In this document: positions 1 through 64,000 of the stretch, in pieces | Position numbering within the stretch: position 1 is the stretch's first letter | How the letters are laid out: each line of letters begins with the position of its first letter | Source: a virus | Lineage: Duplodnaviria > Heunggongvirae > Uroviricota > Caudoviricetes | Strand: one strand, 5' to 3' | Virus record (IMG/VR): IMGVR_UViG_3300048793_000046 | Length of the DNA stretch: 64,000 nt | The notes under the pieces: generated by a model | The model's database searches: none | Seen by the model: only the letters and a program-made list of their open reading frames with translations | What the model was told of the DNA's origin: nothing | Position numbers and translations under genes: made by a program

Positions 1-205
1 CCGTGCAATGCGTGGTCGGTCTCTGCTATCTCACGACCGGCGGCAACGGTCCGAACCACCGCGCCGAAGTCTCGGGCTCCGCCTACACCGATGGTGCCTA
101 TACATTCTACCGCCCTCAACTCACGATGATGATCAAGACGGTCGAGACCCAGTTCGACGAATGGAAAAATGTCGTCGGTTGGAAACTCGACCTTGAGGAA
201 ATCTG

Positions 206-634
206 ATGAAACGGTTTCTCATCCTCGTTGCTGTCGTGATGATGTGCTTGACTGTGCCTGCGGCCAGTCGCGGTCCGGCTGTTCACGTCATCCGACACGA
301 TGACGGCGGCGTTCTCATCAAGTACATCGGCAGATACGTGGGATGGGACGACAACGGGGACCTAGTGCGGCTTGACGGCAAGTGCATGAGTGCTTGCACG
401 CTCATCTTGGGCACCTTCGATAACGACAGGCTATGCGCGACACGTCGCGCGCAGTTCGGATTTCATTCGGCGATCAAGGAAGGCGAGTACACCGCCGATG
501 GGACTGCGTTCATGTGGTTCTTCTACGGCGCGCACGTTCGCCGCGCCCTCGCGCGACGCGAATGGAATTGGCCATCATACCATCCCGAGTTTTTGATGAT
601 CGACGCACAAGAGCTTGTGCGGCCATGCGAGTAA
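206..634 (+). CDS. secreted or lipoprotein-like hypothetical protein (N-terminal signal peptide MKRFLILVAVVMMCLTVPAAS)
   Basis: ORF with hydrophobic N-terminus; plausible codon usage. Confidence 0.4.
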   Translation: MKRFLILVAVVMMCLTVPAASRGPAVHVIRHDDGGVLIKYIGRYVGWDDNGDLVRLDGKCMSACTLILGTFDNDRLCATRRAQFGFHSAIKEGEYTADGTAFMWFFYGAHVRRALARREWNWPSYHPEFLMIDAQELVRPCE

Positions 635-3209
635 AGCAATGACCCTCCCCTTCACATTCTACTGGGCGAATGCGAACGAGACGACGTTCAACCCGAGCAC
701 AATGAACGTGTTCAACGAGAACATCTTCTCATTCACAATTCAGCATGACGAGGGCCAGCATCCGACGCTGGACCTGATCGTAAAGAACCCGCGCATCGGC
801 CTGCTCGCGCCGGGCCGCAAAGTATGGGCATGGTTGGCGTGGCAGAGTGACGCCGTTGATCCGAACTACCACGGCGCGCTAGTGCCGATCTTCTTTGGCG
901 CGCTTGTCGGCGTGCCTACGAGCCTGTTCAAAGAGAAGGTCACTTTTCAATTCATCGCGCGCTCGCCGCAGTTCATACGCGAGAAACAGGCGCTCGCCGA
1001 AACCATGAAGACACCGCCCTTCTATGATCCGATCTTCATTGAGACGAACAAGCGCGATGACCCCGATACTATCCTTGAGGGCTGGTCCGCGCTCTGGCAT
1101 ATCGACCGCACATCGCTTGCGATCACCGCAAGTGACATCCTTGTCGGAGAAGATGGCAACGTCGAGTTCTTCGAGAGCATGGCGTTCTATGACAGTGTGT
1201 CGCTGCAATTGGGCTCGCCGCCGCTCGACAACATCCGTGTCGAAGCAACGGTCAACTGGACCCAGCGCACGTCGGGCTTCTTCACGGTGCCGACTGTGAA
1301 CATTTCCAGCTACACTGGCGAAAGCCTGATGAGTGATTGGCCCAAGGCAGGAGGCGGTATCGGCGGCGGGTACAAGTGCGAGAGCAGCTTCATCACTGAC
1401 TACTACTTCATCGGGGAGACGCCCAACACTACCTATAGCTCGTCGTGGACGAACAGCGATCCTAATCCGGGTCAGTGCTCGAATGCTTCGGCATCTTACT
1501 CGTCGAGCGGCCCGGCACTGCTCTCACCAAACCCGTTGCAGAATGTGCTCACGGAGTATTACAGATCGGGCCTATGTTTTCCAGACAGCGATCCGCCGCA
1601 GAATATCCCGCTGGAGAGTTCATCGAGCGGCATCCTCATTCCGCTTTGGAGTGTCGGGCTCGACATGACCATCCGCTACGACGCGAGCCGTCAGTTTTCG
1701 GAAATCCTGTCGTTCGACATGCTCGCGAACGTGCAGGGCATTCTTGCGTCGCCGGTAGTCGATCAGCATACCGAGTTGCTGACGATAGCGTCGGTTGATA
1801 TCGGGCAGCCGCTCACTGAGTTGGCCGCGTGGACAGATTTTTCTGGGCGCAGTGTCGGGCTCGGGCAAGTAGTCTACCCGAACAACCCGACGACGCCGGG
1901 CGGCCTGTCGTTTCAGATTTGCTTTGTGGCTGGCACCGCTGGCGCGACTGAGCCGGTATTCAGCGACATCCCGGGCGCAGTCACGGTCGATAACAGCGTG
2001 CGTTGGGCGAGCCTCGGCACTCAGGGCGTATCAGAGGCATCGGCTTGGTCGCCCGGCGCATTCGTGCCTTTCGGTCAGATCATGCTCTTGCAGCAACAGG
2101 TGTTCAACCTCAACACCGGCAATTTCGAAGATGTGGTCGGGCAGTCAAGCTATTACATCTGCACGGGCGCTGGCCAAACCAACGGCGTGTACACGGTCTT
2201 CTCGTACACGCCGCCGCTCACATCGAACGTTGAGCCAACTCCGGCGATCAGGAATATCGACTACATCGCGCAGCCCACGTTCTCGACGAGCGTCGGCGTG
2301 CTCATCTCTGATGGCACTGTGCAGTGGACCGTCCTTGGTCAGTCGCCTTCATTGCTCAGCATCCCTATTGGCGGTACGCCGGACAGCGTCACGGCACGCA
2401 CATACTTCCCGACCGGACGCGGGATCGTAAGCGCCGAGTACCTGATCAGCCGTGCCCGCGCTCGGCTGCGCTTCCGGTCGCGAGCGGTGAAGGTCGGATG
2501 GGAAGCGCGCTTCTCCGATGTCGTTCCGCTGTCGTGCCGTCACAACGCGACGCTGTTCGATCCGCGTATACCCGGCGGAGCCGCCACTGGAAAGGTTGTA
2601 AGCTATTCGCTGACGTGCAGCGGCGACGGCGTGATCAAAGGCAAGGTCGAGATCGGATGTGCCATTGGTTTCGGCGAGAGCATCAACGAAATCACCGGCA
2701 CGCCTGAGTATGTCAACGCTGGATACGTGCAAGCTGGTTATCAGGTTTACGATGGCAGCATGATCGCGCACGGCAGCGGAGAGACTACGTTCTCATTGCC
2801 AATCGACGGCGGCGGTTTCGATGACGGCCTACACTTCCCGCTGCGGTGGGAAGACGTAAGCGATGGCGGGCTCGTCAGCGGGACAATTGCCGAGCAAAAA
2901 ATCGCGATTGAGAAGTCGTTCGTCGCGGCCCGTCAATTGCAGTTCTTGAATGCGGCGGGCGGCTCTATCGGAGGCGGCAACAACACCGTCAGCGGCGTTC
3001 CGCCGAACGTCGCATGGCAGATCACGCGCGAGCAACTCGCACTGCTCAGTCAGAACACTCCCTACGTCATGGCTGCGAACCCAATCTCGTGGTCGTGTCT
3101 GCTCAAGCCGTGCGCGGGCAACGGTCCCTTCGGCGGGGCGTATGCCATCCACGTTTCGCCCCTCGTCGTTCCCCAAGGTATCAATCTGGAGGCACCGTCG
3201 TCGCCATGA
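615..3209 (+). CDS. large virion structural protein (864 aa), Ser/Thr/Gly-rich, probably tail-associated
   Basis: long ORF on the late arm, followed by fibre-like genes; no specific motif recognised. Confidence 0.5.
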   Translation: MCGHASKAMTLPFTFYWANANETTFNPSTMNVFNENIFSFTIQHDEGQHPTLDLIVKNPRIGLLAPGRKVWAWLAWQSDAVDPNYHGALVPIFFGALVGVPTSLFKEKVTFQFIARSPQFIREKQALAETMKTPPFYDPIFIETNKRDDPDTILEGWSALWHIDRTSLAITASDILVGEDGNVEFFESMAFYDSVSLQLGSPPLDNIRVEATVNWTQRTSGFFTVPTVNISSYTGESLMSDWPKAGGGIGGGYKCESSFITDYYFIGETPNTTYSSSWTNSDPNPGQCSNASASYSSSGPALLSPNPLQNVLTEYYRSGLCFPDSDPPQNIPLESSSSGILIPLWSVGLDMTIRYDASRQFSEILSFDMLANVQGILASPVVDQHTELLTIASVDIGQPLTELAAWTDFSGRSVGLGQVVYPNNPTTPGGLSFQICFVAGTAGATEPVFSDIPGAVTVDNSVRWASLGTQGVSEASAWSPGAFVPFGQIMLLQQQVFNLNTGNFEDVVGQSSYYICTGAGQTNGVYTVFSYTPPLTSNVEPTPAIRNIDYIAQPTFSTSVGVLISDGTVQWTVLGQSPSLLSIPIGGTPDSVTARTYFPTGRGIVSAEYLISRARARLRFRSRAVKVGWEARFSDVVPLSCRHNATLFDPRIPGGAATGKVVSYSLTCSGDGVIKGKVEIGCAIGFGESINEITGTPEYVNAGYVQAGYQVYDGSMIAHGSGETTFSLPIDGGGFDDGLHFPLRWEDVSDGGLVSGTIAEQKIAIEKSFVAARQLQFLNAAGGSIGGGNNTVSGVPPNVAWQITREQLALLSQNTPYVMAANPISWSCLLKPCAGNGPFGGAYAIHVSPLVVPQGINLEAPSSP

Positions 3210-3443
3210 GTGGTCTTGAACCGATCATCCGCCCGTTCGTGGGCGAGCAAGTAGGTCCTCAACCCTTCCATCCGGGCAACAGCGCGAGTGCGCCGCCGGT
3301 TCGGCTTTCTATCGGCCTCGTCGGCGGATCGAAGACGTTCTCGTTTAGCTCAAGCACGACGCTGTCTTCGTACATGGCTGCCGTTCACACGGAGAAGCCT
3401 TCGGACGCATTCGACATGACGACCGGAAAGCTGGCGCAATAAG

Positions 3444-5186
3444 ATGGCCTTCACCCGCAGAACGCACGTAGTCAGGATTTACGACAACGATACCGGCGAC
3501 AAGGGCGGCGACTTCGTCGATGTCGAAGTTCTCGATGCTATCGCCTTTCGCAAAGAGAACGGGCAGGAAGTCATCCTGAATATGGTGCCCGCCAACTCGT
3601 CGCCGCATATCGTGGACGAGACGGGCGGCGGACACGGAAAGCAGCCGGGCAAGCCTACGCAGCTAACTCACATGCAGCGGGTAGTCGGCAAGAAAAGCAG
3701 CAACAAGCTGGACATCGAAGTCGTGGATGCCATGGCGTTTCGCGATCAGAACGGCGAAGAATGGATTTTGAACGCCAAGGACGTAAGCGCCGACCCCAGT
3801 GTATTCGACACGACGACCGGAAGTGGCGCGGGCAAGGCAACGCGCAGAACGCACAAAGAGAAAATATCGGTCGGCTTCGTCAAGAATGCTTCGGAGTATC
3901 TGACTGTCGAACGGTGCGATGCTATCTCATTCAGGACGACGAACGGAAAAGAGGTTATTTTTTCGTGCCCCTCCAGCGATGATCCCAATGGGTCGGACCC
4001 GCGCGCCGGGACGTTCATCTCGTCGCCAACTGGATACGACCCCACAAACCCAACCGGCCCGGAGCCCCCGAAGAATACGGACGCGCACAACTACGTCTCA
4101 TTCGTCGCGGGAGCAGATGGTTTCCTGACTGACGACGCGCGCATCGCGCAAGGGCCATTTTGGTGGATCAGAAACGTGACCGCTGGGGATATCCTCTTCG
4201 TTGAAGTTTCGTATTTCGCATCTAACCCCACGAGCATGCTGGATAACGACCCAACAGTTCAATTGCTCAATCCGTATGGACCTCGCGTGTGGGATGTCCT
4301 AAACAAGGTCGATCAACTGTTGCCCGGTATCGGCAATCCCCCGCCGATTAAAAATCCGGTCACCGATGCAATGCTGAGTAGCTATTATCAGTGGACCCCG
4401 GTCCCTAAAGTCGAGACGCACTCCGATCTTTCCACTAGTCCGGATGTGGTGTACTATCTTTTACGCCCCGGAGCTAATATCCCCTTCCCCATCACGTCTT
4501 TGAACTATCTGGACCAAATTGTCGTAGGTCATCAAGCTTTTACCGGCAACCCGATATTCGCAACCTTGGTTGACTTCGCGGGAGGCGTATTCGACAGTCT
4601 ACTCGTGGACAATGGACCGGGAAGTCTGTACGACATCGCCATAAAAAACGGGTTCGATATCAACAGAATTTACAAGGGCATAAATCTGTGGTCTTCGAAA
4701 GAGGCTGCCGACTACGCTCAAAACGCTTACGCGGTGATCAACAATATTTTCAACGCGAATAACACGAGCGCTGGCACCATTCCTTTCGTCACTCCCTTCC
4801 AGACAGTAGTTACGCTTCCGCTTTCGTCGAGCAGTCAAGCGAGCACTAGAGCGGGAACTGCGATATTCGAGATGAACATTTCGCAGGTTAAGGCAGCGGT
4901 CTTGGCGGCTACCCCGGCCAGACCGGGAGCGACTTCGGTTGATCTGTTCAAGATTGCAGTGACATTGAACTCTCCATCGGGCAGCGTTTCCGTGACGGCG
5001 AAAGCGTATAAGAAATTACGGAATTTCACGCTCGACAAAAACAATGCCCCAACTTTCACGCCGTGGGACCCGCCGGAGACAGCCGGGGCGTGGGGTAAGC
5101 AAGGTTCGGGTAGCACAACGTTCAATGCCACGATCACCGCGAGCCTCAACCTGAAAACATTGGATATCACTTTCGCCATCGCCTAA
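3444..5186 (+). CDS. structural protein (580 aa) with three N-terminal ~60-aa repeats (TRRTH..D..AF/SFR..NG.E.I)
   Basis: internal repeats visible in translation; position in the structural arm. Confidence 0.5.
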   Translation: MAFTRRTHVVRIYDNDTGDKGGDFVDVEVLDAIAFRKENGQEVILNMVPANSSPHIVDETGGGHGKQPGKPTQLTHMQRVVGKKSSNKLDIEVVDAMAFRDQNGEEWILNAKDVSADPSVFDTTTGSGAGKATRRTHKEKISVGFVKNASEYLTVERCDAISFRTTNGKEVIFSCPSSDDPNGSDPRAGTFISSPTGYDPTNPTGPEPPKNTDAHNYVSFVAGADGFLTDDARIAQGPFWWIRNVTAGDILFVEVSYFASNPTSMLDNDPTVQLLNPYGPRVWDVLNKVDQLLPGIGNPPPIKNPVTDAMLSSYYQWTPVPKVETHSDLSTSPDVVYYLLRPGANIPFPITSLNYLDQIVVGHQAFTGNPIFATLVDFAGGVFDSLLVDNGPGSLYDIAIKNGFDINRIYKGINLWSSKEAADYAQNAYAVINNIFNANNTSAGTIPFVTPFQTVVTLPLSSSSQASTRAGTAIFEMNISQVKAAVLAATPARPGATSVDLFKIAVTLNSPSGSVSVTAKAYKKLRNFTLDKNNAPTFTPWDPPETAGAWGKQGSGSTTFNATITASLNLKTLDITFAIA

Positions 5187-5247
5187 GACCCTTGACGCTG
5201 CCCTAAAATATGGTTAATGACACACTCTCCCCGGAAGGATCACGCAC

Positions 5248-6096
5248 ATGGTCGCCAGTCTCACATACCGCACGAGTGACGGAACGCGCTGGGGTGGCGG
5301 CCTCGGGTCCGATCTCTCTGCTACGCAAGTCGATCTCAACTTCTGGACACTGTTCTCTGCGGTGCAGGGGCTTCAAAGTATTACGCTAGGCGCTGGCATC
5401 GACTTCATCAATCAGCCCGCCGCAGGCAACCTGTTCTTCATCCACTTGACCGATCATCGCGTACTCGGGCCGTTCGTTATTCCGACCGCGCAGTGGACCC
5501 CGCGCGGCCAGTGGTTGCCGAACACAGTATATGCGACTTACGATGTCGTCTCGATCAACGGCTCACTCTACCTCATCACTATCCCGCATACGAGCGGCGC
5601 GACGTTCTCTGCATTCGCGACGGATGGCAGCGGACATCTTCTCTACAATCTATTGCTGCAACAGCCTGCAAACGAACTCCCGACTGGCGGCACTCTCGGA
5701 CAGCGGCTCATCAAGGCTAGCGGTAGCGATTTTGTCACGGCGTGGCAATCCGATTTTATCCGACTGGCCATTTTTGTAGCGGGCTTTCCTAATCCCAGTG
5801 AAACTCTGCTCCAGTATACAGTCGTGGACGATATGTTCCTGCCTGCGGGACTGACCGGCTCGGTCTTCTTTCAGAATACGCCAACTTCTAGCACCGTCAC
5901 CTATTCTATCTTCAAGAACGGCTCTGCCGTTGGCGTCGTCAATTTCAATGGTCCGTCGCCAGAGACCATCACCGTGACGTTTTCGGCGCAAGTCAACTTC
6001 GTCCCGGGAGATGTCATCACACTCACGGCTCCGGCGGTACCGGATGCCGCACAATCAGACATCTCATTCACGTTCCTCGCCACTCTGACGCGCTAA
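5248..6096 (+). CDS. hypothetical structural protein (282 aa)
   Basis: ORF preceded by TTGACG-16nt-TTAATG promoter-like element at 5192-5219. Confidence 0.45.
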   Translation: MVASLTYRTSDGTRWGGGLGSDLSATQVDLNFWTLFSAVQGLQSITLGAGIDFINQPAAGNLFFIHLTDHRVLGPFVIPTAQWTPRGQWLPNTVYATYDVVSINGSLYLITIPHTSGATFSAFATDGSGHLLYNLLLQQPANELPTGGTLGQRLIKASGSDFVTAWQSDFIRLAIFVAGFPNPSETLLQYTVVDDMFLPAGLTGSVFFQNTPTSSTVTYSIFKNGSAVGVVNFNGPSPETITVTFSAQVNFVPGDVITLTAPAVPDAAQSDISFTFLATLTR

Positions 6097-6105
6097 GGAT
6101 TAGTC

Positions 6106-8109
6106 ATGGGCTACCATAATCAACTCGTCAACTATCTGTCGTCCGCGAAGTACGGCGCTGTCACCGCGTGGGCGACCGCAGCGGCAAAGACGGTCGGCCA
6201 GATCGTGCGCCAGACCGCGCCAACGTCGGGCAACGAGCGGCTATGGCTTTGCTACGTCGCGGGCACCACGCACGCAACCACGGAGCCGACGTGGACAACT
6301 TCGCGCGGCGACAAGATCGCGACAGATGGCACTGTCTCGTGGATCGAAGTGACGGGTCTTCCCGCTGTCAACGCCGATAGCGCGAACACGCCTAACTGGA
6401 CGAACGGCGCTAAGAGCCAGTTCAACAATCAGGGTCACCTCATCAAAGACGTGGCTGGCACGCACTATTTTATCTGTACGACCAACGGGACCGGGGGCTC
6501 TGGCGCGGAGCCGACATGGAACACCGCCGCTCTCGGTAACACGACTGTCGATAACGGCGCGACGTGGACCTACATCGGTCTTGTCTCGTCATTCTCTACG
6601 CACTGGGGCGCACCTCACGCGACCATCACTCTCGCCACCAATAACAACTGGATGGAAAACGCGGGAGCGGGTCAAGCGCGTCGAACAATTTTTCTTGGTC
6701 ACGATCACGCGGAGAGCCGTTCGAGCAACTTTATCGGTCTCAATACTGCCAACTACACCAACAATCTGAATAACGGCAACTCGCTGGATATAGTTTGCGT
6801 GAGCACGGCGGGCAGCGTCCCTCCAGTCTCCGCCGACCTGTCCACGGCGGGCGCGATCACCACGACCGGCTCAAACGGTATCGCCATTGCTGGCGGCACC
6901 TACCGATGGGTCTACGGCATCACCTTCACGGCGGGCACCTCAGCGAACATCTCGATTGATTTTTCAGGCGAAAACAGCGACCGCTTCTTTGAGAATTGCG
7001 TGTTTGCTCTCGGGGCCGGTACCGGCTCGGGCGCGAACATGAACTTCAACGGCAGTTGCGGACGCCAGCACTTCAAAGGCTGCACGTTCACGTTCTCGAA
7101 TACCGGCCATAACTTCGGCGGCGGTCGCGTCAATTGCGAGTTCGACAACTGCACCTTCAACGGCAGTTCGCCAACGGTCAATGGTTTGTTCCTCGGCTCC
7201 GCTGGCGGATATGCGATCTTCCGCAATTGCGATTTCAGTGCGTGGACAAATGCGATCTTCCACTCGGGCACCAGCAACGTCAACTCGACCTTCATCTTCC
7301 GCGACTGCAAGATGCCGACAGGTTGGACGCCCGGCGACAATTTCGCCAACGGCGTAACCAACACTTCCGAAACTCTCATCTTCTCCCGCTGCAACACGGC
7401 GGGCGTCGCCAATCAGTGGCAGTTCTGGCAGAACGATGGCGCGGGCAACAACATACAGGCCGACAATCTTACTGCTCGTGTAGGCGGCTTGGCAGACGCG
7501 GGAACGCCGGTCTCGTGGAGGGTCACAACCAAAACCAACGTCACGATGAACTCGTCAGATGCAAGGCCACCGATGCTTGCGGAGTGGAACCCCGTGACTG
7601 GGGCCAACGTAACGGCGACCATCTTCGGTGTCATCAACGCCGCCGCGCTGCCGACCAACGACTACTGCTTCTTTGATATCGATTATCTCGGCAACTCGGA
7701 TACCCTCGGCGTTCGCAAGTCCTCGCGCATCGCCGACTATCTCGCGACGCCCGCCGCTGTTACAGCGGACACGTCGGACTGGACCACCGGAGCGGTCGCG
7801 GCTCGGCAGAACACGCATACCTATGCAGTCGGCGACGCGATCAAACTCGCGAGCAACGCGGGCCGCATTTTCTTCTGCACGGCCTCTTCGGGCAACACGG
7901 CGGGCAGCGAGCCCGGCGGCTACGCCTCTGCGGTTGACGGTGGCTCTGTCACGGACGGCTCCGCCACTTTCTGCGCGGGCATGAGGTTCAAGATGGCTGT
8001 CACACTGACGAGCCCGCAACCGCAACTGGCGGGCAACGTCTATGCTCAGATCAGGTTCGGTGCGCCCTCTGTCATAATCTATTTCGACCCGTCCTTGATC
8101 CTGACCTGA
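6106..8109 (+). CDS. tailspike/tail-fibre protein with right-handed parallel beta-helix (pectate-lyase-like) repeats
   Basis: repeated FxNCxF / NCTFNGS / FRNCDF / FRDCKM coils typical of beta-helix depolymerase folds; Gly/Thr/Asn-rich. Confidence 0.55.
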   Translation: MGYHNQLVNYLSSAKYGAVTAWATAAAKTVGQIVRQTAPTSGNERLWLCYVAGTTHATTEPTWTTSRGDKIATDGTVSWIEVTGLPAVNADSANTPNWTNGAKSQFNNQGHLIKDVAGTHYFICTTNGTGGSGAEPTWNTAALGNTTVDNGATWTYIGLVSSFSTHWGAPHATITLATNNNWMENAGAGQARRTIFLGHDHAESRSSNFIGLNTANYTNNLNNGNSLDIVCVSTAGSVPPVSADLSTAGAITTTGSNGIAIAGGTYRWVYGITFTAGTSANISIDFSGENSDRFFENCVFALGAGTGSGANMNFNGSCGRQHFKGCTFTFSNTGHNFGGGRVNCEFDNCTFNGSSPTVNGLFLGSAGGYAIFRNCDFSAWTNAIFHSGTSNVNSTFIFRDCKMPTGWTPGDNFANGVTNTSETLIFSRCNTAGVANQWQFWQNDGAGNNIQADNLTARVGGLADAGTPVSWRVTTKTNVTMNSSDARPPMLAEWNPVTGANVTATIFGVINAAALPTNDYCFFDIDYLGNSDTLGVRKSSRIADYLATPAAVTADTSDWTTGAVAARQNTHTYAVGDAIKLASNAGRIFFCTASSGNTAGSEPGGYASAVDGGSVTDGSATFCAGMRFKMAVTLTSPQPQLAGNVYAQIRFGAPSVIIYFDPSLILT

Positions 8110-8119
8110 GCATCGCCTG

Positions 8120-8674
8120 ATGGCTAACAACAAGTCCACGCTGATCACGGGGGGACTTATGTCCCCGTATTCTACCGTCCTCCTTTCGGATGACGGTACG
8201 AAGCGTGTGACTATAGTTGATGGCGTCGCGATCAATCAAGTCTCTGGCGGCGGAGTGTGGGCATCTACCGAAGCGCCCGATGTGATGGCCCTCATCGGCT
8301 ACCCGGGTTTCCCCGGCACGTTCGGCGATCTCGCCTCTACTGAGAGCGCGGACATCTTCGCGGCGGCAGGCTATCCGAACATCATCGGATTTTTAGTCGC
8401 GAGTGAAGCCCCGGATATCTTCTCAGCGTTCGGACGGCAACCGCTCTCTGGCGCTCTTGCGGCGACTGAGAGCCCGGATATTTTCGCTGCGACCGGCACC
8501 GGGCAGGGCGTGAACGGCACTTGGGTTTCAACGGAGGGGGTTGACACGTTAACCATGATAGGGAATACTCCCATCGCCGGTACGTGGGCATCCACCGAAG
8601 CCGCTGATCGATTTTCTGCAATTGGCGCTGGCGTCACTCGGGTTCGCCGTCGTCGCACTTTCTTCGCAACCTGA
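8120..8674 (+). CDS. repeat protein with six tandem ~21-aa units (wASTEaPDiFaAxG)
   Basis: repeats STEAPDVMALIGYPG / STESADIFAAAGYPN / ASEAPDIFSAFG / ATESPDIFAATG / STEGVDTLTMIGN / STEAADRFSAIGAG. Confidence 0.45.
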   Translation: MANNKSTLITGGLMSPYSTVLLSDDGTKRVTIVDGVAINQVSGGGVWASTEAPDVMALIGYPGFPGTFGDLASTESADIFAAAGYPNIIGFLVASEAPDIFSAFGRQPLSGALAATESPDIFAATGTGQGVNGTWVSTEGVDTLTMIGNTPIAGTWASTEAADRFSAIGAGVTRVRRRRTFFAT

Positions 8675-8687
8675 TCAGGAGGCTCAC

Positions 8688-9065
8688 ATGGGCGTCGTCT
8701 ACAATACCACGCTAAAAAACACGCGGATGACCAGCGTCGTCACCGCTATCGGCACTGCCGGGTTTCTCAACATCTACACCGCCGGTCTTGCCCTGTTGCT
8801 CGCAACTGTTCCGCTGCCCAACCCGGCGGGCACCGTCACGGGCGGCGTTCTGACTTTCTCGGGCATGCCACTGACCGAGGCGTCGGCGAATGCATCCGGT
8901 ACAGCGGCGGCGGCGACCGTCTCGACCGCTACCGGCGGCACCGGCACCGTGGTCGTCTCGGGCTTGACTGTGTCGTCCACTTCGGGTGACATCGTGCTGT
9001 CTTCGACGAACATCGTCGCGGGTCAGCCGTTCACGATCACCTCGGGCTCGATCACGCACGGCTAA
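8688..9065 (+). CDS. Ala/Thr/Gly-rich fibre-like protein (125 aa)
   Basis: start moved to the ATG at 8688, which has an AGGAGG RBS at 8676-8681; upstream ORF ends 8674. Confidence 0.4.
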   Translation: MGVVYNTTLKNTRMTSVVTAIGTAGFLNIYTAGLALLLATVPLPNPAGTVTGGVLTFSGMPLTEASANASGTAAAATVSTATGGTGTVVVSGLTVSSTSGDIVLSSTNIVAGQPFTITSGSITHG

Positions 9066-10033
9066 TGAAGCCCCCTCTTCATATCCAAGGCATGCATGGG
9101 ATAGGAGACTGCCTGCATCAGCGGGCGGTTCTTCGACAACTGATGCAGACGCGTGACGTGTCGCTGGAGACATCATGGCCAGCGATGTATCACGATCTCA
9201 TCGCGGACGGGCTGCGCGTTGTACGCCGTCCCGTGGCGCTGCGGACCCAGACCAAGAATGCCGTCCGCGAAAGCGAGGCGGCTAAATTTGTTTCACGTCA
9301 TCCGTTCGCGCGGGCGGGGATGCGTATTGCATATGGCGGGGGACAGGTGTTACAAGTCCCGAGCAAAACAGTTCTTGAGGTGATGTGCAATGTTACCGGA
9401 ACGAATTACGCGGAGGCGGACTATCGGCTTCCTGTCCCTGATGTATGGCAGACCGATCTCTTCAAGACCTTGGGAGCACTTCCGATGCGTTCCCGAGCTA
9501 AGCCGTGGATGGTCTACCGGCCCCTCGTCGCTCGACCTGAGTGGCGTGGCAGCATGGCACGCAATGCTGACCCGGAAGCTTACGCCGAACTCTTCAACTC
9601 CATCCGAGACGAGTTCTTCGTCGTCTCGGTCGCTGACCTTGTCGAAGGACAGGAATGGATCGTCGGCCCTGACGCTAAGGCGGACCTGAGTTTTCACCGG
9701 GGCGAGCTTGTATTCGAAACTCTAGCTGCTCTTTTCCAGCAAGCCGATCTCGTGTTCACCTCCAGCGGCTTCCCGGCGATCCTCGGTCCGGCGGTCGGCA
9801 CGCCCACAATTTCAATCGTCGGCGGCTATGAGGACTATCGCTGTCATGACAGCGGGGCGAAGTTCGCCCCCTACCTCGCAATCGGCCCGAGGGTCGGCTG
9901 TTCGTGCTGGACATCGGCCTGTCGCCAAGTGTGTGATAAGCAGATAGATATCGTCGCGGCGAAGGAGAGCATTCGTCAGTTCGTGTCCCCAATCTGTATA
10001 CAAAATCAGGACAGCCCATGCCCGGCTTCGTGA
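9065..10033 (+). CDS. glycosyltransferase family 9-like (heptosyltransferase-like)
   Basis: N-terminal GIGDCLHQRAVLRQL resembles the GT9 SLGDVxxTxPALRAL motif; sits beside gmd and fcl. Confidence 0.45.
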   Translation: MKPPLHIQGMHGIGDCLHQRAVLRQLMQTRDVSLETSWPAMYHDLIADGLRVVRRPVALRTQTKNAVRESEAAKFVSRHPFARAGMRIAYGGGQVLQVPSKTVLEVMCNVTGTNYAEADYRLPVPDVWQTDLFKTLGALPMRSRAKPWMVYRPLVARPEWRGSMARNADPEAYAELFNSIRDEFFVVSVADLVEGQEWIVGPDAKADLSFHRGELVFETLAALFQQADLVFTSSGFPAILGPAVGTPTISIVGGYEDYRCHDSGAKFAPYLAIGPRVGCSCWTSACRQVCDKQIDIVAAKESIRQFVSPICIQNQDSPCPAS

Positions 10034-10656
10034 TGATGCGTCCGCCGCAAGCACCGCTTCGAATGATCGCGCCGACTACTCAGGATGTCGCCGTCGTCAT
10101 GGGCGGAGGCGGCGACCCGTTCGCGGAGTGGGAACTCGCGAAAGAACTTTGCGGGCGCGCAGGCAAACATGCTAGTGTTTTTGCCGGGAATGACATGATA
10201 GAGATGTTTCCGGGAGATATCGATCACGCCGTCTCACTTCACCCCGACAAGCTCAGAATTTGGCTGCCACGCCGAAAGGCCGCAGGCTTCAACGACCCGC
10301 CGAAGGTTTGGGCTCATCGGAATTACGAGGGCGCGGTCACACACTGGACACGGGATTGGTCGGGCTCTACCGGACTGTTTTGCGTCAAGATCGCGCGAGA
10401 GAATGGTTTCGTTCACATCATCCTGTGCGGTGTGCCCATGACATTCGAAGGCGGACACTTTCTTCGGAAACAGCCGTGGGCCGCTTCGACCGGCTTCCGA
10501 CGCGGATGGGAGGGCCGCACACTTGAGCTTCAACCCTATCTCCGAAGCATGGGCGGATGGACGCAAGAAGAGTTTGGAGCGCCGACCGAGGACTGGCTCC
10601 GCACCGATATCGAAGACAGACATCGAAACCTTTACACCGTGGGATTAAAAGCATGA
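10018..10656 (+). CDS. hypothetical protein (212 aa) in the glycan cassette
   Basis: ORF in an operon-like arrangement. Confidence 0.4.
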   Translation: MPGFVMMRPPQAPLRMIAPTTQDVAVVMGGGGDPFAEWELAKELCGRAGKHASVFAGNDMIEMFPGDIDHAVSLHPDKLRIWLPRRKAAGFNDPPKVWAHRNYEGAVTHWTRDWSGSTGLFCVKIARENGFVHIILCGVPMTFEGGHFLRKQPWAASTGFRRGWEGRTLELQPYLRSMGGWTQEEFGAPTEDWLRTDIEDRHRNLYTVGLKA

Positions 10657-10976
10657 TGAAACCTTTCAAGATATTCGGTATCGCGCCGACGCGCGAAAAG
10701 TTTCCGTGGGTGATCTTCTTTCTGCTTACGGTGCTGTTCCTGATCGGCGTCTCCCGGCACGCACATAGCGAAGAAGACATCTGGGCCTGCTACGCCTCGC
10801 AGCGCTATCAAGCCATGTCCTCGGGTTGGCCCGCGTGCAACGAGATGAGCTATCTGTGCTCGCGCGTTCAACAGTACCTCCAGTCTCATACTATTGAAGA
10901 GGGCCGCGCCGAAGGTGAAAAACTTCACATCCCGCAGTGGCTCCGTGCGAAAGCCGAAAGGTGCATCCCCAAATGA
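10653..10976 (+). CDS. small membrane protein (107 aa, one transmembrane segment)
   Basis: start chosen at MMKPFKIF; hydrophobic stretch [14 protein letters not shown]. Confidence 0.35.
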
Positions 10977-11980
10977 ACAGAGCGCTGATCACCGGGATCA
11001 CCGGACAGGACGGAAGCTACCTCGCGGAGCTTCTGCTCGACAAAGGATACGAGGTGCACGGTATCAAGCGCCGTGCTTCTTCGTTCAACACTTCGCGCAT
11101 CGACCACCTTCCGGCTCTAAAACTTCACTATGGGGATATGACTGATGGTTCTAATCTTGCTCGTATTATTCAAGAAGTTCGCCCGAGTGAGATATACAAT
11201 CTCGCTGCTCAGTCTCATGTGCAAGTCAGCTTCGAAACGCCCGAATACACCGCTAACGCGGATGGGCTCGGCGCTATGCGCCTTCTTGAAGCGGTGCGGG
11301 CAGTAGGTCCCGGCTACTGCACGCGCTTCTATCAGGCGTCCACGTCGGAACTATACGGCAACTCGGGCGGTTATCTTCGGAACGAAAACACCCCGTTCAT
11401 GCCGCGCAGCCCATACGCCGCTGCGAAGCTCTATGCGTTCTGGATTACGGTGAACTACCGCGAAGCCTATGGCGTCCACGCGAGCAACGGCATTCTGTTC
11501 AACCACGAGAGCCCGCGACGCGGCCCGACGTTCGTCACGCGCAAGATCACCAAGGCGGTTGCCGCGATCTCAACCGGCGCGCTGGACTGTCTTCGCCTCG
11601 GCAATCTCGACGCGATGCGCGACTGGGGCCACGCCCGGGACTATGTCGAAGCGATGTGGCTGACACTCCAGCAAGACGAGCCGGATGACTACGTGATCGC
11701 GACCGGCGAGGCGCATTCCGTCCGTGAGTTTGTCGAGCTTGCGTTCGCCGAAGTCGGTATGGACATCGGATGGACTGGCGAAGGCGTCAACGAGCTAGGT
11801 ATTGATCATGTCAGCGGCCAGCCCGTGATCCGCATCGATCCCCATTATTTTCGCCCAACCGAAGTTGACCTCTTGCGCGGCGACGCGACAAAGGCTATGA
11901 CGAAACTCGGCTGGCGGCCCAAGATCGGCTTCCGCGCGCTCGTCAAGGAAATGGTTGCGGCGGATTTGGAGGATTGTTGA
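10973..11980 (+). CDS. gmd: GDP-mannose 4,6-dehydratase
   Basis: [34 protein letters not shown] plus full-length similarity to the GMD short-chain dehydrogenase fold; start set at the internal ATG 10973. Confidence 0.85.
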
Positions 11981-12789
11981 TGCTTAACCCGGACACACGC
12001 GTCGCCGTCTGTTGCTATTCGGGTGACGGTCATCAAGTCGTCGAAGCGCTGGAGTTCTACTTGCACCATGAGTGCCCGCTCACAGTTCTCTCGCCCGCAG
12101 ACAGCAAGGTCGATGTCAACTATCCGGGCGTGACGAATGTCTTCGCCGGGAAGGCTGCCTACATCGGGCCGGACAGTTTTGACCGGGAAATGCTCCATCT
12201 CGCGGCGCTGTTGCAGTATCCCGAAAACCACTTCCTGATCCATGACGCCGACAGCATCATGCTCGATCCAAAAATCCCGGACTATCTGTACGCCGAGCCC
12301 GATATGGTTTGGTCGAACCAAGTCACCGACGCCATCCCTGAGCATCAGTCGTTCTTTCCCGAGGGCTGGCCGCACGTCGCTTTTCAGCCGCCGTACTTCC
12401 TGAGCCGCAGGACCATCGAAGCGATGCTCGCGGTCAAGGACGATCCCCGCGTCATAAGGGATCATCCGTGCATGCCGTTCATCGATTTCTACATGGTGCA
12501 GTTGACCATCGTCGCCGGGCTGCCGTGGCGGCGACTGATGGATTGCATTTCGTGTCCGATCTCGATAGACCTTCGCAAGGTCAACCCTCCCGAAGCTGAT
12601 CTCGTCACGTATGACATGGGAATGAAGATAGCGTCCAATGCTGTCCTCCGCGAGGGCACAAGCGTCCTTCACTCGGTCAAGAACTCGGTCGCTATCCGCA
12701 CGCTTGCGGGGTTGCGTCAACAATATCTCGCCAATCACCCGGATGCTCAGCCAAAGTTCTTCCCAGCCCCCACAATCGGAAGAGGCTAA
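11974..12789 (+). CDS. hypothetical protein, possible glycosyltransferase-like (IHDADSIML DxD-like motif)
   Basis: lies between gmd and fcl; DAD motif. Confidence 0.4.
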
Positions 12790-13661
12790 TGCTCGATCTG
12801 TCCCGTGTCACGCTTCTCTTCGTTGAAACCCGAGCCCACGCGATCACCAAGCGCGTGATCGATGACTGTCTGGCCAAGGCCGACTTCGGAGACGTGCTGA
12901 TCTATTCTGACAAGCCAGACCTAATCCCGATCTCCGGGGCGCGGCATATCCTCGTTCCAGACTTCCCGGACAAACGGGAGGCCGGACGCTTCTATTATTC
13001 AGAGGCGATGGCCAAGGTCGAAACCGATTTCGCTCTGATGCTGGAATGGGACGGCGGCATATATGACCCGTCGAAATGGAAGCCCGAGTTCTTTGACTAC
13101 GATTACATCGGAGCGCCGTGGCGGGTCCGCGACCAATACGACGTGGGTAACGGCGGCTTCACGTTGATGTCAAAGAAACTGGGGCACTTCATCTGCGAGA
13201 ATGCGGAGAAATATCCCGTCTGCACTGACATCGATATCTGCCGAGCCCAGCGCGAGAATTACGAGGCCGCCGGGTTCAAATGGCCTACGGCGTTGCTCGC
13301 ATCTTGCTTCTCGTGGGAGCTTGGGCTACGCAATCCAGAGCACTTCGGCTTTCACGGCGCGTTCACGTGGCCCGAAGTGCTGCCCAAGGAAGAGCTTGTT
13401 ATCCGCACCGGGCTACTGACCGAGACATCGTACCTGATGGCGAAGATGTATTACCTCGTTCGCGCGGCCCCTGAAATTTTGAAAGACTTGACACCAGAGC
13501 AGGCCGAACGCTATGTCTCGATTTACGGCGAACCGCAACCGCGCATCCCGGGCCACATCGCAGGCCGCTATATGTCTCCGCAACAGCGCGCGGCAATGAT
13601 GCTTGTTCAGGCGCAGCGACAGGGGCTCATCTCTCATCAACAAAAAGGGCTCAAAGCATGA
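12789..13661 (+). CDS. hypothetical protein in the glycan cassette (290 aa)
   Basis: translationally coupled with neighbouring genes. Confidence 0.4.
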   Translation: MLDLSRVTLLFVETRAHAITKRVIDDCLAKADFGDVLIYSDKPDLIPISGARHILVPDFPDKREAGRFYYSEAMAKVETDFALMLEWDGGIYDPSKWKPEFFDYDYIGAPWRVRDQYDVGNGGFTLMSKKLGHFICENAEKYPVCTDIDICRAQRENYEAAGFKWPTALLASCFSWELGLRNPEHFGFHGAFTWPEVLPKEELVIRTGLLTETSYLMAKMYYLVRAAPEILKDLTPEQAERYVSIYGEPQPRIPGHIAGRYMSPQQRAAMMLVQAQRQGLISHQQKGLKA

Positions 13662-14614
13662 AACGAAATAGCCCCATCCTCGTGACCGGCGCGAACGGGC
13701 TCGCCGGGTCTGCCGTTGTCGAGCATCTCCGCGCCAACGAGTTCACGTGCGTCATTCCAATCACCCGGGACGATGTTGATCAAGTTGATCTCCGTGATCA
13801 TAAGGCCGTGCACGATCTCTTCGAGCGCATCGGCGGCGACCGGGGTCCCTTCTACGTCTTCCACGCAGCAGCGACGGTCTACGGCCTCGGCGGCAACATG
13901 GCCAATCAGGGCAAGAGCATTCTCGACAACACGCTGATCAACACTGCCGTCATTGACGCTGCACAGCGTTCGGGCTGTCGCAAGATCACCGTCATGGGTA
14001 CGAACGCCGCATACCCGTGGCCGACACCGCTGCCCTTCAAAGAAGAGAACCTATACAACGGTCGCCCCGACGCGGGCGAGTTCGGCTACGGGCACGCGAA
14101 GCGTCACATGCTAGCGATGCTCGAAGCATATCAACAGAGCTACGGGCTGGAGTATTGCTACATCGTCAGCGGCAATCTCTATGGCCCGCGAGATACGTTC
14201 AACTCGAAGACCGGCCACGTACTACCGTCCCTGATCGCGAAATTCTCCGCTGCCAAAATTACCGGCGGCACTGTGGAAATCTGGGGCGACGGAACGGCTA
14301 GGCGTGACTTCCTGTACAGCAAAGACCTTGCTCGCGTCGTGCAGTTGCTCATGTCGGAAGACATCAAGCCCGGACCGATCAACATTGGTAGCGGAGAGGC
14401 GTATAGCATCCAACGTATCGTCGATTTGCTATGTACAATCTCCGGCGTCAGTGCGGACCGCGTCCGCTGGGATGCCTCTAAACCGAACGGGCGACTGGAC
14501 TGCCGCGCCGATCTCTCGCGTCTTGGGGCACTCGGCTTCTCGCCGAATTACTCAATTGAACAGGGCCTACAGGAGACGTGGGATTGGTTTAAGCGCGCTA
14601 CGGAGCGGGCATAA
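13658..14614 (+). CDS. fcl: GDP-L-fucose synthase (GDP-4-keto-6-deoxymannose 3,5-epimerase/4-reductase)
   Basis: ILVTGANGLAGSAVVEHL Rossmann N-terminus, YxxxK region, length of about 318 aa typical of Fcl/WcaG. Confidence 0.8.
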   Translation: MKRNSPILVTGANGLAGSAVVEHLRANEFTCVIPITRDDVDQVDLRDHKAVHDLFERIGGDRGPFYVFHAAATVYGLGGNMANQGKSILDNTLINTAVIDAAQRSGCRKITVMGTNAAYPWPTPLPFKEENLYNGRPDAGEFGYGHAKRHMLAMLEAYQQSYGLEYCYIVSGNLYGPRDTFNSKTGHVLPSLIAKFSAAKITGGTVEIWGDGTARRDFLYSKDLARVVQLLMSEDIKPGPINIGSGEAYSIQRIVDLLCTISGVSADRVRWDASKPNGRLDCRADLSRLGALGFSPNYSIEQGLQETWDWFKRATERA

Positions 14615-14686
14615 ACCGGGTTGACACGGGAACATGGTTAATGCTACACGTGGGCGGAAACCTATCCCCCGCGAAAGGGCACCCCC

Positions 14687-14956
14687 ATGTTCTCATTTCT
14701 CACGAACCTTGAAATCAACCTCGCGACCAACGTCGTTTGCCTAATCCTCGGCATGGTCTTCAAGACCAAGATCACGGACTTCTTCAAGGGCATCCCGGCT
14801 CAGGCTCGCGTCGCGCTCAATCAAGTCGAAGCCGATACCGCTTCCAAGCTCCGGGGCGCGCAGGCTCAGGTTATCAACTCGCTTCCCGGCGCTCCCCCGG
14901 CTCCGAAGGCTGCACTTGCGCCCGGCGCATCTCCCCCGGCTGCGCCCGCCGTTTAA
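14687..14956 (+). CDS. small membrane protein, holin candidate (89 aa)
   Basis: single transmembrane segment VVCLILGMVF; immediately upstream of the endolysin; TTGACA and TGGTTAATG elements upstream (14621-14643). Confidence 0.4.
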   Translation: MFSFLTNLEINLATNVVCLILGMVFKTKITDFFKGIPAQARVALNQVEADTASKLRGAQAQVINSLPGAPPAPKAALAPGASPPAAPAV

Positions 14957-14979
14957 TTCCGTCAACCGCTGAGCACATC

Positions 14980-15819
14980 ATGGCCCTCAACACCTACAAG
15001 CCATTCGTTGATCGCATGATCGGCAAGTACGAGGGCGGCTACGGCTGGGATAAAGCGGACACGGGCGGCCCGACGAAATACGGCATCACCTGTTTCGATC
15101 TCGCCGAGCACATGGGCCAGAAGATGGACAGCATGGCGCGCTGGGCTCCTATCGTCCGCGCGATGACACTCGAAACCGCCGAGCAAATTTATAAGACCAA
15201 ATACGCGGGTGCAATTCGCTATGACGATCTCCCCGCCGGTCCCGATGTCGAGATGATGGACTACGGCGTCAACTCCGGTATTACGCGGCCCATCCGCGTT
15301 GTGCGTGCCATCCTCGGCGTCCCCGGCAGTGCGAAGATGGATCAAGCGCTGCTCGATGCCATCAAGAAGGCGGACCCGACCAAGCTCGTCGCCGACATCA
15401 GCGCCGAGCGACTGCACTTCATGCATGCTATCCGCAACGGTTCAGCATGGAATAGTTTCGGCGGCGGCTGGGGCGCGCGTGTGGCCGATCTTAAAGCCTA
15501 CGCCAACCATCTCATCGCTGCTCCGGGCACCGTTGCCGAGCCGCAGGCTCCCGATCTCACGAAGGTCTCGATGCCCAAAGCGCAACACGGTTCTCCGAAC
15601 ACTGTCAAGAACGTCATCAAGACGACAACCGCGACCGCGACCGCTTCCGGCACCGGCAGTCACTTTTCCGGCCTGCCGCTGGAGTTGACTGCGGTCATCG
15701 TCGGGTTCGTTATTGTCGGCGGCATCGCCTACGTTCTGTACGCCAAGCAGAAGGCTGCGAACGACAACGCGACCGTCATCCTTCCGCCGGTCGTGACGCC
15801 CATCCTCAAAGCTGCATAA
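14980..15819 (+). CDS. endolysin, glycoside hydrolase family 108 (lysozyme-like) with C-terminal transmembrane anchor
   Basis: MALNTYKPFVDRMIGKYEGGYGWDKADTGGPTKYGIT is the GH108 signature N-terminus; C-terminal hydrophobic stretch AVIVGFVIVGGIAYVLY; start chosen at ATG 14980 rather than the upstream frame extension. Confidence 0.7.
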   Translation: MALNTYKPFVDRMIGKYEGGYGWDKADTGGPTKYGITCFDLAEHMGQKMDSMARWAPIVRAMTLETAEQIYKTKYAGAIRYDDLPAGPDVEMMDYGVNSGITRPIRVVRAILGVPGSAKMDQALLDAIKKADPTKLVADISAERLHFMHAIRNGSAWNSFGGGWGARVADLKAYANHLIAAPGTVAEPQAPDLTKVSMPKAQHGSPNTVKNVIKTTTATATASGTGSHFSGLPLELTAVIVGFVIVGGIAYVLYAKQKAANDNATVILPPVVTPILKAA

Positions 15820-15828
15820 GGTTTCCTC

Positions 15829-16329
15829 ATGTCCAATCTCGATCACCTCGCCGATCTCCTGCTCCCCGCGCTCATCGGCTTCACGCTGGCGGTGGCGTAC
15901 TTCTTTGGCGTGCGTCCACTGCTAAAGCAGACGCCCGGCTTCAAGCAATTGTATGCGAGCGAAGACACGATCCTCAACGCGCTCGCGGTGAAGCTCAGCG
16001 GCGTGAAGCAAAAGATCACGACCATCTTCCTGTCGGCGGCGGGCTTCATCGTGGTCGCTCACGATGAGATCACCCCGTTCATCACGCAAGTCGGCGTGGA
16101 CCCGGCACAGATTTTGCCGAAGGTGCCGACGTGGGTCTGGCCGGTCGCGTCCGTCGCGGTCCTGTGGCTCATCCAGCATTTCCGAAACCTCGCTGACGTG
16201 CAAGCCCGTGCGAACGCTGAGGCGCTGCTCAATGCCGGTCATCCGCTCGCCGCTCCAGCCCCGGGCCTCCCGCTCGATACGCTGCCGTCCCCGTCGCCCT
16301 TGGCGTCGCTCCCTGACAAGGAAGGCTGA
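15829..16329 (+). CDS. membrane protein of the lysis cassette (holin or spanin candidate)
   Basis: multiple hydrophobic segments; directly downstream of the endolysin. Confidence 0.45.
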   Translation: MSNLDHLADLLLPALIGFTLAVAYFFGVRPLLKQTPGFKQLYASEDTILNALAVKLSGVKQKITTIFLSAAGFIVVAHDEITPFITQVGVDPAQILPKVPTWVWPVASVAVLWLIQHFRNLADVQARANAEALLNAGHPLAAPAPGLPLDTLPSPSPLASLPDKEG

Positions 16330-16332
16330 TCC

Positions 16333-16797
16333 ATGGGTGCTATCGCTGCTATTTTCACTGGACTGTCAACTGTATCGTCTCTCGTCACCGGGATGTTCGG
16401 CACCATCAACGGCATCACCAAGGCGCTCGCAGATGAGAAGATCAACGCGCGCAACGCGACGACCGAGGAAGAGAAAATCCACTCTAATGAGCGGATCAGC
16501 ATGTTACAGGCCCGGCGCGACGTGCTGATCGGGGAAGCCGGGTCCGGTTCGCGTCTCAATCTGATCGTGCGATCTCTGTTCGCCTTGGGACCGCTGAGCG
16601 TTGTCCTCAAGCTCTACTTCTGGGACAAGGTGATCGGCTCACTCGTCGGCTGCTCTCAGGCTCCCGCCGGAACATGCGGGATGTTTACTACCGACCCGCT
16701 CGATGAGAATGGCTGGAAAGTCATGAGCGTCGTGCTGGGCTTCTACTTTGTTTCCGAAATCACGCTCGGCGTCACTCGAATGGTGAAGTCGAAATAA
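16333..16797 (+). CDS. membrane protein of the lysis cassette
   Basis: N-terminal transmembrane segment MGAIAAIFTGLSTVSSLV and additional hydrophobic segments. Confidence 0.45.
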   Translation: MGAIAAIFTGLSTVSSLVTGMFGTINGITKALADEKINARNATTEEEKIHSNERISMLQARRDVLIGEAGSGSRLNLIVRSLFALGPLSVVLKLYFWDKVIGSLVGCSQAPAGTCGMFTTDPLDENGWKVMSVVLGFYFVSEITLGVTRMVKSK

Positions 16798-16813
16798 GCG
16801 GGGGATTTTTCCT

Positions 16814-17515
16814 ATGGCTGGTACATCACAACTTGATCCAGAGAAAGTATCTCTGGCCAACCCGGCTGATCCGAGCCCGAACGTCTTGGATATTGTGCGG
16901 GCTGAAAGCAAATATCAAGACGGCATGCGCGAGGCTATGGGGAAGCTAAACGAGTTCTCACTCGCTGCTCAGACCCAGTTTTCTACTTTTGCCCGCGACA
17001 GTGAAAGCCGGATGCAAACGTGGATGCGTGATGCCGAGACCAAGCGGGTCGATCAGTTGACCGCGCAAAGTCAGAATTATGAAGCGCGTATCGCGAACAT
17101 GCTGGCAGACGCCGTCAAGGACAAGTCGGACCTTGTGGCAATCCAACTGTTGCAGATACAGTCGTCTTTCGGCGAGCGCGTGTCGAAGCTGGAAGAGTTT
17201 CGACTGCTCTCGACCGGGCGAGCGCAGGTTGCTGATCCTCAGATCGCAGCATCGTTCGACATGATCAACAAAAATCTCTCTACAACGCAGGACCAGTTCG
17301 CCAAAAGCTTGACCGATATTTCATCCAAGATGGAAGTGATGGCTAAAGCAATTATAGCGCTTCAAGAGACCTCCACCAAAGGCGGCGGGCGCGAGATCGG
17401 GCGGCACGAAGTGATCGCATGGGGCATCGCGGGTGCTGGTTTTATAGCGTCCATAATTTCCGTAGTCGCTCTCTTCTTTCATCTTTCGCCAATTGCCGCT
17501 CACATCGGCGGATAA
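16814..17515 (+). CDS. coiled-coil protein with C-terminal transmembrane segment (233 aa)
   Basis: heptad-rich middle; C-terminal WGIAGAGFIASIISVVALFF. Confidence 0.4.
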   Translation: MAGTSQLDPEKVSLANPADPSPNVLDIVRAESKYQDGMREAMGKLNEFSLAAQTQFSTFARDSESRMQTWMRDAETKRVDQLTAQSQNYEARIANMLADAVKDKSDLVAIQLLQIQSSFGERVSKLEEFRLLSTGRAQVADPQIAASFDMINKNLSTTQDQFAKSLTDISSKMEVMAKAIIALQETSTKGGGREIGRHEVIAWGIAGAGFIASIISVVALFFHLSPIAAHIGG

Positions 17516-17521
17516 AAGCCG

Positions 17522-17779
17522 ATGTGGCTCGGAAAGACCAGTCTGGTCACAGCCCACATCATCTATCGGATGCCGGATCATCAGTCATTGTTGCAAGACT
17601 TCATCTGGCAGGACTATGATACGCTCCCGGACTTCCCGACGCTTCGAAAATTCCTGCTCTTCTGGCGAGACAATATCGACGGTCCGCTGTACGACGTTCG
17701 GGTCGGTCAAATCCTGACCCGCGCACAGATCATTATCGATCTTCATGATTTTGATTTTAAGGGCAGACCAACATGCTAG
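17522..17779 (+). CDS. hypothetical protein (85 aa)
   Basis: ORF only. Confidence 0.3.
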   Translation: MWLGKTSLVTAHIIYRMPDHQSLLQDFIWQDYDTLPDFPTLRKFLLFWRDNIDGPLYDVRVGQILTRAQIIIDLHDFDFKGRPTC

Positions 17780-17832
17780 TAGTCAGGCTGACGAGCTTGT
17801 GCTAGTCTGGACGAAATGAGAAAGGCCGCGCG

Positions 17833-18264
17833 ATGACATTGCTGGATCACGAAGTCAATCGTCTCGCGGAACGCTTAGCCGAACGGCTCGTCGGTACAAT
17901 TCGGGCTACCATCCGAGAGGAAATGAACATGACCGACCAAGCCATCCTTGACCTGACTGCCGCCACCGACGCCGCGCTCGGCGTACTGGGCGATGTAGTC
18001 GCCACGCTCCAGTCTGATGCCGCGACGCTCGCGTCTTCACTTGCGTCCGCCGCCGCCGCTTCCGGCGCCGCGCTCGACCCGGCCATTGAGGCTCAGGTGA
18101 AGCGCCTCACCGATGGAACCGTCGCGGCCAAGGCTGCTGCCGACGCGCTCAAGGCCCCGGTCGCCGCCGTCGCCGCTGCCGCCGCTGCCCCGGCTCCTGC
18201 CCCGGCTCCAGACGCGGCCCCGGCTGCGGCTCCTGCTCCCGGCCAGCCCGGCGCGACCGCCTAA
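17833..18264 (+). CDS. Ala/Pro-rich hypothetical protein (143 aa)
   Basis: ORF followed by a strong hairpin terminator. Confidence 0.4.
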   Translation: MTLLDHEVNRLAERLAERLVGTIRATIREEMNMTDQAILDLTAATDAALGVLGDVVATLQSDAATLASSLASAAAASGAALDPAIEAQVKRLTDGTVAAKAAADALKAPVAAVAAAAAAPAPAPAPDAAPAAAPAPGQPGATA

Positions 18265-18302
18265 CCAGCGGCCTCCGCAAGCCCGAGAACGGGCCAACGA
18301 AA

Positions 18303-18335
18303 AATGGCCCCGGAGAGCGATCTCCGGGGCCTTTC
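18303..18335. terminator. bidirectional Rho-independent terminator
   Basis: GGCCCCGGAGAGCGATCTCCGGGGCC hairpin flanked by T-runs on both strands, between convergent genes. Confidence 0.6.
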
Positions 18336-18348
18336 TGTTGCGTAAATG

Positions 18349-18585
18349 TCACGCCCGGGCAGCTTTCTTTTCCGCCGCGAGTTCCTTGAGCCGGGCGAAC
18401 CGCTCGGCCTTCTTGGCGGCTTCGGCTGCCTCCAGTTCTCGGCGTAGCTGGCGCGTCGCTGCCTCTTCCACCTTGGTCGGCTTCTCGCGGAACATCGCAC
18501 CTTGTCGGGTCAGCTTGCGACCCTTCCACGCGGCCCGACGTTCGGCTTGCGGGATGCGGAGGAAGTCAGGAAAGTCTTCCATCAC
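18349..18585 (-). CDS. small basic coiled-coil protein (78 aa)
   Basis: ORF only. Confidence 0.35.
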   Translation of the reverse strand: MMEDFPDFLRIPQAERRAAWKGRKLTRQGAMFREKPTKVEEAATRQLRRELEAAEAAKKAERFARLKELAAEKKAARA

Positions 18586-18872
18586 TTCACCCTCCTGTGG
18601 CTTCCGATCATCTCTGGCGCAGGCTGACCATCGACGGTCGGATAGTTGAGGCCGCCCATGTCATTGACGTAGGTGCCTTCTGTGCAACGATAGAGGGACC
18701 ACTCGGTCGCCCTTCCACCGTTGCGGTGCATGTTGGCCATCGCTTCCTTTTCAGTTTCCGCTCGACCCCAACCGTGGTTGTTGCCGACAGCGATGAACCA
18801 GCATGCACGTGCGTCTGCCTTGTCACTCATAATACTCTCCACAATTTCAAACAGCCCCGCGCCCGGGACCAT
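18582..18872 (-). CDS. hypothetical protein (96 aa)
   Basis: ORF only. Confidence 0.4.
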   Translation of the reverse strand: MVPGAGLFEIVESIMSDKADARACWFIAVGNNHGWGRAETEKEAMANMHRNGGRATEWSLYRCTEGTYVNDMGGLNYPTVDGQPAPEMIGSHRRVK

Positions 18873-19073
18873 TCCCGAGCACGTGTGAAGAGTATAGCAA
18901 ATCGACTTTTGAGATTTTCGGATTTTGATACAGAATGCTGATCAGACGCGCACCGTGACTGGGTATCTTGTATCAAAAGATTTTTGTTGACACGGTCGAT
19001 GCTGGCGAAGTTGCACGGATTTTCAACAGCGCATCGCGCGAAGTCACTGCGGCTCTGGAGTAACATTTCGTGA

Positions 19074-19232
19074 TCAAGCGGCCTTGAGCAAGTTGCGGAC
19101 TGACAGCCCAATGACCGTGCTTTGCAGGAACACGACGCCCCAAACGACCGGGGTAAGAAGACAGGCCCAAGCGACCAAGAGAGCGCAGCCTGCGATGGCA
19201 AACCATGCCGACGTGCGCGGTCGTGGCACCAT
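19074..19232 (-). CDS. small membrane peptide (about 52 aa, MVPRPRTSAWFAIAGCALLVAWACLLTPVVWGVVFLQ...)
   Basis: short ORF below the track cutoff with two hydrophobic segments. Confidence 0.25.
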   Translation of the reverse strand: MVPRPRTSAWFAIAGCALLVAWACLLTPVVWGVVFLQSTVIGLSVRNLLKAA

Positions 19233-19420
19233 GAAATAAAAACTGGCACAAGATCGCGAGTGATCCTGACCACTGAATGATCTCTAACATGGATGATCCA
19301 TCTCGCGCCAGCGCGGCAACTTCTTACAGTTGACCCGGCACCACGTATGCATCGATTTGTTGGAGCCGTTGCGCTTCCAGAGCTTCGTGCGCTTCCAGAT
19401 TTTCTTGCGCTTGCGCCAGT

Positions 19421-19669
19421 TCATTTTATCACGCCCACTACAGGCTTGAACTCGAAGCCTTCGTGCCACATCCAAAGGACCAGATGACGCGCGACATTCG
19501 CCTCAGCACCGCGCTCAGTCATGTATCGGACTAGCTTCTCACAAGCCGGGCTCGTGATAAGCCGCTCGGCGATTTCTTTAGGGACTGGATTGACGACGCG
19601 AATGGGGGCCATTTCACATCTCCACTGTCTTGAGAAGCTTGAGCATGAGATACCACTCATTGCCGACAT
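19421..19669 (-). CDS. hypothetical protein (82 aa)
   Basis: ORF only. Confidence 0.3.
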   Translation of the reverse strand: MSAMSGISCSSFSRQWRCEMAPIRVVNPVPKEIAERLITSPACEKLVRYMTERGAEANVARHLVLWMWHEGFEFKPVVGVIK

Positions 19670-20078
19670 GATGCAGCTTGAAGAAACCGAATTTCGAAAA
19701 GTAGTCCGGCTTCTGTGTCATGAGCAGGATCATCTGCCCGTCGCGTTTTCCGATCTCGTCAATGCGCCACTCGACAAGCGCCTTGCCCGCGCCGCTACCC
19801 TGATAAGTCGGGTGCACAGCAATCCAGATCAGATTGAACGCGCCCTTCATCAGCATCGAAGGTCCGAACGCGGCGAAGCCGATTGGCGTCGGAGTGTAAT
19901 CTCGCGAGAGCGGATCACCAAGGTCCATAATCCCGAACGTCGGCGCGAAGTGCCCGCCTCGGAAATACTCGACCATCTGGAGATGACAGCGGTCGGCGGC
20001 TTCGATGCCCCAGTTCTCCAAGACAAGCCCGGAGCAGAACTCGATCTCTCTGTACTTCGGTTCGCGAATGAACATCAC
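19614..20078 (-). CDS. GNAT family N-acetyltransferase
   Basis: AVHPTYQGSGAGKALVEWRI is the acetyl-CoA binding motif A. Confidence 0.65.
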   Translation of the reverse strand: MMFIREPKYREIEFCSGLVLENWGIEAADRCHLQMVEYFRGGHFAPTFGIMDLGDPLSRDYTPTPIGFAAFGPSMLMKGAFNLIWIAVHPTYQGSGAGKALVEWRIDEIGKRDGQMILLMTQKPDYFSKFGFFKLHHVGNEWYLMLKLLKTVEM

Positions 20079-20611
20079 TTGTCCCTGTGACGATAGCGAG
20101 GAATACCCGCCGCCTCTTTGATCGCATCGGCGAACTTGTCGTTCGGACCGCGTGGGTCCTTCGGCTGTTGAAGCTGTTCGTGTCGCGTCGGTTCGAAATT
20201 GTTTCTGATCTCGTCGTCAATCCGCTCGGCAAGCAACAGCACCGAAAGCTTCGGGACGATCATGACTGTATTGGCGCTCTCAGTCATCATGAGATTGATT
20301 TTGTCCTCGCCTTCGAACAAACGGAAGTCTGTGCGATAGACGATGATGGCTTTGTCTGTGCCATAGCCGTAGCCCAGTTCCCAGCACGTGCCGCTGTCCG
20401 GGTCCGGCCCGTCGAGATTGGCAAGAACCAACTGAGCCCAGTCGATGCCTGTCTTGTCAGATTTGAAAATCAGATCAGGCCGGTCGGCGTGATGCTGGCG
20501 CTCTTGCGGAAGAAAAACTTCGTGACCATGAAGTCGAAGCGCCTCTGCGAGAGCGAGATTGAAATCGCACTCGGCTGTTGAGAACAGCGGGCCTGCCATA
20601 TAGATACGCAT
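20075..20611 (-). CDS. nucleoside 2-deoxyribosyltransferase-like protein
   Basis: MRIYMAGPLFSTAECDFNLALAEALRLHGHEVFLPQ matches the NDT/Rcl family N-terminus. Confidence 0.6.
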   Translation of the reverse strand: MRIYMAGPLFSTAECDFNLALAEALRLHGHEVFLPQERQHHADRPDLIFKSDKTGIDWAQLVLANLDGPDPDSGTCWELGYGYGTDKAIIVYRTDFRLFEGEDKINLMMTESANTVMIVPKLSVLLLAERIDDEIRNNFEPTRHEQLQQPKDPRGPNDKFADAIKEAAGIPRYRHRDK

Positions 20612-20721
20612 GGGGACACTCCGGGAAAGTATGCCCGGCTCCGCTGACCGAGGTGCACCGTCAGCGGAGCCGTTTAGGGTCTATGATCCGTTAATTACGC
20701 GGACCCTCCCCCAAGCATTCG

Positions 20722-21201
20722 TTAAACTGGACCGGCACGCACTGAGCCGTCTTGAGTGGTAAGGGCATCGATCTCAGACCTGATCTCGTGAATAGTGTAC
20801 GGGTCTTCGCCGGGACCATGCATCGGAGCGAATGGGCGACGCTCTTCGGGACCAAAGCGCAGGCTCTCGCCGATCTCGTGGTTCATCACGCGAAGACACT
20901 GCTCAAGCATCCACCGTCGCCACGAGTTGCCATTGTAGGTCACGCCAGCGGGCACCGGCTGCATGTGATTGACGGTCCGCTGTCGTCGGGGATCGTAGTT
21001 GTCAACGCCCGTGATCTGGATGACAAGTCGCTTGACGCCGTCTTCATCGATCAGGCGAAACGACCAGCCCGGCTTACATCGGGTCTCCGCGACAATGGCC
21101 GCGAGAAGCTCGTAGGTGTCAGCCATGAAGCACCCAGAACAGCGTCGAGGCCACGATAGCGACGAAGACCAGACCGAAGCAGCCCGCGCCGAAGTCGTCA
21201 A
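20722..21201 (-). CDS. hypothetical protein (159 aa)
   Basis: ORF only. Confidence 0.4.
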   Translation of the reverse strand: MTTSARAASVWSSSLSWPRRCSGCFMADTYELLAAIVAETRCKPGWSFRLIDEDGVKRLVIQITGVDNYDPRRQRTVNHMQPVPAGVTYNGNSWRRWMLEQCLRVMNHEIGESLRFGPEERRPFAPMHGPGEDPYTIHEIRSEIDALTTQDGSVRAGPV

Positions 21202-21358
21202 TGCGAAGAAATTTCCTCATTGCTTCATCCTCCAAAAGCGACCCGCCGTAGTGTGACCGTGGCCTCCGTGCTTGAAAACGTCGTCACGTTAGGGCGACGG
21301 ACGCGGCAGGGTCACATACGACGGGACCCGCACTTGTTAGCGCGGGTCCCGGATCATG

Positions 21359-22489
21359 TCAAGCGGTCTTCGGGGTGTTCGTATCCCACGAGAGCCATGC
21401 CGTCGAGCCGGGCTTCCGCCGCTCGGCGCTGTCAAGATAGATCGGCCACTGAGCCGTGATCCCGCGTTTCGGATGGATGAATGCCAAGGCTTGCGTCGGA
21501 CGCGTCGGCGCGCAGCGAAGCATGAGCCGACCGTACTCGTTGTACCCAATCAGTGAACCGTTGGCGAGCACCGGGACTGCGTCGCCCCGGGGGATGTAGA
21601 CATGGTAGTGACCGATCAGAAGCGTGTCGAAGTCACGACCGCATTGAGCTTCGGAACGACCGACTTTGATAGCACCTCTAGCGATTGGGCCGAGCGCACC
21701 AATGATGCCGTCGCCGCCCTTCACGCCGAGGGTGTCGCCGTGCGTGAGCATGAAGCGATGACCGTAGATCGCGAAGTGAGCATCGACTTCGTTCGGCACA
21801 TGGATCGTGACGCGCGGGTCTTTCACGAACCACTTCTCCAGATGTTGATAAATCACCCACTCCCAACTATCGAATACGCGGTTCTTCGCGCGTGGCTTGA
21901 GCGTGGTGCGCCCGTGATTGCCCGGTACGCACGGAACGAAGACTTTGCCGAACTTGTCCGCGAGCATCGTAATGAAGCCGATGAGTTGCTCTTCGACTTC
22001 GACGACGGACAGCGTCACCGGGCCGTCGTTGGTTTCGCGAAGGTCCTCGTGAATGCCGCCAGTGATCATGTCGCCGCCGACTGCGAACACAACACCCGGA
22101 TAGGTTGGATTTGTCATGTGATTAAAACAGAGATCGATCACGGCATCGCCCATGATCTTCACCCGCTCTTTAGCGATCTTCCGGTTGAAAGCGTTCATGC
22201 CACCAACCTGATCGGGGTCCACGGTCTCGCCCCAGTGCCAATCCGATGCGAAGATCAGAGGCACGCCGGTTGTCTTATGCGTGCCTAGAGTAGGCGTCAG
22301 CCACGTCGGCGGTTCGCGCGTGTAGGCTTCGAGCCCGAAGATTTCCCGCCGGAGGCTCTCGGCGGTGTCGTTGACTTGCGTGCGACTGCGGAGTTCGCGC
22401 TGGAGCGCGTTGATTTGAGTTTGCTTGGCGCGGATGATGTCGTTGGCGTCGAGCAGACGCTCGGCATCTGTTTTCTGTTTTGTAGACAT
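21359..22489 (-). CDS. calcineurin-like metallophosphoesterase with about 85-aa N-terminal coiled extension
   Basis: IFASDWHWGE, GDMITGGIHEDL and PGNHGR metallophosphatase motifs. Confidence 0.65.
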   Translation of the reverse strand: MSTKQKTDAERLLDANDIIRAKQTQINALQRELRSRTQVNDTAESLRREIFGLEAYTREPPTWLTPTLGTHKTTGVPLIFASDWHWGETVDPDQVGGMNAFNRKIAKERVKIMGDAVIDLCFNHMTNPTYPGVVFAVGGDMITGGIHEDLRETNDGPVTLSVVEVEEQLIGFITMLADKFGKVFVPCVPGNHGRTTLKPRAKNRVFDSWEWVIYQHLEKWFVKDPRVTIHVPNEVDAHFAIYGHRFMLTHGDTLGVKGGDGIIGALGPIARGAIKVGRSEAQCGRDFDTLLIGHYHVYIPRGDAVPVLANGSLIGYNEYGRLMLRCAPTRPTQALAFIHPKRGITAQWPIYLDSAERRKPGSTAWLSWDTNTPKTA

Positions 22490-22561
22490 TGGCGGTAACT
22501 CCTGTCAGTCGCGAGACCCTTTGGTGATTGACGATAGAGACGCTTGTTGTTGAGGTACGTC

Positions 22562-22641
22562 GGAGAGTGACGATAATTCAAACGTCGCTCTCTCCCCTTC
22601 GGAGAGTGATGATAATTCAAACGTCGCTCTCTCCCCTTCGG
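22562..22641. repeat. tandem direct repeat (2 x 40 bp), each unit an imperfect palindrome GGAGAGTGACG-ATAATTCAAA-CGTCGCTCTCTCC
   Basis: exact duplication visible; located upstream of the metallophosphoesterase start. Confidence 0.7.
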
Positions 22642-22699
22642 TGAGTGGTTGTAGCGTATGTTGCGTGCGCGCTCTTTATTCTTATCCTTGTAGGCCATC

Positions 22700-23116
22700 C
22701 TAGCACACGCGGATGGGGATAGCGAACCCCATGTTTTTAAGCTGTAGCTCAAGCTGACGAAGGCGTGCGACCGGGATGTGCTGCTCGGGAAATTTCTTTC
22801 TGACTTCGCTTGAGACGGCATTGTGCACGCGGCGACCGTTCCACCGCAGGAGCAGCGCCTTGGCATAATCCTCCGCCACTGTTCGGCGCGAGCGACGGCG
22901 CACAGGGAGCCGTTCACTGCGGTTGAGAATGTAGGCCATGTCCTGTAGCCATCGCCGCGAGGTTCGCGCTTCCGGGAATTGCTCTTTGATCCTGTCGAGA
23001 ATGAAACTGTAGTCGTGGCCAATGTTGCGACCGTAGATATCGACGAAGTTGACCTTCACAAAATACTCGTGAGCAAACTTCTTGATGGTAAGCTTCTTCG
23101 GTGCTCTTGAAGGCAT
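22700..23116 (-). CDS. hypothetical protein (about 138 aa)
   Basis: start trimmed to MPSRAPKK so it does not overlap the upstream VRR-NUC gene. Confidence 0.35.
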   Translation of the reverse strand: MPSRAPKKLTIKKFAHEYFVKVNFVDIYGRNIGHDYSFILDRIKEQFPEARTSRRWLQDMAYILNRSERLPVRRRSRRTVAEDYAKALLLRWNGRRVHNAVSSEVRKKFPEQHIPVARLRQLELQLKNMGFAIPIRVC

Positions 23117-23117
23117 C

Positions 23118-23555
23118 TTACCAGCCTTCGCAGGCCCGCAAGAGCACTTCGGCGACACTGGCATGTGCATCGCACGATGCCATTGCAGCGAGGTCGGCTT
23201 CGGTCGCGATGATCTTGTCGTACCAAAATCCGGGGATGAGATAGAGCTTTGCTGCATGCGCCTCGCCAACCTGTATCAGTACCCAGTGAATGCGGCTGCC
23301 CGCTGCCGTCCGCTCGTTGTGCCAGATCGATTGGCTCTCTCGCGTCTTCGACCGGATCACCGTGCCCGGTCGTTTCGGTCGAAGGTTCGATTTCAATTCG
23401 ATCCAGCACTGATCTCCGTTGATCACTCCCTCAACATCGGGATTGCCTTCGCCTGCGGAATTTTCCAGCCTACAGAAGTGGGCCACATGGCCGCGCTTCC
23501 GCAATCTATCGACGCCGTTTCGGCATCGTGTCCAGAGTGAACTCTCGCGTGCCAT
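23118..23555 (-). CDS. VRR-NUC-like nuclease
   Basis: GNPDVEGVINGDQCWIELKS resembles the VRR-NUC G.PDl...g...fiEvK core. Confidence 0.45.
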   Translation of the reverse strand: MARESSLWTRCRNGVDRLRKRGHVAHFCRLENSAGEGNPDVEGVINGDQCWIELKSNLRPKRPGTVIRSKTRESQSIWHNERTAAGSRIHWVLIQVGEAHAAKLYLIPGFWYDKIIATEADLAAMASCDAHASVAEVLLRACEGW

Positions 23556-23562
23556 CAGAACA

Positions 23563-24003
23563 TCATGCGCTTCCGACGCTTGACGCGCGTATGTTTGCTT
23601 CGATGAGCACGTTGTCCAAATCTTTTTTGGATGCGAGCCGTGCGGCGGCGATCTCGCGGTTCTTGGCGATCACCTCTTCATCCCAGAGCGGCAGTCCGGC
23701 GGCCTCGCGCGCTTTGAGCGATGTCTCCAGATGTGCAAAAGCGCGCCACGCGAGTTTTCCCTCGTGAAGCGCGCCATCGTCAGGGTCGAACGTTCCGGTC
23801 TCGATCACGTGACGCACGATGCAGTCAGGATGATCCATCGACTTGCCTTCTGCCCAGTGAAGCGCCTCACCGGGGTTATGTTTTTCGTTGCCGAGTACGG
23901 AAATGCGCGCAACATACGCGGCAGCGTGCGGAAAGTATTTCAAGAAGCCGGTATAGATCGGGGCCTCTTTTCGAAGCTTGCTATCGGTCGGAAGCAAGGA
24001 CAT
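23563..24003 (-). CDS. dATP/dGTP pyrophosphohydrolase-domain-like protein (phage nucleotide pyrophosphatase family)
   Basis: KEAPIYTGFLKYFPHAAAYVARISVLGNEKHNPGEALHW..HPDCIVRH pattern as in phage DUF5664-type proteins. Confidence 0.4.
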   Translation of the reverse strand: MSLLPTDSKLRKEAPIYTGFLKYFPHAAAYVARISVLGNEKHNPGEALHWAEGKSMDHPDCIVRHVIETGTFDPDDGALHEGKLAWRAFAHLETSLKAREAAGLPLWDEEVIAKNREIAAARLASKKDLDNVLIEANIRASSVGSA

Positions 24004-24081
24004 GGGGGCGGCTCCCAGATATGGTTAATGCAGGGTGTGGCCTACACGAACTCTGGGGCTATTGCAAGGGGGTTGGGCAAA

Positions 24082-24121
24082 CGAAAAACGCCGCCCGGGG
24101 TGTAATCCAGAGCGGCGTTTT
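24082..24121. terminator. bidirectional hairpin terminator at the 3' end of the minus-strand tRNA array
   Basis: AAAACGCCGCCCGGGGTGTAATCCAGAGCGGCGTTTT hairpin with T-runs in both orientations. Confidence 0.5.
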
Positions 24122-24274
24122 AGGGACGCGGGTGCCTCCAATGTCGGCAGTGAGCGAAACGCATAATTGACCCTAGCTCAAAGATTAGTCGCGGAGCCCG
24201 GGGTCATACAAACGCTGCGGCTCCGCGCGACATTTGAGTAAGATACGCACATCCGGCGATCTCTGTCAAGATGG

Positions 24275-24347
24275 CATGAGTGGAAGGAGTTGAACCCTCG
24301 CTGGCACGGTTTTGGAGACCGGCGTGCTACCGTAACACTTCACTCAT
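24275..24347 (-). tRNA. tRNA-Trp (anticodon CCA), CCA not encoded
   Basis: 7-bp acceptor ATGAGTG/CACTCAT, T-arm GAGGG-TTCAACT-CCTTC, anticodon loop CTCCAAA. Confidence 0.55.
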
Positions 24348-24350
24348 AAA

Positions 24351-24427
24351 TGGTACTGCCTTAGCGATTTGAACGCCATCCCATCGGTTCACAGCCGACG
24401 TGCTCATTGCCATCGAGCATAGGCAGC
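24351..24427 (-). tRNA. tRNA-His (anticodon GTG), no G-1, A73, G1:U72; CCA encoded
   Basis: acceptor GCTGCCT/AGGCAGT, canonical T-arm TTCAAAT, anticodon loop CTGTGAA. Confidence 0.55.
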
Positions 24428-24428
24428 A

Positions 24429-24499
24429 TGGTCGCGCACCACGGTTACGATCCGGGCTGACAGCCGTATGAAAGCTATTTCCTCACCAGAGGGAGCGCG
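24429..24499 (-). tRNA. tRNA-like element, anticodon unresolved
   Basis: tgg followed by 6/7 acceptor complementarity and a cacgg-ttacgat-ccggg arm; fold not resolved by hand. Confidence 0.25.
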
Positions 24500-24504
24500 T
24501 TTAT

Positions 24505-24575
24505 TGGCAGCCGCTTTCGGTGTCGAACCGAACTCTTCAAGCTTCAAAGGCTCGTCGGGTCCCGGACCAGCGGCA
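24505..24575 (-). tRNA. tRNA-Gln (anticodon TTG), short D-region
   Basis: T-arm ttcgg-tgtcgaa-ccgaa, anticodon hairpin reading codon CAA, 1:72 unpaired. Confidence 0.4.
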
Positions 24576-24583
24576 AAAATAAT

Positions 24584-24658
24584 TGGCCCTGCTTCCGGGT
24601 GCTGCCCCCGGTTTTCCCGCTTGAAAGGCGGGGCTCTTAGCTGATGGAGGAAAGCAGG
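24584..24658 (-). tRNA. tRNA-Glu (anticodon TTC) with non-canonical T-loop GGCAGCA
   Basis: perfect acceptor cctgctt/aagcagg, perfect anticodon stem cccgc/gcggg, loop reads codon GAA; CCA encoded. Confidence 0.45.
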
Positions 24659-24659
24659 T

Positions 24660-24734
24660 TGGAGCGAGCACGGGGACTTGAACCCCGACCGCAACGCTTG
24701 GAAGGCGCGCGTGCTGCATTGACACTATGCTCGC
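24660..24734 (-). tRNA. tRNA-Gly (anticodon TCC), tentative
   Basis: perfect acceptor gcgagca/tgctcgc, canonical T-arm cgggg-acttgaa-ccccg, loop reads GGA. Confidence 0.45.
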
Positions 24735-24738
24735 AGAT

Positions 24739-24827
24739 TGGCGGAAAGACGGGGACTTGAACCCCGAAGCGGCTTACACCGCCGACAGTTTAGCAAACTG
24801 TTCGTTTGACCATTCACGCATCTTTCC
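24739..24827 (-). tRNA. tRNA-Ser (anticodon GCT), type II with long variable arm
   Basis: perfect acceptor, canonical T-arm, anticodon hairpin acagt-ttagcaa-actgt, variable-arm hairpin gcgg/ccgc; 86 nt. Confidence 0.6.
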
Positions 24828-24831
24828 AAGT

Positions 24832-24909
24832 TGGTCTTGCCGCGAGGACTTGAACCCCGACAACAGTCGTTTAGGAAACGACGGCTCTTTCCAGTTGAGC
24901 TACGGCAAG
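24832..24909 (-). tRNA. tRNA-Arg (anticodon CCT)
   Basis: perfect acceptor cttgccg/cggcaag, anticodon hairpin gtcgt-ttaggaa-acgac, D-stem gctc/gagc. Confidence 0.6.
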
Positions 24910-24914
24910 GAGAT

Positions 24915-24996
24915 TGGTGATCCGGGCAGGATTTGAACCCGCGTTTGCAGCGCCGCTACGGATAATCGCTTAGAAGACGAAACCGGCTACCGGACC
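24915..24996 (-). tRNA. tRNA-like element (79 nt), anticodon unresolved (possibly TCT)
   Basis: CCA, acceptor ggtccgg/ccggatc with G:U, T-arm gcagg-atttgaa-cccgc; internal fold unclear. Confidence 0.3.
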
Positions 24997-25000
24997 CTAA

Positions 25001-25075
25001 TGGAGACGTGCGGGCGAGTTGAACGCCCCTAGCATCGCTTTGCAGGCGAGCACATAGCCGCTCTGACAGCACGTC
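25001..25075 (-). tRNA. tRNA-Cys (anticodon GCA)
   Basis: perfect acceptor and T-arm; loop reads codon TGC; D-arm AGAGCGGCTATGT resembles the unusual E. coli tRNA-Cys D-arm. Confidence 0.6.
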
Positions 25076-25079
25076 GTAT

Positions 25080-25153
25080 TGGCAGCCCCACTCAGTGTTG
25101 ATCTGAGGTCTCGCGGTTCAGAGCCGCGCACTCTCCCGTTGAGCTATGGGGCA
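25080..25153 (-). tRNA. tRNA-Gln (anticodon CTG)
   Basis: perfect T-stem ctcag/ctgag, perfect anticodon stem cgcgg/ccgcg, loop reads CAG; 1:72 unpaired as in the other Gln. Confidence 0.5.
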
Positions 25154-25155
25154 AT

Positions 25156-25232
25156 TGGTCTGCGTAGCAGGCTTCGATCCTGCGGCCTCTCGCTTCCGGG
25201 GCGAGCACTCTTCCAGACTGAGCTATACGCAG
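25156..25232 (-). tRNA. tRNA-Pro (anticodon CGG), apparent C33
   Basis: perfect acceptor ctgcgta/tacgcag, perfect T-arm, anticodon stem ctcgc/gcgag with loop CCCGGAA. Confidence 0.45.
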
Positions 25233-25233
25233 A

Positions 25234-25315
25234 TGGTACTCGCGGCGTGGGTCGAACACGCATTTGCAACTCCATTACGGATACGACGTTCGTAGCGTCG
25301 CTCGGTTACGCGAGT
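25234..25315 (-). tRNA. tRNA-like element with perfect Arg(ACG) anticodon hairpin but aberrant D-arm/variable-region lengths
   Basis: 7/7 acceptor actcgcg/cgcgagt, canonical T-arm gcgtg-ggtcgaa-cacgc, hairpin CGACG-CTACGAA-CGTCG; spacing between elements is non-standard. Confidence 0.35.
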
Positions 25316-25329
25316 GTGAAGTGTTTGTT

Positions 25330-25403
25330 TGGGGCTGCTAGCGGGTTCTGACCCCGCGCCGCCGGTTTGAGGGACCAGCATCCTCCCATTAGACGATAGC
25401 AGC
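25330..25403 (-). tRNA. tRNA-Glu (anticodon CTC), tentative; apparent C33 and T-loop GTCAGAA
   Basis: perfect acceptor gctgcta/tagcagc and T-stem gcggg/cccgc; anticodon loop CCCTCAA. Confidence 0.35.
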
Positions 25404-25407
25404 GTTT

Positions 25408-25482
25408 TGGCTCCCGCAGCACGTTTCGAACGTGCCTTCTCCGATTAACAGTCGGACGCCCTCACCGAGATGGCTCTACGGG
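25408..25482 (-). tRNA. tRNA-Asn (anticodon GTT)
   Basis: canonical T-arm gcacg-tttcgaa-cgtgc, perfect anticodon hairpin tccga-ttaacag-tcgga. Confidence 0.6.
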
Positions 25483-25490
25483 AATAAAAA

Positions 25491-25565
25491 TGGTGGACCT
25501 TCACGGTTACGATCCGTGTCTCCCGCATTGCAAGTGCGGTGTGCTCCCATTATCACTAAAGGCCC
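25491..25565 (-). tRNA. tRNA-Ala (anticodon TGC) with G3:U70; T-loop ATCGTAA
   Basis: perfect anticodon hairpin ccgca-ttgcaag-tgcgg; acceptor GGGCCTT/AAGGTCC gives the G3:U70 identity pair; CCA encoded. Confidence 0.6.
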
Positions 25566-25566
25566 G

Positions 25567-25641
25567 TGGTGCCTAGTCACGGTTTCGATCCGCGCTCTCC
25601 TGCTCTTCACGCAGGCGCTTTCCCAGATTAGCTTACTAGGC
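25567..25641 (-). tRNA. tRNA-Phe (anticodon GAA), tentative
   Basis: perfect acceptor gcctagt/actaggc, perfect anticodon stem cctgc/gcagg, loop reads TTC. Confidence 0.5.
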
Positions 25642-25644
25642 AAT

Positions 25645-25718
25645 TGGTGCGGACAGGGAGAGTTGAACTCCCGCTACTTCGTTGGCAACGAAGCCGACTT
25701 CCGTAATCATTTGTCCGC
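25645..25718 (-). tRNA. tRNA-Gly (anticodon GCC)
   Basis: perfect acceptor, T-arm gggag-agttgaa-ctccc, anticodon hairpin cttcg-ttggcaa-cgaag. Confidence 0.6.
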
Positions 25719-25724
25719 ATTTTT

Positions 25725-25810
25725 TGGTGCTCCATCGAGGTAACGATCCTCGCCAGCCCGAAGGCATCTGTTTTACAGACAGCGCGGCGTCCTTAGCCAC
25801 CTACTGGAGC
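25725..25810 (-). tRNA. tRNA-Tyr (anticodon GTA), type II
   Basis: perfect T-arm cgagg-taacgat-cctcg, long variable arm gcc..ggc, loop tttacag reads TAC; 5' acceptor boundary uncertain. Confidence 0.4.
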
Positions 25811-25814
25811 GTAT

Positions 25815-25891
25815 TGGTTGCGCAGGTTGGAATTGAACCAACAATAAATCAGCTTATGAGGCTGACTAGCCTACCAAGGCTTGTCCGCGCG
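25815..25891 (-). tRNA. tRNA-Met (anticodon CAT; initiator, elongator or Ile2 not distinguishable)
   Basis: perfect T-arm gttgg-aattgaa-ccaac, perfect anticodon hairpin tcagc-ttatgag-gctga; possible 1:72 mismatch. Confidence 0.45.
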
Positions 25892-25901
25892 ATAGAAGAA
25901 T

Positions 25902-25990
25902 TGGCGGAGGGCGGGTAGATTTGAACTCCATGCCTTTCGGCACCCTCGGTTTTCAGGACCGCGACAGAACCCCGTCTGCTTCTGCCCTCC
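25902..25990 (-). tRNA. type II tRNA-like, possibly tRNA-Ser (anticodon TGA); imperfect T-stem
   Basis: 7/7 acceptor ggagggc/gccctcc, variable-arm hairpin, anticodon hairpin cggt-tttcagg-accg; 86 nt. Confidence 0.35.
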
Positions 25991-25994
25991 ATTT

Positions 25995-26070
25995 GGTGAT
26001 CTCCCGGGGAGTTGAACCCCGATCTCCGAGTTTCGGAAACTCGCGCTCTGTCCAGTTGAGCTAAGAGACC
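25995..26070 (-). tRNA. tRNA-Arg (anticodon CCG)
   Basis: canonical T-arm cgggg-agttgaa-ccccg, perfect anticodon hairpin cgagt-ttcggaa-actcg, D-stem gctc/gagc with GG in loop; CCA encoded. Confidence 0.6.
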
Positions 26071-26074
26071 TTTT

Positions 26075-26551
26075 TTATTTCATGCCTTTGCGTCTGACAT
26101 TGCCGCGCCGATCATAAGCTCCAGTGGGCCAAAAACAATCCATCGTGACGCGAGCGATCAAACCATCATCTGTGAACACCGCCGGTCCCTTGAGAGTTTT
26201 GCCGTCTACCGCCTGTTCGAATGCAAGATAGCTTCCGCCGCGATCAGGAGACGCTGGATCAACGAAAAACAAATCCAAGTCCGTAGGCTCATCCAACGGG
26301 ACCGGCACTCCAGCGGCCTTGCACGCCTCAAAGAGAGCGGTTCGGTATCGCTGTATCACCGCGAGATGCATCCGACGATGCGGCGCGTGATGGATCGATA
26401 GCCGCAACAGGGCTGGGAATTGATCGGGAAAGTATTTGACGATGATCTTCATTTCAAAGTCCTTTGGTGGGCCGCTCCGGTTACGATCCGGATCAAGGAA
26501 CAGCCGTCCGCTGCTAAAGAGCTTATAAGGCTCTCCCGTGTCCAACACCAC
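26075..26551 (-). CDS. hypothetical protein (158 aa) embedded between the two tRNA blocks; weak RusA-like resemblance (DLD..DDG)
   Basis: ORF flanked by tRNAs on the same strand. Confidence 0.35.
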   Translation of the reverse strand: MVLDTGEPYKLFSSGRLFLDPDRNRSGPPKDFEMKIIVKYFPDQFPALLRLSIHHAPHRRMHLAVIQRYRTALFEACKAAGVPVPLDEPTDLDLFFVDPASPDRGGSYLAFEQAVDGKTLKGPAVFTDDGLIARVTMDCFWPTGAYDRRGNVRRKGMK

Positions 26552-26561
26552 AGCCCATTTC

Positions 26562-26635
26562 TGGTCTCCGCACGGAGTTCCGCCTTCCGGCCTCCGCCTT
26601 CCAAGGGCGGCGCTCTTCTCACGAGCTTTGCAGAG
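26562..26635 (-). tRNA. tRNA-Pro (anticodon TGG) with GG-containing T-loop GGCGGAA and a GG-less D-loop
   Basis: perfect anticodon hairpin ccgcc-ttccaag-ggcgg, D-stem gctc/gagc, acceptor with one G:U. Confidence 0.45.
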
Positions 26636-26640
26636 CTAAC

Positions 26641-26714
26641 TGGCGCGGCTAGGGAGTATCGATCTCCCGTCATTCGGTTGACAACCGAGCGCTCTACCTT
26701 TGAACTATAGCCGC
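26641..26714 (-). tRNA. tRNA-Asp (anticodon GTC)
   Basis: perfect acceptor gcggcta/tagccgc, perfect T-arm gggag-tatcgat-ctccc, loop ttgacaa reads GAC. Confidence 0.55.
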
Positions 26715-26721
26715 AAAAATT

Positions 26722-26796
26722 TGGTGGGCTCCCACGGTAACGATCCGTGTTCTCATGGGTTAAGAGGCCAGCGCACTACCTTTGTGCTAGGAGCCC
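26722..26796 (-). tRNA. tRNA-Lys (anticodon CTT), weak anticodon stem, T-loop ATCGTTA
   Basis: perfect acceptor GGGCTCC, D-stem GCAC/GTGC, anticodon loop CTCTTAA with only 3 central base pairs. Confidence 0.4.
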
Positions 26797-26797
26797 T

Positions 26798-26872
26798 TGG
26801 TGGACCGCCCCGGTACTGCCCCGGGTTCTTACGGGTTAAAAGGCCGACGTGCTACTTTCCTACTCGCGGTCC
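26798..26872 (-). tRNA. tRNA-Lys (anticodon TTT), weak anticodon stem, T-loop GGCAGTA
   Basis: perfect acceptor ggaccgc/gcggtcc, perfect T-stem cccgg/ccggg, loop CTTTTAA. Confidence 0.4.
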
Positions 26873-26874
26873 GA

Positions 26875-27060
26875 TCAGGACTGCGACGGTTTCAGTGTAG
26901 CCTCAACGCACACCACGATCTGTCCCGTTGCAGGGATGTGATGCACGATCTGGCGCTTCATCTTGAAACGTGTATCGCCCACAGCGCAGAGCGGGCACTT
27001 TTCTGTATCTTGCATGCTCGTCTCCTGTTGTGTTGGTTGACCCTGCTGGTTTCGATCCAA
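26875..27060 (-). CDS. small Cys-containing protein (61 aa, CPLC motif)
   Basis: short ORF inside the tRNA block. Confidence 0.25.
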   Translation of the reverse strand: MDRNQQGQPTQQETSMQDTEKCPLCAVGDTRFKMKRQIVHHIPATGQIVVCVEATLKPSQS

Positions 27061-27108
27061 CTTTCCACGGTTATCGACCGCGTGCCTTAGCCACTAGACG
27101 AAGGGTCA
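27034..27108 (-). tRNA. tRNA-Ile (anticodon GAT), tentative; apparent C33
   Basis: perfect acceptor tgaccct/agggtca, T-arm gctgg-tttcgat-ccaac, anticodon loop TCGATAA. Confidence 0.4.
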
Positions 27109-27112
27109 GTGA

Positions 27113-27187
27113 TGGTGCGTCTTGCAGGGGATGATCCTGCCGCCTCTCGCATGTCGAGCGAGCGCTCTTCCGCTGAGCTAAAGACGC
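27113..27187 (-). tRNA. tRNA-Val (anticodon GAC), tentative; apparent C33
   Basis: perfect acceptor gcgtctt/aagacgc, perfect T-stem gcagg/cctgc, anticodon stem ctcgc/gcgag with loop TCGACAT. Confidence 0.4.
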
Positions 27188-27192
27188 GGAAT

Positions 27193-27274
27193 TGGTCGGA
27201 GGGGTATTTCTACACCCGGAGCGCGTACTGGTCCCCCGCCCTTTCGGGCGAGCCAACGCCATCTCTACCCTCCG
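27193..27274 (-). tRNA. tRNA-like element (79 nt), unresolved internal fold
   Basis: CCA plus perfect 7-bp acceptor cggaggg/ccctccg; G-rich interior with CCC-GAAA-GGG hairpin. Confidence 0.3.
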
Positions 27275-27305
27275 CCGGGCCTGCCTCGTTGCGCTTGCGC
27301 GCGAT

Positions 27306-27380
27306 TGGTACTCCCTCCCGGGATCGAGCCGGGTCATGTCGGTGTGTAGGACCGATGCCTTCCCATCTGGCGCAGGGAGC
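27306..27380 (-). tRNA. tRNA-Val (anticodon TAC), tentative; apparent C33
   Basis: perfect T-arm cccgg-gatcgag-ccggg, perfect anticodon stem tcggt/accga with loop CCTACAC. Confidence 0.4.
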
Positions 27381-27381
27381 G

Positions 27382-27457
27382 TGGTGTGAATGTCGGGAGT
27401 TGAACCCGAAAGGCACGGGGTTTAAGCCCTGCCGCGTTTCCGCTTCGCCACACTCAC
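27382..27457 (-). tRNA. tRNA-like element with TTA/TAA triplet in a 6-7 nt anticodon loop (class I length)
   Basis: CCA, acceptor gtgagtg/cattcac, canonical T-arm tcggg-agttgaa-cccga; stem cgggg/ccctg closes a tttaag loop. Confidence 0.3.
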
Positions 27458-27458
27458 T

Positions 27459-27534
27459 TGGTGTCGGTCGCGGGAGTTGAACCCGCAAGAGTTGGCTTTT
27501 GAGACCACCCATGTTTCCACTTCACCAGACCGAC
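27459..27534 (-). tRNA. tRNA-like element, anticodon unresolved (CAA-like loop CTCAAAA)
   Basis: perfect acceptor gtcggtc/gaccgac and canonical T-arm gcggg-agttgaa-cccgc. Confidence 0.35.
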
Positions 27535-27539
27535 AAAAT

Positions 27540-27622
27540 TGGTACCCCCGGGGAGACTTGAACTCCCAATCCTTTCGGCGCTAGTTTCTAAGACTAGTGC
27601 GTATGCATTCCGCCACGGGGGC
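27540..27622 (-). tRNA. tRNA-Leu (anticodon TAG), type II
   Basis: canonical T-arm gggag-acttgaa-ctccc, perfect anticodon hairpin ctagt-ttctaag-actag, long variable region; 80 nt. Confidence 0.55.
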
Positions 27623-27623
27623 G

Positions 27624-27697
27624 TGGTGCTCTCTGATGGTTACAATCCATCGTCGGCCCCTTACCAAAGGGCAATTCTGTCATTGAACTAAGAGAGC
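27624..27697 (-). tRNA. tRNA-Thr (anticodon GGT); T-loop ATTGTAA lacks C56
   Basis: perfect acceptor gctctct/agagagc, perfect T-stem gatgg/ccatc, loop ttaccaa reads ACC. Confidence 0.5.
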
Positions 27698-27701
27698 GAA
27701 T

Positions 27702-27776
27702 TGGAGCCGATTGCAGGAATTAAACCCGCGACATCCGCGCTACAAGGGCGGCGTTCTATCACTGAACTAAATCGGC
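27702..27776 (-). tRNA. tRNA-Thr (anticodon TGT)
   Basis: perfect acceptor gccgatt/aatcggc, D-stem gttc/gaac, loop ctacaag reads ACA. Confidence 0.5.
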
Positions 27777-27778
27777 AA

Positions 27779-27852
27779 TGGTGCTGGTTAGGTAAATCGA
27801 ATACCTGTTTGCGCCTTACGAGGGGGCTGTTCTGCCACTGAACTAAACCAGC
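27779..27852 (-). tRNA. tRNA-Thr (anticodon CGT)
   Basis: perfect acceptor gctggtt/aaccagc, canonical T-arm aggta-aatcgaa-tacct, loop ttacgag reads ACG. Confidence 0.55.
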
Positions 27853-28745
27853 AAAATTGAAGTTGCTATGCTGGAGACCGGCCACGCGAGGTGACCACCA
27901 GACAAAGGGCATACTTATCCATGAGGTATGCCAGCAAAAATAATTTCAGGCAGGGGAGGGATCAGGTATTTTCTCATCTGCCTTTCGGCAGAGGGCGGAA
28001 CCCGGAGCCGATTTAACTTCTTGATATCCTATGCCCTGCTTCGGGCTGCGTAGTACGCGCACAGAAATTATCCGAGCCTAAACTGGCCCAGATTTGTTTC
28101 TGCGGATATGTAATGGCGTAACGCATCATATGTCTTTCTTCGTTTTCGATGAGTAGGCGCGCACTGTCGCCTCGTTCGCTTCCTACGGGCAGCCCCTGCC
28201 CATTTAAGGGCTGGGTCTTGTGGACCCGGGGCGTCAAGGTGACGAGCCCCGTAGGCTCTCGTCGAGTAGGGTGCGGCTTATAGACGAAACCGAAACCGTT
28301 GTCAATCCTCTATTTCAAAAACATGAAGGATCAAATGCCCGTCGTCCAAGCTCGCTGTTCCGAGATAGTGTTCCATCAGCGGCTTCGGCAATGAATGCCC
28401 TGTTCCGGCAATGGCGATTTTGCGCGGTACTTTCGGTGCGTCAGGGTCGCATGTATACCAAATGCAAGCATCCCTGTGCTGTTCACGCGCGCACAGTATT
28501 TTTGCGCCAGCGGGGATCATGATCTCCTGAATAGGGAGCGCTCTTAGCGCCGTTTTCCAGATAACCATTGGTGCTGCCATGTCCGTAAAACTCCAACTAG
28601 AGGGGCATGCTGTATAGCTCGAATAATAAGACCGGCAGTGCGCCAGCAAAACGCACCGCCGGTCCCGACGCAACGCCTGTCCCTCGGGGGAAAGGGACCG
28701 ACGTAGCCGAAGGGCCGATGCTTTCACACCGGCCCCTAGCTCGTG

Positions 28746-29777
28746 TTAGGCAGCGATCAGGAGCCTGTCCTGAATACGGGGCAGGAGCAAGCCCATCGCC
28801 TTCGCCTTGATATCGGCACCATGACCGAACTGGGTCGAGATGAACCGCTTTTCGTCCGACGCGGGCTTCGAAGAGAAGACCGTATCGTGATCAACATACC
28901 GGGTGATCGAGTTGAGGGCGGCCCACGCGGTGTTCTGCGGGGTGCCTTCGGCGACGGTCGCCTTGTACGACTGATTGAGCGCTTCGAACTGATTAAGCTT
29001 GCGCCCAGAGATGTCGTCCTTCTTGGCATCGAACGGGATGTCAAGCACGTTCTTGAAGAAGACCGAAATCTCATTCGGGGAGATCGCGTTCTGCGCCAGC
29101 GCGTCGCCGATCTTCTTGTAGGCGGCGAAGCCCTGCGCGATAGTGGACAATTCTTTGCCCACCTTCTCGGCGTCGAACTTGGTCGAGTGCCGCGTGCGGA
29201 TCACCGCGCGCTTGTCGGCCAGCGCAACATCGAGAGTATTGTTGCACACGGTGCGGGTCATCGTGGCTTGATTGATCGTCGAACCCGAACCATCGAACGT
29301 GGTCGTCATCAACAGGCGAGCAACATGCCTGTCACCGGCAACCGAGAGCGGCTCGCGAAACGTCGCAGTCGCCCAGATGATCTCGCCCTGTTTGAGCGCG
29401 CCAGCAACGTCAAGCTGGAAGCGGTCATCGACCGAGATGTATTTCTCGAACCAATTCAGAACATCGACCGGCTGCACCGGCTGATACTGATCGGACACGT
29501 AACCGAGCGGGTGACCGTTGTCGGACCGCACAACGAAGTTGCGGTTTTCAACTACGGCGAAACGCTTGTCAGCGTCGATATGGTCGAACTGCGCGCCTTG
29601 AAGAGCCGCAATCGCGGGGACTTTCAAAGCGGTCCAATCGAGTTGAGCCTGCTTCGCCCAGTCTTCGATTGTCTGGCCGGGCTGCATTTCTTGCCCGTGT
29701 CTGTGCCAGATGTCGTTGCGTGAACCGAGGAAAGCGATAGCTGCTTTGCCCGTCGAGAAGTCGAGATTATGTGACAT
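28746..29777 (-). CDS. DUF932-like phage/plasmid protein (343 aa)
   Basis: overall resemblance to the phage/plasmid DUF932 family; leads the minus-strand arm. Confidence 0.4.
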   Translation of the reverse strand: MSHNLDFSTGKAAIAFLGSRNDIWHRHGQEMQPGQTIEDWAKQAQLDWTALKVPAIAALQGAQFDHIDADKRFAVVENRNFVVRSDNGHPLGYVSDQYQPVQPVDVLNWFEKYISVDDRFQLDVAGALKQGEIIWATATFREPLSVAGDRHVARLLMTTTFDGSGSTINQATMTRTVCNNTLDVALADKRAVIRTRHSTKFDAEKVGKELSTIAQGFAAYKKIGDALAQNAISPNEISVFFKNVLDIPFDAKKDDISGRKLNQFEALNQSYKATVAEGTPQNTAWAALNSITRYVDHDTVFSSKPASDEKRFISTQFGHGADIKAKAMGLLLPRIQDRLLIAA

Positions 29778-29873
29778 TTGCTGTCTTTCTAAAGAGGCAT
29801 GATTGCCTCAACCGATACATAGCAGACCCGGCGAAAGTCGCAAGCATCTAATAGAATGATGGTTAATGAAAAA

Positions 29874-29900
29874 GCCCCGGAATGACCCGGGGCTCTTTGC
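29874..29900 (-). terminator. Rho-independent terminator (AGCCCCGG-AATGAC-CCGGGGCT) with a T-run on the minus strand
   Basis: strong GC hairpin followed by TTTTT in minus orientation, just downstream of the 29903..30160 gene. Confidence 0.55.
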
Positions 29901-29902
29901 GC

Positions 29903-30160
29903 TTACTTCCTGATGATCAGCGCGCCGCCGTCACGGTCACGGTCGCGGTCGCGGTCGCGATCCCGGTAACGGTCCCGGTCGCGATCACGGTCGCGATCAC
30001 GGTCGCCGGGTACGATGACCACGGGCTTGCGCTCGCGGTCGCGACGATAGTGGCCGTTGTCGTTATCGGAGCCGATAGTCACGCCGAGCCCAACTTCGGC
30101 GCTGGCCGCAACGGGGAGTGTCAGTGCAGCCAAGATAGCCGCAACAAAAGCTTTCTTCAT
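29903..30160 (-). CDS. secreted small protein with (D-R)n dipeptide repeat tract
   Basis: signal peptide MKKAFVAAILAALTLPVAASA; DRDRDRDRDRDRYRDRDRDRDRDRD encoded by a cggtcg-type DNA repeat. Confidence 0.45.
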   Translation of the reverse strand: MKKAFVAAILAALTLPVAASAEVGLGVTIGSDNDNGHYRRDRERKPVVIVPGDRDRDRDRDRDRYRDRDRDRDRDRDGGALIIRK

Positions 30161-30572
30161 AGTCGATTACCTCTCTGGTGTGTGATGCGCTGGACAACTA
30201 CGCGGGGACTGGAATGTTCCGCCACCCTTCCGGGCTCCACTGGCGGACTGCTCTAACGCCTCCGGGCCTCCGGTAGTATTCAATGTCGGTCGGCGTGAAG
30301 TCGTTCTGTTGGCCTCCCGGCACGCCCAGAACCCAGAGCCAATGACGTGTCTGCCCCATGATTATCCTCAATCCGCGAAGTGCGTATAACTTGGCCCGGC
30401 GCGCTGAGCGCAGCCGGGCCTCGTTTCTCGTTGACCCCGGGGGTAGCCGGGACCGCCGCGTCTTCAATGCCCTTAGACGGTGGATTGCACGAAGGCACAC
30501 GGACCAGACCGCAGGACATCTGTTTGGTAGAAAGCGACCGACGAAGCCGCTCCGCAAACGCCCGGTCCGGGC

Positions 30573-31271
30573 CTAGCGGTATTGCTTCCCGATGCGCTCG
30601 TTGCGCTGGTGCTCAGCACCGCAGAGAGCGGCCTCGGGTATCTTGTACTGGATCGGTGCGTCGTTGTCGTTGACGACCTTGTGCCACTTGACACCGTGGC
30701 GCGTAACCTCGCGGTACTCGCCATGATAGGCCGGACGCGAGCCGCCGAGAGATTTCACCGGCTCCGCAGGCACAGCGCGTAAGCCGTCCCACTTCTTGCC
30801 GACAAACATCATCGCGCCGACCGGGGTCTCACCGCCGTTGAAGAGCGGGCGAGCTTCCTGATACAGGGCCTCGGGTTCGCCGAGACGTTCGCGACGTTCA
30901 TTGAGATCGGCCCAGAACTCGATGAAGGGCGGCTGATCGATACCGGGCTGGATACGATCTTGCGTGCTCGTCGCGCCGTTGGCGTGACGACCCGGGCCGT
31001 TGACGATGCCGTCGATGATCGCACCGACCGCGAGATCGGCGAGGATGCCAGCGACGATAACGTCGCCCTTGCTCGGTCTCGGGTCATTCTGATGTTGACG
31101 AGCTTCGACGCGCTCGCCATGGAAAGCCTGAGCCCGGCGACGCACGTCCGCGAGATTGCTTTCGAAACTACGGTTCACATCCGAACCGTCCGTCCGTCGC
31201 GCGCCGAAGTGTTCGTCAGAGCGATGATGGGGGTTTTCGTTGGTCTCATGAATTTCGCCAATTCCACGCAT
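30573..31271 (-). CDS. hypothetical protein (232 aa)
   Basis: ORF only. Confidence 0.4.
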   Translation of the reverse strand: MRGIGEIHETNENPHHRSDEHFGARRTDGSDVNRSFESNLADVRRRAQAFHGERVEARQHQNDPRPSKGDVIVAGILADLAVGAIIDGIVNGPGRHANGATSTQDRIQPGIDQPPFIEFWADLNERRERLGEPEALYQEARPLFNGGETPVGAMMFVGKKWDGLRAVPAEPVKSLGGSRPAYHGEYREVTRHGVKWHKVVNDNDAPIQYKIPEAALCGAEHQRNERIGKQYR

Positions 31272-31459
31272 TTGAATATCTCCGTTTTTGAGGTTGCTAG
31301 TCAGGTCTATAGGTTCGTCGATACGCCTGCCTCAGATGTTGGTCAAGAGGAAAATTTGGCAGGGTTAATAGATCACATGCTTATCCGCTTGACACATGCA
31401 CCTACCAGTGCTATATAGATGGCAGAGGCCAAGAGGGCCTTGGTTAACAGGAGTTTGAT

Positions 31460-31942
31460 ATGTGGCGAACAATTGAAACTGCCCCAAAGGACGGGTCGGG
31501 CTTCCTTGCTTGCAACGGTCAATGGATGACTGTTTGCCACTGGCACAGACAGCAACAGTGTTGGGCCTCGAATGGGCCGGTCTATTCCCCCTATCCGGCT
31601 GATGAACAGCCGACGCATTGGGCACCGCTGCCAAAAGCCCCTGACGAAATGGAAAAGGCTATCGAGATACCGATGGACAACTGCGGCCTTTCGATAAATT
31701 GCGGAAGGGATGGAACTTGGCTGCATTTCACGGCGAGCAACGGGCACCACGCCTCGATCAATGTGGATTTGATGGATAATGGTAGCAGCATTACAAAGTC
31801 GGCGCTGCGCGGTTGGTGTGCTGACCGGCAAGAACAAGCTAAAAACCTGCAACCCGTTAAAAACGTAGCCGAGTCGTATCCTGACGGGCCGGGCTACATC
31901 GACGCCAACGGAAGGCGTGTCCATGACGCGATAACTGGCTAG
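31460..31942 (+). CDS. DUF551-like phage protein carried inside the IS (MWRTIETAPKDG...)
   Basis: N-terminal W..IETAPKDG motif typical of DUF551. Confidence 0.4.
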   Translation: MWRTIETAPKDGSGFLACNGQWMTVCHWHRQQQCWASNGPVYSPYPADEQPTHWAPLPKAPDEMEKAIEIPMDNCGLSINCGRDGTWLHFTASNGHHASINVDLMDNGSSITKSALRGWCADRQEQAKNLQPVKNVAESYPDGPGYIDANGRRVHDAITG

Positions 31943-31945
31943 GTC

Positions 31946-33013
31946 ATGGTTCACGACATTCACAAATGGGAAAAGCTGCCGTTCCCCAAGTCGCTGCCGC
32001 AGTTTCAAAAACTGTTCCCGAGCAACGATGCGTGCGCCCGCTATCTGGAAGGCGCGAAATGGCCTGACGGCTTCCAATGCCCGCACTGCAAGGCCAGTGG
32101 CGAGCCTGTACGCATTGCCAAACGCCCGCTTGTGCTGGCATGTCGCAAGTGCCGCAAGCAAACGTCCCTGACGGTCGGCACGGTCATGGAAAGCACCCAT
32201 ACGCCGCTGACGACTTGGTTTTGGGGTGCTTACCTCATTTCCAGCATGACACCCGGCCTGTCTGCCGTTCAATTCCAGCGCCAACTTGGCCTTACCCGTT
32301 ACGAGACGGCTTTCGGCATCCTGCACAAGCTCCGCGCGGGCATGGTGCGCCAAGACCGCGACCGGATCGGCGGCAGCATTTCGGGTCGCGACCATATCGA
32401 AATCGACGAAACCTACATCGGCGGCGTGCTGCGCGGGGAGGGCAAAGGCCCCCATGCCGACCAAAAGACGCTCGTAGTCGCCGCCGTCGAGGTTCGCACC
32501 AGACCGCCCAAGAAGGGCGACAAGCCGCAACGGCGAGGCGGACGCTACGCTGGTCGTCTCAGGCTGGAAATCGTGCCCGACCGTACCGCTAAGTCGCTGT
32601 GCGGCTTTGTAGAGGCTGCGGTCGATCCTACGTCCAACATGGTCGTTACCGATGCTTGGGGTGGCTACAATTCGCTTGCTGATCGCGGCTACGCTCACAT
32701 GCCGGTTGTCGAGTCGAACAAGCCCGAAGTGGCCGAAGAATACCTGCCTATAGTTCACTTGGTTTTCAGCAACCTTAAGGCTTGGCTGCAAGGCACGCAC
32801 CACGGGCGCGTCGAACCTAAGCACCTGCAAGCCTACCTCAACGAATTTACCTTCCGCTTTAACCGCCGGTTCTACCCGTTCAACGCCTTCCGCTCGCTCT
32901 TGGGCATCGGCGCGAACGGGGAAAGCCCGACCTATGACGGGCTTTACAGTGGCGAGTGGACGCACCCGAATGTCAGTCATGGAACGCATCAACCACTAGA
33001 CGCTGCATGTTGA
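31946..33013 (+). CDS. IS1595-family transposase (zinc-ribbon N-terminus plus DDE domain)
   Basis: CPHCKASGEPVRIAKRPLVLACRKCRKQTSLTVGTVME, IEIDETYIGG and KTLVVAAVEV match ISXO2/IS1595 transposases. Confidence 0.7.
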   Translation: MVHDIHKWEKLPFPKSLPQFQKLFPSNDACARYLEGAKWPDGFQCPHCKASGEPVRIAKRPLVLACRKCRKQTSLTVGTVMESTHTPLTTWFWGAYLISSMTPGLSAVQFQRQLGLTRYETAFGILHKLRAGMVRQDRDRIGGSISGRDHIEIDETYIGGVLRGEGKGPHADQKTLVVAAVEVRTRPPKKGDKPQRRGGRYAGRLRLEIVPDRTAKSLCGFVEAAVDPTSNMVVTDAWGGYNSLADRGYAHMPVVESNKPEVAEEYLPIVHLVFSNLKAWLQGTHHGRVEPKHLQAYLNEFTFRFNRRFYPFNAFRSLLGIGANGESPTYDGLYSGEWTHPNVSHGTHQPLDAAC

Positions 33014-33033
33014 AACCGGATAAGCATGATAGA

Positions 33034-33258
33034 TCATAAAGGGTCCCACGAGCGGAGTTTTGGATCGCGGTCGAACCGTTCTACTATCTCTCCGGGCGAA
33101 ACAGATACAGCGATCCAGCAATCATCATTCACATACAGCACGGCCTTCGCGGCACGTATCGAAAGCGTTGTCGGCACGTTCATGTGATCGAACATATTGG
33201 TGACCGCGCGCCATTCGCCCTGCCACTGCATCATGTACTTGCTATCGGGCATGCTCAT
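33034..33258 (-). CDS. hypothetical protein (74 aa)
   Basis: ORF only. Confidence 0.3.
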   Translation of the reverse strand: MSMPDSKYMMQWQGEWRAVTNMFDHMNVPTTLSIRAAKAVLYVNDDCWIAVSVSPGEIVERFDRDPKLRSWDPL

Positions 33259-33509
33259 TTGAGAACCGCGCGCCCTCCGACATATTTGTAGGCGCTCGGC
33301 GGATGGCCAGACTGTTTTGCCGCGCGATCTATCGCCCGGCGGACCGGCCCCATGGCTTCGCGCTTCTCGCCCGCGACGGTCAGACGTTCGCTGTTCTTGT
33401 AGATGTGGCCACGGTCGCGCAGGATTTGCAGAGCCTCATCGCGAGCGTCGGGGACTTTATCTTTCGCAAGCTGCCGGGTCAGGCGCGTGATCAGGGGAAG
33501 ATATGCCAT
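33255..33509 (-). CDS. hypothetical protein (84 aa)
   Basis: ORF only. Confidence 0.3.
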   Translation of the reverse strand: MAYLPLITRLTRQLAKDKVPDARDEALQILRDRGHIYKNSERLTVAGEKREAMGPVRRAIDRAAKQSGHPPSAYKYVGGRAVLK

Positions 33510-33512
33510 GGG

Positions 33513-33770
33513 TCACCTCAAATCGATCTCAAGCCATTCGATGCTGAACGGGATTGAATGCTTATCGTCGGGGCCTTCCTTCTTGAGACGCTCTCGGATG
33601 ATGCAGCTATCACGACCGAAGAAATTCACCGATGGATCATGAGCCGACCCCAGCTTGATGATCATCTCCACCACTGTCGTCTCTTGTGTGGGGTGGCCGT
33701 CCACGACGACGATGAGTTTTCGGCTCGGCGGATACTCCAGCAGAATTGTTTCGAGTTGCTTTGCATTCAT
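33513..33770 (-). CDS. hypothetical protein (85 aa)
   Basis: ORF only. Confidence 0.3.
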   Translation of the reverse strand: MNAKQLETILLEYPPSRKLIVVVDGHPTQETTVVEMIIKLGSAHDPSVNFFGRDSCIIRERLKKEGPDDKHSIPFSIEWLEIDLR

Positions 33771-33862
33771 TGGCGTAGTCCTTCAATCTGGCAAGCAGCA
33801 CCGGATCAAGGTGCCCCGTCTTAATGAACCCATCGCAATACGCGGTGAGAGTGTGTGCGATA

Positions 33863-35383
33863 TTAGACATCGGTCCTCATCAAGAGATCGCGCAGTCCGC
33901 GACCACTGAGATCATCGGCCACGGTTGTCTTCCCATCGACGATTGCCCAGTTGCGGTCATCGACTGTGCCGGGAGTTCGGATGCGAACGAGGGTGACCGG
34001 ATGTCCCCACTTCTCAGTGCCCCGCTCTTCGCCCTGATTGACATGGATGGCGTTAGGAGTTGAAGAGAAATGAATGATAGCATGCGCTCGACTAAAATCA
34101 AGTCCCTCTCCGCCAGCAGCGGGATGCCCGACAAGCACGACGGGCTTATCACTGTTCTGAAATTCCAGTCGCACCTTTTCGCGCTTCCCGACCGGGATGC
34201 CGCCGTGAAATTCGAGATAGGGAATGCGCTCACGCTTGAGCCGCTTGCATACGCGTCGGATGTCTTCGCGATACCTACACCAAACAATTGAGTTCTCCGG
34301 GAACGTGCCGACGACTTCATCCACGAGCGCATCATAGATGGGAGCGTTGGGATCGATTTCAATGATGCGGTCGCCATCTTTAACGTACCCATTCAGAATT
34401 TGCTGTAGCTTCTGCACACGGGCACCGCCGTCCTTGGCAGTGACCATGTTCTCACCGATCTCGACGAGGTGCCGGGAGACCATCTCCAGATACGCCCGCC
34501 GCTGGATTTCACTCATAACAACTATTCGTTCGGTCCGCAATAGCTCTGGCATGCCCTCAATGTCGTCCCGGGTAACCACGCTCGACCACGGGGCCATCTT
34601 GTCCCGTAGCTCATCAAGGTTCTTGTAGCCCTTGATCGTCTTATAGCGACGACGCTTGGCACGGTAGCTCGGCGCGTTCGGGTCGATCTCCCATTCAGCA
34701 AAGTGCCGCGCGAATTTCTCATACGTGTCGCCAGCGTACTCCGGTCCGAGCGCGAAATTGTCGAGAATTTTGTAGATGGAATATGCCCGAAGCGGGGAGT
34801 TCAAGAGTGCGGTGCCGGTTTCAAGCGTGACGAACTTGGCGTTTCTTCCGAGATTGCGGGCGAGGTTTGTACGTTTTGCTCCGGCGCGACCGAAGTGATG
34901 CGCCTCGGAAATCACCAGCATGATCTTTCCGCGACACGATTTGATGAAACGACGGACGGTCCTGATGCAGTCTAGGTGGCTCAGCGCCTCCATGTTGACA
35001 GTCAAATAACGAATGCCGTCATGATAGGCTTCGAAATTTTTAAGCTCGTCGATACGCGACCAATCGGCGCGCTTCGGGGTCTCCCATCCGAAAGCCATGT
35101 ACTCATTGAAGGGCCACGACCAGCGCGGGATTTCGTTGAGTATCCAGTTGAGATGAATGCCATTCGGTGCGAGCACGACGACGCCTTCGATAGCGTTCTT
35201 GGCGAATTGGTATTCGGCCTTGTCGATGACAGCCTTCGATTTGCCGGACCGCATAGTCCACAGATACACGCGGCACCTGTCGTCGCGGTGCTCGTCGAAC
35301 TCTTTCTCCTGATGTCGCCACGGAAGTTTCTCAGGCTCAGGACCTAAAAGATCGAACAGTTCATCGTCGGAAAGGATTTTCAC
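33863..35383 (-). CDS. SNF2/DEAD-like superfamily 2 helicase
   Basis: Walker-like MRSGKSKAV, motif II VISEAHHFG (DEAH-like), helicase C region LEFHGGIPVGKREK...LVGHPAAGGEGLDFS. Confidence 0.6.
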   Translation of the reverse strand: MKILSDDELFDLLGPEPEKLPWRHQEKEFDEHRDDRCRVYLWTMRSGKSKAVIDKAEYQFAKNAIEGVVVLAPNGIHLNWILNEIPRWSWPFNEYMAFGWETPKRADWSRIDELKNFEAYHDGIRYLTVNMEALSHLDCIRTVRRFIKSCRGKIMLVISEAHHFGRAGAKRTNLARNLGRNAKFVTLETGTALLNSPLRAYSIYKILDNFALGPEYAGDTYEKFARHFAEWEIDPNAPSYRAKRRRYKTIKGYKNLDELRDKMAPWSSVVTRDDIEGMPELLRTERIVVMSEIQRRAYLEMVSRHLVEIGENMVTAKDGGARVQKLQQILNGYVKDGDRIIEIDPNAPIYDALVDEVVGTFPENSIVWCRYREDIRRVCKRLKRERIPYLEFHGGIPVGKREKVRLEFQNSDKPVVLVGHPAAGGEGLDFSRAHAIIHFSSTPNAIHVNQGEERGTEKWGHPVTLVRIRTPGTVDDRNWAIVDGKTTVADDLSGRGLRDLLMRTDV

Positions 35384-35582
35384 GGTCCGCCTTCGCCGTC
35401 TTTGAGCAGTCGGAGCAGAGATGGTCTGTCCCGCTTATCGTCCATCCGTCATCGTGTAAGACCCGCCAGCACGCGTGGAAGTTCTGAACGTCGTCACCGT
35501 CAGCCCTTGAGAACTCATGCACGTCGAAGCAGACGTTGCACTGAAAGACCAACATCCCTCGCGCTGGTCGTTCGAAGCTCAT
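35361..35582 (-). CDS. small Cys-rich protein (73 aa)
   Basis: ORF only; CNVC...CSDC pattern. Confidence 0.3.
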   Translation of the reverse strand: MSFERPARGMLVFQCNVCFDVHEFSRADGDDVQNFHACWRVLHDDGWTISGTDHLCSDCSKTAKADRENPFRR

Positions 35583-35821
35583 TCCATACCCTCATCCGCG
35601 TTGATGTGCATGCGATGGAGCAGCCGCGTGACTGAGCCCAAGAGCAGCAGTTGTTGATCCGAGCTAGTAGCCTCGTGGACCCCGGTCCCGTCCGGCTGCA
35701 CGGACGCCAAAGCGACTGCCGTGATCTCCCCCTTCTTGGCCATCTGGAGGAAGCTCTCCAAAAGCTCCACGGTCTCGGCGGAGATCGCAGCGGGGCGGGT
35801 TATCAGTTTATGGACTGACAT
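35579..35821 (-). CDS. hypothetical protein (80 aa)
   Basis: ORF only. Confidence 0.3.
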   Translation of the reverse strand: MSVHKLITRPAAISAETVELLESFLQMAKKGEITAVALASVQPDGTGVHEATSSDQQLLLLGSVTRLLHRMHINADEGME

Positions 35822-36719
35822 TTCCCGGCTCCCTCAATTCAAATTTGCCGTGCTCCCACCGCCACTGCCCCCGGGGAAACCTGCCGCCGGTCTCATCCCG
35901 GACAAGGATGCCGTCATCGTCACGCACCTTCACGCGTCCGACGCCACCCCTGACATCCACTTCGATGAAGTCAGTCGGGCTTATCATGTCGCCGCCGCCC
36001 GCATGCAAAATACGCACAGGGATGCCCCACTCGTCATTGATGTATTGGTACGTGCCATAAACCTCTTTCGAGTAAGCGGCGTACTGCATCAGAAATTGTT
36101 TCTCCGAACTCTCGGGCGACCAAGGTTCGATGCGAATGCCGAGCGGCTCCAGATTGTGCCCCCAGTCGTTGCGACGCGCCTTATCCATCAGTTGGGCGCG
36201 CTCATCGACGATGATCCGACTGTCGATCTCATCCTGTATCGGCAGCATGGGCAAATCTTTCCAGCCCATCCACTCGCGGACGACATCATTGATCGCGTGA
36301 TCCCAGACGCGGTACTCCGGCATGTACTGCTTGACTGGGCGAGCGATGTCCACGAGGTAGGCTTCGGGCGCGTCGTGCATCAAGATTTGCAGACAGTCGA
36401 GCGCCGAGCCGCCACGGTTCGCGACCCATGTTGCGAGCAGGCAGCAATGCTGAGCCACGGAATAAAAATGCTGCACGTGGCCTGTGTATCGGCATTGATT
36501 GCTCAGCGCATGCGCGATGTCGATGACAGACAGCGCCTCCATCGTCGGCTGGAGCGGCCAGAACGCGCGTCCCGTGTAGGTCTCGATGAAAGTCGCGGCC
36601 TTGTATCTGGTGTCGGTCTTGAGCACAAGCGCCCGAGTAGCTTCGCTCGGATCGATCATATCTTGAACTTTATCCGCAAGCTCATTGCGAACAGCATCTT
36701 CATAATCTTCGGGGGACAT
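35808..36719 (-). CDS. HD-domain phosphohydrolase
   Basis: HVQHFYSVAQH ... LMHDAPEAYLVD H..HD..E metal-binding pattern. Confidence 0.5.
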   Translation of the reverse strand: MSPEDYEDAVRNELADKVQDMIDPSEATRALVLKTDTRYKAATFIETYTGRAFWPLQPTMEALSVIDIAHALSNQCRYTGHVQHFYSVAQHCCLLATWVANRGGSALDCLQILMHDAPEAYLVDIARPVKQYMPEYRVWDHAINDVVREWMGWKDLPMLPIQDEIDSRIIVDERAQLMDKARRNDWGHNLEPLGIRIEPWSPESSEKQFLMQYAAYSKEVYGTYQYINDEWGIPVRILHAGGGDMISPTDFIEVDVRGGVGRVKVRDDDGILVRDETGGRFPRGQWRWEHGKFELREPGNVSP

Positions 36720-36728
36720 GGGGGCCTC

Positions 36729-37019
36729 CTATAGTCCTTCGAGTTTGTCATACGCCCGGAGAAGTCTCTGGGCCAGATCGTAAATGCTTTGGCTATCCGC
36801 GACGAAACTGCTCAGCACACCGCGCTCATTATGGAATTTGAGGATCACTTCGTTGTCCGGGATACTAAAGCCGATGCTGTATGTCGTCGCATCGATCTCA
36901 TCAATAAGCTGGATGATCGGTTCGTTGCCGTCCTCTATTTTTAACATCGCAATCCCCCTTACTTCCGCAGTCTTTGACCGACCCAACCCTCCGCCGTGAT
37001 CGGCATGCCCGGAGCCCAC
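36729..37019 (-). CDS. hypothetical protein (96 aa)
   Basis: ORF only. Confidence 0.35.
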   Translation of the reverse strand: MGSGHADHGGGLGRSKTAEVRGIAMLKIEDGNEPIIQLIDEIDATTYSIGFSIPDNEVILKFHNERGVLSSFVADSQSIYDLAQRLLRAYDKLEGL

Positions 37020-39241
37020 CCCGGCACCACAGACATGATTGCCTCAAATTCCTTAACTGTGCAAGTGCCTTTAGCCGCCTCAGCGATGACTTCGTCATGG
37101 ATGGAAAGTAACAGAGCGAACTCATCCATCTGATCGACGCGGAACATCGCTTCGGCGAGAAGGTCGCGCGAGCTTGCCTGATCGTAATTCTCGACGAGAG
37201 AGCCGCCGTGCGTACCGCACCGCTGCCACTGCTTGGTGATGATGTTGCGACCCATGAACGAAAGGTGCGGAGAGACAAAGCTCTCTGGCGGATCGGGTAA
37301 GAGCGTCTTGAGTTGCTTCTCCGCCAGCTTCTCCGCGTGCCAGCGAACGCGGTGCTGAGGCACGCTCTTCTTCGCCGGGAAGTTGACCATGGTCGGTCGG
37401 CCCCGCGCGTTGAGCGCGGCAAAGCGGTAGGTGACGCGCATGTTGACGCGAGGATAGAGATAGGCGAGCAGACGCCCGGATGGCAGACGACAGTGTAGGA
37501 AGTTTCCGTCGTCACTCATGAAGTAGGAGACCCTGCCGTCGCCGGTCAGGTCATCGCCGCCGCAATAATGCTCGCCGCCTTCGACGACCGCCGCGATGGC
37601 CGCCTTCTCGGATGAACGCCAGAGCGTCGGGACTTCTGGATATTTTTCTTTACGGTAGACGCGCACGACCATCTGACAGAACTCGTCTTCGAGCCAGATA
37701 CCCTCTTCCATGTAGACCGTCGCTTGGAATTTCTCCCAGCCCATAGAGTAGCCCAGCCCGAGGATGGCTTTCTTGCCGAGTTGACGTTCGACCTTGTCGG
37801 CCTTCGTGATCAAGCGTCCATAGATGCCGCTCGCCATGTCGCAATAAATATCTTTGCCCGGGACGAACATCGCGAGCATATCCGAGCAGCCTGAGAGCCA
37901 TGCGAGCTTGCGTGCTTCGATGGCATTGAAGTCGGCAGCATATAGCTCTTTGCCCGGCGACGCGATCAGCGCGCCTCGGCAGGCTTTGGCGAGACAAACC
38001 ATTGGCTCGCCCCAGATCAGCGTGATCAACTCGCGGTCGAGCGTGAGGATATCTTTCCACGCGTCGGTCATTTCGTTGTCATAGGCCGGGCCATAACCGC
38101 GAACGAAGTTGTGCGGCTGCACGCCTTTGCCGGACCATCGCGCCGTGCGGTCGGCTCCATTGAAGAGCATTAGATCGTGCAGCTTGCCGTCGTCCGAACA
38201 GACGCTCTGCTCCATGCTCCGGTATTTGGCGACGGACGAACGATTGACTTCCATGCAAATCCGAAGGGCACGGCTGACACGGGCACCTTCTTCGCCGAGA
38301 CTATCCCATCTCTCTTTCGATGGCTCGGCAGCGGCCTCGCGCGCTTCGTCACCGGCCTTGGTGGGAACACCATCGAGCGCGAAGCTCAATGTGTCAGCCT
38401 TGGTATTGGCGAGCGGCTCCTGATCAAGTTCAACGAGCCGCCCATTCGCCCATTTTAGCAGCGCGGCTCGTTGAGACCCTTTCAGAACTTGACCGCTAGT
38501 GATGCCCTCAAGCTCGGTGTTGAGGCGTTCGGCTTCCAACTTCGCAAGTCCGAGAGCCTCGTGAGCCGCCTTCTTGTCGAGCATGACGCCGTGATTGTTC
38601 ATGCGGAAGTCCATCAGCCAATACTCGCGCTCGCGCGGTATCATCTCTGGACAGAAGTTCGACAGGCCACGTTCGGCTCGCACATCCTGTTTGCAGTATT
38701 CCCAGTTACGACGATGCTCGACTTCCTCTTCGCAGAAAATGATGACGCCATCGCCCTTGTTCTTGCCCCGGCGGATCATCGGCTTCGAAAGTTTGTTGAT
38801 CAGGCGTTTGCCATCTGCGATCTTGTGCTCGGGCAGGCCGACCGCGCGAATGGCGTCTTCCAATGCGCGTGGCAATGAGAGACACGATGCCTTCGCCGCC
38901 GAGCAGTGCATCTGTTCAATTTGAAGTTTGACTTTGAATGCGGGAAAGTCGCGAAGAAGGGCTTCATTCCAGATGTGAAATTCGAAGCCCGCATTGTGAG
39001 CTTCGACCGGCTCACCGTCCGCAATGCGTCGGATCAATTCATCATCCGGCTCGTCCGCGTAGCACCAAGGCTCGTCAGCGTCGGGCTCTTGATGGCCGCG
39101 ATGCCAGAGATGAACTTCCTCTTCCTGATCGTAAGCCCACGCAAGGCATAAAGCTTGAGTGCTCGTATCGGTGGCGTAGCGCCGCTGACCCACCTTTGGT
39201 AGGTCGGGGACGCCACGCGTTTCGAAGTCGAGTGTGATCAT
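36959..39241 (-). CDS. family A DNA polymerase with N-terminal 3'-5' exonuclease domain (T7-like)
   Basis: Exo I ITLDFETRG; PolA motif A DFNAIEARKLAWL, motif B RQLGKKAILGLGYSMG, motif C LSIHDEVIAEA. Confidence 0.8.
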   Translation of the reverse strand: MITLDFETRGVPDLPKVGQRRYATDTSTQALCLAWAYDQEEEVHLWHRGHQEPDADEPWCYADEPDDELIRRIADGEPVEAHNAGFEFHIWNEALLRDFPAFKVKLQIEQMHCSAAKASCLSLPRALEDAIRAVGLPEHKIADGKRLINKLSKPMIRRGKNKGDGVIIFCEEEVEHRRNWEYCKQDVRAERGLSNFCPEMIPREREYWLMDFRMNNHGVMLDKKAAHEALGLAKLEAERLNTELEGITSGQVLKGSQRAALLKWANGRLVELDQEPLANTKADTLSFALDGVPTKAGDEAREAAAEPSKERWDSLGEEGARVSRALRICMEVNRSSVAKYRSMEQSVCSDDGKLHDLMLFNGADRTARWSGKGVQPHNFVRGYGPAYDNEMTDAWKDILTLDRELITLIWGEPMVCLAKACRGALIASPGKELYAADFNAIEARKLAWLSGCSDMLAMFVPGKDIYCDMASGIYGRLITKADKVERQLGKKAILGLGYSMGWEKFQATVYMEEGIWLEDEFCQMVVRVYRKEKYPEVPTLWRSSEKAAIAAVVEGGEHYCGGDDLTGDGRVSYFMSDDGNFLHCRLPSGRLLAYLYPRVNMRVTYRFAALNARGRPTMVNFPAKKSVPQHRVRWHAEKLAEKQLKTLLPDPPESFVSPHLSFMGRNIITKQWQRCGTHGGSLVENYDQASSRDLLAEAMFRVDQMDEFALLLSIHDEVIAEAAKGTCTVKEFEAIMSVVPGWAPGMPITAEGWVGQRLRK

Positions 39242-39426
39242 TTTACTACGCGAAGCGTCGGCGCGAGAAGCTCTTTGAGCGAAGCCTTCAACACATCTCG
39301 CGCGTCATGAAGGTTCTGCATATCGGCAGCGCGCTCTTTGCCGGGGGTCGTCGCGACGATGCTCGCGAGCACGAGAGCTTCGATGGCCTCCGTGACGAGT
39401 TCGATCTTGGTTTCGGATGTGGACAT
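39238..39426 (-). CDS. hypothetical protein (62 aa)
   Basis: ORF only. Confidence 0.3.
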   Translation of the reverse strand: MSTSETKIELVTEAIEALVLASIVATTPGKERAADMQNLHDARDVLKASLKELLAPTLRVVK

Positions 39427-39582
39427 TCAGGACCCTCCCGAGATGCTCCAATGAACAAGTGCGCGACCCCCTGTCAACATGGTTGGGGCCGATATCGTTT
39501 TACCGATACCGGCCCCGATCTTCCCCGTGTTCTCACGGACGGATCATGGGCTCGGAAGCCCACTACGGCACTGTGGCCAAGC

Positions 39583-40215
39583 TTATCCCAGATCGTCGTC
39601 GGCACCGTCGCCGAGATCGTCGCTGTCTTCGGAGAAACCTTCCTCCGGCTCATCGCCGAAATCGTCCTCCGCCGACGTGAAGCCTTCGAAGCTCTCATCG
39701 TCGCCGAGCTTCTTGATGTTGCCCAGACCGACCGCCAGACCCTTGCCGATCTTGTCGAAGGCGTAGGGGTTGACCGAGGCGCGAGCCCAGCAACCGGCAT
39801 AGAACTCTTCCGAGTTTTCCGCAGTGATCGGGTTGCCGTTTATGTCGAGGATTTGCGGGCGACGCTTTGAGTTCGCCATGGCGAAGTAGACCATGTCCGG
39901 GTCGCCGTAGCCCTGATAGGTCTTGTCGCTGCCCTTGTGGAACGGGATTTTGAACTCCCGGTTTTCCTTCATTTCCTTGACGGTCTTCTTGAAAAATTCC
40001 TTGCAGACTTCGCCGAGCTTGACCCGGATGGCCTCCCACTTCGCCTTGTCGGCCTCAGTGAATTGCTTCGGGAAGAAAAGGCCCGTAAGCGAATAGCGGG
40101 GCGTCCCGTTATTGTAGCTGGCCTTCTCGAAGACTTGGGGGAAGCTGACGCGGAATTTCGGGGTCAGCAGGCGGGAGCCCTTTTTAGCGGGCGCGGCTGT
40201 AGCGGTTGTTGCCAT
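39583..40215 (-). CDS. single-stranded DNA-binding protein, T7 gp2.5-like (DUF2815-like) with acidic C-terminal tail
   Basis: N-terminal LLTPKFRVSFPQVFEKASYNNG pattern and C-terminal DDFGDEPEEGFSEDSDDLGDGADDDLG tail. Confidence 0.5.
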   Translation of the reverse strand: MATTATAAPAKKGSRLLTPKFRVSFPQVFEKASYNNGTPRYSLTGLFFPKQFTEADKAKWEAIRVKLGEVCKEFFKKTVKEMKENREFKIPFHKGSDKTYQGYGDPDMVYFAMANSKRRPQILDINGNPITAENSEEFYAGCWARASVNPYAFDKIGKGLAVGLGNIKKLGDDESFEGFTSAEDDFGDEPEEGFSEDSDDLGDGADDDLG

Positions 40216-40266
40216 GGTGTGTCCTTTCGAGTTGATGTGATATGATGTGGACCGTTGGCAGGATGT

Positions 40267-40286
40267 GGTTAATGCAAATTAACCAC
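40267..40286. promoter_or_regulatory. palindromic element TGGTTAAT-GCAA-ATTAACCA
   Basis: perfect 8-bp inverted repeat about 50 nt upstream of the SSB gene start; half-site recurs elsewhere. Confidence 0.5.
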
Positions 40287-40290
40287 GAAG

Positions 40291-40986
40291 TCAAGCGACA
40301 AAATGGTGCCATCCAAAGAAAACTGCGGCACCCAAAATCGCCCCGGGGACAACGTCCACAACGTAGTGCTGCTTGGTTTTGAGCGCCGACACCGCGATGA
40401 GCAGCGGGAAGAGCCCACCGACATACCCGGCGACCGGCCAGTTCTGCCAGATGGTCAGATCAACCATCATGGCGACGCTCACGTGCATGCTCGGCAGGCT
40501 GTTGCGGAGCTTGTCATAGCTCCATACGAGATCGAGCATTTGCATTGAGTGCGGCCAGAGCACGCTCGCGCGCTCGCGATGAATGACGACCCTTTCGGTC
40601 GCCAGCAAGCCGCCTGCCATATCGTTGTCAAGGGCCTGCTTGACTACCATGTGCTCGCGCCAGTGGGGCGGAATAGCGACCGGCCAGAATATAAAAGAAG
40701 CCACCTGCACGGCGAGCAACGTCAGAAAGCAGCCGACCGTGTAGGCGTAGGCTTGCCACGTTGGCACCGTGAGCGCCGCGAGCAGGATCATCGGGTAGTA
40801 GAGCCCGGAATAAATCCAGACCCATCGCGGATCGAAATTGATCCTCTGATCCCAGCGCGTCTCGAAATAGCGAGCGTCGAAAAACGTCTGGCGCTGAGCC
40901 CAGAAATAAAATTGATACCCGCCGACGATCAGGACGACCGTGATGAAGAGTTCAAGAACCCGGTCGAACATCTCCATCGTCATCAT
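40291..40986 (-). CDS. PAP2-superfamily membrane phosphatase
   Basis: PSMH (PSGH-like) and SALKTKQHYVVDV (SRxxxxxHxxxD-like) acid-phosphatase motifs; multiple transmembrane segments. Confidence 0.55.
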   Translation of the reverse strand: MMTMEMFDRVLELFITVVLIVGGYQFYFWAQRQTFFDARYFETRWDQRINFDPRWVWIYSGLYYPMILLAALTVPTWQAYAYTVGCFLTLLAVQVASFIFWPVAIPPHWREHMVVKQALDNDMAGGLLATERVVIHRERASVLWPHSMQMLDLVWSYDKLRNSLPSMHVSVAMMVDLTIWQNWPVAGYVGGLFPLLIAVSALKTKQHYVVDVVPGAILGAAVFFGWHHFVA

Positions 40987-41242
40987 CCCTTATGCGCGGG
41001 TCGAAGTTGATCATGTACTTGATTGCCATCGCGGCGACGTGCGATGCCTCCGTGCTCGCATCGAGCGTATATCCTGTGTCGGCCTTCACATGGTCCCAAA
41101 GCTCTTCGAACTCTTCTTCGATGACCGAATGGGCCTCGTGAGGCGATGCGAACTCAAGCCCGTGCTTCTGCTCGGCATGAGTTAGGGCAGCGCGTACAAG
41201 GCTGAGCGCGTACTCAATTTTTGCTTGTGTCGTCGGCATCAA
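40952..41242 (-). CDS. hypothetical protein, weak MazG-like NTP pyrophosphohydrolase resemblance (EEEFEELWDHVK)
   Basis: acidic EExxEL..D motif. Confidence 0.3.
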   Translation of the reverse strand: MMPTTQAKIEYALSLVRAALTHAEQKHGLEFASPHEAHSVIEEEFEELWDHVKADTGYTLDASTEASHVAAMAIKYMINFDPRIRDDDDGDVRPGS

Positions 41243-41386
41243 GCTCTCCGCGTTCGGCGGCCTCGTTGCGGAGCCGCATGTAAACTTCGTGGATGTTCGG
41301 TCCCATCGGCTGCATCGTCCACTGCCTTGTGGCTTCGAGCATGAGCGCCATTTCTTTGCGCCGCCGTTCGCAAGCCGCGCACGCCA

Positions 41387-41797
41387 TTACTTGATCGGCC
41401 AGAGAATATAAGCGAGCAGCGCGAACGCGACAGCCCAGCCCACGAGAGACCGCAACGTGTTCGTTGTCAGCGGGTGCCGCGACATCGTATTCGGATATGT
41501 CTTAAAACGGCCCGGCTGATCGCAGCCGTCTGGGCAGTCAGGGTACTCGCATGTCATGAAGCGATTTTGATCACCGCTACAGATCGGACAGCGGTATGCC
41601 TCAAGATGGCGGCGCTCGATGCGATCATGAAACTCTTTGACAGTCCCCGGGCAGTGAGCCGGATACGCCGGGCCGTGCTCATCGTAACCCATATCGTTAC
41701 TCATGACCGTGCGCCTCTTCGTTGATCGTGATGGCAGCCTTCTCGTCTTGTGCATGCACATAGGGCACGAGTGCGGGCTCGACCGGGTCCACGACAT
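41387..41797 (-). CDS. Cys-rich protein with C-terminal transmembrane segment (136 aa)
   Basis: ORF only. Confidence 0.35.
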   Translation of the reverse strand: MSWTRSSPHSCPMCMHKTRRLPSRSTKRRTVMSNDMGYDEHGPAYPAHCPGTVKEFHDRIERRHLEAYRCPICSGDQNRFMTCEYPDCPDGCDQPGRFKTYPNTMSRHPLTTNTLRSLVGWAVAFALLAYILWPIK

Positions 41798-42035
41798 AGG
41801 CGCGCATCGGGGGCTGGGTAGTCACACAGAGGCCGATCTCAACGACGCCGCCGTGGAGCAGGCGCACAAGTTCGTCGGCGCTCGGCCTCCACGTGCTGAC
41901 CAATTCGACAATGTCACGCTCGCCGAAACAGTCAGCACGTACTTGAAGATCGCCACACGGACCATCAGTGCTGGCGTCCCAGTTCTCGGGCGCTTGGAAA
42001 TTATGCGTCGCTCCGCGCGTGACTGTCGGTTTCAT
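41697..42035 (-). CDS. hypothetical protein (112 aa)
   Basis: ORF only. Confidence 0.3.
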   Translation of the reverse strand: MKPTVTRGATHNFQAPENWDASTDGPCGDLQVRADCFGERDIVELVSTWRPSADELVRLLHGGVVEIGLCVTTQPPMRAYVVDPVEPALVPYVHAQDEKAAITINEEAHGHE

Positions 42036-42267
42036 CGGAGCGGCTTCTTCACTGCTTCCCCTTCATAGGAGAATGTCTCTATCAGCTTGTAGGTCCCGAT
42101 CAGGACCTTCTCGCCCATAGGAACCAGATTTGCGATGTCGGTATCCGCGATGGGGTATTCAGTGTCCCCGTCGCGCTCAATCTTGATGAAAATTTCCTTG
42201 GGAAGCTTACGCATGGGACATTCCTTTGTTTAAGGGCGGGGTGGCCTAGCACACAGACAGGGCCGCG

Positions 42268-43566
42268 TCAACCGAAGTCATCGTCATCATCGTCATCGGC
42301 GGCGAACTCATTCTGAGCGTCATCGAGCGCGCTCGCCACTTCGCGCGGGTCGGTGATCGGCGCAATCGTCAGCGCACCGTTCGGCATGAATGCCAACTCA
42401 CTGACGGCGAGCTTGACAAGCTTGCGTTGTGGCCGACCCACGCCGAGCTTTTCCATTTGCGCTGGCGACTTGAGTTTCGGCTCAATCCAGAGATCGGCGT
42501 CATCGATCCCGATATCCACGCCGGTCATCTTGGTCTGCACGGCTGTCGTGCTGAGCCAGCGGCGCTTCGCTCTACCCCGAACAAGCTTCCAGCCGGAAAC
42601 CTCGTTGCCGTTCTCAAGCTCGCGCTGTATGTCGGCCTTGATGTTGGCAACCCACGCTTCGATAACCGGGACCCACGTCATCTTGTGCGCGAGTTCTTCG
42701 GTGCTCTTCGGTAGCGGAAGGATAGCGGGAGGCTCATCCTCCGAGAAATCGGCTTTCGCTTCTTCGAGCATCATCTCATCGAACTCGGGACAACGCGTCT
42801 TCGCCGGGCACCATAGGCACCAATCGCCAGCACGGCGCGGCGCGTTTGGTTTCGAAGTCGCTTCGGCGGCTTCCTTGACCCTGATCTCATAGAGTTTCAA
42901 CTCGTCAATAGAAAAACTCTCGGAGCGGATCAGGCCGTCTTTGTGAGGCGAGTTCGGTTGTGAGATGGTAACTGTCACGCCTTCGGCTTCGGGATACTCA
43001 TGCGCCGCCAGCATCGCATACTGCTTGAGTTGATCGTTGTCCTTGGCCTCAACGAGGATGTAACCGTTCTTGTGATCGACCACGTCGAGCCAGCCGAACG
43101 GCTCGATAATCGGAACGTCAAGCGTTCCGCCGAGCCGACTGTCGAGCCACGAACCGTCTAGGTAAACTTCGGAAAGGACCTGAGTGCCTTCGCATCTTTC
43201 GCCCCGGATGCGATCCACCTCATCAATGGTTTGCTGCACGCCTTCGACCATCTTCTCGTCGGCGACGAACATAAACCATCCCGGGCGCGCGTTCTCAGGA
43301 TCAAGCGCGGGAGCGCCGGGCGGGTAGTACTCAGTCTCATGGTCCTCGCCGTCGTCGTCGCCGCCGTAGACGAGAAAGGTCGAACCCAGATAATCGCGAG
43401 CTTCATGATCGCCCGCGATGATCATGACTTCGATCAGCTTGTGCGCGGCAGTGCCGAGCATCGCGGCTTGATTTGTCGTCGAGCTTTCGTCGCCGATGAG
43501 GGCAACAGAGCCGGGACAATTCATCCATATGTGCGAAGCTGAGGGGGGAAGCTTTGCGTGAGCCAT
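42268..43566 (-). CDS. PD-(D/E)XK nuclease, Cas4/RecB-like exonuclease with C-terminal Cys cluster
   Basis: DVVDHKNGYILVEAKDNDQLKQYAM (D..EAK..QxxxY RecB motifs) and CLWCPAKTRCPEF cysteine cluster. Confidence 0.55.
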   Translation of the reverse strand: MAHAKLPPSASHIWMNCPGSVALIGDESSTTNQAAMLGTAAHKLIEVMIIAGDHEARDYLGSTFLVYGGDDDGEDHETEYYPPGAPALDPENARPGWFMFVADEKMVEGVQQTIDEVDRIRGERCEGTQVLSEVYLDGSWLDSRLGGTLDVPIIEPFGWLDVVDHKNGYILVEAKDNDQLKQYAMLAAHEYPEAEGVTVTISQPNSPHKDGLIRSESFSIDELKLYEIRVKEAAEATSKPNAPRRAGDWCLWCPAKTRCPEFDEMMLEEAKADFSEDEPPAILPLPKSTEELAHKMTWVPVIEAWVANIKADIQRELENGNEVSGWKLVRGRAKRRWLSTTAVQTKMTGVDIGIDDADLWIEPKLKSPAQMEKLGVGRPQRKLVKLAVSELAFMPNGALTIAPITDPREVASALDDAQNEFAADDDDDDDFG

Positions 43567-43578
43567 TTCGGGGTCCGA

Positions 43579-43941
43579 TCAGGGTTGGCAGGGAAACGTC
43601 ACCGGCATGCGACTGTTGCTCGATATCTGCAACCACGCCTCGGTTTCGTTCTTGAAGACTTCCGGGCAGCGCTTGTTCTGCCAGAGCGGGCTGCCGCTCA
43701 TCTCGGTTACATCATCCCATTCATCATCCGCGCCGGTCAGTGGCGTGAGGGAGCGATGATTGGCGAGCCGGACGAACGTATCAAGCGTTTGCCTCGCACT
43801 GCCGCCGGAATGGCCATAAGCGCAGAACGTCTCCATCAGCGCGGTGACTTGCACGCCGATCTCGCCATTGTAGTCGCTGTCATCGTCGAACAGGCCAGCG
43901 GCGCGCAGTTCGGATTTGGCATGCTGGAGCAAGCTTGTCAT
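43579..43941 (-). CDS. hypothetical protein (120 aa)
   Basis: ORF only. Confidence 0.35.
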   Translation of the reverse strand: MTSLLQHAKSELRAAGLFDDDSDYNGEIGVQVTALMETFCAYGHSGGSARQTLDTFVRLANHRSLTPLTGADDEWDDVTEMSGSPLWQNKRCPEVFKNETEAWLQISSNSRMPVTFPCQP

Positions 43942-44360
43942 TTGAACCTCTTGATGATCGTACCGTTGAGGATGGCCCTACGCATTCGTGTGGCGATATG
44001 ACTGCCATCACCGTCATAGCCGTCTTCGTTGACCGTGATATTCGCAACCGTTGTGATGTGAGTTCGCGTGATCTCTACAACGAAACCGACTGTCTCGCAA
44101 AACGATCCCGTAAGTAGTTTGGGGATTTTCTTGATCGGCTCCCACGCGCTGCCATGATAGGAGCAGTGATCCTCCCAGCGGAAGTAAACGAGATCGCCGA
44201 CCTTCGGAGAAAATCTAGGCACCAGATTTCTCCGAATAGAGGATATCGACAATGCCGTTGTCCAGCGTCTTGATCGCCATATTCTGAGTTGGGCCGGGAC
44301 TGGCGACAAGCAGGCGACTTGTTTCGGAGCCGTCGTCTGAGGCGAGGACTGCTTCGACAC
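43938..44360 (-). CDS. hypothetical protein (140 aa)
   Basis: ORF only. Confidence 0.35.
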   Translation of the reverse strand: MSKQSSPQTTAPKQVACLSPVPAQLRIWRSRRWTTALSISSIRRNLVPRFSPKVGDLVYFRWEDHCSYHGSAWEPIKKIPKLLTGSFCETVGFVVEITRTHITTVANITVNEDGYDGDGSHIATRMRRAILNGTIIKRFK

Positions 44361-44461
44361 TGCCGTCTCTGAGACTGAAAACGATTACGCGATAGCCCCT
44401 CGCGGGTGCAATGGTAACGTGGTTCTTGTCGATATGTCGGACAACCGCGACGGGGGCCTCG

Positions 44462-44782
44462 TCAGTTGATCGCATGGGGGTTCTCCGCCTTGATCCTTGC
44501 CACGTTATTGTTGTGTTGTGCGTGCCTCAGTTTTTCCTTGAGCCGGGCCTGCTTGTTCATCATGTCTTGTAGCGCCGGACCAAGGCTCTCCCACGCCTCG
44601 TCGCCCTGATGTGTCGAGATCGCGCGCCACGACCAATCGGTCGGGTCGAGTTGCTCGACGCGGAATTTCATGTTGAGGTCTTCGGAGATCACACGAAGTG
44701 CGCGGGTCGGGACAGCGGCGGCGATAACGTGCCAGCCCGCAGGAACGGCGTTCATGATCTTATCGATTTCGGCTAGGTCCAT
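44462..44782 (-). CDS. hypothetical protein (106 aa)
   Basis: ORF only. Confidence 0.3.
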   Translation of the reverse strand: MDLAEIDKIMNAVPAGWHVIAAAVPTRALRVISEDLNMKFRVEQLDPTDWSWRAISTHQGDEAWESLGPALQDMMNKQARLKEKLRHAQHNNNVARIKAENPHAIN

Positions 44783-45067
44783 CTGGAGTATATCGCCTGT
44801 TCACTCGCCGTCCCCGAAACTGTAGCTTCCCGTTTTCTACGCGATGATCAACTGAGTGGATTAAGCCGCAGTCGCAACATTTTTCCCGCTGCCCCGTCCA
44901 AGCGATAGTGACCCATTCGTCCTCGTCGATTTCAACGTCAGGTACTCGGGGTCGGCGACGGATCATTGCAGCCTGTCATCCAGTCTTCATAGTCGTCGAA
45001 GTCTTCTGGTCCGCATTCTTGTCCGAGGGATTGTCGCCCGTCATCGGCCTCGCTATAGCGGCGCGTT

Positions 45068-45427
45068 TTAGTTCTCGTCGGCTTGTTCGGCTCTTTGCGT
45101 TTCGGAAGGTTGCGCATCGGGTAGCTCCCATTCGACAACCATCACGCCGGAGCCCGCAAAGCGCGGGTCGCGCGACTTGGTCGCGGTCAGCTTCCTGCCA
45201 GCATCCATAAGTGGCGCAACCTCGGCGGCAAAACCGCGAGGGAAATACCCCAATTTTTGCTGAAAAATGTAGACCGCGATAGCATTGTCATCGTAAGGGT
45301 TATTGGGCTCCCGTTCAACTCGCAATCTCTGGCCGGGAGCCAATTTTGCAATCCAGTCCCCTGCCCCGACATGGAAGCTGGAACCCACTAAGCTGACTTG
45401 CCTTTTCTCGGTGGCCATCAGAACCAC
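45068..45427 (-). CDS. hypothetical protein (119 aa)
   Basis: ORF only. Confidence 0.35.
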   Translation of the reverse strand: MVLMATEKRQVSLVGSSFHVGAGDWIAKLAPGQRLRVEREPNNPYDDNAIAVYIFQQKLGYFPRGFAAEVAPLMDAGRKLTATKSRDPRFAGSGVMVVEWELPDAQPSETQRAEQADEN

Positions 45428-46020
45428 CTCTGGAGGGAGTTGCGAACCGCGAGTGAGACTTCCACCGGGGTAGCTGGGCGCGGCATGGCGTCAACCCAGT
45501 GTGTTCCGTAGGGCCAGAAGACCCGGGCGTGTTCGGTGTCGCCGATGCGCTCATTGAGCGTTACCGCGCCATCGACGAAAAGCGTCTCGTGAATTTCGTC
45601 GGCACGCTGATGATAGACATCGCCCGGCTCATAGGGCTCTTTGGATTTGGGCTCCAACACACATGCGTTGAATGAGGATTTATCCAGCCCACCATCTTCG
45701 CCGGTCTTGATAGTCGCGTAGGCGTGCGTGAACTTCCCGGGCGCGTCTCTCGAATAAGCTAACGTCGTCTGGCGATATCGCTGATTGATAAACTCGCCAG
45801 CGACAATGACAGAGGTGAAATCCCACGGGTGATCATGGATGGTTGAAACATTCGGAACGGTGAAGCGATGATCCCAGAGATTGAGACGGAAGCGCTTCGG
45901 CGCATCCGCCGGACCGAAATAGGTCCGCAGAAAGCCGAAGCCTTGCACGGTCCACTCGCGATGTTCGTCTCGCAAAATCGTCGAGACTAGCGGCTTGAGA
46001 AAAGTCAGATCGGTTTTCAT
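45418..46020 (-). CDS. hypothetical protein (200 aa)
   Basis: ORF only. Confidence 0.4.
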   Translation of the reverse strand: MKTDLTFLKPLVSTILRDEHREWTVQGFGFLRTYFGPADAPKRFRLNLWDHRFTVPNVSTIHDHPWDFTSVIVAGEFINQRYRQTTLAYSRDAPGKFTHAYATIKTGEDGGLDKSSFNACVLEPKSKEPYEPGDVYHQRADEIHETLFVDGAVTLNERIGDTEHARVFWPYGTHWVDAMPRPATPVEVSLAVRNSLQRWF

Positions 46021-46081
46021 GGGGAGTTCTCACAAAGAGAACGGGCGGCGCATCATTGCGCCGCCCCGCGCGTCGGTCTGC

Positions 46082-46591
46082 TTAACCGAACTCGTCTTCG
46101 GGCTCCGCAGCGGTAGCCGTCTGACCGCCCTCGCCCCGGAGAAGAACCTGACAGGCTTCGAAGACCGCGTCGTATTTCTCGGGTTTGAGAGCGTCGCACC
46201 GTTCGACGCCGCCGCCGTCATCCAGCAGGATATCCTTGGCATCTTGCCTGCCGACATCGGCGGCAACCTTGCGGATCATCTCGCGGACCTGATCAAGGGT
46301 GTGCTTGCCGCCCTTGGCTTTGGTGCTTCCAGCAGGACCGCCGGATGCGGGTGCGCCGCCGCCGGTCTTCCCAGCGGCGACCTTGGCAGCCGCCTCAGCC
46401 GTGGCCCGGGCCTTGGCCTTCGCATCGATAACCGCCTTATTGTCGCCGCCGGGCGCGGTAGCTCCAGTGGCAGCGGGTCTTGAAGTGGCACCGGGAGTGG
46501 CGGCACCGCCACCGCCCTTGGTGAGCGCAGCGTGAATGTCGCCGAGCTTCTTTGAGATTTCAGTGAGCAGTGCATCGGACATGGGGGACAA
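46082..46591 (-). CDS. Ala/Gly/Lys-rich low-complexity protein with structured C-terminal domain
   Basis: ORF only. Confidence 0.4.
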   Translation of the reverse strand: MSPMSDALLTEISKKLGDIHAALTKGGGGAATPGATSRPAATGATAPGGDNKAVIDAKAKARATAEAAAKVAAGKTGGGAPASGGPAGSTKAKGGKHTLDQVREMIRKVAADVGRQDAKDILLDDGGGVERCDALKPEKYDAVFEACQVLLRGEGGQTATAAEPEDEFG

Positions 46592-46663
46592 CTCCGTAAG
46601 GTTAATGTGGTGCGGTCCTACCCGCCTGACAGCGCGCTGTCAAGCGGGTTTAGGAAACCATTT

Positions 46664-46930
46664 TCAGACGCGAAGCGGAGCGCCGTAAAGCTCCATCGCG
46701 GCGACGCCGAGTGCGGCCACCTTGCGGATGTCGTCGAGACATTTCGAGCCGCCGTCTGGCGTGTACCACGTCTCGCGGGCGCGATTGAGACATCGCTCCA
46801 TGCAGAGAATGTATTCGCCCGGCGTCATGTCCGGCATGCCTTCGTGCCGCTTCGCGTTGCCGCGACCGGCATCTTGATACGCCCGCTCGCTATCGACGGC
46901 GGCGTAAACTTCTTGACGTGTGGCACTCAT
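46664..46930 (-). CDS. hypothetical protein (88 aa)
   Basis: ORF only. Confidence 0.35.
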   Translation of the reverse strand: MSATRQEVYAAVDSERAYQDAGRGNAKRHEGMPDMTPGEYILCMERCLNRARETWYTPDGGSKCLDDIRKVAALGVAAMELYGAPLRV

Positions 46931-47159
46931 GGGGTATCTCCTGTTAGTGCGAACAACAGTCGCACGGCGCGGTTCAATCTTCGGTCCTGACCACCACCGC
47001 GATGAACCGATTTGCGGTAGCGTTTTTCTGTCTCGCGCTTCTGTTCGGGATGCGCCCTTATGTAGACACGCTGCCGAAACCGAAGGCGCTTAGCGCTGCA
47101 TTCGGGCGAGCATGTTTTCCAATTCCGTTTAGGGGCGAACTCTTTCCCGCACGCGCAGA

Positions 47160-47537
47160 TCACGAGGGGACGATCCAGCGGGTCTCGGCGACCGGCAGTT
47201 GAACGGCCTTGAGGGCTTCGACATACGCGCGGCCCCTGTCGGTCGCCTTGTATGCCCAGCCCGGCCACTCTTCGCGCTGCTCGCGGGTCGGGCGCTCGAT
47301 CAATTCGTCAGCGAGCAATTGCTTGACGAATTTCGTATAGGCCGGGGAGATGCGGGACTGCTCAGGGGTATACGGACCGACCGTGGTCGCGAAGTGGATC
47401 ATCATATCAATCTTCATCGCGGTGGAATAATACGGTTTCGGTAGCGGCTCTCCGACCATGAGGATCATGTCAGTGATCAGTTGAGCGGCAGCGTGTGCAG
47501 AGTGTTGCATGTGGGCTCTCTCGATTAGGGGACACAC
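47160..47537 (-). CDS. hypothetical protein (125 aa)
   Basis: ORF only. Confidence 0.35.
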   Translation of the reverse strand: MCPLIERAHMQHSAHAAAQLITDMILMVGEPLPKPYYSTAMKIDMMIHFATTVGPYTPEQSRISPAYTKFVKQLLADELIERPTREQREEWPGWAYKATDRGRAYVEALKAVQLPVAETRWIVPS

Positions 47538-47647
47538 TATCGGCGGTATACCCCGGGCGTCAGATTGTCAAGGGGCTCAAGGGGCTTGCCATAGTTAACG
47601 GGCTCTGCTAGGGAAACATCGTCCCCGCCCTTCTCCGAAAGGTCCTC

Positions 47648-49978
47648 ATGCCTATTCGCAAGCGAACACTCGCCCTCGCGCGGGATTATGTTGACCGGCA
47701 TTTTTACGTCCGCAAACTCTTCCCAATCAAGCCGGGCGCAAAGTTTCCACCGTTGATCAAAGACAATCTTGCGAAGGCGTCGAGTGACCCCGCGCAGCTT
47801 GAAGCATGGGAGGCGATGTGGCCGGGCTGTAACTGGGGCCTCTCACATTCCGTCTCTAACGTGATGGGTGTGGACGTTGACACCAATCCAACCAAAGGCA
47901 AGATCGGTCAAGAGACATACGACACGCTCGACATGCTATATGGCTGGCCCGAGACTGAGATGACGACGACGCCTTCGGGCGGCTTCCACAAAATTTATGA
48001 GTGCTTACCCGGGCAGCCGCACATCATGGCGCTCGGCGAGCACGGCATCGGCAAGGACATCGACAGCCCGAACTACACGTTGATCCCCGGTTGCACATTC
48101 GATGACGGCACCGAATACGTCGGCAACGGTCTCGACGCCACTCTCTGTCCGCAGTGGGTGTACGACACCATCAAAAATTCGAAAGCGAAAGCGCGTATCA
48201 CGGACGCAGGCGACGTTGTTGTCGAGCTTGATCAGGAACGCAACATCGCGACTGCAATCGATTTCCTGCTCAACGATGCCGAGCCATCTATTCAAGGTTC
48301 AGGCGGCGACTACAATCTACTCAAGACCGCTTACTACCTGAAAGACATCGGCATCTCGCAACAGTTGGGTGCCGATCTTCTCAACGAGTATTTCAATCCG
48401 CGCTGCGAACCACCGTGGGATATGGATGATCTCGTCAAGAAGATGGTCGGAGCGTACAGCTACGCGAACCTCTCGAAGGTCGGCGGCAAGACAGCCGAGG
48501 CCGACTTCGCTGACGAGGTGGAAGAGCCGATTGTGCCGATGGGTACATGGGACAAAGTGGCGAAGAAATATGTTCTCAACACGAAGAAAGTTAAACGCGA
48601 AAAGCGCGACCGCGAGAAAGACCGCAAGCGCGAGGCGAAGAAGCCTGTCGATACGGAAGCTGCAAAGACCAAAGAGAAGGTCATTGAGCAGTGGGTCTGG
48701 ATAGCGGGCATGAAACGGTTTATCAATACGCGCGACCCGAAGGGCGCGAACGAGCGCGATACTTGGGACACAAAATCCTTTGACAGCAAATTCAACGACA
48801 TCATCTGTCCGAAGCGCGGCAGCGCGTCAGACATTCTCTTTCGTCAAAAGACTGGCGGCGTCTCGAAATACTATCGCGTCGGGTTCAAGCCGGGACAGCC
48901 GCAGATAATTGACAACGGGCAAGCGTTCAATATGTATCGCGAGCCGGACATCGCGCCCGCTGAGGGCGACATCTCGTGGTGGAATGAGCATCTCGAATAT
49001 CTCTTCCCGGAGCAGGAGTACCGCGACCATCTCTTGAATTGGATGGCTTGGCTTCTACAGAACCTCACCAAGAAACCGAAGCACGCTTTGATTATTCAGG
49101 GCGAGGTGAACGGCACAGGCAAGAGCTTCATCGGCTGGGTTCTAACGGCTATTCTTCATCAAGCCAATGTCTCTCGCGTGCCGCAGAACGGTCTCTCAGG
49201 CCGGTTCAATAGCTGGGCGCTCCAGTGCAAGCTCATCGTGATTGAAGAGTTGCGCGCCTCTGACCGGGCTGCGGTCAAGGAAGCGCTCCACGACATCATC
49301 ACTGAGGATGTGATCAGCGTCGAGAAGAAGGGCGTGGATCAGATCAAGGTCGAAACCTGTTTCGGTGTGATGGCCTTCACCAATAACGACGCGGCGCTTC
49401 AACTCGACAATACCGACCGCCGTTATCTCGTTGTCCGTACCGACGTGACACCGCGCGACCCCGGATATTATATCCGGTTGTTCGACAAGCTCAATGATCC
49501 GGCAGCGATGGCCGCCGTGATGTACTCGCTCGTGAACCGCGATCTCAAGGGTTACAGTGGGCAGCAAGCCGCTCCGATGACCGCTGCGAAAGCGGACATG
49601 AAAGAAGCTGGCATGAGCGACCTTGATCATCACCTAGCCGACAGTCAAGACAAGTGGCCGCTCAATGGCCGGGTTGTCTGCATCGACGATATTATTCTGG
49701 ACCTTCCGAAACGCCTAGAGAGCAAGAGCACGCGACTTGTCACCACTATCAAGGCGTTCCTAAAACGCAATGGCGCAATCGAGCTTGGTCAGTGCACAAC
49801 GCCAAAAGGCGCGCGTCCGCGTCTATACGCGATGGGGCCGCAAGCGCTCTTCATCGAAAAGCAGACCCGAAGTTTTGCAGGCAAGCTCTATGAGAATGAT
49901 AACGCACAGGCCAAGAAAAATCTGCCGCTTGACGATCTCGACGCGAGCGATGAGTTCGGCGAACCTGAACCCTCTTGA
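47648..49978 (+). CDS. bifunctional primase-polymerase (Prim-Pol) / D5-like SF3 helicase
   Basis: N-terminal Prim-Pol-like region; Walker A GEVNGTGKSF and Walker B LIVIEEL in the C-terminal half; 776 aa. Confidence 0.7.
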   Translation: MPIRKRTLALARDYVDRHFYVRKLFPIKPGAKFPPLIKDNLAKASSDPAQLEAWEAMWPGCNWGLSHSVSNVMGVDVDTNPTKGKIGQETYDTLDMLYGWPETEMTTTPSGGFHKIYECLPGQPHIMALGEHGIGKDIDSPNYTLIPGCTFDDGTEYVGNGLDATLCPQWVYDTIKNSKAKARITDAGDVVVELDQERNIATAIDFLLNDAEPSIQGSGGDYNLLKTAYYLKDIGISQQLGADLLNEYFNPRCEPPWDMDDLVKKMVGAYSYANLSKVGGKTAEADFADEVEEPIVPMGTWDKVAKKYVLNTKKVKREKRDREKDRKREAKKPVDTEAAKTKEKVIEQWVWIAGMKRFINTRDPKGANERDTWDTKSFDSKFNDIICPKRGSASDILFRQKTGGVSKYYRVGFKPGQPQIIDNGQAFNMYREPDIAPAEGDISWWNEHLEYLFPEQEYRDHLLNWMAWLLQNLTKKPKHALIIQGEVNGTGKSFIGWVLTAILHQANVSRVPQNGLSGRFNSWALQCKLIVIEELRASDRAAVKEALHDIITEDVISVEKKGVDQIKVETCFGVMAFTNNDAALQLDNTDRRYLVVRTDVTPRDPGYYIRLFDKLNDPAAMAAVMYSLVNRDLKGYSGQQAAPMTAAKADMKEAGMSDLDHHLADSQDKWPLNGRVVCIDDIILDLPKRLESKSTRLVTTIKAFLKRNGAIELGQCTTPKGARPRLYAMGPQALFIEKQTRSFAGKLYENDNAQAKKNLPLDDLDASDEFGEPEPS

Positions 49979-50444
49979 CATCATAGTCGGTCAGCGTAAG
50001 ATCGCGAGGCTGACACATCGGACAAGGCTTTGGCCACGTGAAATTCGTGGATAGGCGGCGAGTGGATGACCAGTCAGTGACGGTTCTGAATGATACGACG
50101 GACTGCGGTCAGACCCGGGGGCAGTACCCGGCACCTCCACCATGGTCGGCGCGAAGTGACATGGATGTCATTCGCCATAGAGCGAGCTACCCAGCGTGGA
50201 GCACGCGCCGACTTTGACGGGGGTGAAACAGGATCGATGGACGCTCGGAAAGTCGTAAAGTGAACTCGGTATTGTTCCGCCGTTATCGGGCTACAAACTA
50301 AATGTGAACGACAACGTTCCCATGAACGAAATGCGCCTCGCGGCGTAAGTAGTTCGGGGCCGGTCACCTAGCAACAGAACGACCAAACGAAACGCCCGGG
50401 CAGTGATGCCCGGGCGTTTTTGTTTTTCAGTTGGCCGCCGAGAT

Positions 50445-51116
50445 TTACTTCGCAGGGGCCAGTGTCTTGCTCACCCAATCGCTGATGCTGGATGGAAGCC
50501 ACCATAGCGAGACGCTAGACGGGACAGCACCGTTCCACTTGTTAGCGACGGTGCGAGTACCCTCCGCCGTGGCAAGGGCCTGTAGGGTCCCCGTATGGGG
50601 TGCCAGCCACGTCGCGACGGCAAGGTCTTGCGACGCGATGTAGCGCCGGTCGATTGACGCTTGCACAGCCTTGTCGAACTCGAACGTGTCGGCCCATCCG
50701 ATGAAGTCGAGCGTGATCCCGACTGTCCCCATATAGGCTTCAACATTCTTCTGGATATTGGCCATGGTCAACGCCGCTTCCGCGTTGTTCTTGTCGAGCG
50801 AACGCGAAGTCAACTCGTTGCATACGAGCGACTGTATGCGAGAGCGGACGGGGCCATCCATGACCTGTGAAAGCGACTTGCCATACTGGACCGACTGGAA
50901 AATCACCTCCGGAGCATTACGGTCCCCGGCAGGCGGATTGACGCCGAACCGGAACAGGAATTTCGGTGCGTTGTCTTCATCGACCGATGCACCAACAGCA
51001 ATCCCGACCGTGATGTCGAGCCCTTCGGACGACTGACACGGGAAGGACTGATCGGACTTGTCAGTGCCGCGATGCGGTGCCTTCACCCACTCGCGAGATA
51101 CCGGCGTGCGGTCCAC
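50445..51116 (-). CDS. hypothetical protein (223 aa), possibly SPFH/band-7-like
   Basis: weak overall resemblance only. Confidence 0.3.
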   Translation of the reverse strand: MDRTPVSREWVKAPHRGTDKSDQSFPCQSSEGLDITVGIAVGASVDEDNAPKFLFRFGVNPPAGDRNAPEVIFQSVQYGKSLSQVMDGPVRSRIQSLVCNELTSRSLDKNNAEAALTMANIQKNVEAYMGTVGITLDFIGWADTFEFDKAVQASIDRRYIASQDLAVATWLAPHTGTLQALATAEGTRTVANKWNGAVPSSVSLWWLPSSISDWVSKTLAPAK

Positions 51117-51468
51117 GACGATAAGACGGCCTGCCGGAACATAGAAGTCTGACCACGCGCCAGAATTGCTAAGCTTGGCATGCGGGATTTCAAAACGCTT
51201 CGCCGCGATCGCCGCGCATCTTGTCCATATCGAAATGATTGGAGACGATCATCGTGTGACGATGGAGCAACGGCCTCGGCGGGAAGTCAAGCTCGACTTC
51301 GAGCCAGTTCATCCGCGCATGCCGACCAAGGAAGGCGACGCATCTCAGTGTCTCTTGCATCGAAACCGCTCCATTGCATTGTTGATCCGGCGAGAGTGCT
51401 CTATCTGCTTGCGCGCCTTGGGGAGACGCCACACAGACCGTAGCGCCTTGCGTTGCTTCTTGTTGACT

Positions 51469-51855
51469 TTATTCACGCCAGCGCCTCTTCATTTTGTTGT
51501 ATCCTTGATCGCCCACATCACTCATGAACGCACCGCCGCCGACATGGTCGATGACGCGCGGAGTTTTGCGTTTACGCTTGCGCGGTATCACAACCGGCTT
51601 GCGCGCGGCATCATCGAACAGCTTGGCGAGTGCAGTCTGGAGCGCGAATGTGTTGGCGTTGAATGTCGCCAGCCGCACATTGTACTCGCACAGATAGATG
51701 CCGACCCGCTTGTCCTTGCCGGTCCTGATCTCGTATTGATCCCAGTCGATGGCTTTGGCGCGGCCTGCGTAGGGTGCTTTGCAACTTTTGCATTGCACCT
51801 TGCATGTCGGGCCGCTGAACTCTTCGCTCTCGCATGGGAAGCTAGACAGCGCCAT
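51469..51855 (-). CDS. zinc-ribbon-containing hypothetical protein (about 128 aa)
   Basis: start trimmed to MALSSFPCE; CKVQCKSCK motif. Confidence 0.3.
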   Translation of the reverse strand: MALSSFPCESEEFSGPTCKVQCKSCKAPYAGRAKAIDWDQYEIRTGKDKRVGIYLCEYNVRLATFNANTFALQTALAKLFDDAARKPVVIPRKRKRKTPRVIDHVGGGAFMSDVGDQGYNKMKRRWRE

Positions 51856-52323
51856 CGGAGCCGCTCCAGTCGCCGTAGAGTTTCGGGGGTAGCGCCTTGG
51901 CCGCCACGGTGGCCGCCTGTCGCTTTGTGACCGCCGCCGCCACTCCAGCGCGGTCGCGCAGCGCGCGAGACAGGAGAGCCCGGGGCGTGGCTGTACAGCC
52001 GCTCGGGCCAGAGCCGGACTGTCGCCCAACACCGCCGCGCTTGATCCACACGAACCGCAGATGCTTCAACTGGCCGCCAATCAGCGGCTCATTCCATGCA
52101 GCCTGTCGGCGCATGCTACTTAGTGCTGTTACTCCGCCGCGCCCGCGCATTTTCAAATCCCTTTCGCCATGCCCGCCAGAATGCGCGAGCCCACGTTACC
52201 CCACCGAACCACGTTCGTTGATCCCCGTAGGGGTTGCCCGCGTGATAGTCCTTGCCGTCATAAAATGCTTTCGCACCTTTATCTTCGGCACCACCGAGCG
52301 CCCCACGACCGCGCTTCTTCACA

Positions 52324-52617
52324 TCACATCCCCCACGCGAGCCAGTGCCACACCGCACCAAAGCCCAGCATCGTGAGTGGCCACAATATCGATGCGATAA
52401 TAACCTCCGCGTCGTTCTCTTTGACTAAGCGAGGGCGAGGCCACGCGGCGTGAATAACGAACATCACACCCACGGCTGCATAGATTGTCGGAGGCGGCAG
52501 ATTGGGCGACAACGGAGTGACGAACCACTCCCAGAGCCGAACTACAACGTAGCCGCGAAGATACGTGATCGGAGCCCAGAGAGCTAACCCAATCAAAAAG
52601 GTCCACATCGCTTTCAT
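52324..52617 (-). CDS. small membrane protein (97 aa)
   Basis: hydrophobic segments. Confidence 0.35.
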   Translation of the reverse strand: MKAMWTFLIGLALWAPITYLRGYVVVRLWEWFVTPLSPNLPPPTIYAAVGVMFVIHAAWPRPRLVKENDAEVIIASILWPLTMLGFGAVWHWLAWGM

Positions 52618-52934
52618 CCCATCAAATCCTCATCATGATCCGCATCCCATATTGCTTTCAGCACGCGCGCCTCCAGCTTTTTCGTATTGACGCGGCGAGC
52701 AGCGGCTAAGCTGGTGTCTGGATCATCTTCGCGCGAATGCGCTTGGCTTGTGCCGGTCAAATCACGCTGTAGCGCGTAATGTACCTGTTGACCGTCACGC
52801 TTGATCACCGCGCCATGGGTGATCAAAATCGCAATCAATCCTTTCTCCCGCAATGGCTTAAAGCGGGGCGACACACTGCGATAATCCAAGCCGGTAGCTG
52901 CACACGTCTCGTTGGCTGTCAGTCCACGCATCAC
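52614..52934 (-). CDS. possible HTH/winged-helix DNA-binding protein (106 aa)
   Basis: TCAATGLDYRSVSPRFKPLREKGLI helix-turn-helix-like segment. Confidence 0.3.
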   Translation of the reverse strand: MMRGLTANETCAATGLDYRSVSPRFKPLREKGLIAILITHGAVIKRDGQQVHYALQRDLTGTSQAHSREDDPDTSLAAARRVNTKKLEARVLKAIWDADHDEDLMG

Positions 52935-53335
52935 ATCAAATCCTCAAAGTTGTCTTTGTCTGGAAGCTCAGCAAACCGCATGCGCTGATCGCCGATCTCG
53001 TCTGGATACACCGGAGCGCTGATGCAGTAAAGCAGAAAATCGGGCTCACTGATCAGCGCCTTCACCAATGCAGCACACCGCGCCCGCTCGTCATCGATAT
53101 ATTCCTGTATGAGACGAGCGGGCTCGAATTGCTGAGCGGGCACCCGGTTCATTTGCGTTTCCTTTTGAGACGCGCAGACTTCTCGGCATTGTAGGTTGCT
53201 TTGCAGATGTCTTCGCCCTTCTTGAGCACGAAGCTGTTCAACCGGAGCCGCGCAACGATGCGTTCGCCGTTGTTCTTCGATCCTGTCTTATCGACTAGAT
53301 CGAAAAACTTCACGCGGTCGGCTCCAGTGAGTTGA

Positions 53336-54052
53336 TCAGCCATTGTTCCAGTGGCTCCATACTTGCCACGCTTGCACGATGCAATCGTACACGGGCTCAT
53401 GCGGCACGCCCGTCCCGGGCGGATCGACATCGCCGATAGGTGCGATGCGCGTCGCTGGCGTCTCGCGCACAAACGTCCGCATGTCGCGCGGCGCTTGATA
53501 GTGCCAAAGATCGGGCTGCCCGTCCTCGCCTAATTGTCGATTGAGTTCGACGAGATTAGACAGATCGAATTGATTACCATTCGCCCAGACGCGAGATTTT
53601 CCGTCACAGAACATCTGAACCATACGACATACGGAAGCAAGGTTCGTGCGTCCGGTGTCGGCGTCCATCCAATGAGCTTGAGCTTCGCGCTTTTGGCCTT
53701 TCCACCACGCTTGCGTGCCAACACTGACTTCGCGACCGAGCAAGAGTTGCTGTTCGATATTGGGCAGGATGAGTGACCGCGCGCCGACCTTCAATAGCCC
53801 AACGCCTGCCTGCTCTTGCGCGCCAGTCGGATCGAACTCAATCATGCCGATGGAAAGAATGAGCGCATTGTTGGGGCTCAGCGACATGGTTTCGATATCG
53901 ATCATCACATGATCGAACTCGGGCGCTTTGATATCAGAAAGGGATGTCGTCGCCATTATCAATCCTCGGGCGCTGATGGCTCTCGGCGCGGCGTCGCACG
54001 ATAGCGATGCTGGACGAAAAGCCGGGGACCATATCATTGTAGGTCGCGTCAA
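53336..54052 (-). CDS. DEDD-family 3'-5' exonuclease (DnaQ-like)
   Basis: Exo I HVMIDIETMSL, later acidic motifs consistent with the DEDD fold. Confidence 0.5.
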   Translation of the reverse strand: MTRPTMIWSPAFRPASLSCDAAPRAISARGLIMATTSLSDIKAPEFDHVMIDIETMSLSPNNALILSIGMIEFDPTGAQEQAGVGLLKVGARSLILPNIEQQLLLGREVSVGTQAWWKGQKREAQAHWMDADTGRTNLASVCRMVQMFCDGKSRVWANGNQFDLSNLVELNRQLGEDGQPDLWHYQAPRDMRTFVRETPATRIAPIGDVDPPGTGVPHEPVYDCIVQAWQVWSHWNNG

Positions 54053-54404
54053 CTCTCGTGATCGTATAGCCCCAGAGCGCGGCGGATGTCAACCATCGTC
54101 TGGCGGTTGCGCTGTCCAGTGTGTCGATGCCGACTGTATCTTTCTTTGTCCAGTCATAGTGAGACAGCGGACAGGCTTTGAGCCCGGGCGGCCTGATGTC
54201 ATGATCGATTGCGAACCGATAGGGCTTATCACCAAGCTCCATGCATCGGTCGGCGATCATCATCGCCACCTGTCGGTCAACGAACTCAGGCGTCACAGCC
54301 AACAGCTTTTGAGCTATTGATTTTGTGTGCATGCCCTTCAACATTGGCCGCGCTCGCATGCCCGCCATGAACCGCAATCCATGGGCGCTGGACATTTTGG
54401 ACAA
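53934..54404 (-). CDS. hypothetical protein (156 aa)
   Basis: ORF only. Confidence 0.3.
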   Translation of the reverse strand: MSKMSSAHGLRFMAGMRARPMLKGMHTKSIAQKLLAVTPEFVDRQVAMMIADRCMELGDKPYRFAIDHDIRPPGLKACPLSHYDWTKKDTVGIDTLDSATARRWLTSAALWGYTITRVDATYNDMVPGFSSSIAIVRRRAESHQRPRIDNGDDIPF

Positions 54405-54871
54405 GGTGTCCAGTGATCAAGCGGCACTCCGCCGGGCATGCGACGCAACAGATCAGCCGCTTGCTCCGGTGTCAGCGCTTGCTGCATCAGATTGATTTTC
54501 TCAGCCTCGCGCTCTTTGCGCTCTAGCTCGCGCGGATCATAGCCCATGCGAATGCAGTGGGCGACGGCGTCAAATGCTTTGCCTACCGCCTCCATATCAC
54601 GCGCGGCCTTCTCCCACTTATAGGCAATATGCGTGCCGCCGAACAGGCCCCGAAACGTGCCGTCCTTACGAAACTTGGCCGCGCTTTCGCGTGCGATGTC
54701 ACCACGCATCTTGCACAGAAGCGCGCAGCGTTCGGTCTCATCATCGCGAGCCCGATCAATGCCGCGCTGGTAGTCGTCTGCAAAAGGTAGCGGACCATCC
54801 GCCCATTGTTTACGGCTCATTTGCGTGCGCTCCGTTTTAGTGGCAGCATCGGACCCATGCCCTTGATCCAC
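54338..54871 (-). CDS. hypothetical protein (177 aa)
   Basis: ORF only. Confidence 0.3.
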   Translation of the reverse strand: MDQGHGSDAATKTERTQMSRKQWADGPLPFADDYQRGIDRARDDETERCALLCKMRGDIARESAAKFRKDGTFRGLFGGTHIAYKWEKAARDMEAVGKAFDAVAHCIRMGYDPRELERKEREAEKINLMQQALTPEQAADLLRRMPGGVPLDHWTPCPKCPAPMDCGSWRACERGQC

Positions 54872-55173
54872 GCCTTGACTTCGGCATCGTTGAGCAGCAA
54901 GCGAAACGTCGCCTCATCAAATGAGTGAGCGCCGTCTTCGGTCATTTCATCGGCGTGCACGATGATGCTGCCCAGCTTGCAGAGCAGGCCCGACGATGGA
55001 TTTAGAACATCATTTTTCTTCACGATACGGCTCCGGATTGTTGCATCTCTTGTCCGCGCGCAGGCACGATGCCTTCGGCAGGAACCAAAAGTCATTACCG
55101 AGTTGCTTGTGACAGTCGCAATGATAATCGTCCACGCGCTGCACCGTCTCGGGCAGATGAATGATGTTGCCAT
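54817..55173 (-). CDS. hypothetical protein (118 aa)
   Basis: ORF only. Confidence 0.3.
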   Translation of the reverse strand: MATSFICPRRCSAWTIIIATVTSNSVMTFGSCRRHRACARTRDATIRSRIVKKNDVLNPSSGLLCKLGSIIVHADEMTEDGAHSFDEATFRLLLNDAEVKAWIKGMGPMLPLKRSARK

Positions 55174-55542
55174 CGTGTGTGCGAAACTCGCGCATCACCC
55201 TGATCTCCCGTCCCGGTCCGGCGTGATGGTCTCCACAACAATGTTGCCCCGTGTCATCGTCTCAACCGCCGCTTCGAACCGTTGCAGCCAATCATCAAGG
55301 AAATTCTGATGCCGCTCCAGTGCGCCGTGGATATTCATCGCAGCACTGCTCATTGTCTCAGCCGCACGGGCCATGGTGTGGCCCGCGCTACGAACATCTT
55401 CGGCTCCGATCAATACGGGATTGCGGTCACTCATCGACGACTACTCCATGTGCTAATAACGAGCGCACTACCTCGTGGATTTCGTGTTCGAGCAACACTT
55501 TGAGATGTTCTTTCATGGAGGCTTCCAATTGCGAACTTCATG

Positions 55543-55800
55543 TTATGGTTTCCGCCGTCGCATGCTCGATGCGTCGGGCATTTCCAAGAGATCGTGAATG
55601 AGATCGTTGCCGATCATGATACTGATCGGCAGGCGAGGTGTTGCGTATGCGAGCAACTGAGTAGCAATAGCATGGTCGCCGACGCCGCGCGTTTCGATAT
55701 CAACAGTCAGCATCTCACGCTTGCGCTTCACTGATTTCAACTGTGCTCGCATGCGAGCGCCCGCGCGTCGTCGGTTCGGTCGTCGGTTGAGGCTCATCAC
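55543..55800 (-). CDS. hypothetical protein (85 aa)
   Basis: ORF only. Confidence 0.3.
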   Translation of the reverse strand: MMSLNRRPNRRRAGARMRAQLKSVKRKREMLTVDIETRGVGDHAIATQLLAYATPRLPISIMIGNDLIHDLLEMPDASSMRRRKP

Positions 55801-56111
55801 ATATCGATCCCAGTGAACCGTTCGCCGTAGTCGGCCGGAGACAAAACATCGCCCGTGCGCGCCTGCTCAATCTTGATCGCACAGTCGATCAGCGTTCGGA
55901 CTTCCTCGGAATTGAGACCATCGAAGCTGATTGCCAGATCATGATTGGGATCGTCGTGCATGGCTGGCGGCAGCTTGAGCATGCAAACCCCGATCAGCTT
56001 CGGTTTCGCAATTGAGTTTAAGTCGTCGGTCACTATCGAAGCCATTTCATTCTCCTTGCTGTACGAGCGGTACGACTTTGGCTGCGCTGCGAGCCTGCTG
56101 TAGCCGGTCAA
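55797..56111 (-). CDS. hypothetical protein (104 aa)
   Basis: ORF only. Confidence 0.3.
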   Translation of the reverse strand: MTGYSRLAAQPKSYRSYSKENEMASIVTDDLNSIAKPKLIGVCMLKLPPAMHDDPNHDLAISFDGLNSEEVRTLIDCAIKIEQARTGDVLSPADYGERFTGIDM

Positions 56112-56244
56112 GAGTGATCAGCAACTCCCCGGCCTCGTCATCAGTCAGGTTCTTGAACGCAAGCTCCAGCCGCCGCCCCGGGCCTTTGTTGGGGTCGGTC
56201 TCCGGCATCAGGTGCACCGCGTACTGGATCAGATCGATGATCAT
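56047..56244 (-). CDS. hypothetical protein (65 aa), first gene of the leftward early operon
   Basis: ORF adjacent to the divergent control region. Confidence 0.3.
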   Translation of the reverse strand: MIIDLIQYAVHLMPETDPNKGPGRRLELAFKNLTDDEAGELLITLDRLQQARSAAKVVPLVQQGE

Positions 56245-56479
56245 TTGGACTTCGATATCACCGCTCTGGGATGATTGTCAAGCTGGGCCTGTCATTTTTC
56301 GTACCCCCTGTTTTTCGTCTTCAAAATGAAAGTTGTCCCTGTGCCGCAGCGGTTCATTTTTTCAGCGCATTCATGTTTTTGCGGCATGCGAGGCTCGCAA
56401 GCTGGGGGCCGCAATTAACCTCAACTGTCGCTAACCTATTGTGTCGCGTAGCGTATTTGTGCTATGTGAGGCAAGTTGT

Positions 56480-57000
56480 CAAACCCTCAATTTCTCAGCC
56501 TTCTCAGGCAATGGTCGGATGCTGAGTAATGGATGTCCTTGATAACACATCATTTCTCGACCTTCTCAGACTTCTTACTACTCTACTCGTGCTAGTATGA
56601 ATTGTATAGTAGCGGTATAGAACAGCCGAGAAACCCGAGTAAGCTGAGAAATCACCGTCCATTTGTTGACTATGGCTGCGCTACCCAGTGACAGGCAGCA
56701 GGGCTAGATTGAGAGTTAAGGTAAATGCCACATCGTGGCCCGTTAACCTTAATTCTTAACCATCTTAGGCGCGGAGCCCCTATTTACCTTAATTCTTCAC
56801 CATCCCTAGCCTTGCAGATCATTGGTTTACCTTACTTATTCACCCTAATAGGGTGCCTGTGAGGTACTACGCTGCCTATTAGGCGCTGTCAACCATACTA
56901 TACTACCATATGCGATTAACCTAAACTATGTACGTTAACGCACGATGCACACATGCATGCGATGCTAGTCATTAACCTTAATTCTTAACTATGCTGCACG
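56480..57000. promoter_or_regulatory. AT-rich divergent control / putative origin region with iteron-like repeats
   Basis: three copies of ACCTTAATTCTT(A/C)AC(C/T)AT (56746, 56786, 56964) plus an inverted partial copy at 56713; two copies of ATTTCTC(A/G)(G/A)CCTTCTCAG (56490, 56550); GC content drops sharply; genes diverge on either side. Confidence 0.55.
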
Positions 57001-57231
57001 TATGCGCTTGACCCGTCAATCAGGTTGGTCTACCCTGCCGCCCGCGACTTACCGGGTAGGACCCGCAAAACGCATCGACGGCCAATGTGCAATGTGCCCC
57101 TGCTCGCACACACTTCATCGCTTTAGTTCTCAATTCCGGAAAAATAAAAATATGGAGTTAAGGAAAAATCCCCTTGACACCTAGATCGGTTTTCGAATAG
57201 GGAAGGCGAGCAACTTCACAAGGCCCCCGAC

Positions 57232-58095
57232 GTGCCCGACTTGATAGCGCGACAAGATGCCAGCGATCTCGGACTGACCCGGTTCTGCACTGGGCGGCCT
57301 TGCTCGCGTGGCCATATCGGGGATCGCCTGATCAGCAACGGCGGATGTATCGCATGCATGAGAGATGCCCACAACGTGCGACGCAAAACGCGAGCGTATA
57401 AGGATCACCTCAACACGCACCTATCAGCGAAGCGCGCAGCGGCGCGTGAGCTACGGACTTGCCTTGTCTGTCAAACGCCATTCGACATCATGCTGAACAA
57501 TCGGCTTTCCGCGAAAACCTGCTCACCAGAATGCTCCGGGATTTTGCAACAGCAACGGCAGGCGGACAAACTCAAGAAGCCGGACCGCGAGTGCGAGCAC
57601 TGCTTCGAGCTATTCGTGTCACGCAATTCGGGACACGTCACATGCTCGATTGAGTGTCGCGAAGCTATCGACGCCGGGCGGCGAGCGGCTCGCACCAAGA
57701 CATGCCTCCAGTGCAGCGAGGTTTACAATCTCTCCGCCGCCGAGCATGGATGCAATGGTTTTTGTTCTGACGAGTGTCACGCCAAGCAACAGGTGAAGAA
57801 CCGAGCGCGAGCACATCAGAGGCTTCGCCTTGATCATCCAGAGCAGTTGCGCGAACGCCGGGAGAACTATAAGATCGTGAATGCCGAAGCGCATCGCACC
57901 ACGACGCGCAACGTCAATGCAAGACGGATACAGCGCGAGATTGAAGCGATGGCCGTTTGTCAGACCTTGATCCCTGCCACGTTGGCGGGAATTAAGAATT
58001 ACCGCCGTAGGGTCAGAACTGCGGTTGAGTTTTTGAGTTCTATAGGCGTCAATCACCCCCCACAAATGGAGAAGAACAATGTCCCCCTTCGATAA
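57232..58095 (+). CDS. Cys-rich multi-zinc-ribbon protein (287 aa, at least 8 CxxC-type pairs)
   Basis: repeated C..C pairs (CIAC, CLVC, CSPEC, CEHC, CSIEC, CLQC, CNGFCSDEC). Confidence 0.45.
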   Translation: MPDLIARQDASDLGLTRFCTGRPCSRGHIGDRLISNGGCIACMRDAHNVRRKTRAYKDHLNTHLSAKRAAARELRTCLVCQTPFDIMLNNRLSAKTCSPECSGILQQQRQADKLKKPDRECEHCFELFVSRNSGHVTCSIECREAIDAGRRAARTKTCLQCSEVYNLSAAEHGCNGFCSDECHAKQQVKNRARAHQRLRLDHPEQLRERRENYKIVNAEAHRTTTRNVNARRIQREIEAMAVCQTLIPATLAGIKNYRRRVRTAVEFLSSIGVNHPPQMEKNNVPLR

Positions 58096-58870
58096 GATCA
58101 AAGCCGACTTGATCATTCCGCTGATCAAGAATAATTCGAGTGCGTCCGACAGCGAGATTTTCCGTCTCGCGGTCCGTCACTTCGAAGCGAACCGCTCATC
58201 GCGCGACTTGTGCTATGAGTACATCATCAAGAACATTCTCGCCTCGGTCGAGCGCGTGAAGCCGCAAGGTGAGAACTCAATCGCCGTACTGCCCCGGGAG
58301 CGCGTCACTGCTCCAGTCCCGGGTCCCGTTCGTGCTGATGTCGAGCATCGCGTTTCAGCGCTGACGACGCGACGGGATATTGTCGCTGAGGTGAGACGCG
58401 TTGCGCCAACGGCTCCGGCTACAATCCAGAAGAAAATTGTCGCCGAAGTCGAGAAGCAATTCGAACGCCCGCTCGTGCGAGCATCGATTGCTACCGAAGC
58501 TGTACAGCACATTCCGGCAGTGACGCGGGTCTTGCCTGCTCATCGCGAGCAGGCGGTTACTACCGCCGTCGCCAAGGCTGTCGCGGTTGAGGTGCCGAAA
58601 GCCATCGTGAAGATCGACCGCGTCGAGCAGATGAAGGTCGAAGCGATTGCTTGCGTACTACTCGACTATGTTCTGCCGGATGGCACGCCGGTCCGAGAGG
58701 CTACGTTTGGCGCTCTTGCCAAGCTTGGCGGATGGGCGACAGCCGTTTCGAAATTGGGACCGGCGAATGCCAAGGTCGGCGGCCTGCGCGGTGTCGATGA
58801 GCAGACGTTGCAGAACATCATGCTCCGCTTCACCGACGAGACGACTGCTCCCAAGGCGCGCGTCGCGTAA
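58079..58870 (+). CDS. hypothetical protein (263 aa)
   Basis: ORF only. Confidence 0.4.
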   Translation: MSPFDKIKADLIIPLIKNNSSASDSEIFRLAVRHFEANRSSRDLCYEYIIKNILASVERVKPQGENSIAVLPRERVTAPVPGPVRADVEHRVSALTTRRDIVAEVRRVAPTAPATIQKKIVAEVEKQFERPLVRASIATEAVQHIPAVTRVLPAHREQAVTTAVAKAVAVEVPKAIVKIDRVEQMKVEAIACVLLDYVLPDGTPVREATFGALAKLGGWATAVSKLGPANAKVGGLRGVDEQTLQNIMLRFTDETTAPKARVA

Positions 58871-58917
58871 CGGACGAAAACTTCCCGGGGCAATTCCGCC
58901 CCGGGCAACAGAGGCCA

Positions 58918-59142
58918 GTGATGGCGTCACACAACAACACCAGCACCAGTGCGGAGATGATCGCGATGCACGACCGGCTCGTGCGCGACGGCTTCCTCGC
59001 TGTCATCGAACTACCCGGCGGCGGATCGCAACTCAGTTTCCCGCAAGGCACTGAAAGCGAGCCCGTGCGTGAATACCTGCGCACGATCAAGCAACGCGGC
59101 ACGCAGCACTACTTTCTACGTCGCGCGCCAAGTATCTTTTAG
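58918..59142 (+). CDS. hypothetical protein (74 aa)
   Basis: ORF only. Confidence 0.3.
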   Translation: MMASHNNTSTSAEMIAMHDRLVRDGFLAVIELPGGGSQLSFPQGTESEPVREYLRTIKQRGTQHYFLRRAPSIF

Positions 59143-59151
59143 GGGTCCCCC

Positions 59152-59679
59152 ATGCCAGCATATCAAATCGAAATCGAACATCGCCGGACCGATCAGGTCT
59201 TCTCGTACTACCACGGTGAGCCCGGGTCCGCGAGCAGCCTCGGCATGCTGCACTTCAACGCGACGCTGCTCGCGCGCTTGCACAAGCAGATGCCGAAAGA
59301 GTTTCGCCGCATCACGATGGACATCGGTCAAGCCGAGTACGATCTCTGCATGAACAATCGCGGCATCGAAGAGCCCAAGGTCGAGCGGCTCCGCGCCAAG
59401 GATTTACGCGAGCCCGGCTACGGCGTCCTGTTCGATCCCGATCCCGCACGAGGGGAAGGACATGGCTTGTTCACGATTGTTGACGGCCACCATCGCGTCG
59501 TGCGACGCTATCGCGGCGGCGCTCGCACAATGGACTTCTGGATCACGCATCCGTCAGTCTGGAAAGAGTGCCTCATCGAGTACGATCCCGAAGTCGAAAA
59601 GAAACTCGCCGGGGCGATGCCGCCGAAGGTGGACAACCCGGAGATCACCAAGACGCATGCGAAGGTTCACGCGCCATGA
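59152..59679 (+). CDS. hypothetical protein (175 aa)
   Basis: ORF only. Confidence 0.4.
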   Translation: MPAYQIEIEHRRTDQVFSYYHGEPGSASSLGMLHFNATLLARLHKQMPKEFRRITMDIGQAEYDLCMNNRGIEEPKVERLRAKDLREPGYGVLFDPDPARGEGHGLFTIVDGHHRVVRRYRGGARTMDFWITHPSVWKECLIEYDPEVEKKLAGAMPPKVDNPEITKTHAKVHAP

Positions 59680-59900
59680 CATATGAGAATTTAGAGGCTG
59701 GATTACGGCTTGCAGTCAATATGCTTTCGCAGTATGAACCTGCCGACAGTCGCGCGGTCTCGTGCCGCCGAACCTCTACGCGGCAGCCTAAGCTTGGCGG
59801 GATGTCGCGCAAGCACGTCAGCGATAAATACTGCGGAGGCATCACGTGCCTGCCCGGTCTTGGCGGTGGATGCGTCGCGTGCAGCGAGGATGATGACTGA
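59676..59900 (+). CDS. small Cys-containing protein (74 aa)
   Basis: ATGA start/stop overlap with the upstream gene. Confidence 0.3.
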   Translation: MTYENLEAGLRLAVNMLSQYEPADSRAVSCRRTSTRQPKLGGMSRKHVSDKYCGGITCLPGLGGGCVACSEDDD

Positions 59901-60129
59901 TATGAAATACGTTTCGATCAATGGACAAACGATCCGGCACAACGCGATAACTGGCGAACGTAAAGCACCGATCAGGATTGCGCGTTCAAGGTCCGATGCT
60001 AAACCAAAATACGCACACGAGATCAGGATCGAAGGCCGCGCGAGGCTAGTCTATCAGCCGAGCAAGCCGATCATGCGCTGCGGCGCGAGGCTCGTCTTGA
60101 TCGCAGACGATGTAACGGTGATACGATGA
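59890..60129 (+). CDS. hypothetical protein (79 aa)
   Basis: ORF only. Confidence 0.3.
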   Translation: MMTDMKYVSINGQTIRHNAITGERKAPIRIARSRSDAKPKYAHEIRIEGRARLVYQPSKPIMRCGARLVLIADDVTVIR

Positions 60130-60458
60130 GTGGCAGACCAATCAACGAAGACCTTTCGCTGGCGCGCTTCCTTGGCGAGAAGACCTACATCGGCGCGACA
60201 CACGTGAGGTGCGGGACCGCCGTGCGGTACGTCTCCGGCGGCGGCTGCGTTCACTGCGCGCGGGTCATCGCGACCGAGCAGCGCGAGGCGTTGAAGTATC
60301 TCCAGCGCGCTAACGCCGTTAACGATGCATTCATCGACGCCACCGAAGAGAGCGACGCGGCAGAGATTGAGATTGACAATCGGGACGATGATGGTTTAGA
60401 CACGGATGACAATGTCGAAGCTCGAAGACGGTCGGGTATCGACGACGATCTTATGTGA
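60126..60458 (+). CDS. hypothetical protein with Cys pair and acidic tail (110 aa)
   Basis: ORF only. Confidence 0.35.
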   Translation: MSGRPINEDLSLARFLGEKTYIGATHVRCGTAVRYVSGGGCVHCARVIATEQREALKYLQRANAVNDAFIDATEESDAAEIEIDNRDDDGLDTDDNVEARRRSGIDDDLM

Positions 60459-61087
60459 CCATGGAGCAATCACAATGGCCGACTTCATCCCGCGAGACGC
60501 ACGTCACGAGGCAATTCACGGCGACAGTCAGCATCGCCGGTCGCCAAAATTTCCCACAGTCAATGAAGCGACGGAACGCCGTCAGCAACTTCGCGAGACC
60601 ATCGCGACCAGAACGTTGCTCGTGATGGCAGCGCTGTTCGGCGCGGCTACGCCGTTTGCTGGCCGTCCTTTCTTCGTAGGGCTCGCCTCTGGGGCGTGCC
60701 TCATCGGCTTTGTCATCATGTGCTTCGTTGCGGGTAACCGCTGGAAGCACGGAGGAAACGGCAATGGCCGCCGACCGTTCTGATCCCGGCACCGCGAAAC
60801 TCATTTGTGATTTCCTCGTCGGCTACGGCGTGGCGGTCTGCGTCATTGATCCTATCAGGGCAATTTTCCGGGGCCAAATCTGGGGCTCCGAAGTTTTCCT
60901 AGCCGGGGCCATCGTCGTTGCGGCTGCGGTGTTCGGTGAGCTATATTTCCGAGACCAAGACGATGCCGTATAATAAAACACACTTCGCTGCGGAGACCGA
61001 AGCGATCTATGCGAACAGACCATTCTCGCGCTTGCCGCGCGAGGCTCTGCATAACTGGATCACCAACCTGATAAGGCTGCTGTCACA

Positions 61088-61333
61088 ATGAGCCACGTCT
61101 ATGAAAGCGCCGTGATCCACATCATGGACTGGCTGCATCGCGCCGAGCGTGATCTCGTCGGCCATTCGATCAAGACGTTCACGGGCCGCATGGGCATCGT
61201 GCGCGAGGTGCGGCTTGACGAGCATCACGGTCTGTGCTTCACCATTGCCACAGAGCGCGAGCACGGGGAGCCAGAGCGGCGCTGGTACCCCGTCGCAACT
61301 ATCAAGGTTCACGGACCAAAGGAAAAAGCGTGA
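61088..61333 (+). CDS. hypothetical protein (81 aa)
   Basis: ORF only. Confidence 0.35.
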   Translation: MSHVYESAVIHIMDWLHRAERDLVGHSIKTFTGRMGIVREVRLDEHHGLCFTIATEREHGEPERRWYPVATIKVHGPKEKA

Positions 61334-61700
61334 GCAATACGATCAAGAACACTGACAATGTCGCGCTCAGCCCAGAACTCAGGGAAGCGATGATCCGGCG
61401 TCACCAGCCGCACTGCATCGGCTGGGTCCGTGCGAGCGCGTCACTCTGGGGCATGGCCGACGATCACGATCTCGACGAGCCGGTACGCTTGACTGAGGAA
61501 GCTCCCGTGCGTATGCGTTATCAAGCTCAGAATTTATCGACGCGGATCATCACCACTGATCGCGCACTCTCGCTGAAAACAATTCGCTGCGGCCATCACG
61601 TGGCGATGCGCCTCTACCTCAAGAACGGAAAATTTTTCGAAGTCGAACTCTCGGGCCTTTCACAGATCGGGCACGACGCCGAAGTCGTTGAGGTGAGCGC

Positions 61701-61973
61701 ATGTTGATTTCAGAGCCTCCGAAGTCTGGCATCTTCTTTGCTATCTGGCCGCGCCGCGTGCCCGAGGGCCTAGTGGCTTTCGAATGGTTGCACTGGGAAT
61801 GGGTTGAAGCGCCGTGGGATGCATCAAACTACGGTCACTTTCGATACGCGCGTTGGGTCCCGCCGGATCGATACGACGCGGGCGAGCGTCGCAACTTCAA
61901 TCCGCATCCGGGCGCACAGGCAGAGTTCTTCAAGACGCCCCCGTTCGAACCTTTCCATAGGCCGGGGCCATGA
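61701..61973 (+). CDS. hypothetical protein (90 aa)
   Basis: ORF only. Confidence 0.35.
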   Translation: MLISEPPKSGIFFAIWPRRVPEGLVAFEWLHWEWVEAPWDASNYGHFRYARWVPPDRYDAGERRNFNPHPGAQAEFFKTPPFEPFHRPGP

Positions 61974-62227
61974 CCGACACGCTCGCACTCGCCGCTCGCG
62001 CCGCCGAGAAACTCGAAGGTACGTGCGACAGCCTTGAAGACCTTGTCGAGCGCGACGCGGAGATCGCGGAAGTCGCAGACCTGAAAACTTTTCTGCAATA
62101 TCTCGATACCATGGTCTTCTGTTGCGTCTCGTGCAATTGGTGGTACCGTCAGCGTGAGAACGCGACGCCGGATGGCGCGGAGTGGGAATGTCACGCTTGC
62201 CACATAAACGGAGATGTCGATGAGTGA
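61970..62227 (+). CDS. hypothetical protein with C-terminal CxxC...CxxC (85 aa)
   Basis: ORF only. Confidence 0.35.
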   Translation: MTDTLALAARAAEKLEGTCDSLEDLVERDAEIAEVADLKTFLQYLDTMVFCCVSCNWWYRQRENATPDGAEWECHACHINGDVDE

Positions 62228-62404
62228 GCATCCCGGAGATCAGTGGATCGATATCAGTTGCGTTGGCGAGGACTGGGAAGTTCAGTTCAACACCGAAGCC
62301 CGTGACAGCGTCATCGCGACACGGACATGGCGCTATCGCTCTGCCAATATCGGTCGGTTTCGCACGGATTGGTCTTACGGTAAGCCGCCGACCGGAGCGC
62401 ACTC

Positions 62405-62749
62405 GTGAGCTACATCGTTCACAAAATCAGAACGCCGTTCAAGACGATCAAGGTCGGCAGTACAGATGTACGCACGCAATGCGGGCTCGTCGGCTACCCC
62501 GATAGTTTCGACGGCGTCTACGTGCTCGTTGCGGAGCGCGGCAATCTCTTCTACGGCTCGACGGCCAAAAGCGCAGTGACGTGTCAGAAGTGTATCAACC
62601 TCCTAACTGTAGGGACAATCCATGACAAACCGAGTGGGACCGCCAACTCCGAAGAGCAACGAGCCGTGGCGCATGCCAAGCGTCCCGCTGCCAGAGCAGC
62701 CCGGGCGGCTGGCCGTCCCCGCCGCGCCCGATGCAGTCAAACCTTCTGA
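62405..62749 (+). CDS. hypothetical protein (114 aa; C-terminal third may be frame read-through)
   Basis: ORF only. Confidence 0.3.
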   Translation: MSYIVHKIRTPFKTIKVGSTDVRTQCGLVGYPDSFDGVYVLVAERGNLFYGSTAKSAVTCQKCINLLTVGTIHDKPSGTANSEEQRAVAHAKRPAARAARAAGRPRRARCSQTF

Positions 62750-62960
62750 GCCGCCTCTCACGGGGCGCGACGCCTGCTTTCAGCAGTGGTTCGACAAAAA
62801 CTCTGTTCCGGGCGTGCACGAGGTAGTCTTGAAGAACGCATTCAGCGCGGGCTGGGAGGCGCGCAAGCGTGCCGAGTACGGCCAGAAGAAGCCGCTTGAC
62901 AATGCCCGGCTTCCCGTGGCAACTCTGTTCCCGACAGACGCGGAGCTTGATCCCAAATGA
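62622..62960 (+). CDS. hypothetical protein (112 aa)
   Basis: ORF only. Confidence 0.3.
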   Translation: MTNRVGPPTPKSNEPWRMPSVPLPEQPGRLAVPAAPDAVKPSEPPLTGRDACFQQWFDKNSVPGVHEVVLKNAFSAGWEARKRAEYGQKKPLDNARLPVATLFPTDAELDPK

Positions 62961-63233
62961 ACACCGTCGCATATCGCACCGAAGCTCTCTGGCGCTTTCG
63001 CGCGCTGACAGCTTTCGTCGTGCTCGACCTCATCGTCTGGAGCCTCGTGCGATGGATTTGAACAGCGCAATACATACGGCGGAATGCGGGGGCCACGTTC
63101 GCGACGACGCGACGATGCGTGCCGACTGGAGCATTCGTTATGTCAAGGAAGAGAAGTTGCTCTACTACTTCAACCCGCAGGGCGAGCGGGCGCACCGGGT
63201 CAAGTTCAGCGACGCGCAGCGCGCATCAACTCA

Positions 63234-63656
63234 ATGGAAGACAACGCCGTGAAGAGCAATAACCCCGAGAGCGTGATCTTCGATGCTGACCGCGAGCACT
63301 ACTCTGAATGTCGCAATCGCGGACAGGCTACGCCGCAGTTCATCAGAGACACTCGCGGATGGATTTTGTTCGGGCCGCAAGATGTTCGGAGCAGTGCGCG
63401 GAGCTTTACGTTCTGTCTCCAGAAGCTTCCCGGCCAAAAACTTCCTCGCGTGCGCGCGGGCTGCCGCTACTACACCCTGCCGAAGGCGTGGCATCACTGG
63501 AGCCGCAAAATCAGGACAGGGTACACAATCGACAAGAACGAAGGCCGACAGGCGCTCGCACTCTTGCTTCTACAGGCGCAGGCATACGGCCTGATCTCGA
63601 TCTACGCCTCGCCGATAAAATTCGACAGCACCATTCTCAAACCGAAGAGGAAATAA
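63234..63656 (+). CDS. hypothetical protein (about 140 aa)
   Basis: start trimmed to MEDNAVKSNN within the longer ORF. Confidence 0.35.
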   Translation: MEDNAVKSNNPESVIFDADREHYSECRNRGQATPQFIRDTRGWILFGPQDVRSSARSFTFCLQKLPGQKLPRVRAGCRYYTLPKAWHHWSRKIRTGYTIDKNEGRQALALLLLQAQAYGLISIYASPIKFDSTILKPKRK

Positions 63657-63660
63657 AGCG

Positions 63661-63978
63661 ATGTCTCCCTATGGTGTCCTTGGATTGCTATTGTTGGTCG
63701 TGGTGTTGGTCGTGATCTTCCGTCTTCTGTTCGGCAAGCGCGCGGACCTTTTGTCCGGGAAAACATTCGACGGTCCCGCCTATCGCGAGGGCGGTACGGT
63801 CGGCTTTACCGGGCCGGTAGACGAGGGCGATGATCGCGGGCGCTACGGCCTGCAACCGCGCAAGTCTGATATCCCGTATGAGGGCTTGGACCCGGACCCC
63901 TACGCCACCATCGCAACTGCGGCTGCCGCGAGAAAGAGCGCTAGCTCGTCGCCATCGAGCAGCGGCGACGGCTCGTGA
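63661..63978 (+). CDS. small membrane protein (105 aa; N-terminal transmembrane segment LLLLVVVLVVIF)
   Basis: hydrophobic N-terminus. Confidence 0.35.
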   Translation: MSPYGVLGLLLLVVVLVVIFRLLFGKRADLLSGKTFDGPAYREGGTVGFTGPVDEGDDRGRYGLQPRKSDIPYEGLDPDPYATIATAAAARKSASSSPSSSGDGS

Positions 63979-64000
63979 AAGTCCTTGACGAGCAGGAGAC

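Follow-up and report, generated by a model that had tools for sequence, protein, structure and literature searches.

A mobile array of 36 tRNA genes with conserved non-canonical members in a phage genome

The 64-kb window (the whole 64,000-nt stretch of viral DNA that was analysed) contains a real, mobile tRNA array, a conclusion that is close to certain. The array is a genuine, densely packed minus-strand operon of 36 tRNA genes at 24272-27852 that ends at an intrinsic terminator, covers 20 amino acids with 35 distinct anticodons and encodes CCA in all 36 genes; an earlier note on this DNA had likewise counted about 36 genes for nominally all 20 amino acids, and had understated the CCA ends as being present in most. 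In particular, the spacers are no longer than 12 nt at 31 of the 35 gaps, with a median of 4 nt, in keeping with the large, dense array and the 0-8 nt spacing described before, and the interruptions are two ORFs and one tRNA-like remnant. The array sits within a minus-strand block of replication and nucleotide-metabolism genes; the window's family A DNA polymerase, DUF2800 exonuclease, primase-polymerase, SNF2 helicase and structural genes confirm that the DNA is from a phage, with a GC content of 58%. The size of the array is not exceptional, and the claim that it is unusual even for large phages goes too far: viral clusters described in the literature range from 15 to 37 tRNA genes, with all 20 isotypes present in eight clusters (PMC6409571), and cluster C1 mycobacteriophages average 33, with Rizal carrying 36 (PMC10264068), the same number as here.

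With default settings, ARAGORN finds 27 tRNAs in the 64-kb window, all on the minus strand at 24272-27852, where the array had been placed, and none outside these bounds. The RF00005 gathering score is passed by 20 tRNAs in a whole-window scan and by 24 once smaller scans are added (contributing Pro-CGG, Asn, Val-TAC and Arg-TCT), so that both programs recover far more than a handful of genes. Relaxed ARAGORN runs add Glu-CTC, the CAT gene at 24429-24499, Arg-TCT, Arg-ACG and Val-TAC. Overall, 27 genes are supported by default ARAGORN, four more by Rfam, two by relaxed ARAGORN plus homology, and three by comparative covariation only. These last three, Glu-TTC, Pro-TGG and Lys-TTT, are tRNA-sized slots missed by ARAGORN and Rfam; related arrays have homologous tRNAs at the same positions, and the cloverleaf pairing covaries.

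The first part of the array runs from 27852 to 26465 (all features are on the minus strand; bit scores are from RF00005 and, unless stated otherwise, accompany an ARAGORN call). It begins with Thr(CGT) (27779-27852; default ARAGORN, 59.2 bits), Thr(TGT) (27702-27776; 57.2 bits) and Thr(GGT) with T-loop ATTGTAA (27624-27697; 46.1 bits), followed by an 83-nt Leu(TAG) with a long variable arm (27540-27622; 53.0 bits), which is 99% identical to its copy in L060, the closest phage relative. The 76-nt Leu(CAA) (27459-27534; 45.9 bits) has a short variable arm, unlike the usual bacterial class II form, and short-arm Leu tRNAs are the norm across the array family. Leu(TAA) (27382-27457; 43.1 bits) is homologous to them and its slot is missing in L060; ARAGORN labels it '???' with a 6-nt loop, while the Rfam alignment gives a 7-nt loop, CUUAAAC, and a bulged A in the stem. 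Val(TAC), with T-loop CTCGATC (27306-27380; ARAGORN -ps90, 37.5 bits), has compensatory acceptor changes relative to L060. The next 118 nt (27188-27305) are a spacer with a tRNA-like 3′ end, an acceptor-like CGGAGGG/CCCTCCG and then ACCA, for which there is no ARAGORN call down to ps60 and no Rfam match; it is 29% identical to L060, varies from 3 to 132 nt in relatives, and is probably a tRNA remnant, left out of the gene count. Val(GAC) (27113-27187; 53.3 bits) and Ile(GAT) (27034-27108; 40.8 bits) precede a 46-aa ORF with a CxxC motif, read from the sequence at 26875-27015, which has a weak rubredoxin-like match (E 0.033) and a called 53-aa gene at its position in L060. The part closes with the non-canonical Lys(TTT) (26798-26872; homologue covariation), Lys(CTT) with T-loop ATCGTTA (26722-26796; 44.8 bits), Asp(GTC) (26641-26714; 59.5 bits), the non-canonical Pro(TGG) (26562-26635; homologue covariation) and a 92-nt Ile(TAT) with a long variable arm (26465-26556; default ARAGORN). 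The block previously taken to start at 26562 therefore starts at 26465, and the array has three Leu, two Ile and two CAT genes rather than one each of Leu, Ile and Met.

Embedded between the two parts is ORF125 (26075-26452), a conserved protein of 125 aa whose fold is RusA-like. The second part opens with a canonical Arg(CCG) (25994-26070; 54.5 bits) and an 89-nt class II Ser(TGA) (25902-25990; ARAGORN -ps80), which matches the Rfam tRNA-Sec model at 43.5 bits, under its cut-off, and whose L060 copy is 92% identical yet has the anticodon CGA. Met(CAT) (25815-25891; ARAGORN, Sec-model match of 35.2 bits) reads with a C1-A72 mismatch, as in initiator tRNAs. There follow a class II Tyr(GTA) with T-loop ATCGTTA (25725-25810; default ARAGORN), 83% identical to L060, Gly(GCC) (25645-25718; 49.3 bits), Phe(GAA) with T-loop ATCGAAA (25567-25641; 45.7 bits), Ala(TGC) with T-loop ATCGTAA (25491-25565; 44.1 bits), Asn(GTT) (25408-25483; 42.9 bits), Glu(CTC) with T-loop GTCAGAA (25330-25403; 43.7 bits, ARAGORN -ps), the non-canonical Arg(ACG) (25234-25315; ARAGORN -ps90/-ps80 only, with slot and loop match), Pro(CGG) (25156-25232; 55.0 bits), Gln(CTG) (25080-25153; 50.8 bits) and Cys(GCA) (25001-25075; default ARAGORN, no Rfam report). 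The remaining genes are a D-hairpin-less Arg(TCT) (24915-24996; 29.9 bits, ARAGORN -ps90), a canonical Arg(CCT) (24832-24909; 51.3 bits), a class II Ser(GCT) (24739-24827; 54.6 bits), Gly(TCC) (24660-24734; 46.1 bits), Glu(TTC) with a non-canonical elbow (24584-24658; RNAalifold of slot homologues), a 71-nt Gln(TTG) with a reduced D arm (24505-24575; default ARAGORN), which is 100% identical in L060, a 71-nt tRNA(CAT) of Met or Ile2 type with a 4-nt D-loop (24429-24499; ARAGORN -ps90), whose slot is kept, with stems that covary, in 10 or more arrays, His(GTG) (24351-24427; default ARAGORN) and, as the last gene, Trp(CCA) (24272-24347; 46.5 bits).

Some conserved members of the array have unusual structures and are overlooked by standard gene finders. 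Three of them, Lys, Pro and Glu, have GGCRGNA T-loops in common. In Lys(TTT), the T-loop GGCAGTA is combined with an invariant D region, GAGTAGGAAAGTAGCAC, and a 3-bp anticodon stem; among 15 distinct homologues, pairing holds in 87.8% of cells and eight pairs have both sides changed. Pro(TGG) has the T-loop GGCGGAA and a D-loop, GTGAGAA, that lacks GG, and across nine homologues 96.3% of cells are paired, with both sides changed in 33 cells. For each of these two tRNAs, the covariation score is reached by none of 500 shuffles. Glu(TTC) has the D-loop CAGCTA and the T-loop GGCAGCA; RNAalifold on 12 slot homologues returns a cloverleaf in which 17 of the 21 pairs show compensation, and the elbow is identical in L003 and L004 while the stems differ. 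The variable-arm stem of Ile(TAT) also covaries (CAGC/GCTG, CACC/GGTG and CCCC/GGGG in the window, L039 and L053), and most relatives have a 76-nt CAT tRNA in this slot.

The clearest conserved non-canonical members are the Arg tRNAs without a D hairpin, a class present in at least 120 further viral contigs and missed or mislabelled in cultured Streptomyces phages. Arg(ACG) has an 8-nt 5′ connector and a 22-nt segment 3′ of the anticodon arm with GTAATGGA; its anticodon is inconsistent between the ARAGORN -ps90 and -ps80 runs, while its loop, CTACGAA, and its slot agree with the Arg(ACG) of relatives, and covariation is class-wide. Arg(TCT) has the same architecture and is 94% identical in L060. 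Its bracket helix covaries (CGG:CCG, CCG:CGG, CAG:CTG and CGA:TCG). All of the odd forms retain a 7-bp acceptor, an anticodon loop of 7 nt with T33 and purine 37, and an encoded CCA, and the odd members carry compensatory changes between the window and L060. These changes, together with the covariation for Lys-UUU, Pro-UGG, Glu-UUC and the Arg class, indicate that the odd members are under selection.

The window's array is one representative of a long tRNA array that moves horizontally and is of the L-array, or tRNA array unit, type. Gene order around ORF125 is conserved in 4 IMG/VR loci, 40 metagenome loci and 4 genome loci, and is kept down to about 40% ORF125 identity: Thr-Thr-Thr-Leu-Leu-Leu-Val-Val-Ile-Lys-Lys-Asp-Pro-Ile/Met, the RusA-fold ORF, and then Arg-Ser-Met-Tyr-Gly-Phe-Ala-Asn-Glu-Arg-Pro-Gln-Cys-Arg-Arg-Ser-Gly-Glu-Gln-Met-His-Trp. 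One locus with a related backbone (L005; 76%, 74% and 57% identity to the window in DUF932, exonuclease and helicase) has the array-flanking genes 1.1 kb apart, without tRNAs between them; L001 and L003, in turn, have only ORF125 and the array in common with the window. In Bradyrhizobium sp. BR13661, genes for DHDPS, PdxA and Fe-ADH surround the array. The cassette is exchanged between unrelated soil phages and alphaproteobacterial chromosomes of the Bradyrhizobium type. Chromosomal arrays of this type contain a gene for the RNA-repair ligase RtcB (Pfam E down to 4e-66), and L060 has one immediately upstream of its array. Moreover, slot-by-slot identity between the window and L060 is a mosaic in which certain slots reach 97-100% while others stay at 39-55%, which implies frequent recombination between arrays. 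L-arrays have been described as spread by horizontal transfer, co-regulated with rtcB and an aid to survival under translational stress (PMC8421152).

On balance, the most likely role of the array would be to provide a pool of tRNAs that replaces those of the host or evades nucleases. The array would give a polycistronic transcript, which RNase P and 3′ trimming enzymes of the host would process, CCA addition being unnecessary since every gene encodes it; the products would supply an almost complete second set of tRNAs, with which phage translation could continue while host tRNAs are depleted or cleaved in infection. The non-canonical bodies may evade tRNA-directed nucleases and yet be charged, candidates being the D-hairpin-less Arg, the Lys, Pro and Glu tRNAs with GGCRGNA T-loops, the long-arm Ile-UAU and the short-arm Leu. 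The phage also encodes the Thoeris inhibitor Tad3 (E 4e-30), and so invests in counter-defence. Published work proposes, and in some instances shows, that phage tRNAs counter tRNA-cleaving defences (PMC10264068). Several observations count against a replacement pool: 12 of the 36 genes stay below the RF00005 cut-off in every scan, three are supported by comparative evidence only, no sigma-70-like promoter is found upstream of 27852, the 64-kb window has no RtcB, and L-arrays are reported to be poorly transcribed in some bacteria (PMC8421152). Further, relatives have Leu-GAG and Leu-CAG genes that are missing here, which leaves CTC, the most-used Leu codon, with neither a cognate nor a standard-wobble reader, and the set is therefore not fully self-sufficient.

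Codon usage offers a second, unlikely explanation, in which the array compensates for codons commoner in the phage than in a GC-richer host, or extends host range. Bradyrhizobium-type hosts are GC-richer than this phage, and the array does have tRNAs for A/T-ending or rare codons (the rare ATA, TTA, CTA, AGA, AGG and GTA among them, and AAA, GAA and CAA). However, of the 18 amino acids with more than one codon, 15 also have a Watson-Crick cognate for their preferred codon, and some very common codons, including CTC, GCC, GCG and CGC, have none; in all, 60% of phage codons are read by Watson-Crick cognates and 87% with standard wobble. Since preferred and rare codons are served alike, the strong codon-usage compensation proposed in the earlier note fits poorly. 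The same cassette occurs in unrelated phage backbones and host-type chromosomes, which argues that it is not tuned to this genome, and a published analysis of mycobacteriophages with 33 tRNAs found no codon signal (PMC10264068).

It is more doubtful still that the array is a largely selfish or cryptic cassette that persists by spreading and adds little to infection. Its patchy distribution across backbones, the slot mosaic and the nuclease-fold ORF embedded in every case would fit such a cassette, as do reports of L-arrays as cryptic and associated with homing endonucleases (PMC8421152); by analogy with the homing endonucleases that aid other tRNA clusters, the RusA-fold nuclease possibly aids its spread. 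Against this, purifying selection acts strongly in every slot, the odd ones included, on cloverleaf pairing, anticodons and CCA; order is retained in diverged arrays, and the RtcB association is functional in nature. Partial decay, with about a dozen low scorers as pseudogenes and a functional set nearer 24-27 genes, is very improbable: the 12 low-scoring members, the three invisible to both programs and the remnant would suit it, but the odd forms recur in many diverged arrays, with invariant loops, compensated stems and their core tRNA features intact, and the Arg class is present in at least 120 further viral contigs.

At the 3′ end of the array, the terminator scan and the MFE fold confirm the hairpin terminator described earlier: an intrinsic-terminator-like hairpin at 24082-24121, with a long GC-rich stem followed by UUUUU. 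The 150 nt from the last tRNA to the terminator (24122-24271) form a structured trailer by fold statistics; the fold of 24070-24271, terminator hairpin included, has z = -3.09, and none of 200 shuffles is as stable. The trailer also contains a promoter-like TTGACA-18-TATCTT at 24269-24240.

The minus strand between positions 24272 and 27852 of the window contains 36 tRNA genes with 35 distinct anticodons that together serve all 20 amino acids, so that the earlier note's description of an array of about 36 genes covering 20 amino acids was essentially right. With default settings on the 64 kb, ARAGORN identified 27 tRNA genes, all within these bounds and on the minus strand; relaxed settings added Glu-CTC, a 71-nt CAT tRNA, Arg-TCT, Arg-ACG and Val-TAC, and three more tRNA-sized slots (positions in the conserved gene order), seen by neither ARAGORN nor Rfam, were resolved by comparison with related arrays. 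The whole-window Rfam scan placed 20 array tRNAs at or above the RF00005 gathering cut-off of 29 bits, and smaller scans raised the total to 24 of 36 by adding Pro-CGG (55.0 bits), Asn (42.9 bits), Val-TAC (37.5 bits) and Arg-TCT (29.9 bits). The other 12 genes scored below the cut-off in every scan (His, Gln-TTG, Cys, Tyr, Ile-TAT, Met, Met2, Ser-TGA, Arg-ACG, Glu-TTC, Pro-TGG and Lys-TTT), and 7 of them are ARAGORN default calls. All 36 genes encode CCA, their median spacer is 4 nt, and we hold with very high confidence that this is a real tRNA array. At 36 genes in 3,581 bp, or about 10 per kb, it falls within the definition of a viral tRNA gene cluster, which calls for 15 or more tRNA genes and 2 or more per kb (Morgado and Vicente 2019, PMC6409571).

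The array sits in a long run of minus-strand genes and is interrupted by a 125-aa gene, ORF125 (26075-26452, minus strand), and by a 46-aa CxxC ORF (26875-27015, minus strand). It also holds a 118-nt tRNA-like remnant (27188-27305), which was rejected as a 37th tRNA, having no ARAGORN or Rfam support and no conservation. Two candidate selenocysteine tRNAs, at 25906-25990 and 25818-25892, were likewise rejected, as their scores on the tRNA-Sec model were below its cut-off and their anticodons are TGA (Ser) and CAT; Ser-TGA, whose 3′ end is taken as 25902 in the final gene table, reached 43.5 bits on that model. The element at 27382-27457, returned by ARAGORN as '???' (Stop/Leu), was considered as an ochre suppressor or a tRNA with a 6-nt loop; the suppressor reading was dismissed because in the Rfam alignment the loop counts 7 nt (CUUAAAC) and an A is bulged, and because short-arm Leu tRNAs are homologues of the element, a short variable arm (76-77 nt in total length) being the norm among Leu tRNAs of the array family. 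Past the array, a strong hairpin followed by a U-run forms a terminator at about 24121-24082, and the 150 nt between it and tRNA-Trp (24122-24271, minus strand) are structured (z = -3.09 for the fold of 24070-24271, terminator included) and start with a promoter-like TTGACA-18-TATCTT. This trailer may act as a small RNA or serve in processing or stability. A promoter scan found no sigma-70 promoter 5′ of the array.

Related arrays were located with ORF125 as the anchor, which has homologues in 4 IMG/VR, 40 metagenome and 4 genome contigs. In all 38 contigs scanned (4 IMG/VR, 30 metagenome and 4 genome), the tRNA isotypes occur in the same order on both sides of ORF125, and this order holds even where ORF125 identity has fallen to 37-55%; the best-preserved related arrays have 34 ARAGORN default calls. 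Orthologous slots were too diverged for blastn-short and were therefore assigned by positional anchoring. The array-bearing contigs of 65-120 kb are considered phages because of their sizes and their membership in IMG/VR. The same module is also present on a contig (360 kb) from a cultured strain, Bradyrhizobium sp. BR13661, where its neighbours are ordinary metabolic genes (DHDPS, PdxA and Fe-ADH), and on contigs of 283 kb, 485 kb and 1.06 Mb from MAGs or metagenomes. Moreover, an RtcB RNA ligase is encoded within both the BR13661 and the 1.06-Mb arrays and directly upstream of the array in L060, the closest phage relative (a 119.8-kb contig from an NCBI assembly with 92% ORF125 identity). 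Within or beside related arrays, RtcB genes occupy 6118-7476 of L060, 6336-7673 of locus L027 and 7513-8850 of locus L056; none was found within the 64 kb of the window.

The distribution of the module is patchy. The contig L005 has a backbone related to that of the window (DUF932, exonuclease and helicase are 76%, 74% and 57% identical), and its array-flanking genes are merely 1.1 kb apart with the tRNAs absent; in contrast, the contigs L001 and L003 have only ORF125 and the array in common with the window. A slot-by-slot comparison of the window with L060 (8500-12500) shows a further mosaic: Thr-TGT, Leu-TAG and Gln-TTG are near-identical (97-100%), whereas Pro-CGG, Ala, Arg-CCT, Gly-GCC, Phe and Cys have essentially been replaced (39-55%), and the Ser slot has the anticodon TGA in the window and CGA in L060 at 92% identity. 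From these sequence comparisons, the mosaicism suggests cassette-like exchange between arrays. Together, the patchy presence, the chromosomal copies and the mosaic slot identities indicate that the array is a horizontally moving cassette that recombines slot by slot. Searches of deposited phages (INPHARED) and plasmids (PLSDB) found no ORF125, and no syntenic array was found in deposited phages; a close cultured relative was sought there by megablast and distant blastn, which returned only scattered single-tRNA DNA matches. An exact copy of the window's ORF125 was absent from the protein collection searched. Among cultured phages the nearest is Roseobacter phage RDJL3, which gives the best match to the window's polymerase at only 43% identity.

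ORF125 itself is treated as a RusA-fold protein and is probably a structure-specific nuclease, which may act in cassette mobility, in recombination or in a tRNA-related process. A membership test assigned it to the RusA fold, and among its homologues D70, D83, D95 and D96 are invariant and D58 is nearly so, aspartates that were considered as candidates for a catalytic triad. At the sequence level, neither Pfam, its RusA family included, nor PHROG gave a hit at E ≤ 0.1, the hhalign comparison with E. coli RusA was not significant (probability 1%), and a PDB profile search found nothing. Its fixed site inside a tRNA array is unlike that of known RusA genes.

Several array tRNAs depart from the canonical body, and the most notable new architecture is a widespread, mis-annotated tRNA-Arg that has no D hairpin. 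In the window, the class comprises Arg-ACG (25234-25315, minus strand) and Arg-TCT (24915-24996, minus strand), in both of which the acceptor stem is separated from the anticodon stem by only 8 nt; 3′ of the anticodon arm, a 22-nt segment bears a D-loop-like GTAAYGGA or GTAGCGGA motif. Across arrays, the D-hairpin-less Arg tRNAs carry the anticodons ACG, TCT, CCT and TCG, and the same slots elsewhere hold canonical Arg tRNAs. An independent RNAalifold prediction (n = 30) pairs the 5′ connector with the start of the 3′ segment: column 12-39 is C-G in 28 of 30, column 13-38 is CG in 15, GC in 14 and AU in 1, and column 14-37 is GC in 11, UA in 5 and AU in 2. In the same set pairing is complete (100%) in the acceptor and T stems, with a covariation score that none of 500 shuffles matched. 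The class is modelled as a three-helix tRNA in which an extension of the anticodon helix would stand in place of the D stem, and in which the AACUGGA motif, resembling A14-A20, would have moved 3′ of the anticodon arm. For E. coli ArgRS, the chief identity element is A20. A second half of this helix, pairing columns 10-11 with columns 49-50, fits the array-family alignment, fails in the wider IMG/VR set, and was rejected.

The Arg class extends far beyond the array family, as at least 120 IMG/VR contigs match its pattern of anticodon loop plus relocated motif, and only 4 of the 120 matches listed have ORF125. All 120 of the matches listed have perfect anticodon stems, and 86 of them, representing 44 distinct sequences, show the full architecture with NCCA tails and canonical T-loops under strict criteria; the loci among the matches listed range from 26% to 61% GC and have a median of 15.5 other tRNAs. 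Homologues are also present in cultured phages of Streptomyces (~131 kb) and of Microbacterium (~192 kb), in Xanthomonas phage XacN1, and in a Bradyrhizobium-type chromosome (contig L025). Most of those in cultured phages are unannotated. For example, positions 91367-91442 of Streptomyces phage Mildred21 (MF155946.1; 401-476 of our locus L182) are labelled tRNA-Phe(gaa) in the record, and the site has the D-hairpin-less Arg architecture with the loop CTTCGAA, which gives the anticodon UCG and thus Arg; in Braelyn and other sister phages the site is unannotated. An HNH endonuclease gene lies just upstream of the site. Standard tRNA finders therefore undercount phage repertoires, as shown by the 27 of 36 genes called here by default ARAGORN and by the Streptomyces Arg copy labelled tRNA-Phe. 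The literature searched in full text and the 2020 review of non-canonical tRNAs contain no description of D-hairpin-less tRNAs from phages or bacteria.

Further, three other array tRNAs have an altered elbow. A survey of 48 loci separates canonical T-loops (TTCRANY) from an A54 class (ATCGNNA) and a G54 class (G[GT]CAGNA), the latter with ~77 instances when the commonest variants are counted. Lys-UUU (26798-26872) has the T-loop GGCAGTA and an invariant D region; over 15 distinct homologues its acceptor stem is 98% and its T stem 100% paired, 8 pairs show double-sided change, and the covariation score was matched by 0 of 500 shuffles. This class is restricted to the array family and was found in 9 IMG/VR contigs. 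Pro-UGG (26562-26635) has the T-loop GGCGGAA and a D-loop that lacks GG, its homologues are 96% paired, and again none of 500 shuffles matched the covariation score. Glu-UUC (24584-24658) has the D-loop CAGCTA and the T-loop GGCAGCA, and 17 of the 21 pairs in its RNAalifold cloverleaf are compensated. All three thus have a D-loop with no GG and a GGCRGNA T-loop in place of the canonical D hairpin with G18G19, and in Arg-ACG and Arg-TCT the D hairpin is absent altogether. In Lys-UUU, Pro-UGG, Glu-UUC and the Arg class, pairing in the acceptor and T stems is 84-100%, and many changes there are double-sided; the 7-bp acceptor stem, the 5-bp T stem and the anticodon loop of 7 nt (T33, purine 37) are kept by compensatory change, and the tRNA differences between the window and L060 are compensatory. 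These five tRNAs are tRNA-like in the parts that define function and non-canonical in the body. Lys-UUU and Glu-UUC, both among the altered members, are classic nuclease targets.

Other slots also vary in form. The 92-nt Ile-UAU has a long variable arm that covaries and occupies the slot just upstream of ORF125, where it replaces a 76-nt CAU tRNA; conservation at its own slot is also seen for the 71-nt CAU tRNA, whose D-loop has 4 nt. The family holds three CAU-type slots, namely Met(CAT), the 71-nt CAT tRNA and the Ile-UAU/CAU slot, each of which may be of initiator, elongator or Ile2 identity. Met(CAT) (25815-25891, minus strand) has the C1-A72 mismatch that is a hallmark of bacterial initiator tRNA, but its anticodon stem lacks the three G-C pairs.

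Large tRNA clusters of phages are already known, and the array adds a member to them. Published viral clusters hold 15-37 genes, with all 20 isotypes in eight of them (PMC6409571), and mycobacteriophage Rizal has 36 tRNA genes (PMC10264068). The C1 mycobacteriophages (such as Rizal and Bxz1), the ~131-kb Streptomyces phages and the phiCbK-like Caulobacter phages (survey PMC6409571) resemble it as tailed phages with dozens of tRNA genes on one strand (2-10 per kb), interspersed small ORFs or nucleases and, in some clusters, all 20 isotypes; they differ in having HNH or Seg endonucleases where the array has a RusA-fold ORF, whereas the array family has its own gene order and chromosomal copies in Alphaproteobacteria. 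The new features are the conserved order around the RusA-fold ORF, an array family common to phages and Bradyrhizobium-type chromosomes, and non-canonical tRNA architectures that are conserved.

Bacterial L-arrays, or tRNA array units (Santamaria-Gomez 2021, PMC8421152; Morgado and Vicente 2018, PMC5966550), are similarly long, same-orientation and non-periodic, and share with the array supernumerary tRNAs, spread by horizontal transfer, and links to rtcB and nucleases. The array has their layout, with every gene on the minus strand, short spacers (median 4 nt) and a non-repeating isotype order, and their mobility, being absent from the L005 backbone and present in unrelated backbones and chromosomes. 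Unlike L-arrays, the cassette is phage-borne, and one family is common to phages and chromosomes. L-arrays are described as silent in normal growth, induced under translational stress and co-regulated with rtcB (PMC8421152); the tie of the array family to rtcB is physical linkage in relatives only. No Bradyrhizobium member of the L-arrays was found in the literature searched.

The altered bodies have partial counterparts. Like type III mitochondrial tRNAs, the Arg class has no D hairpin and an extended anticodon helix, and the Lys, Pro and Glu classes resemble tRNA-Pyl in having neither G18G19 nor the T54-Psi55-C56 motif (review PMC7609411, which makes no mention of phages). Unlike tRNA-Pyl and the D-armless mitochondrial tRNA-Ser(AGY), the array classes occur in phages and bacteria, and in the Arg class both a canonical T-loop and the relocated AACUGGA are retained. 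A functional parallel may be drawn with counter-defence phage tRNAs (T5 tRNA-Lys against PARIS; tRNA-Tyr against retron PtuAB or Septu), for which escape through the anticodon loop has been hypothesized (PMC10264068): both comprise isoacceptors that deviate from the standard, and translation restoration after host tRNA cleavage is the proposed role. In contrast, the array changes lie in the body (D arm, elbow and variable arm) and not in the anticodon loop alone.

The earlier note had interpreted the array as strong codon-usage compensation or a sign of broad host range. Its interpretation is partly supported: the large phage array for 20 amino acids is borne out, and codon compensation fits poorly. 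Across 57 window ORFs, Watson-Crick cognates in the array cover 60% of codons, or 87% with standard wobble, and the preferred codon has a cognate array tRNA in 15 of 18 multi-codon amino acids. Rare codons are served as well, and common codons such as CTC, GCC, GCG and CGC have no cognate, a pattern that does not resemble compensation for particular codons. The array would instead act as a replacement or nuclease-resistant tRNA pool, and we slightly favour tRNA-pool replacement or counter-defence as its main role. This reading draws on the near-complete set with CCA in every gene, the RtcB linkage in relatives, the odd tRNA bodies under purifying selection, the Tad3 anti-defence gene in the same phage, and the published work on L-arrays (PMC8421152) and on phage tRNAs versus tRNA-cleaving defences (PMC10264068). 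A narrower proposal, that the D-hairpin-less tRNA-Arg and the elbow-altered Lys, Glu and Pro tRNAs of phage arrays form an unrecognised functional set that synthetases and ribosomes would use and immune nucleases would miss, is speculative and in our judgement rather unlikely. If it is charged and used, the D-hairpin-less tRNA-Arg would widen the structural range of bacterial-type tRNAs and could provide orthogonal scaffolds for synthetic biology. The reason for phage-borne tRNAs has been a matter of debate for some 50 years, and the array family offers a tractable case; with the cassette in uncultivated soil phages and an RtcB-linked copy in a cultured Bradyrhizobium, a backup or nuclease-resistant pool is directly testable.

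The window is a phage sequence, encoding a family A DNA polymerase, a DUF2800/PD-(D/E)XK exonuclease, a primase-polymerase, an SNF2 helicase, an Enc34-type SSB, a GH108 lysozyme and structural genes. It also has a tmRNA of the alphaproteobacterial two-piece (permuted) type at 50025-50389 (plus strand; RF01849, 132.7 bits; RF04321, 108.1 bits), a second translation-rescue element of the array-carrying phage. The permuted tmRNA type and the Bradyrhizobium copies of the array point to an alphaproteobacterial host. The Tad3-family type I Thoeris inhibitor, a recognised anti-defence gene, lies at 43579-43941 (minus strand; PF25185, E = 4.3e-30). Directly downstream of the array, an ORF at 23563-24003 (minus strand) has a dATP/dGTP diphosphohydrolase N-terminal domain (PF18909, E = 3.2e-7), a family linked to MazZ of 2-aminoadenine (Z-genome) phages; the bulk Pfam survey found no PurZ-like family among the window ORFs. 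A protein with an Rv2179c-like 3′-5′ exoribonuclease domain (53336-54052, minus strand; E = 2.4e-22) could bear on the processing of RNA or tRNA 3′ ends. Matches to the GDP-mannose 4,6-dehydratase and NAD-dependent epimerase families in 2 of 59 scanned window ORFs (best E = 1.8e-146) suggest a phage-encoded sugar-nucleotide metabolism. Finally, the ORF at 20075-20611 (minus strand) is the counterpart of an L060 gene with a nucleoside 2-deoxyribosyltransferase domain, a family present among the window ORFs.

Follow-up and report, generated by a model that had tools for sequence, protein, structure and literature searches.

The tRNA Array and Its Setting

The window, by which we mean the whole 64,000 nucleotide stretch analyzed here, carries a co-oriented tRNA array on its minus strand (24272..27852). 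As detected with ARAGORN and Rfam, the array consists of 27 ARAGORN tRNAs, one tRNA found only by Rfam, and a tRNA-like gene with a CAU anticodon. Its anticodons cover all 20 amino acids, and all 27 ARAGORN tRNAs end in a discriminator base and an encoded CCA. The tRNA-His gene (24351..24427, minus strand) is next to last in the array, and a tRNA-Trp lies 3 nt beyond it.

Several members of the array are irregular. Immediately upstream, a non-canonical tRNA-like gene (24429..24499, minus strand) carries the anticodon CAU; its minimum-free-energy fold is a cloverleaf, and its A-CCA end stops one base before G1 of tRNA-His. With its CCA this gene is 71 nt long; its D-stem of four pairs is capped by a tetraloop, and the 8/9 connector is lacking. 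It was missed by both ARAGORN and Rfam in the window, and its homologs in two other viral contigs (L212 and L176) were called tRNA-Met by ARAGORN. Compensatory changes are found across six contigs (L180, L212, L224, L238, L277, and L278). The tRNA found only by Rfam (25333-25403, minus strand; 43.7 bits) has a CUC (Glu) anticodon, C33 in place of U33, and a C73 discriminator. One ARAGORN tRNA (27382-27457, minus strand; 43.1 bits with Rfam) was called without an assigned type and with a two-base "anticodon" (ta).

The array also contains an ORF of 158 aa (26075-26551, minus strand), with a probable start at MKIIVKY that would give a protein of about 125 aa. The ORF had no match in Pfam, PHROG, or PDB. 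Five further contigs with the tRNA-His family described below conserve it within their own tRNA arrays (41-88% identity). A 92-nt "tRNA-Ile(tat)" called by ARAGORN at 26465-26556 overlaps the 5′ end of this ORF. Elsewhere in the window, positions 10937-14614 (plus strand) encode a likely GDP-mannose 4,6-dehydratase and a likely NAD-dependent epimerase, which flank a DUF5672 protein. Also encoded are a likely nucleoside 2-deoxyribosyltransferase (20075-20611, minus strand) and a likely protein with the N-terminal domain of a dATP/dGTP diphosphohydrolase (23563-24003, minus strand), and these two genes are a hint of modified DNA bases.

The nearest uncultivated relatives found through the exonuclease (74-90% identity) have 0-10 tRNAs and lack tRNA-His. 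The array has thus expanded recently in the lineage of the window. Among relatives identified by their DNA polymerase, no tRNAs lay within reach.

Structure and Register of the tRNA-His Gene

ARAGORN calls a tRNA-His with a GTG anticodon at exactly 24351..24427. The gene is 77 nt long with its encoded CCA (24351..24353) and folds into a 7/5 cloverleaf. On the minus strand it reads U(-1), then GCUGCCU-AU-GCUC-GAUGGCAAU-GAGC-A-C-GUCGG-CUGUGAA-CCGAU-GGGA-UGGCG-UUCAAAU-CGCUA-AGGCAGU-A-CCA. The 5′ flank ends in ...GCGCGACCA-U, and the CCA is followed by UUU and then tRNA-Trp. The first-pass annotation had described the acceptor as GCTGCCT...AGGCAGT-A-CCA, with a G1:U72 pair, A73, and no extra 5′ G, and the minus strand reads just so: G1 (24427) pairs with U72 (24355), the discriminator is A73 (24354), and the nucleotide at -1 is U (24428). 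This U alone separates G1 from the CCA with which the tRNA-like gene upstream ends.

The core of the molecule is unusual. A8-U9 precedes the D-arm, where U8-A9 is usual. Counted with a D-stem of four pairs, the D-loop, GAUGGCAAU, spans nine nt (24406..24414), and in 10 of the 11 family members introduced below the bases at its two ends, G14 and N22, can pair. The Rfam alignment places an insertion at 24400, where one nucleotide is added after position 26 and before the anticodon stem. It is offset by a four-nt variable loop, and the outermost "sixth" pair forms in only six of the 11 family members. The GUG anticodon (24390..24392) lies in the loop CUGUGAA (24394-24388), which has A37 as compared to G37 in host genes.

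Because all 27 array tRNAs end in a discriminator and CCA, the 3′ register of tRNA-His is secure. Given 101 nt, the Rfam tRNA model (RF00005) aligned 24354-24427 end to end with model positions 1-71 in the same register as ARAGORN, automated prediction being the check that had been proposed. The score with filters relaxed was 34.0 bits, against a gathering score of 29 (E-value 3.9e−6). The same model missed the gene on the whole window at the gathering threshold and on 501 nt at an E-value of at most 1, apparently due to its speed filters.

We also considered other registers. A corrected fold placing an extra 5′ G opposite C73 had been named as the result that would overturn the original description; no fold of this tRNA-His gives such a placement. 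Reading G24427 as G-1 needs an A8:N66 pair, which can form in only one of the 11 family members, and leaves a U73-ACCA tail, so we rejected it. An 8/4 architecture, with an eight-pair acceptor and a four-pair T stem, was rejected as well, as it depends on the same 8:66 pair (1/11), whereas the 7/5 form pairs 95.9% of cells.

A Family of Phage tRNA-His Genes

A BLASTN of tRNA-His and a megablast of the array against GenBank phages found no relatives and no cultured phage with a similar gene. A BLASTN of the Bradyrhizobium tRNA-His against phages matched tRNAs of all kinds and was uninformative. The exact anticodon-arm pattern had no match in IMG/VR. A pattern limited to the D-arm and the anticodon loop, which left the acceptor and 3′ end unconstrained, matched ten uncultivated viral contigs in IMG/VR. 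Their tRNA-His genes are all 77 nt, align to the window gene without gaps, and are 71-87% identical to it.

In the alignment of these ten genes and the window gene (n = 11), the cloverleaf pairs 95.9% of stem cells, compared to 72.9% in shuffles and 26-47% in slid controls. Both sides have changed in 12 of the 22 stem pairs. The covariation score is 0.588 vs. 0.150 for shuffles, and none of 500 shuffles reached 0.588. Three of the four stems have compensatory substitutions; variation in the D-stem is one-sided only. Covariation is free in acceptor pairs 5-7 and in the anticodon and T stems, and the pairs G1:U72, C2:G71, U3:A70, and G4:C69 are invariant, the first as a G:U in 11/11. Nine members have A as the discriminator, and the other two have U and G, respectively; none has C. 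At position -1, nine members have U, one has A, one has C, and none has G. All 11 phages retain an intact anticodon loop, T-loop, and acceptor end. One contig (L224) has a 23-tRNA array with the gene order of the window, in which tRNA-His is syntenic.

The tRNA-His is real, and it is under purifying selection for its structure and for the top four acceptor pairs. That it is selected as a structured tRNA follows from the pairing in excess of the shuffled and slid controls, the pairs changed on both sides, and the synteny with L224. A decayed or non-translational tRNA-like sequence, i.e., a pseudogene or decoy rather than a working tRNA-His, would account for the two Rfam runs over larger stretches that missed the gene, for the unusual core (A8, G14, the base inserted after 26, and the short variable loop), and for the absence of tRNA-His from the nearest relatives. 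We find such decay highly improbable given a score above the Rfam gathering score once filters were relaxed, the compensatory substitutions in three stems, the loops and acceptor end kept intact in 11 phages, and the syntenic place within the array of L224.

Comparison with Known tRNAHis Identity Classes

The Rhizobiales, Rhodobacterales, Caulobacterales, and Hyphomonadaceae together form the RRCH clade of Alphaproteobacteria. The delta-G-1 tRNAHis of this clade was reportedly described by Ardell and Andersson in 2006 and by Wang and coauthors in 2007. Its partner is a HisRS of a divergent type, with Gly123 in motif IIb and an insertion in the anticodon domain. Yuan et al. (2011) define the delta-G-1 group by A73, G1-U72, a C:G as second pair, a GUG anticodon, a D-loop of invariably nine nt, and the lack of G-1 (PMC3064791). 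The conserved C:G second acceptor pair is printed as "C3-G71", and the numbering of that paper is ambiguous (PMC3064791). The tRNAHis of the delta-G-1 Alphaproteobacteria is reported to start at position 1, and the HisRS of C. crescentus loses 91-fold with U72C, 3-fold with A73C, 3-fold with G37A, 5-fold with an added G-1, and 91-1000-fold with anticodon mutations (PMC3064791). For canonical HisRS, loss of G-1 costs more than 100-fold (PMC3064791).

The window gene has the GUG anticodon, no G-1, A73, G1:U72, and C2:G71. The last pair is found in all 11 family members and in the Hyphomicrobiales genes discussed below. Like the delta-G-1 tRNAHis of the RRCH clade, the window gene is 77 nt long with an encoded CCA, and its U(-1) is that of Bradyrhizobium and the Xanthobacteraceae. 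The D-loop would have the nine nt of the class if the D-stem is read as four pairs; pairing of G14 with N22 would leave seven. The phage gene differs from the RRCH tRNAHis in having A8-U9 not U8-A9, G14 not A14, A37 not G37, U3:A70 not A3:U70, a base inserted after 26, and a four-nt variable loop, and in being phage-encoded. The bases that follow G18-G19 are C-A-A-U, not U-U-A, with A at 20a in place of U20a. We regard A37 as a minor deviation, since G37A costs only 3-fold in C. crescentus.

The canonical bacterial arrangement, an encoded G-1:C73 with G1:C72 as in E. coli, is not present. The window gene shares with it the GUG anticodon, the cloverleaf, and the encoded CCA, but lacks G-1 and has U at -1, A73 not C73, and U72 not C72. 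Across the phage family, the invariant U72 and the looser N73 parallel the kinetics of the C. crescentus HisRS (PMC3064791).

Cellular tRNA-His Genes

We scanned species-representative genomes for CTGTG...GTTCRANNC...TACCA. There were at least 120 loci, and the matches listed were almost only Hyphomicrobiales. Among the matches listed are at least 80 complete tRNA-His genes with U72-A73-CCA, and 73 of 80 carry Alphaproteobacteria, Hyphomicrobiales, or generic Proteobacteria labels. The labeled genera among these matches include Bradyrhizobium, Xanthobacter, Pseudolabrys, Tardiphaga, Ancylobacter, and others. The Hyphomicrobiales genes (Bradyrhizobium, Xanthobacteraceae) have the same U(-1)-G1...U72-A73-CCA layout as the phage gene. 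The Bradyrhizobium type reads U, then GCAGUUG-UA-GCUC-AGUUGGUUA-GAGC-G-CCUGU-CUGUGGA-ACAGG-AGGUC-GGUGG-UUCGAGC-CCACC-CAACUGU-A-CCA; like the phage gene it is typically 77 nt, and its D-loop has nine bases, as does that of the phage gene when the D-stem is read as four pairs. The comparison with host tRNA-His that had been proposed for the Rhizobiales, Caulobacterales, and Rhodobacterales holds for the layout in Hyphomicrobiales, while no tRNA-His of Rhodobacterales or Caulobacterales was among the matches listed. With no more than 64-70% identity to the Hyphomicrobiales genes, the window gene represents a phage lineage with an unusual core and not a recent copy or capture of a host gene.

In five genomes (L036, L041, L104, L106, and L141) and one viral contig (L169), the 3′ half of a Bradyrhizobium-type tRNA-His is present as an exact copy next to unrelated DNA. 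The pattern resembles the attachment-site duplications that elements integrating into tRNA-His leave behind.

The base at -1 is T in 74 of the 80 cellular tRNA-His genes among the matches listed, which bears on how the U at -1 of the phage gene should be read. RNase P might cut one position upstream, as it does to give the G-1:C73 of E. coli, so that a mature U-1 pairs with A73 in an eight-bp acceptor. The minimum-free-energy fold of 24351-24428 does include U-1:A73, and positions -1 and 73 can pair in nine of the 11 family members. However, two family members break the pair without compensation (L176 with A-1/A73 and L276 with C-1/U73), and tRNA-His is not special within its own array, where -1 is U in 16 of 27 tRNAs (C in eight, A in three) and -1/73 is pairable in 14 of 27. 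At least 74 of the 80 host-type genes listed share U-1/A73, and yet such tRNAHis is reported to start at position 1 (PMC3064791). Given the T in 74/80 of the genes listed and the U in 16/27 array tRNAs, we read the U before G1 as ordinary context rather than a paired -1 residue. A selected U-1:A73 pairing was rejected on the uncompensated exceptions and the array-wide pattern, and we hold retention of U-1 to be very unlikely.

The matches listed also include six Acidobacteriota MAGs (L035, L054, L064, L101, L102, and L122) with a tRNA-His(GUG) that has G1:U72, A73, and CCA. They belong to the Blastocatellia, the Thermoanaerobaculia, or are unclassified, and two of them (L064 and L102) have a G at -1 opposite A73. 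The Blastocatellia tRNA-His, with the acceptor GCUGCCG/CGGCAGU, shares six of seven acceptor pairs with the window gene and is 72% identical to it, slightly closer than any Hyphomicrobiales gene among the matches listed. One doubtful 70-nt match among those listed is from a Micrarchaeota MAG (L148). The first-pass annotation took the signature to be characteristic of a clade of Alphaproteobacteria. The published definition of the class (PMC3064791) and the Hyphomicrobiales genes agree with this, but the signature is not exclusive to that clade, as the six Acidobacteriota MAGs carry it. A delta-G-1-like identity rule may reach beyond the Alphaproteobacteria into the Acidobacteriota.

Other Phage tRNA-His Genes

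Alphaproteobacterial phages have been found to carry G-1-less tRNAHis with A73 or U73 within their tRNA clusters (Mukai et al., 2017, PMC5389517). These (8/4) phage tRNAHis share with the window family their place in a phage tRNA cluster, the lack of G-1, A73 (U73 in one member of our family), and irregular tRNAs adjoining (PMC5389517). They differ in architecture: the window gene has an intact 7/5 form with a U49:A65 pair and no 8/4 arrangement, a distinction drawn from the published description of those tRNAs (PMC5389517). A wider IMG/VR scan found at least 34 tRNA-His with U72-A73-CCA among the matches listed (80 loci). They come from several unrelated phage lineages, and thus the phenomenon is common.

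Phages of the same host clade can also break the rule. Seven Brevundimonas jumbo phages, vB_BpoS-Kikimora and six relatives, have a tRNA-His with C1:G72, C73, and U at -1. That of vB_BpoS-Kikimora is annotated as tRNA-His (L279, 7890-7965), with the CCA present. Like the window gene, these tRNA-His lie in a large array, have an RRCH-clade host, and have no G at -1. Unlike the window gene, which obeys the U72/A73 rule of the host clade, they have neither that form nor the canonical G-1:C73. A phage tRNA-His thus need not copy the rule of its host.

Host Lineage

The proposal that the tRNA-His points to the host lineage of the phage is supported by other features of the window. An alpha-type two-piece tmRNA (RF01849) lies at 50025..50389 on the plus strand and scores 132.7 bits. 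It is kept beside the PrimPol(-helicase) gene in two relatives (L280, 5414-5787, 116.7 bits; L281, 5539-6340, 102.6 bits). The DNA similarity of the tmRNA region is weak and restricted to one Sinorhizobium phage and one Rhodobacter phage. The best cultured match to both the DNA polymerase (PolA, 42.7%) and the PrimPol (31.9%) is Roseobacter phage RDJL3. The GDP-mannose 4,6-dehydratase has its best matches in Rhizobium and Chelatococcus plasmids (69-71%). By our reading of the alignment, the tag encoded by the phage tmRNA is (A)NDNVPMNEMRLAA. Against an RRCH host, the phage tRNA-Tyr lacks C7 and R8, two class-informative features published for RRCH tRNA-Tyr (PMC3937112).

Taken together, the genes in the window support an alphaproteobacterial host as the probable one. 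The tmRNA indicates "alphaproteobacterium", and the tRNA-His would narrow this to the RRCH clade (PMC3937112). As a host-clade mark the tRNA-His has limits, since Acidobacteriota genomes and the non-conforming tRNA-His of Brevundimonas phages provide counter-examples. The six Acidobacteriota MAGs with G1:U72, A73, and CCA, and the Blastocatellia gene that at 72% identity is slightly closer than those of Hyphomicrobiales among the matches listed, could mean that the same identity rule is at work in a host outside the RRCH clade, e.g., one of the Acidobacteriota. The alpha-type tmRNA in the window and two relatives, the Roseobacter phage as the only cultured relative, and the resemblance of the tmRNA region to Sinorhizobium and Rhodobacter phages only, all weigh against it. 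The Acidobacteriota D-loops among the matches listed are mostly 7-8 nt, not nine, and binning errors in those MAGs are possible. We judge a non-RRCH host improbable.

No HisRS, Thg1, or aminoacyl-tRNA synthetase domain was found in the 38 window ORFs of at least 141 aa that were scanned, which include every ORF of at least 400 aa. The tRNA-His presumably relies on the host HisRS. The first-pass annotation held that the tRNA is matched to the synthetase of its host; from the 64 kb of phage genome in the window, we infer such a match. A different use of the gene would be as substrate for a Thg1-like enzyme that adds G-1 opposite A73 after transcription, to serve a canonical G-1-dependent HisRS. 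In eukaryotes, Thg1 adds G-1 opposite an A73 discriminator, and the 64 kb are only part of the phage genome. No Thg1 or synthetase domain is among the 38 ORFs, though, the invariant G1:U72 is specific to the delta-G-1 class and not to Thg1 substrates (PMC3064791), and an alphaproteobacterial context already offers a G-1-independent HisRS. Addition of G-1 is extremely improbable.

Proposed Function and Significance

We consider it likely that the gene encodes a working phage tRNA-His(GUG) that belongs to the delta-G-1 identity class, is charged by an RRCH HisRS, and marks an RRCH host; the RNase P site, the charging, and the identity of the host are predicted from the DNA. The tRNA would be transcribed within the minus-strand array of about 29 tRNA genes. 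Host RNase P would cut between U-1 and G1, leaving a mature 5′ end at position 1 with no extra nucleotide. The CCA end is encoded, and host exonucleases would trim the short UUU trailer before tRNA-Trp. Charging would be by the divergent HisRS of the RRCH clade, which would read the GUG anticodon and U72, and A73 to a lesser degree, in place of G-1:C73. The charged tRNA would supply CAC/CAU decoding during infection, and its presence would mark the host as a member of the RRCH clade.

The only features this leaves unexplained are the unusual core of tRNA-His (A8-U9, G14:N22, and the base after 26) and the fixed tRNA(CAU) partner one base upstream. They could belong to a phage-only lineage of G-1-less tRNAHis that has kept the acceptor-end and anticodon determinants of the host, has rebuilt its core (A8-U9, G14:N22, and the base after 26), and always follows a non-canonical tRNA(CAU) after a single base. 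Members of this lineage might serve as specialized replacements that are still charged by the host HisRS while escaping host tRNA-targeting nucleases or modification enzymes, under a rule that may extend to the Acidobacteriota. We offer this as a speculative and rather unlikely extension.

The existence of G-1-less A73/U73 tRNAHis in alphaproteobacterial phages was already known (Mukai et al., 2017, PMC5389517), and the mechanism is unchanged by our findings. The identity of tRNAHis is one of the few rules of translation that differ sharply between bacterial lineages, and for this reason a phage tRNA-His can be a readable mark of the host clade. For an uncultivated phage such as this one, the host would be narrowed from "some alphaproteobacterium", as the tmRNA indicates, to the RRCH clade. 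Over 11 phages, U72 is frozen and N73 is looser, an evolutionary record in agreement with the in vitro kinetics of the C. crescentus HisRS and a natural confirmation of the weight of these determinants, with U72 greater than A73.

Follow-up and report, generated by a model that had tools for sequence, protein, structure and literature searches.

About half of the genes in a long phage tRNA array look like working tRNAs on a variant design, because the changes in their loops come in matched pairs. They are likely to be genuine tRNAs, probably active in translation, that come from a mobile pool of long tRNA arrays and have had the tertiary pairs of the elbow rebuilt, a reading based on sequence comparison. 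In these genes, three tertiary contacts between the D-loop and T-loop appear to have been replaced by mutually fitting nucleotides. The 18:55 contact would change from G18:U55 to A18:G55, the 19:56 Watson-Crick pair from G19:C56 to A:U here (U:A or C:G in relatives), and the 54:58 intraloop pair from U54:A58 to A:U, A:A, or G:G, with position 60 then changing from U to A. Because the replacement nucleotides fit each other, the molecule would keep its L-shape with the flat outer face.

The array and its variant genes

The array occupies positions 24272-27852, minus strand, of the window (the whole 64,000-nucleotide stretch analyzed) and holds ~38 tRNA genes, which together serve all 20 amino acids and all encode their CCA end; two ORFs, of 125 and 47 aa, interrupt the array. 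The window also encodes DNA polymerase A, a primase-polymerase, a SNF2-type helicase, and exonucleases, and no tRNA-repair or tRNA-modification genes were recognizable within it. An alphaproteobacterial host is indicated by an alpha-type tmRNA and by a tRNA-His that has A73 but lacks G-1. Positions 27193-27274 hold a structured, ACCA-ended RNA that is not a cloverleaf, and further aberrant tRNA-like units occur in the window.

Only 13 of the 30 best-scoring array genes are fully canonical. Every gene and loop quoted in a first-pass annotation, including the T-loops of Glu-UUC, Pro-UGG, Lys-UUU, Ala-UGC, and Lys-CUU, reads as reported there, on the minus strand and with an encoded CCA; the "GG" of the variant T-loops is G54-G55. 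T-loop deviations extend beyond that listing, with A54 in 12 genes, G54:G58 in four, and C54 in one. The variant genes are as follows.

24429..24499, minus strand: CAU-anticodon tRNA; miniature D arm; T-loop AUCGUAA (A54:U58)
24584..24658, minus strand: tRNA-Glu(UUC); D-loop CAUCAGCUAA (A18-G19); T-loop GGCAGCA (G54 G55 C56 A57 G58); G73; variable region 4 nt; missed by ARAGORN and Rfam
25080..25153, minus strand: tRNA-Gln(CUG); T-loop AUCAACA (A54:A58)
25156..25232, minus strand: tRNA-Pro(CGG); T-loop AUCGAAG (A54:A58); anticodon loop CCCGGAA (C33)
25330..25403, minus strand: tRNA-Glu(CUC); T-loop GUCAGAA (G54:G58, U55); normal GG D-loop; anticodon loop CCCUCAA (C33)
25491..25565, minus strand: tRNA-Ala(UGC); T-loop AUCGUAA (A54:U58); retains G3:U70
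25567..25641, minus strand: tRNA-Phe(GAA); T-loop AUCGAAA (A54:A58, A60)
25725..25810, minus strand: tRNA-Tyr(GUA); T-loop AUCGUUA (A54:U58)
25902..25990, minus strand: tRNA-Ser(UGA); anticodon loop CCUGAAA (C33); imperfect T stem; weakest member
26465..26556, minus strand: class-II-shaped tRNA, anticodon UAU; T-loop AUCGUAA (A54:U58)
26562..26635, minus strand: tRNA-Pro(UGG); A8; D-loop GUGAGAA (A18-G19); T-loop GGCGGAA; A53.C61 mismatch; C1:G72; A73
26641..26714, minus strand: tRNA-Asp(GUC); T-loop AUCGAUA (A54:A58)
26722..26796, minus strand: tRNA-Lys(CUU); T-loop AUCGUUA (A54:U58); anticodon stem 3 bp
26798..26872, minus strand: tRNA-Lys(UUU); D-loop GGAAAGUAG (A18-G19); T-loop GGCAGUA; anticodon stem only 3 bp
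27034..27108, minus strand: tRNA-Ile(GAU); T-loop AUCGAAA (A54:A58, A60); anticodon loop UCGAUAA (C33)
27113..27187, minus strand: tRNA-Val(GAC); T-loop AUCAUCC (A54:U58); anticodon loop UCGACAU (C33)
27306..27380, minus strand: tRNA-Val(UAC); T-loop CUCGAUC (C54); anticodon loop CCUACAC (C33)
27624..27697, minus strand: tRNA-Thr(GGU); D-loop AAUGACA (A19); T-loop AUUGUAA (A54, U56, U58)
27702..27776, minus strand: tRNA-Thr(UGU); D-loop AGUGAUA (G18-A19); T-loop UUUAAUU (U56); 19:56 = A:U

ARAGORN at default settings finds 27 tRNA genes in the array and Rfam RF00005 ~22; the three G55 genes, which are the array's sole Glu-UUC, Lys-UUU, and Pro-UGG genes, are missed by both, relaxed ARAGORN included. 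A purpose-written, exhaustive cloverleaf finder scored these three at 56, 51, and 40 and gave 0 hits at or above 36 in 120 kb of window sequence outside the array. Pairing in the odd genes is 7/7 in the acceptor stem and 5/5 in the T stem, apart from the CAU tRNA (6/7 and 4/5) and the T stem of Pro-UGG (4/5). A wrong stem register in the hand folding is refuted, as ARAGORN's own structures give T-loops identical to the hand-drawn ones for all A54 and U56 genes, the cloverleaf finder returns the same registers and non-canonical loops, and sliding the partners by 1-3 columns in alignment A1 lowers pairing from 95.7% to 36-44%.

Paired changes at the elbow

Among 204 array tRNAs with 7-nt D-loops, the 18:55 contact is G:U in 101, A:G in 95, A:U in one, and G:G in none (Fisher p = 1e-56); the corresponding counts for the window and its syntenic relatives only are 58, 13, 0, and 0 (p = 2e-14). 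The variant D-loops had been called GG-less, which holds in that GG gives way to AG; G19 is retained, which leaves G19:C56 unchanged and confines the alteration to 18:55. At 19:56, array tRNAs have G:C in 194 cases, A:U in five, U:A in two, C:G in one, and a mismatch in two; alignment A1 has 97.9% of its cells paired at this position and shows seven double changes. The two Thr genes do lack C56, as first described, and both carry A19, which makes their 19:56 pair A:U. Positions 54 and 58 combine as U:A, A:U, A:A, or G:G; the base at 60 tracks this pair, with A60 accompanying G54:G58 in 33/33. Mutual information is 0.87 bit for 54:58 (the maximum of 2000 shuffles was 0.08) and 0.76 bit for 54:60, so the suspected co-variation of A54 and U58 is real.

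Matched switches were scored among orthologues in the syntenic arrays of eight related IMG/VR phage contigs, where double changes occur inside otherwise identical orthologues. The D-loop/T-loop combination of Thr-GGU is AAUGGCA/AUCGUAA in L047 and L041 and AAUGACA/AUUGUAA in the window, the loops differing at 19 and 56 and nowhere else; the L047 orthologue of Thr-UGU has D-loop AGUGGCA. Lys-CUU changes from UAAGGUG/AUCGUUA to UAAGCUG/AUGGUUA, Val-GAC combines one T stem and variable loop with either AGCGGAA/AUCAUCC or AUCAGCR/GGCAGCA, and Glu-UUC has either AUCAGCUA/GGCAGCA or AAAGGCAUA/GUCAGUA. Other designs are stable: the D, anticodon, and T arms and the acceptor stem of Pro-UGG are all identical in L047 (L041 has GUGCUAGAA/GGCAGAA), the Lys-UUU design recurs in L047 and L042 (L046 instead has GG and AUCGAAA), the Val-UAC loops are unchanged in L047 and L042, and the CAU-anticodon tRNA has orthologues in L042-L047 and L049. 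Covariation and matched orthologue changes at 18:55, 19:56, and 54:58 thus uphold two earlier proposals: that the pattern is a feature of the family and not a sign of decay, and that it reflects a distinct D/T-loop tertiary interaction. The association among these positions could be partly inherited rather than independent; array tRNA-Glu, for example, could be one old lineage.

Distribution of the designs

The variant elbow is not confined to this phage; it occurs widely in the long tRNA arrays of other phages and of bacteria. The Glu-UUC design (T-loop GGCAGCA) is shared with L041, L043, and L044 and matches 36 IMG/VR contigs and, among bacterial genomes, at least 36 contigs, most of them from Verrucomicrobiota; it lies in or adjoins tRNA clusters at all twelve genome loci scanned, and at two of these, where the surroundings were inspected, cellular genes flank the array. 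In L051, an HNH endonuclease follows the tRNA array. G55 is the norm in bacterial arrays (259/319 tRNAs, 36 loci). The closest phage relatives by exonuclease gene have canonical T-loops only, so this phage lineage does not as such require variant elbows, and relatives with small arrays are fully canonical.

The states are unevenly spread over amino acids, with U54:A58 retained in 76/76 Arg and 55/56 Leu tRNAs and only 13/76 Glu tRNAs, a pattern that may stem from constraints set by the synthetases and not from any benefit. In syntenic arrays, G55 is enriched in tRNAs with U34 (15/23 vs 47/185, p = 4e-4). C33 replaces U33 in six window genes (Pro-CGG, Glu-CUC, Ile-GAU, Val-GAC, Val-UAC, and Ser-UGA), as first noted; the accompanying claim of loops ending in A-A fails for the Val genes (UC-GAC-AU and CC-UAC-AC), and the T stem of Ser-UGA is not perfect. 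C33 recurs by isoacceptor, in Ile-GAU, Glu-UUC, Val, and Leu-GAG, with 20/36 for Ile-GAU and 13/19 for Leu-GAG across arrays that include distant ones, and Pro-CGG has it also in L014, L015, L016, and L031.

Competing explanations and known systems

Decay, in which the odd genes are pseudogenes losing conserved loops, is highly improbable and largely refuted. The three G55 genes do escape ARAGORN and Rfam, some members are imperfect (Pro-UGG A53.C61, the poor Ser-UGA T stem, the 3-bp anticodon stem of both Lys tRNAs), and 3/26 genes in the Anabaena long array are pseudogenes (PMC8421152). However, stems are intact with compensatory changes (95.7% of cells paired in A1 vs 55.8% shuffled), loops change in matched pairs, the designs hold from phage to phage and across phyla, and no other array genes carry the anticodons of the odd ones. 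The decoy idea, of tRNA-shaped RNAs outside translation that soak up or trigger host factors, is very unlikely. The window does hold the ACCA-ended RNA and other aberrant units, and published titles describe viral tRNAs that neutralize defense systems, but the odd genes complete codon coverage as sole anticodon carriers and keep their anticodons, discriminator bases, and acceptor identity pairs, all of which would be superfluous in a decoy. The identity nucleotides are those expected of bacterial tRNAs: C1:G72 and A73 in Pro, G3:U70 in Ala, U73 in Cys, G73 with a 4-nt variable loop in Glu-UUC, and a U1 mismatch with G73 in Gln.

Compensated neutral drift is a possible though not a probable account, in which fast-evolving supernumerary tRNAs tolerate a mildly deleterious hit to one partner of a tertiary pair and later compensate for it, the alternative pairs bringing no benefit of their own. 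Intermediates are seen (A19.C56 in Thr-CGU of L042, G54:A58 once, U18:U55 four times), single steps connect all states (U:A to A:A to A:U; A:A to G:A to G:G), orthologues of different phages differ in state, and small-array relatives are canonical. Against this, the amino-acid distribution is strongly non-random across phage and bacterial arrays, whole arrays are dominated by G55, and a return to U54:A58, though a single mutation away, is rare or absent in Glu, Ile, Asp, and Val-UAC. Nuclease evasion, also proposed earlier, is plausible; its full form, in which rebuilt elbows and C33 were selected for resistance to host tRNA-cleaving defense nucleases or toxins and phage tRNAs sustain translation once host tRNAs are destroyed, is likewise possible but not probable. 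The array supplies all 20 amino acids, tRNA-Lys(UUU) and tRNA-Glu(UUC) count among the classic anticodon-nuclease targets, and the window's G55 genes are Glu-UUC, Lys-UUU, and Pro-UGG, in line with the U34 enrichment. Isoacceptor-specific C33 in distant arrays, near fixation of G55 in bacterial arrays, and the opened anticodon stem of both Lys tRNAs, conserved in syntenic arrays, also favor it, and altered anticodon loops, predicted to block anticodon nucleases, are documented in phage tRNAs (PMC10264068). Yet about half of the array retains a canonical elbow, and the same designs occur in bacterial chromosomal arrays, where phage escape is not an obvious benefit. To our knowledge, anticodon nucleases read the anticodon loop rather than the elbow, and we know of no elbow-directed phage-defense nuclease.

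As genuine tRNAs with a rebuilt elbow, the variant molecules would be processed, charged, and used on the ribosome, with G55-C56-R57 perhaps forming a GNRA-like turn in place of the U55 turn. The rebuilt elbows lack the usual targets of recognition or modification by host enzymes, namely U54 (m5U), U55 (pseudouridine), A58, and G18. It is tentatively suggested, at about the same probability as compensated drift, that the design persists because such tRNAs do not depend on, or are poorly acted on by, host factors that read the canonical T-loop, D-loop, or U33; candidates are tRNA-directed nucleases or toxins, or the modification enzymes TruB, TrmA, and TrmH.

No description of the A18:G55 design was found in the literature searched. 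The A54:A58 T-loop with purine-60, common to the array genes and to eukaryotic initiator tRNA and tRNA-Ala, is a known viable form (PMC7566577; PMC7912444). In the Anabaena long array, 23/26 tRNAs are aminoacylated in vivo and those tested occur in polysomes (PMC8421152); like the phage array, it includes an A18:G55 tRNA, one in number, and Leu tRNAs with short variable arms.

Gene content and loop anomalies of the array

The array comprises approximately 38 tRNA genes in 3.6 kb of the minus strand (24272-27852) and covers all 20 amino acids. ARAGORN reported 27 of these genes at default settings and six more at relaxed settings, and the Rfam model RF00005 recovered about 22 at its gathering score. 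Our own cloverleaf finder, an exhaustive search that took an encoded CCA, a 7-bp acceptor stem, and a T arm of 5 bp with a 7-nt loop as anchors, returned 35 units, including three missed by both ARAGORN and Rfam (finder scores 56, 51, and 40); the control search of the remaining 120 kb of the window, both strands included, gave no unit scoring 36 or more. The array genes have canonical cloverleaves, with a 7-bp acceptor stem, 5-bp T and anticodon stems closing 7-nt loops, a D arm, and CCA, and the exceptions are Pro-UGG with four of five T-stem pairs, both Lys genes with 3-bp anticodon stems, and two genes with miniature D arms.

G18, G19, U54, pseudouridine-55, C56, A58, and U33 are the textbook "universal" nucleotides of tRNA. 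At the near-invariant G18-G19, U54-U55-C56, A58, pyrimidine-60, and U33, 17 of the 30 best-scoring genes deviate, and do so as matched pairs; only 13 are canonical both at position 33 and at the elbow, meaning the D-loop/T-loop contacts 18:55, 19:56, and 54:58.

Genes with unusual loops named in the text
24584-24658, minus strand: tRNA-Glu(UUC), G55
26562-26635, minus strand: tRNA-Pro(UGG), G55
26798-26872, minus strand: tRNA-Lys(UUU), G55
27624-27697, minus strand: tRNA-Thr(GGU), A19 and U56
27702-27776, minus strand: tRNA-Thr(UGU), A19 and U56
24660-24734, minus strand: tRNA-Gly(UCC), D-loop ..AUGCA.. (U18-G19), canonical T-loop
27540-27622, minus strand: tRNA-Leu(UAG), D-loop ..AUGCA.. (U18-G19), canonical T-loop

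All loops quoted in the first-pass annotation are present in the window. T-loops starting with GG were present in Glu-UUC, Pro-UGG, and Lys-UUU as it had described, but their supposedly GG-less D-loops carry AG, which leaves G19:C56 intact, so that only 18:55 differs. The two Thr genes said to lack C56 have U56, both with A19, and the exchange of A54 and U58, noticed in an Ala and a Lys gene, occurs in six genes besides Thr-GGU (Ala, Lys-CUU, Tyr, Val-GAC, the small-D-arm CAU tRNA, and the UAU tRNA of class-II shape). A54 is found with A58 in five further genes (Ile-GAU, Asp, Phe, Pro-CGG, and Gln-CUG), G54 with G58 in Glu-CUC, and C54 in Val-UAC. The C33 claimed for at least five genes is carried by Pro-CGG, Glu-CUC, Ile-GAU, Val-GAC, Val-UAC, and Ser-UGA. 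Ser-UGA has a poor T stem. Four instances of U18:U55 occur in the larger data set.

An error of register or drawing was considered and rejected. ARAGORN's own structures show the same loops, sliding the 3′ partners by one to three columns on the alignment of array tRNAs reduced pairing from 95.7% to 36-44%, and alternative 6-bp T stems for GGCAGCA and AUCGUAA left bases unpaired on inspection by eye. The gathering threshold of RF00005 (29 bits) was reached by all genes with A54 apart from Tyr-GUA and the CAU and UAU tRNAs, and by both U56 genes (40.8-59.5 bits). Covariance-model scoring against relaxed ARAGORN, a check proposed in the first-pass annotation, still left the three G55 genes unfound by either tool, and RF00005 gave no match to Glu-UUC, Pro-UGG, or Lys-UUU even at E <= 10.

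Several other elements lie in and around the array, or elsewhere in the window.

Other elements of the window
26465-26556, minus strand (5889-5983 in the related contig L041): class-II-shaped tRNA with long variable arm, small D arm, A73, and anticodon loop CUUAUAA (UAU, AUA codon), immediately upstream of the conserved ORF of the array in each of the two phages
27193-27274, minus strand: structured element of 82 nt with a terminal ACCA, lying between Val-UAC and Val-GAC
24505-24575, minus strand: tRNA-Gln(UUG), miniature D arm
24429-24499, minus strand: CAU tRNA (anticodon loop UUCAUAC), miniature D arm
27459-27534, minus strand: tRNA-Leu(CAA), no long variable arm
27382-27457, minus strand: tRNA-Leu(UAA), no long variable arm
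25234-25315, minus strand: aberrant tRNA-like unit, Arg-UCG by relaxed ARAGORN
24915-25002, minus strand: aberrant tRNA-like unit, Arg-UCU by relaxed ARAGORN
26722-26872, minus strand: both tRNA-Lys genes
26078-26452, minus strand: 125-aa ORF inside the array
26875-27016, minus strand: 47-aa peptide ORF inside the array, CxxC motif
23563-24003, minus strand: dATP/dGTP diphosphohydrolase N-terminal-domain protein
20075-20611, minus strand: nucleoside 2-deoxyribosyltransferase
53336-54052, minus strand: Rv2179c-like 3′-5′ exoribonuclease
10937-14614, plus strand: sugar-nucleotide genes, GDP-mannose 4,6-dehydratase and epimerase
50025-50389, plus strand: alpha-type two-piece (permuted) tmRNA (Rfam RF01849, 132.7 bits; RF04321, 108 bits)

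The class-II-shaped tRNA would imply recoding of AUA if charged by LeuRS or SerRS. The 82-nt element has an acceptor-like helix and a hairpin of 6 bp with a tetraloop, forms no cloverleaf, and is absent beside the Val genes of two related contigs (L047 and L041). Miniature D arms have stems of 3-4 bp and loops of 3-5 nt, and D-arm miniaturisation also affects Ala and Trp of some relatives; the CAU tRNA is kept in seven other arrays with compensatory changes in its acceptor and T stems. A long variable arm defines bacterial tRNA-Leu, and the short-arm design of the two Leu genes lacking it recurs in relatives and in the plasmid L-array (long tRNA array) of Anabaena. The aberrant units have good acceptor and T arms and CCA with irregular D and anticodon regions, and similar units occupy the same position in L042 and L044. 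The 125-aa ORF has counterparts of 79-88% identity in four other arrays and belongs to no Pfam or PHROG family.

The window comes from an uncultivated phage, has a GC content of about 58%, and carries genes for a primase-polymerase, a DNA polymerase of family A, two exonucleases, and a helicase of the SNF2 type. Searches of GenBank phages gave no close relative; there the whole array matched only scattered canonical tRNAs, and the odd tRNA-Glu(UUC) had no homolog. The tmRNA is absent from the ARAGORN output for the window. The tRNA-His has A73 and lacks G-1, the alphaproteobacterial type; together with the alpha-type tmRNA, this makes an alphaproteobacterium the probable host. The diphosphohydrolase-domain protein and the deoxyribosyltransferase beside the array hint at modified DNA bases in the phage. 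Searches of about 40 window proteins against Pfam and PHROG revealed no tRNA ligase, CCA-adding enzyme, tRNA-modification enzyme, or tRNA nuclease, and no recognisable tRNA-repair enzyme is encoded in the window.

Covariation and switching within gene lineages

The 125-aa array ORF, used as a probe, retrieved four syntenic IMG/VR phage contigs (L041-L044), and a search patterned on the conserved CAU tRNA added four more (L045-L047 and L049); all eight syntenic arrays have the same kinds of non-canonical loops as the window. For 18:55, counts were taken from those of 799 distinct array tRNAs that have a 4-bp D stem and a 7-nt D-loop, in which positions 18 and 19 are unambiguous.

Nucleotide states at the three elbow contacts of array tRNAs
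18:55: G:U 101; A:G 95; A:U 1; G:G 0
19:56: G:C 194; A:U 5; U:A 2; C:G 1; mismatched 2
54:58: U:A 118; A:U 27; A:A 26; G:G 33; C:A 3; G:A 1

Association at 18:55 was strong (Fisher's exact p = 1e-56 for array tRNAs with a 7-nt D-loop), and the window and its syntenic relatives alone gave 58, 13, 0, and 0 for G:U, A:G, A:U, and G:G (p = 2e-14). At 19:56, 97.9% of cells were paired in the gap-free alignment (48 sequences), with seven double changes. Mutual information between 54 and 58 was 0.87 bit, compared with a maximum of 0.08 across 2000 shuffles, and position 60 tracks this pair, with U accompanying U54 (101/118) and A accompanying A54 or G54, including all 33 G54:G58 loops. Matched pairs at all three contacts were thus the outcome of the covariation check suggested in the first-pass annotation, and they support its view that the loops are a family trait involving a distinct tertiary contact; decoy or defense roles are conjectural.

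Orthologs at equal array positions pass from one state to another.

D-loop / T-loop of orthologs at equal array position
Thr-GGU: AAUGGCA / AUCGUAA (L047, L041) vs AAUGACA / AUUGUAA (window); change exactly at 19 and 56
Lys-CUU: UAAGGUG / AUCGUUA (L042) vs UAAGCUG / AUGGUUA (L046); D and T stems identical
Val-GAC: AGCGGNA / AUCAUCC (window, L042, L046) vs AUCAGCR / GGCAGCA (L047, L043); T stem and variable loop the same
Glu-UUC: ..CAGCUA / GGCAGCA (window, L041, L043, L044) vs AAAGGCAUA / GUCAGUA (L042, L047)
Lys-UUU: GGAAAGUAG / GGCAGUA (window, L047, L042) vs GGAUGGGAA / AUCGAAA (L046)

The 19:56 switch was seen in at least nine isoacceptor lineages, an intermediate A19.C56 persists in Thr-CGU of L042, and Val-UAC of L043 and L046 combines A18:G55 with U19:A56 (UAAAUUG / GGAGGUA). 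Compensatory changes are also abundant in the stems of the alignment. Because orthologs show both matched loop switches and compensatory stem changes, the matched changes are, judged by sequence, the signature of RNAs under selection for folded structure and not of pseudogenes.

C33 occurs in 22 of 208 tRNAs of the syntenic arrays, concentrated in Glu-UUC (7/9), Ile-GAU (4/6), Val-GAC (3/6), and Val-UAC, and across all arrays in Ile-GAU (20/36) and Leu-GAG (13/19). In closer phage relatives with otherwise canonical T-loops, Pro-CGG, Ile-GAU, and Ala-UGC alternate between C33 and U33. C33 is therefore a recurrent trait bound to particular isoacceptors. Both tRNA-Lys genes have only three anticodon-stem pairs (C27.U43 and C31.C39), leaving effectively a 9-nt loop that is kept in L047 and L042.

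Distribution in phages and bacteria

A search pattern for tRNA-Glu(UUC), CAGCTA-N12-TTCA-N14-GGGCAGCAC, matched at least 36 contigs in a collection of species-representative genomes, for which about four chance matches are expected (an estimate from 19 fixed bases), and at least 36 IMG/VR contigs. The genome matches belong mostly to Verrucomicrobiota (Akkermansiaceae, Luteolibacter, Opitutaceae, and a complete Nibricoccus chromosome), with additional ones in uncultured Alphaproteobacteria MAGs. The odd Glu gene lay in or beside a tRNA run at 10 of 12 genome loci scanned, and the flanks were ordinary cellular genes at both loci where these were checked, a setting that agrees with the L-arrays of Santamaria-Gomez et al. 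2021 (PMC8421152). G55 was present in 259 of 319 tRNAs of the 36 genome loci; its T-loops, for example UGCAAGU and GGCAGCA, almost always go with AG in the D-loop. An HNH endonuclease gene comes immediately after the Nibricoccus array, of whose 18 tRNAs Rfam recovers 11.

The L-array of Anabaena plasmid pCC7120delta is mostly canonical, with one A18:G55 tRNA, and contains short-variable-arm Leu tRNAs as do the phage arrays; it lies within the last 6 kb of the plasmid beside an HNH endonuclease gene, and the first 50 kb has no tRNAs. Searches from the flanking DUF932 and exonuclease genes led to relatives whose arrays are small and canonical, or that have no array. Horizontal spread and gene content shared with other long arrays are evident from the syntenic arrays in eight IMG/VR contigs, from the occurrence of the odd Glu gene in arrays of two bacterial phyla, and from the short-arm Leu genes in common with Anabaena. 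The most divergent members constitute an annotation blind spot, being missed by standard tools (three in the window and 7/18 in the Nibricoccus array).

Function, origin, and comparison with known systems

Cloverleaves that are intact and end in an encoded CCA, tertiary substitutions that match, their conservation, and anticodons covered by no other gene of the array suggest that the array tRNAs are quite probably genuine and working in translation, with an elbow rebuilt from matched nucleotides. Bacterial identity rules serve as a yardstick for their identity nucleotides, which include C1:G72 and A73 in Pro, G73 and a 4-nt variable loop in Glu-UUC, G3:U70 in Ala, unpaired U1 and G73 in Gln, U73 in Cys, and G73 in Asp, Asn, Trp, and Ser. 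One CAU tRNA has a C1.A72 mismatch, as is typical of initiators. Such tRNAs would fold to the normal L-shape, with A18:G55 standing in for G18:pseudouridine-55 and 19:56 still providing the outer stacking face used by partners such as RNase P and the ribosome, and G55-C56-R57(-A58), often GCAA or GCGA, may form a GNRA-like turn replacing the U55 turn. The modifications m5U54, pseudouridine-55, m1A58, and Gm18 are impossible at the substituted positions; pseudouridine-55 has been called the most universally conserved tRNA modification in reviews (PMC7912444). A bolder proposal, put forward tentatively and on the whole doubtful, is that a second self-consistent elbow (A18:G55, a GNRA-like turn, a free 19:56 pair, and purine-54/-60) is carried by mobile arrays of phages and bacteria across phyla, competent for translation without m5U54, pseudouridine-55, and Gm18, as a back-up or escape set that would be unseen by, or resistant to, host factors recognising the canonical elbow when tRNAs are under attack.

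Variant elbows may exist through selection, and the amino-acid pattern of 54:58 is strongly non-random in phage and bacterial arrays alike: U54:A58 is retained in 76/76 Arg and 55/56 Leu tRNAs versus 13/76 Glu, 9/36 Ile, and 8/25 Asp (array loci L041-L120). G55 is moreover enriched in U34 tRNAs of syntenic phage arrays (p = 4e-4) and near fixation in bacterial arrays. The variant elbows may also reflect compensated drift or ancestry, for which it speaks that intermediates survive, single steps connect all states, orthologs differ from phage to phage, and close relatives with small arrays are canonical; synthetase constraints could account for the Arg and Leu rule, and array tRNA-Glu may be one old lineage. 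Hundreds of natural tRNAs in these arrays lack "universal" nucleotides and follow clear replacement rules; they offer a ready experiment on elbow requirements, as well as candidate scaffolds for orthogonal or modification-independent tRNAs and a lead on the reason for full tRNA sets in phages and mobile arrays.

Phage tRNA clusters, bacterial L-arrays, and eukaryotic A54:A58 T-loops are already known. A tRNA array unit has at least 20 tRNA genes at a density of at least 2 per kb according to Tran et al. 2016 (PMC4758250), and the window array, with about 38 genes in 3.6 kb, fits this definition. It resembles L-arrays and tRNA array units (PMC8421152, PMC4758250) in its dozens of packed, co-oriented supernumerary genes and horizontal spread, and an identical odd tRNA-Glu(UUC) occurs in arrays of Verrucomicrobiota and Alphaproteobacteria MAGs. 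It differs in lying inside a phage genome and in having no recognised homing endonuclease beside it: Pfam and PHROG searches gave no HNH domain in ORFs within or beside the array, and a neighboring HNH homing endonuclease gene is a frequent but non-obligatory feature of L-arrays. Among the arrays compared here, aminoacylation in vivo has been demonstrated only for the Anabaena L-array, where it holds for 23 of 26 tRNAs and those tested are present in polysomes; a term search of the L-array paper met none of T-loop, D-loop, G18, or U33 (PMC8421152).

Phage tRNAs have been proposed to escape anticodon nucleases through anticodon-loop mutations (van den Berg et al. 2023, PMC10264068), an idea compatible with C33 and the opened Lys anticodon stems. 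Large phage tRNA sets and anticodon-loop deviations (here C33 in six genes and open Lys stems) are common to both studies, but the earlier one compared phage loops with host loops at established cleavage sites, whereas deviation here is from the universal consensus, and the elbow, the main deviation in the window, is not mentioned there.

Metazoan tRNA-Ala(AGC) and eukaryotic initiator tRNA have A54:A58 with purine-60 (PMC7566577, PMC7912444), and share with Ile-GAU and Phe-GAA of the window the T-loop AUCGAAA (A54, A58, A60) and the coupling of purine-54 to purine-60; the phage set differs by adding A54:U58, G54:G58, A18:G55, and swapped 19:56. No account of covarying A18:G55, permuted 19:56, or A54:U58/G54:G58 elbows in bacterial or phage tRNAs was found in the literature, within incomplete coverage, and mobile long-array tRNAs with a rebuilt elbow appear to be new, though they may have been described before. 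Canonical GG and TTC signatures are likewise missing from tRNA-Pyl, which uses an unusual D/T-loop contact, and from type II mitochondrial tRNAs, which lose it (PMC7609411), whereas in the array tRNAs, whose cloverleaves are otherwise standard, covarying substitutes keep the contact at each position.
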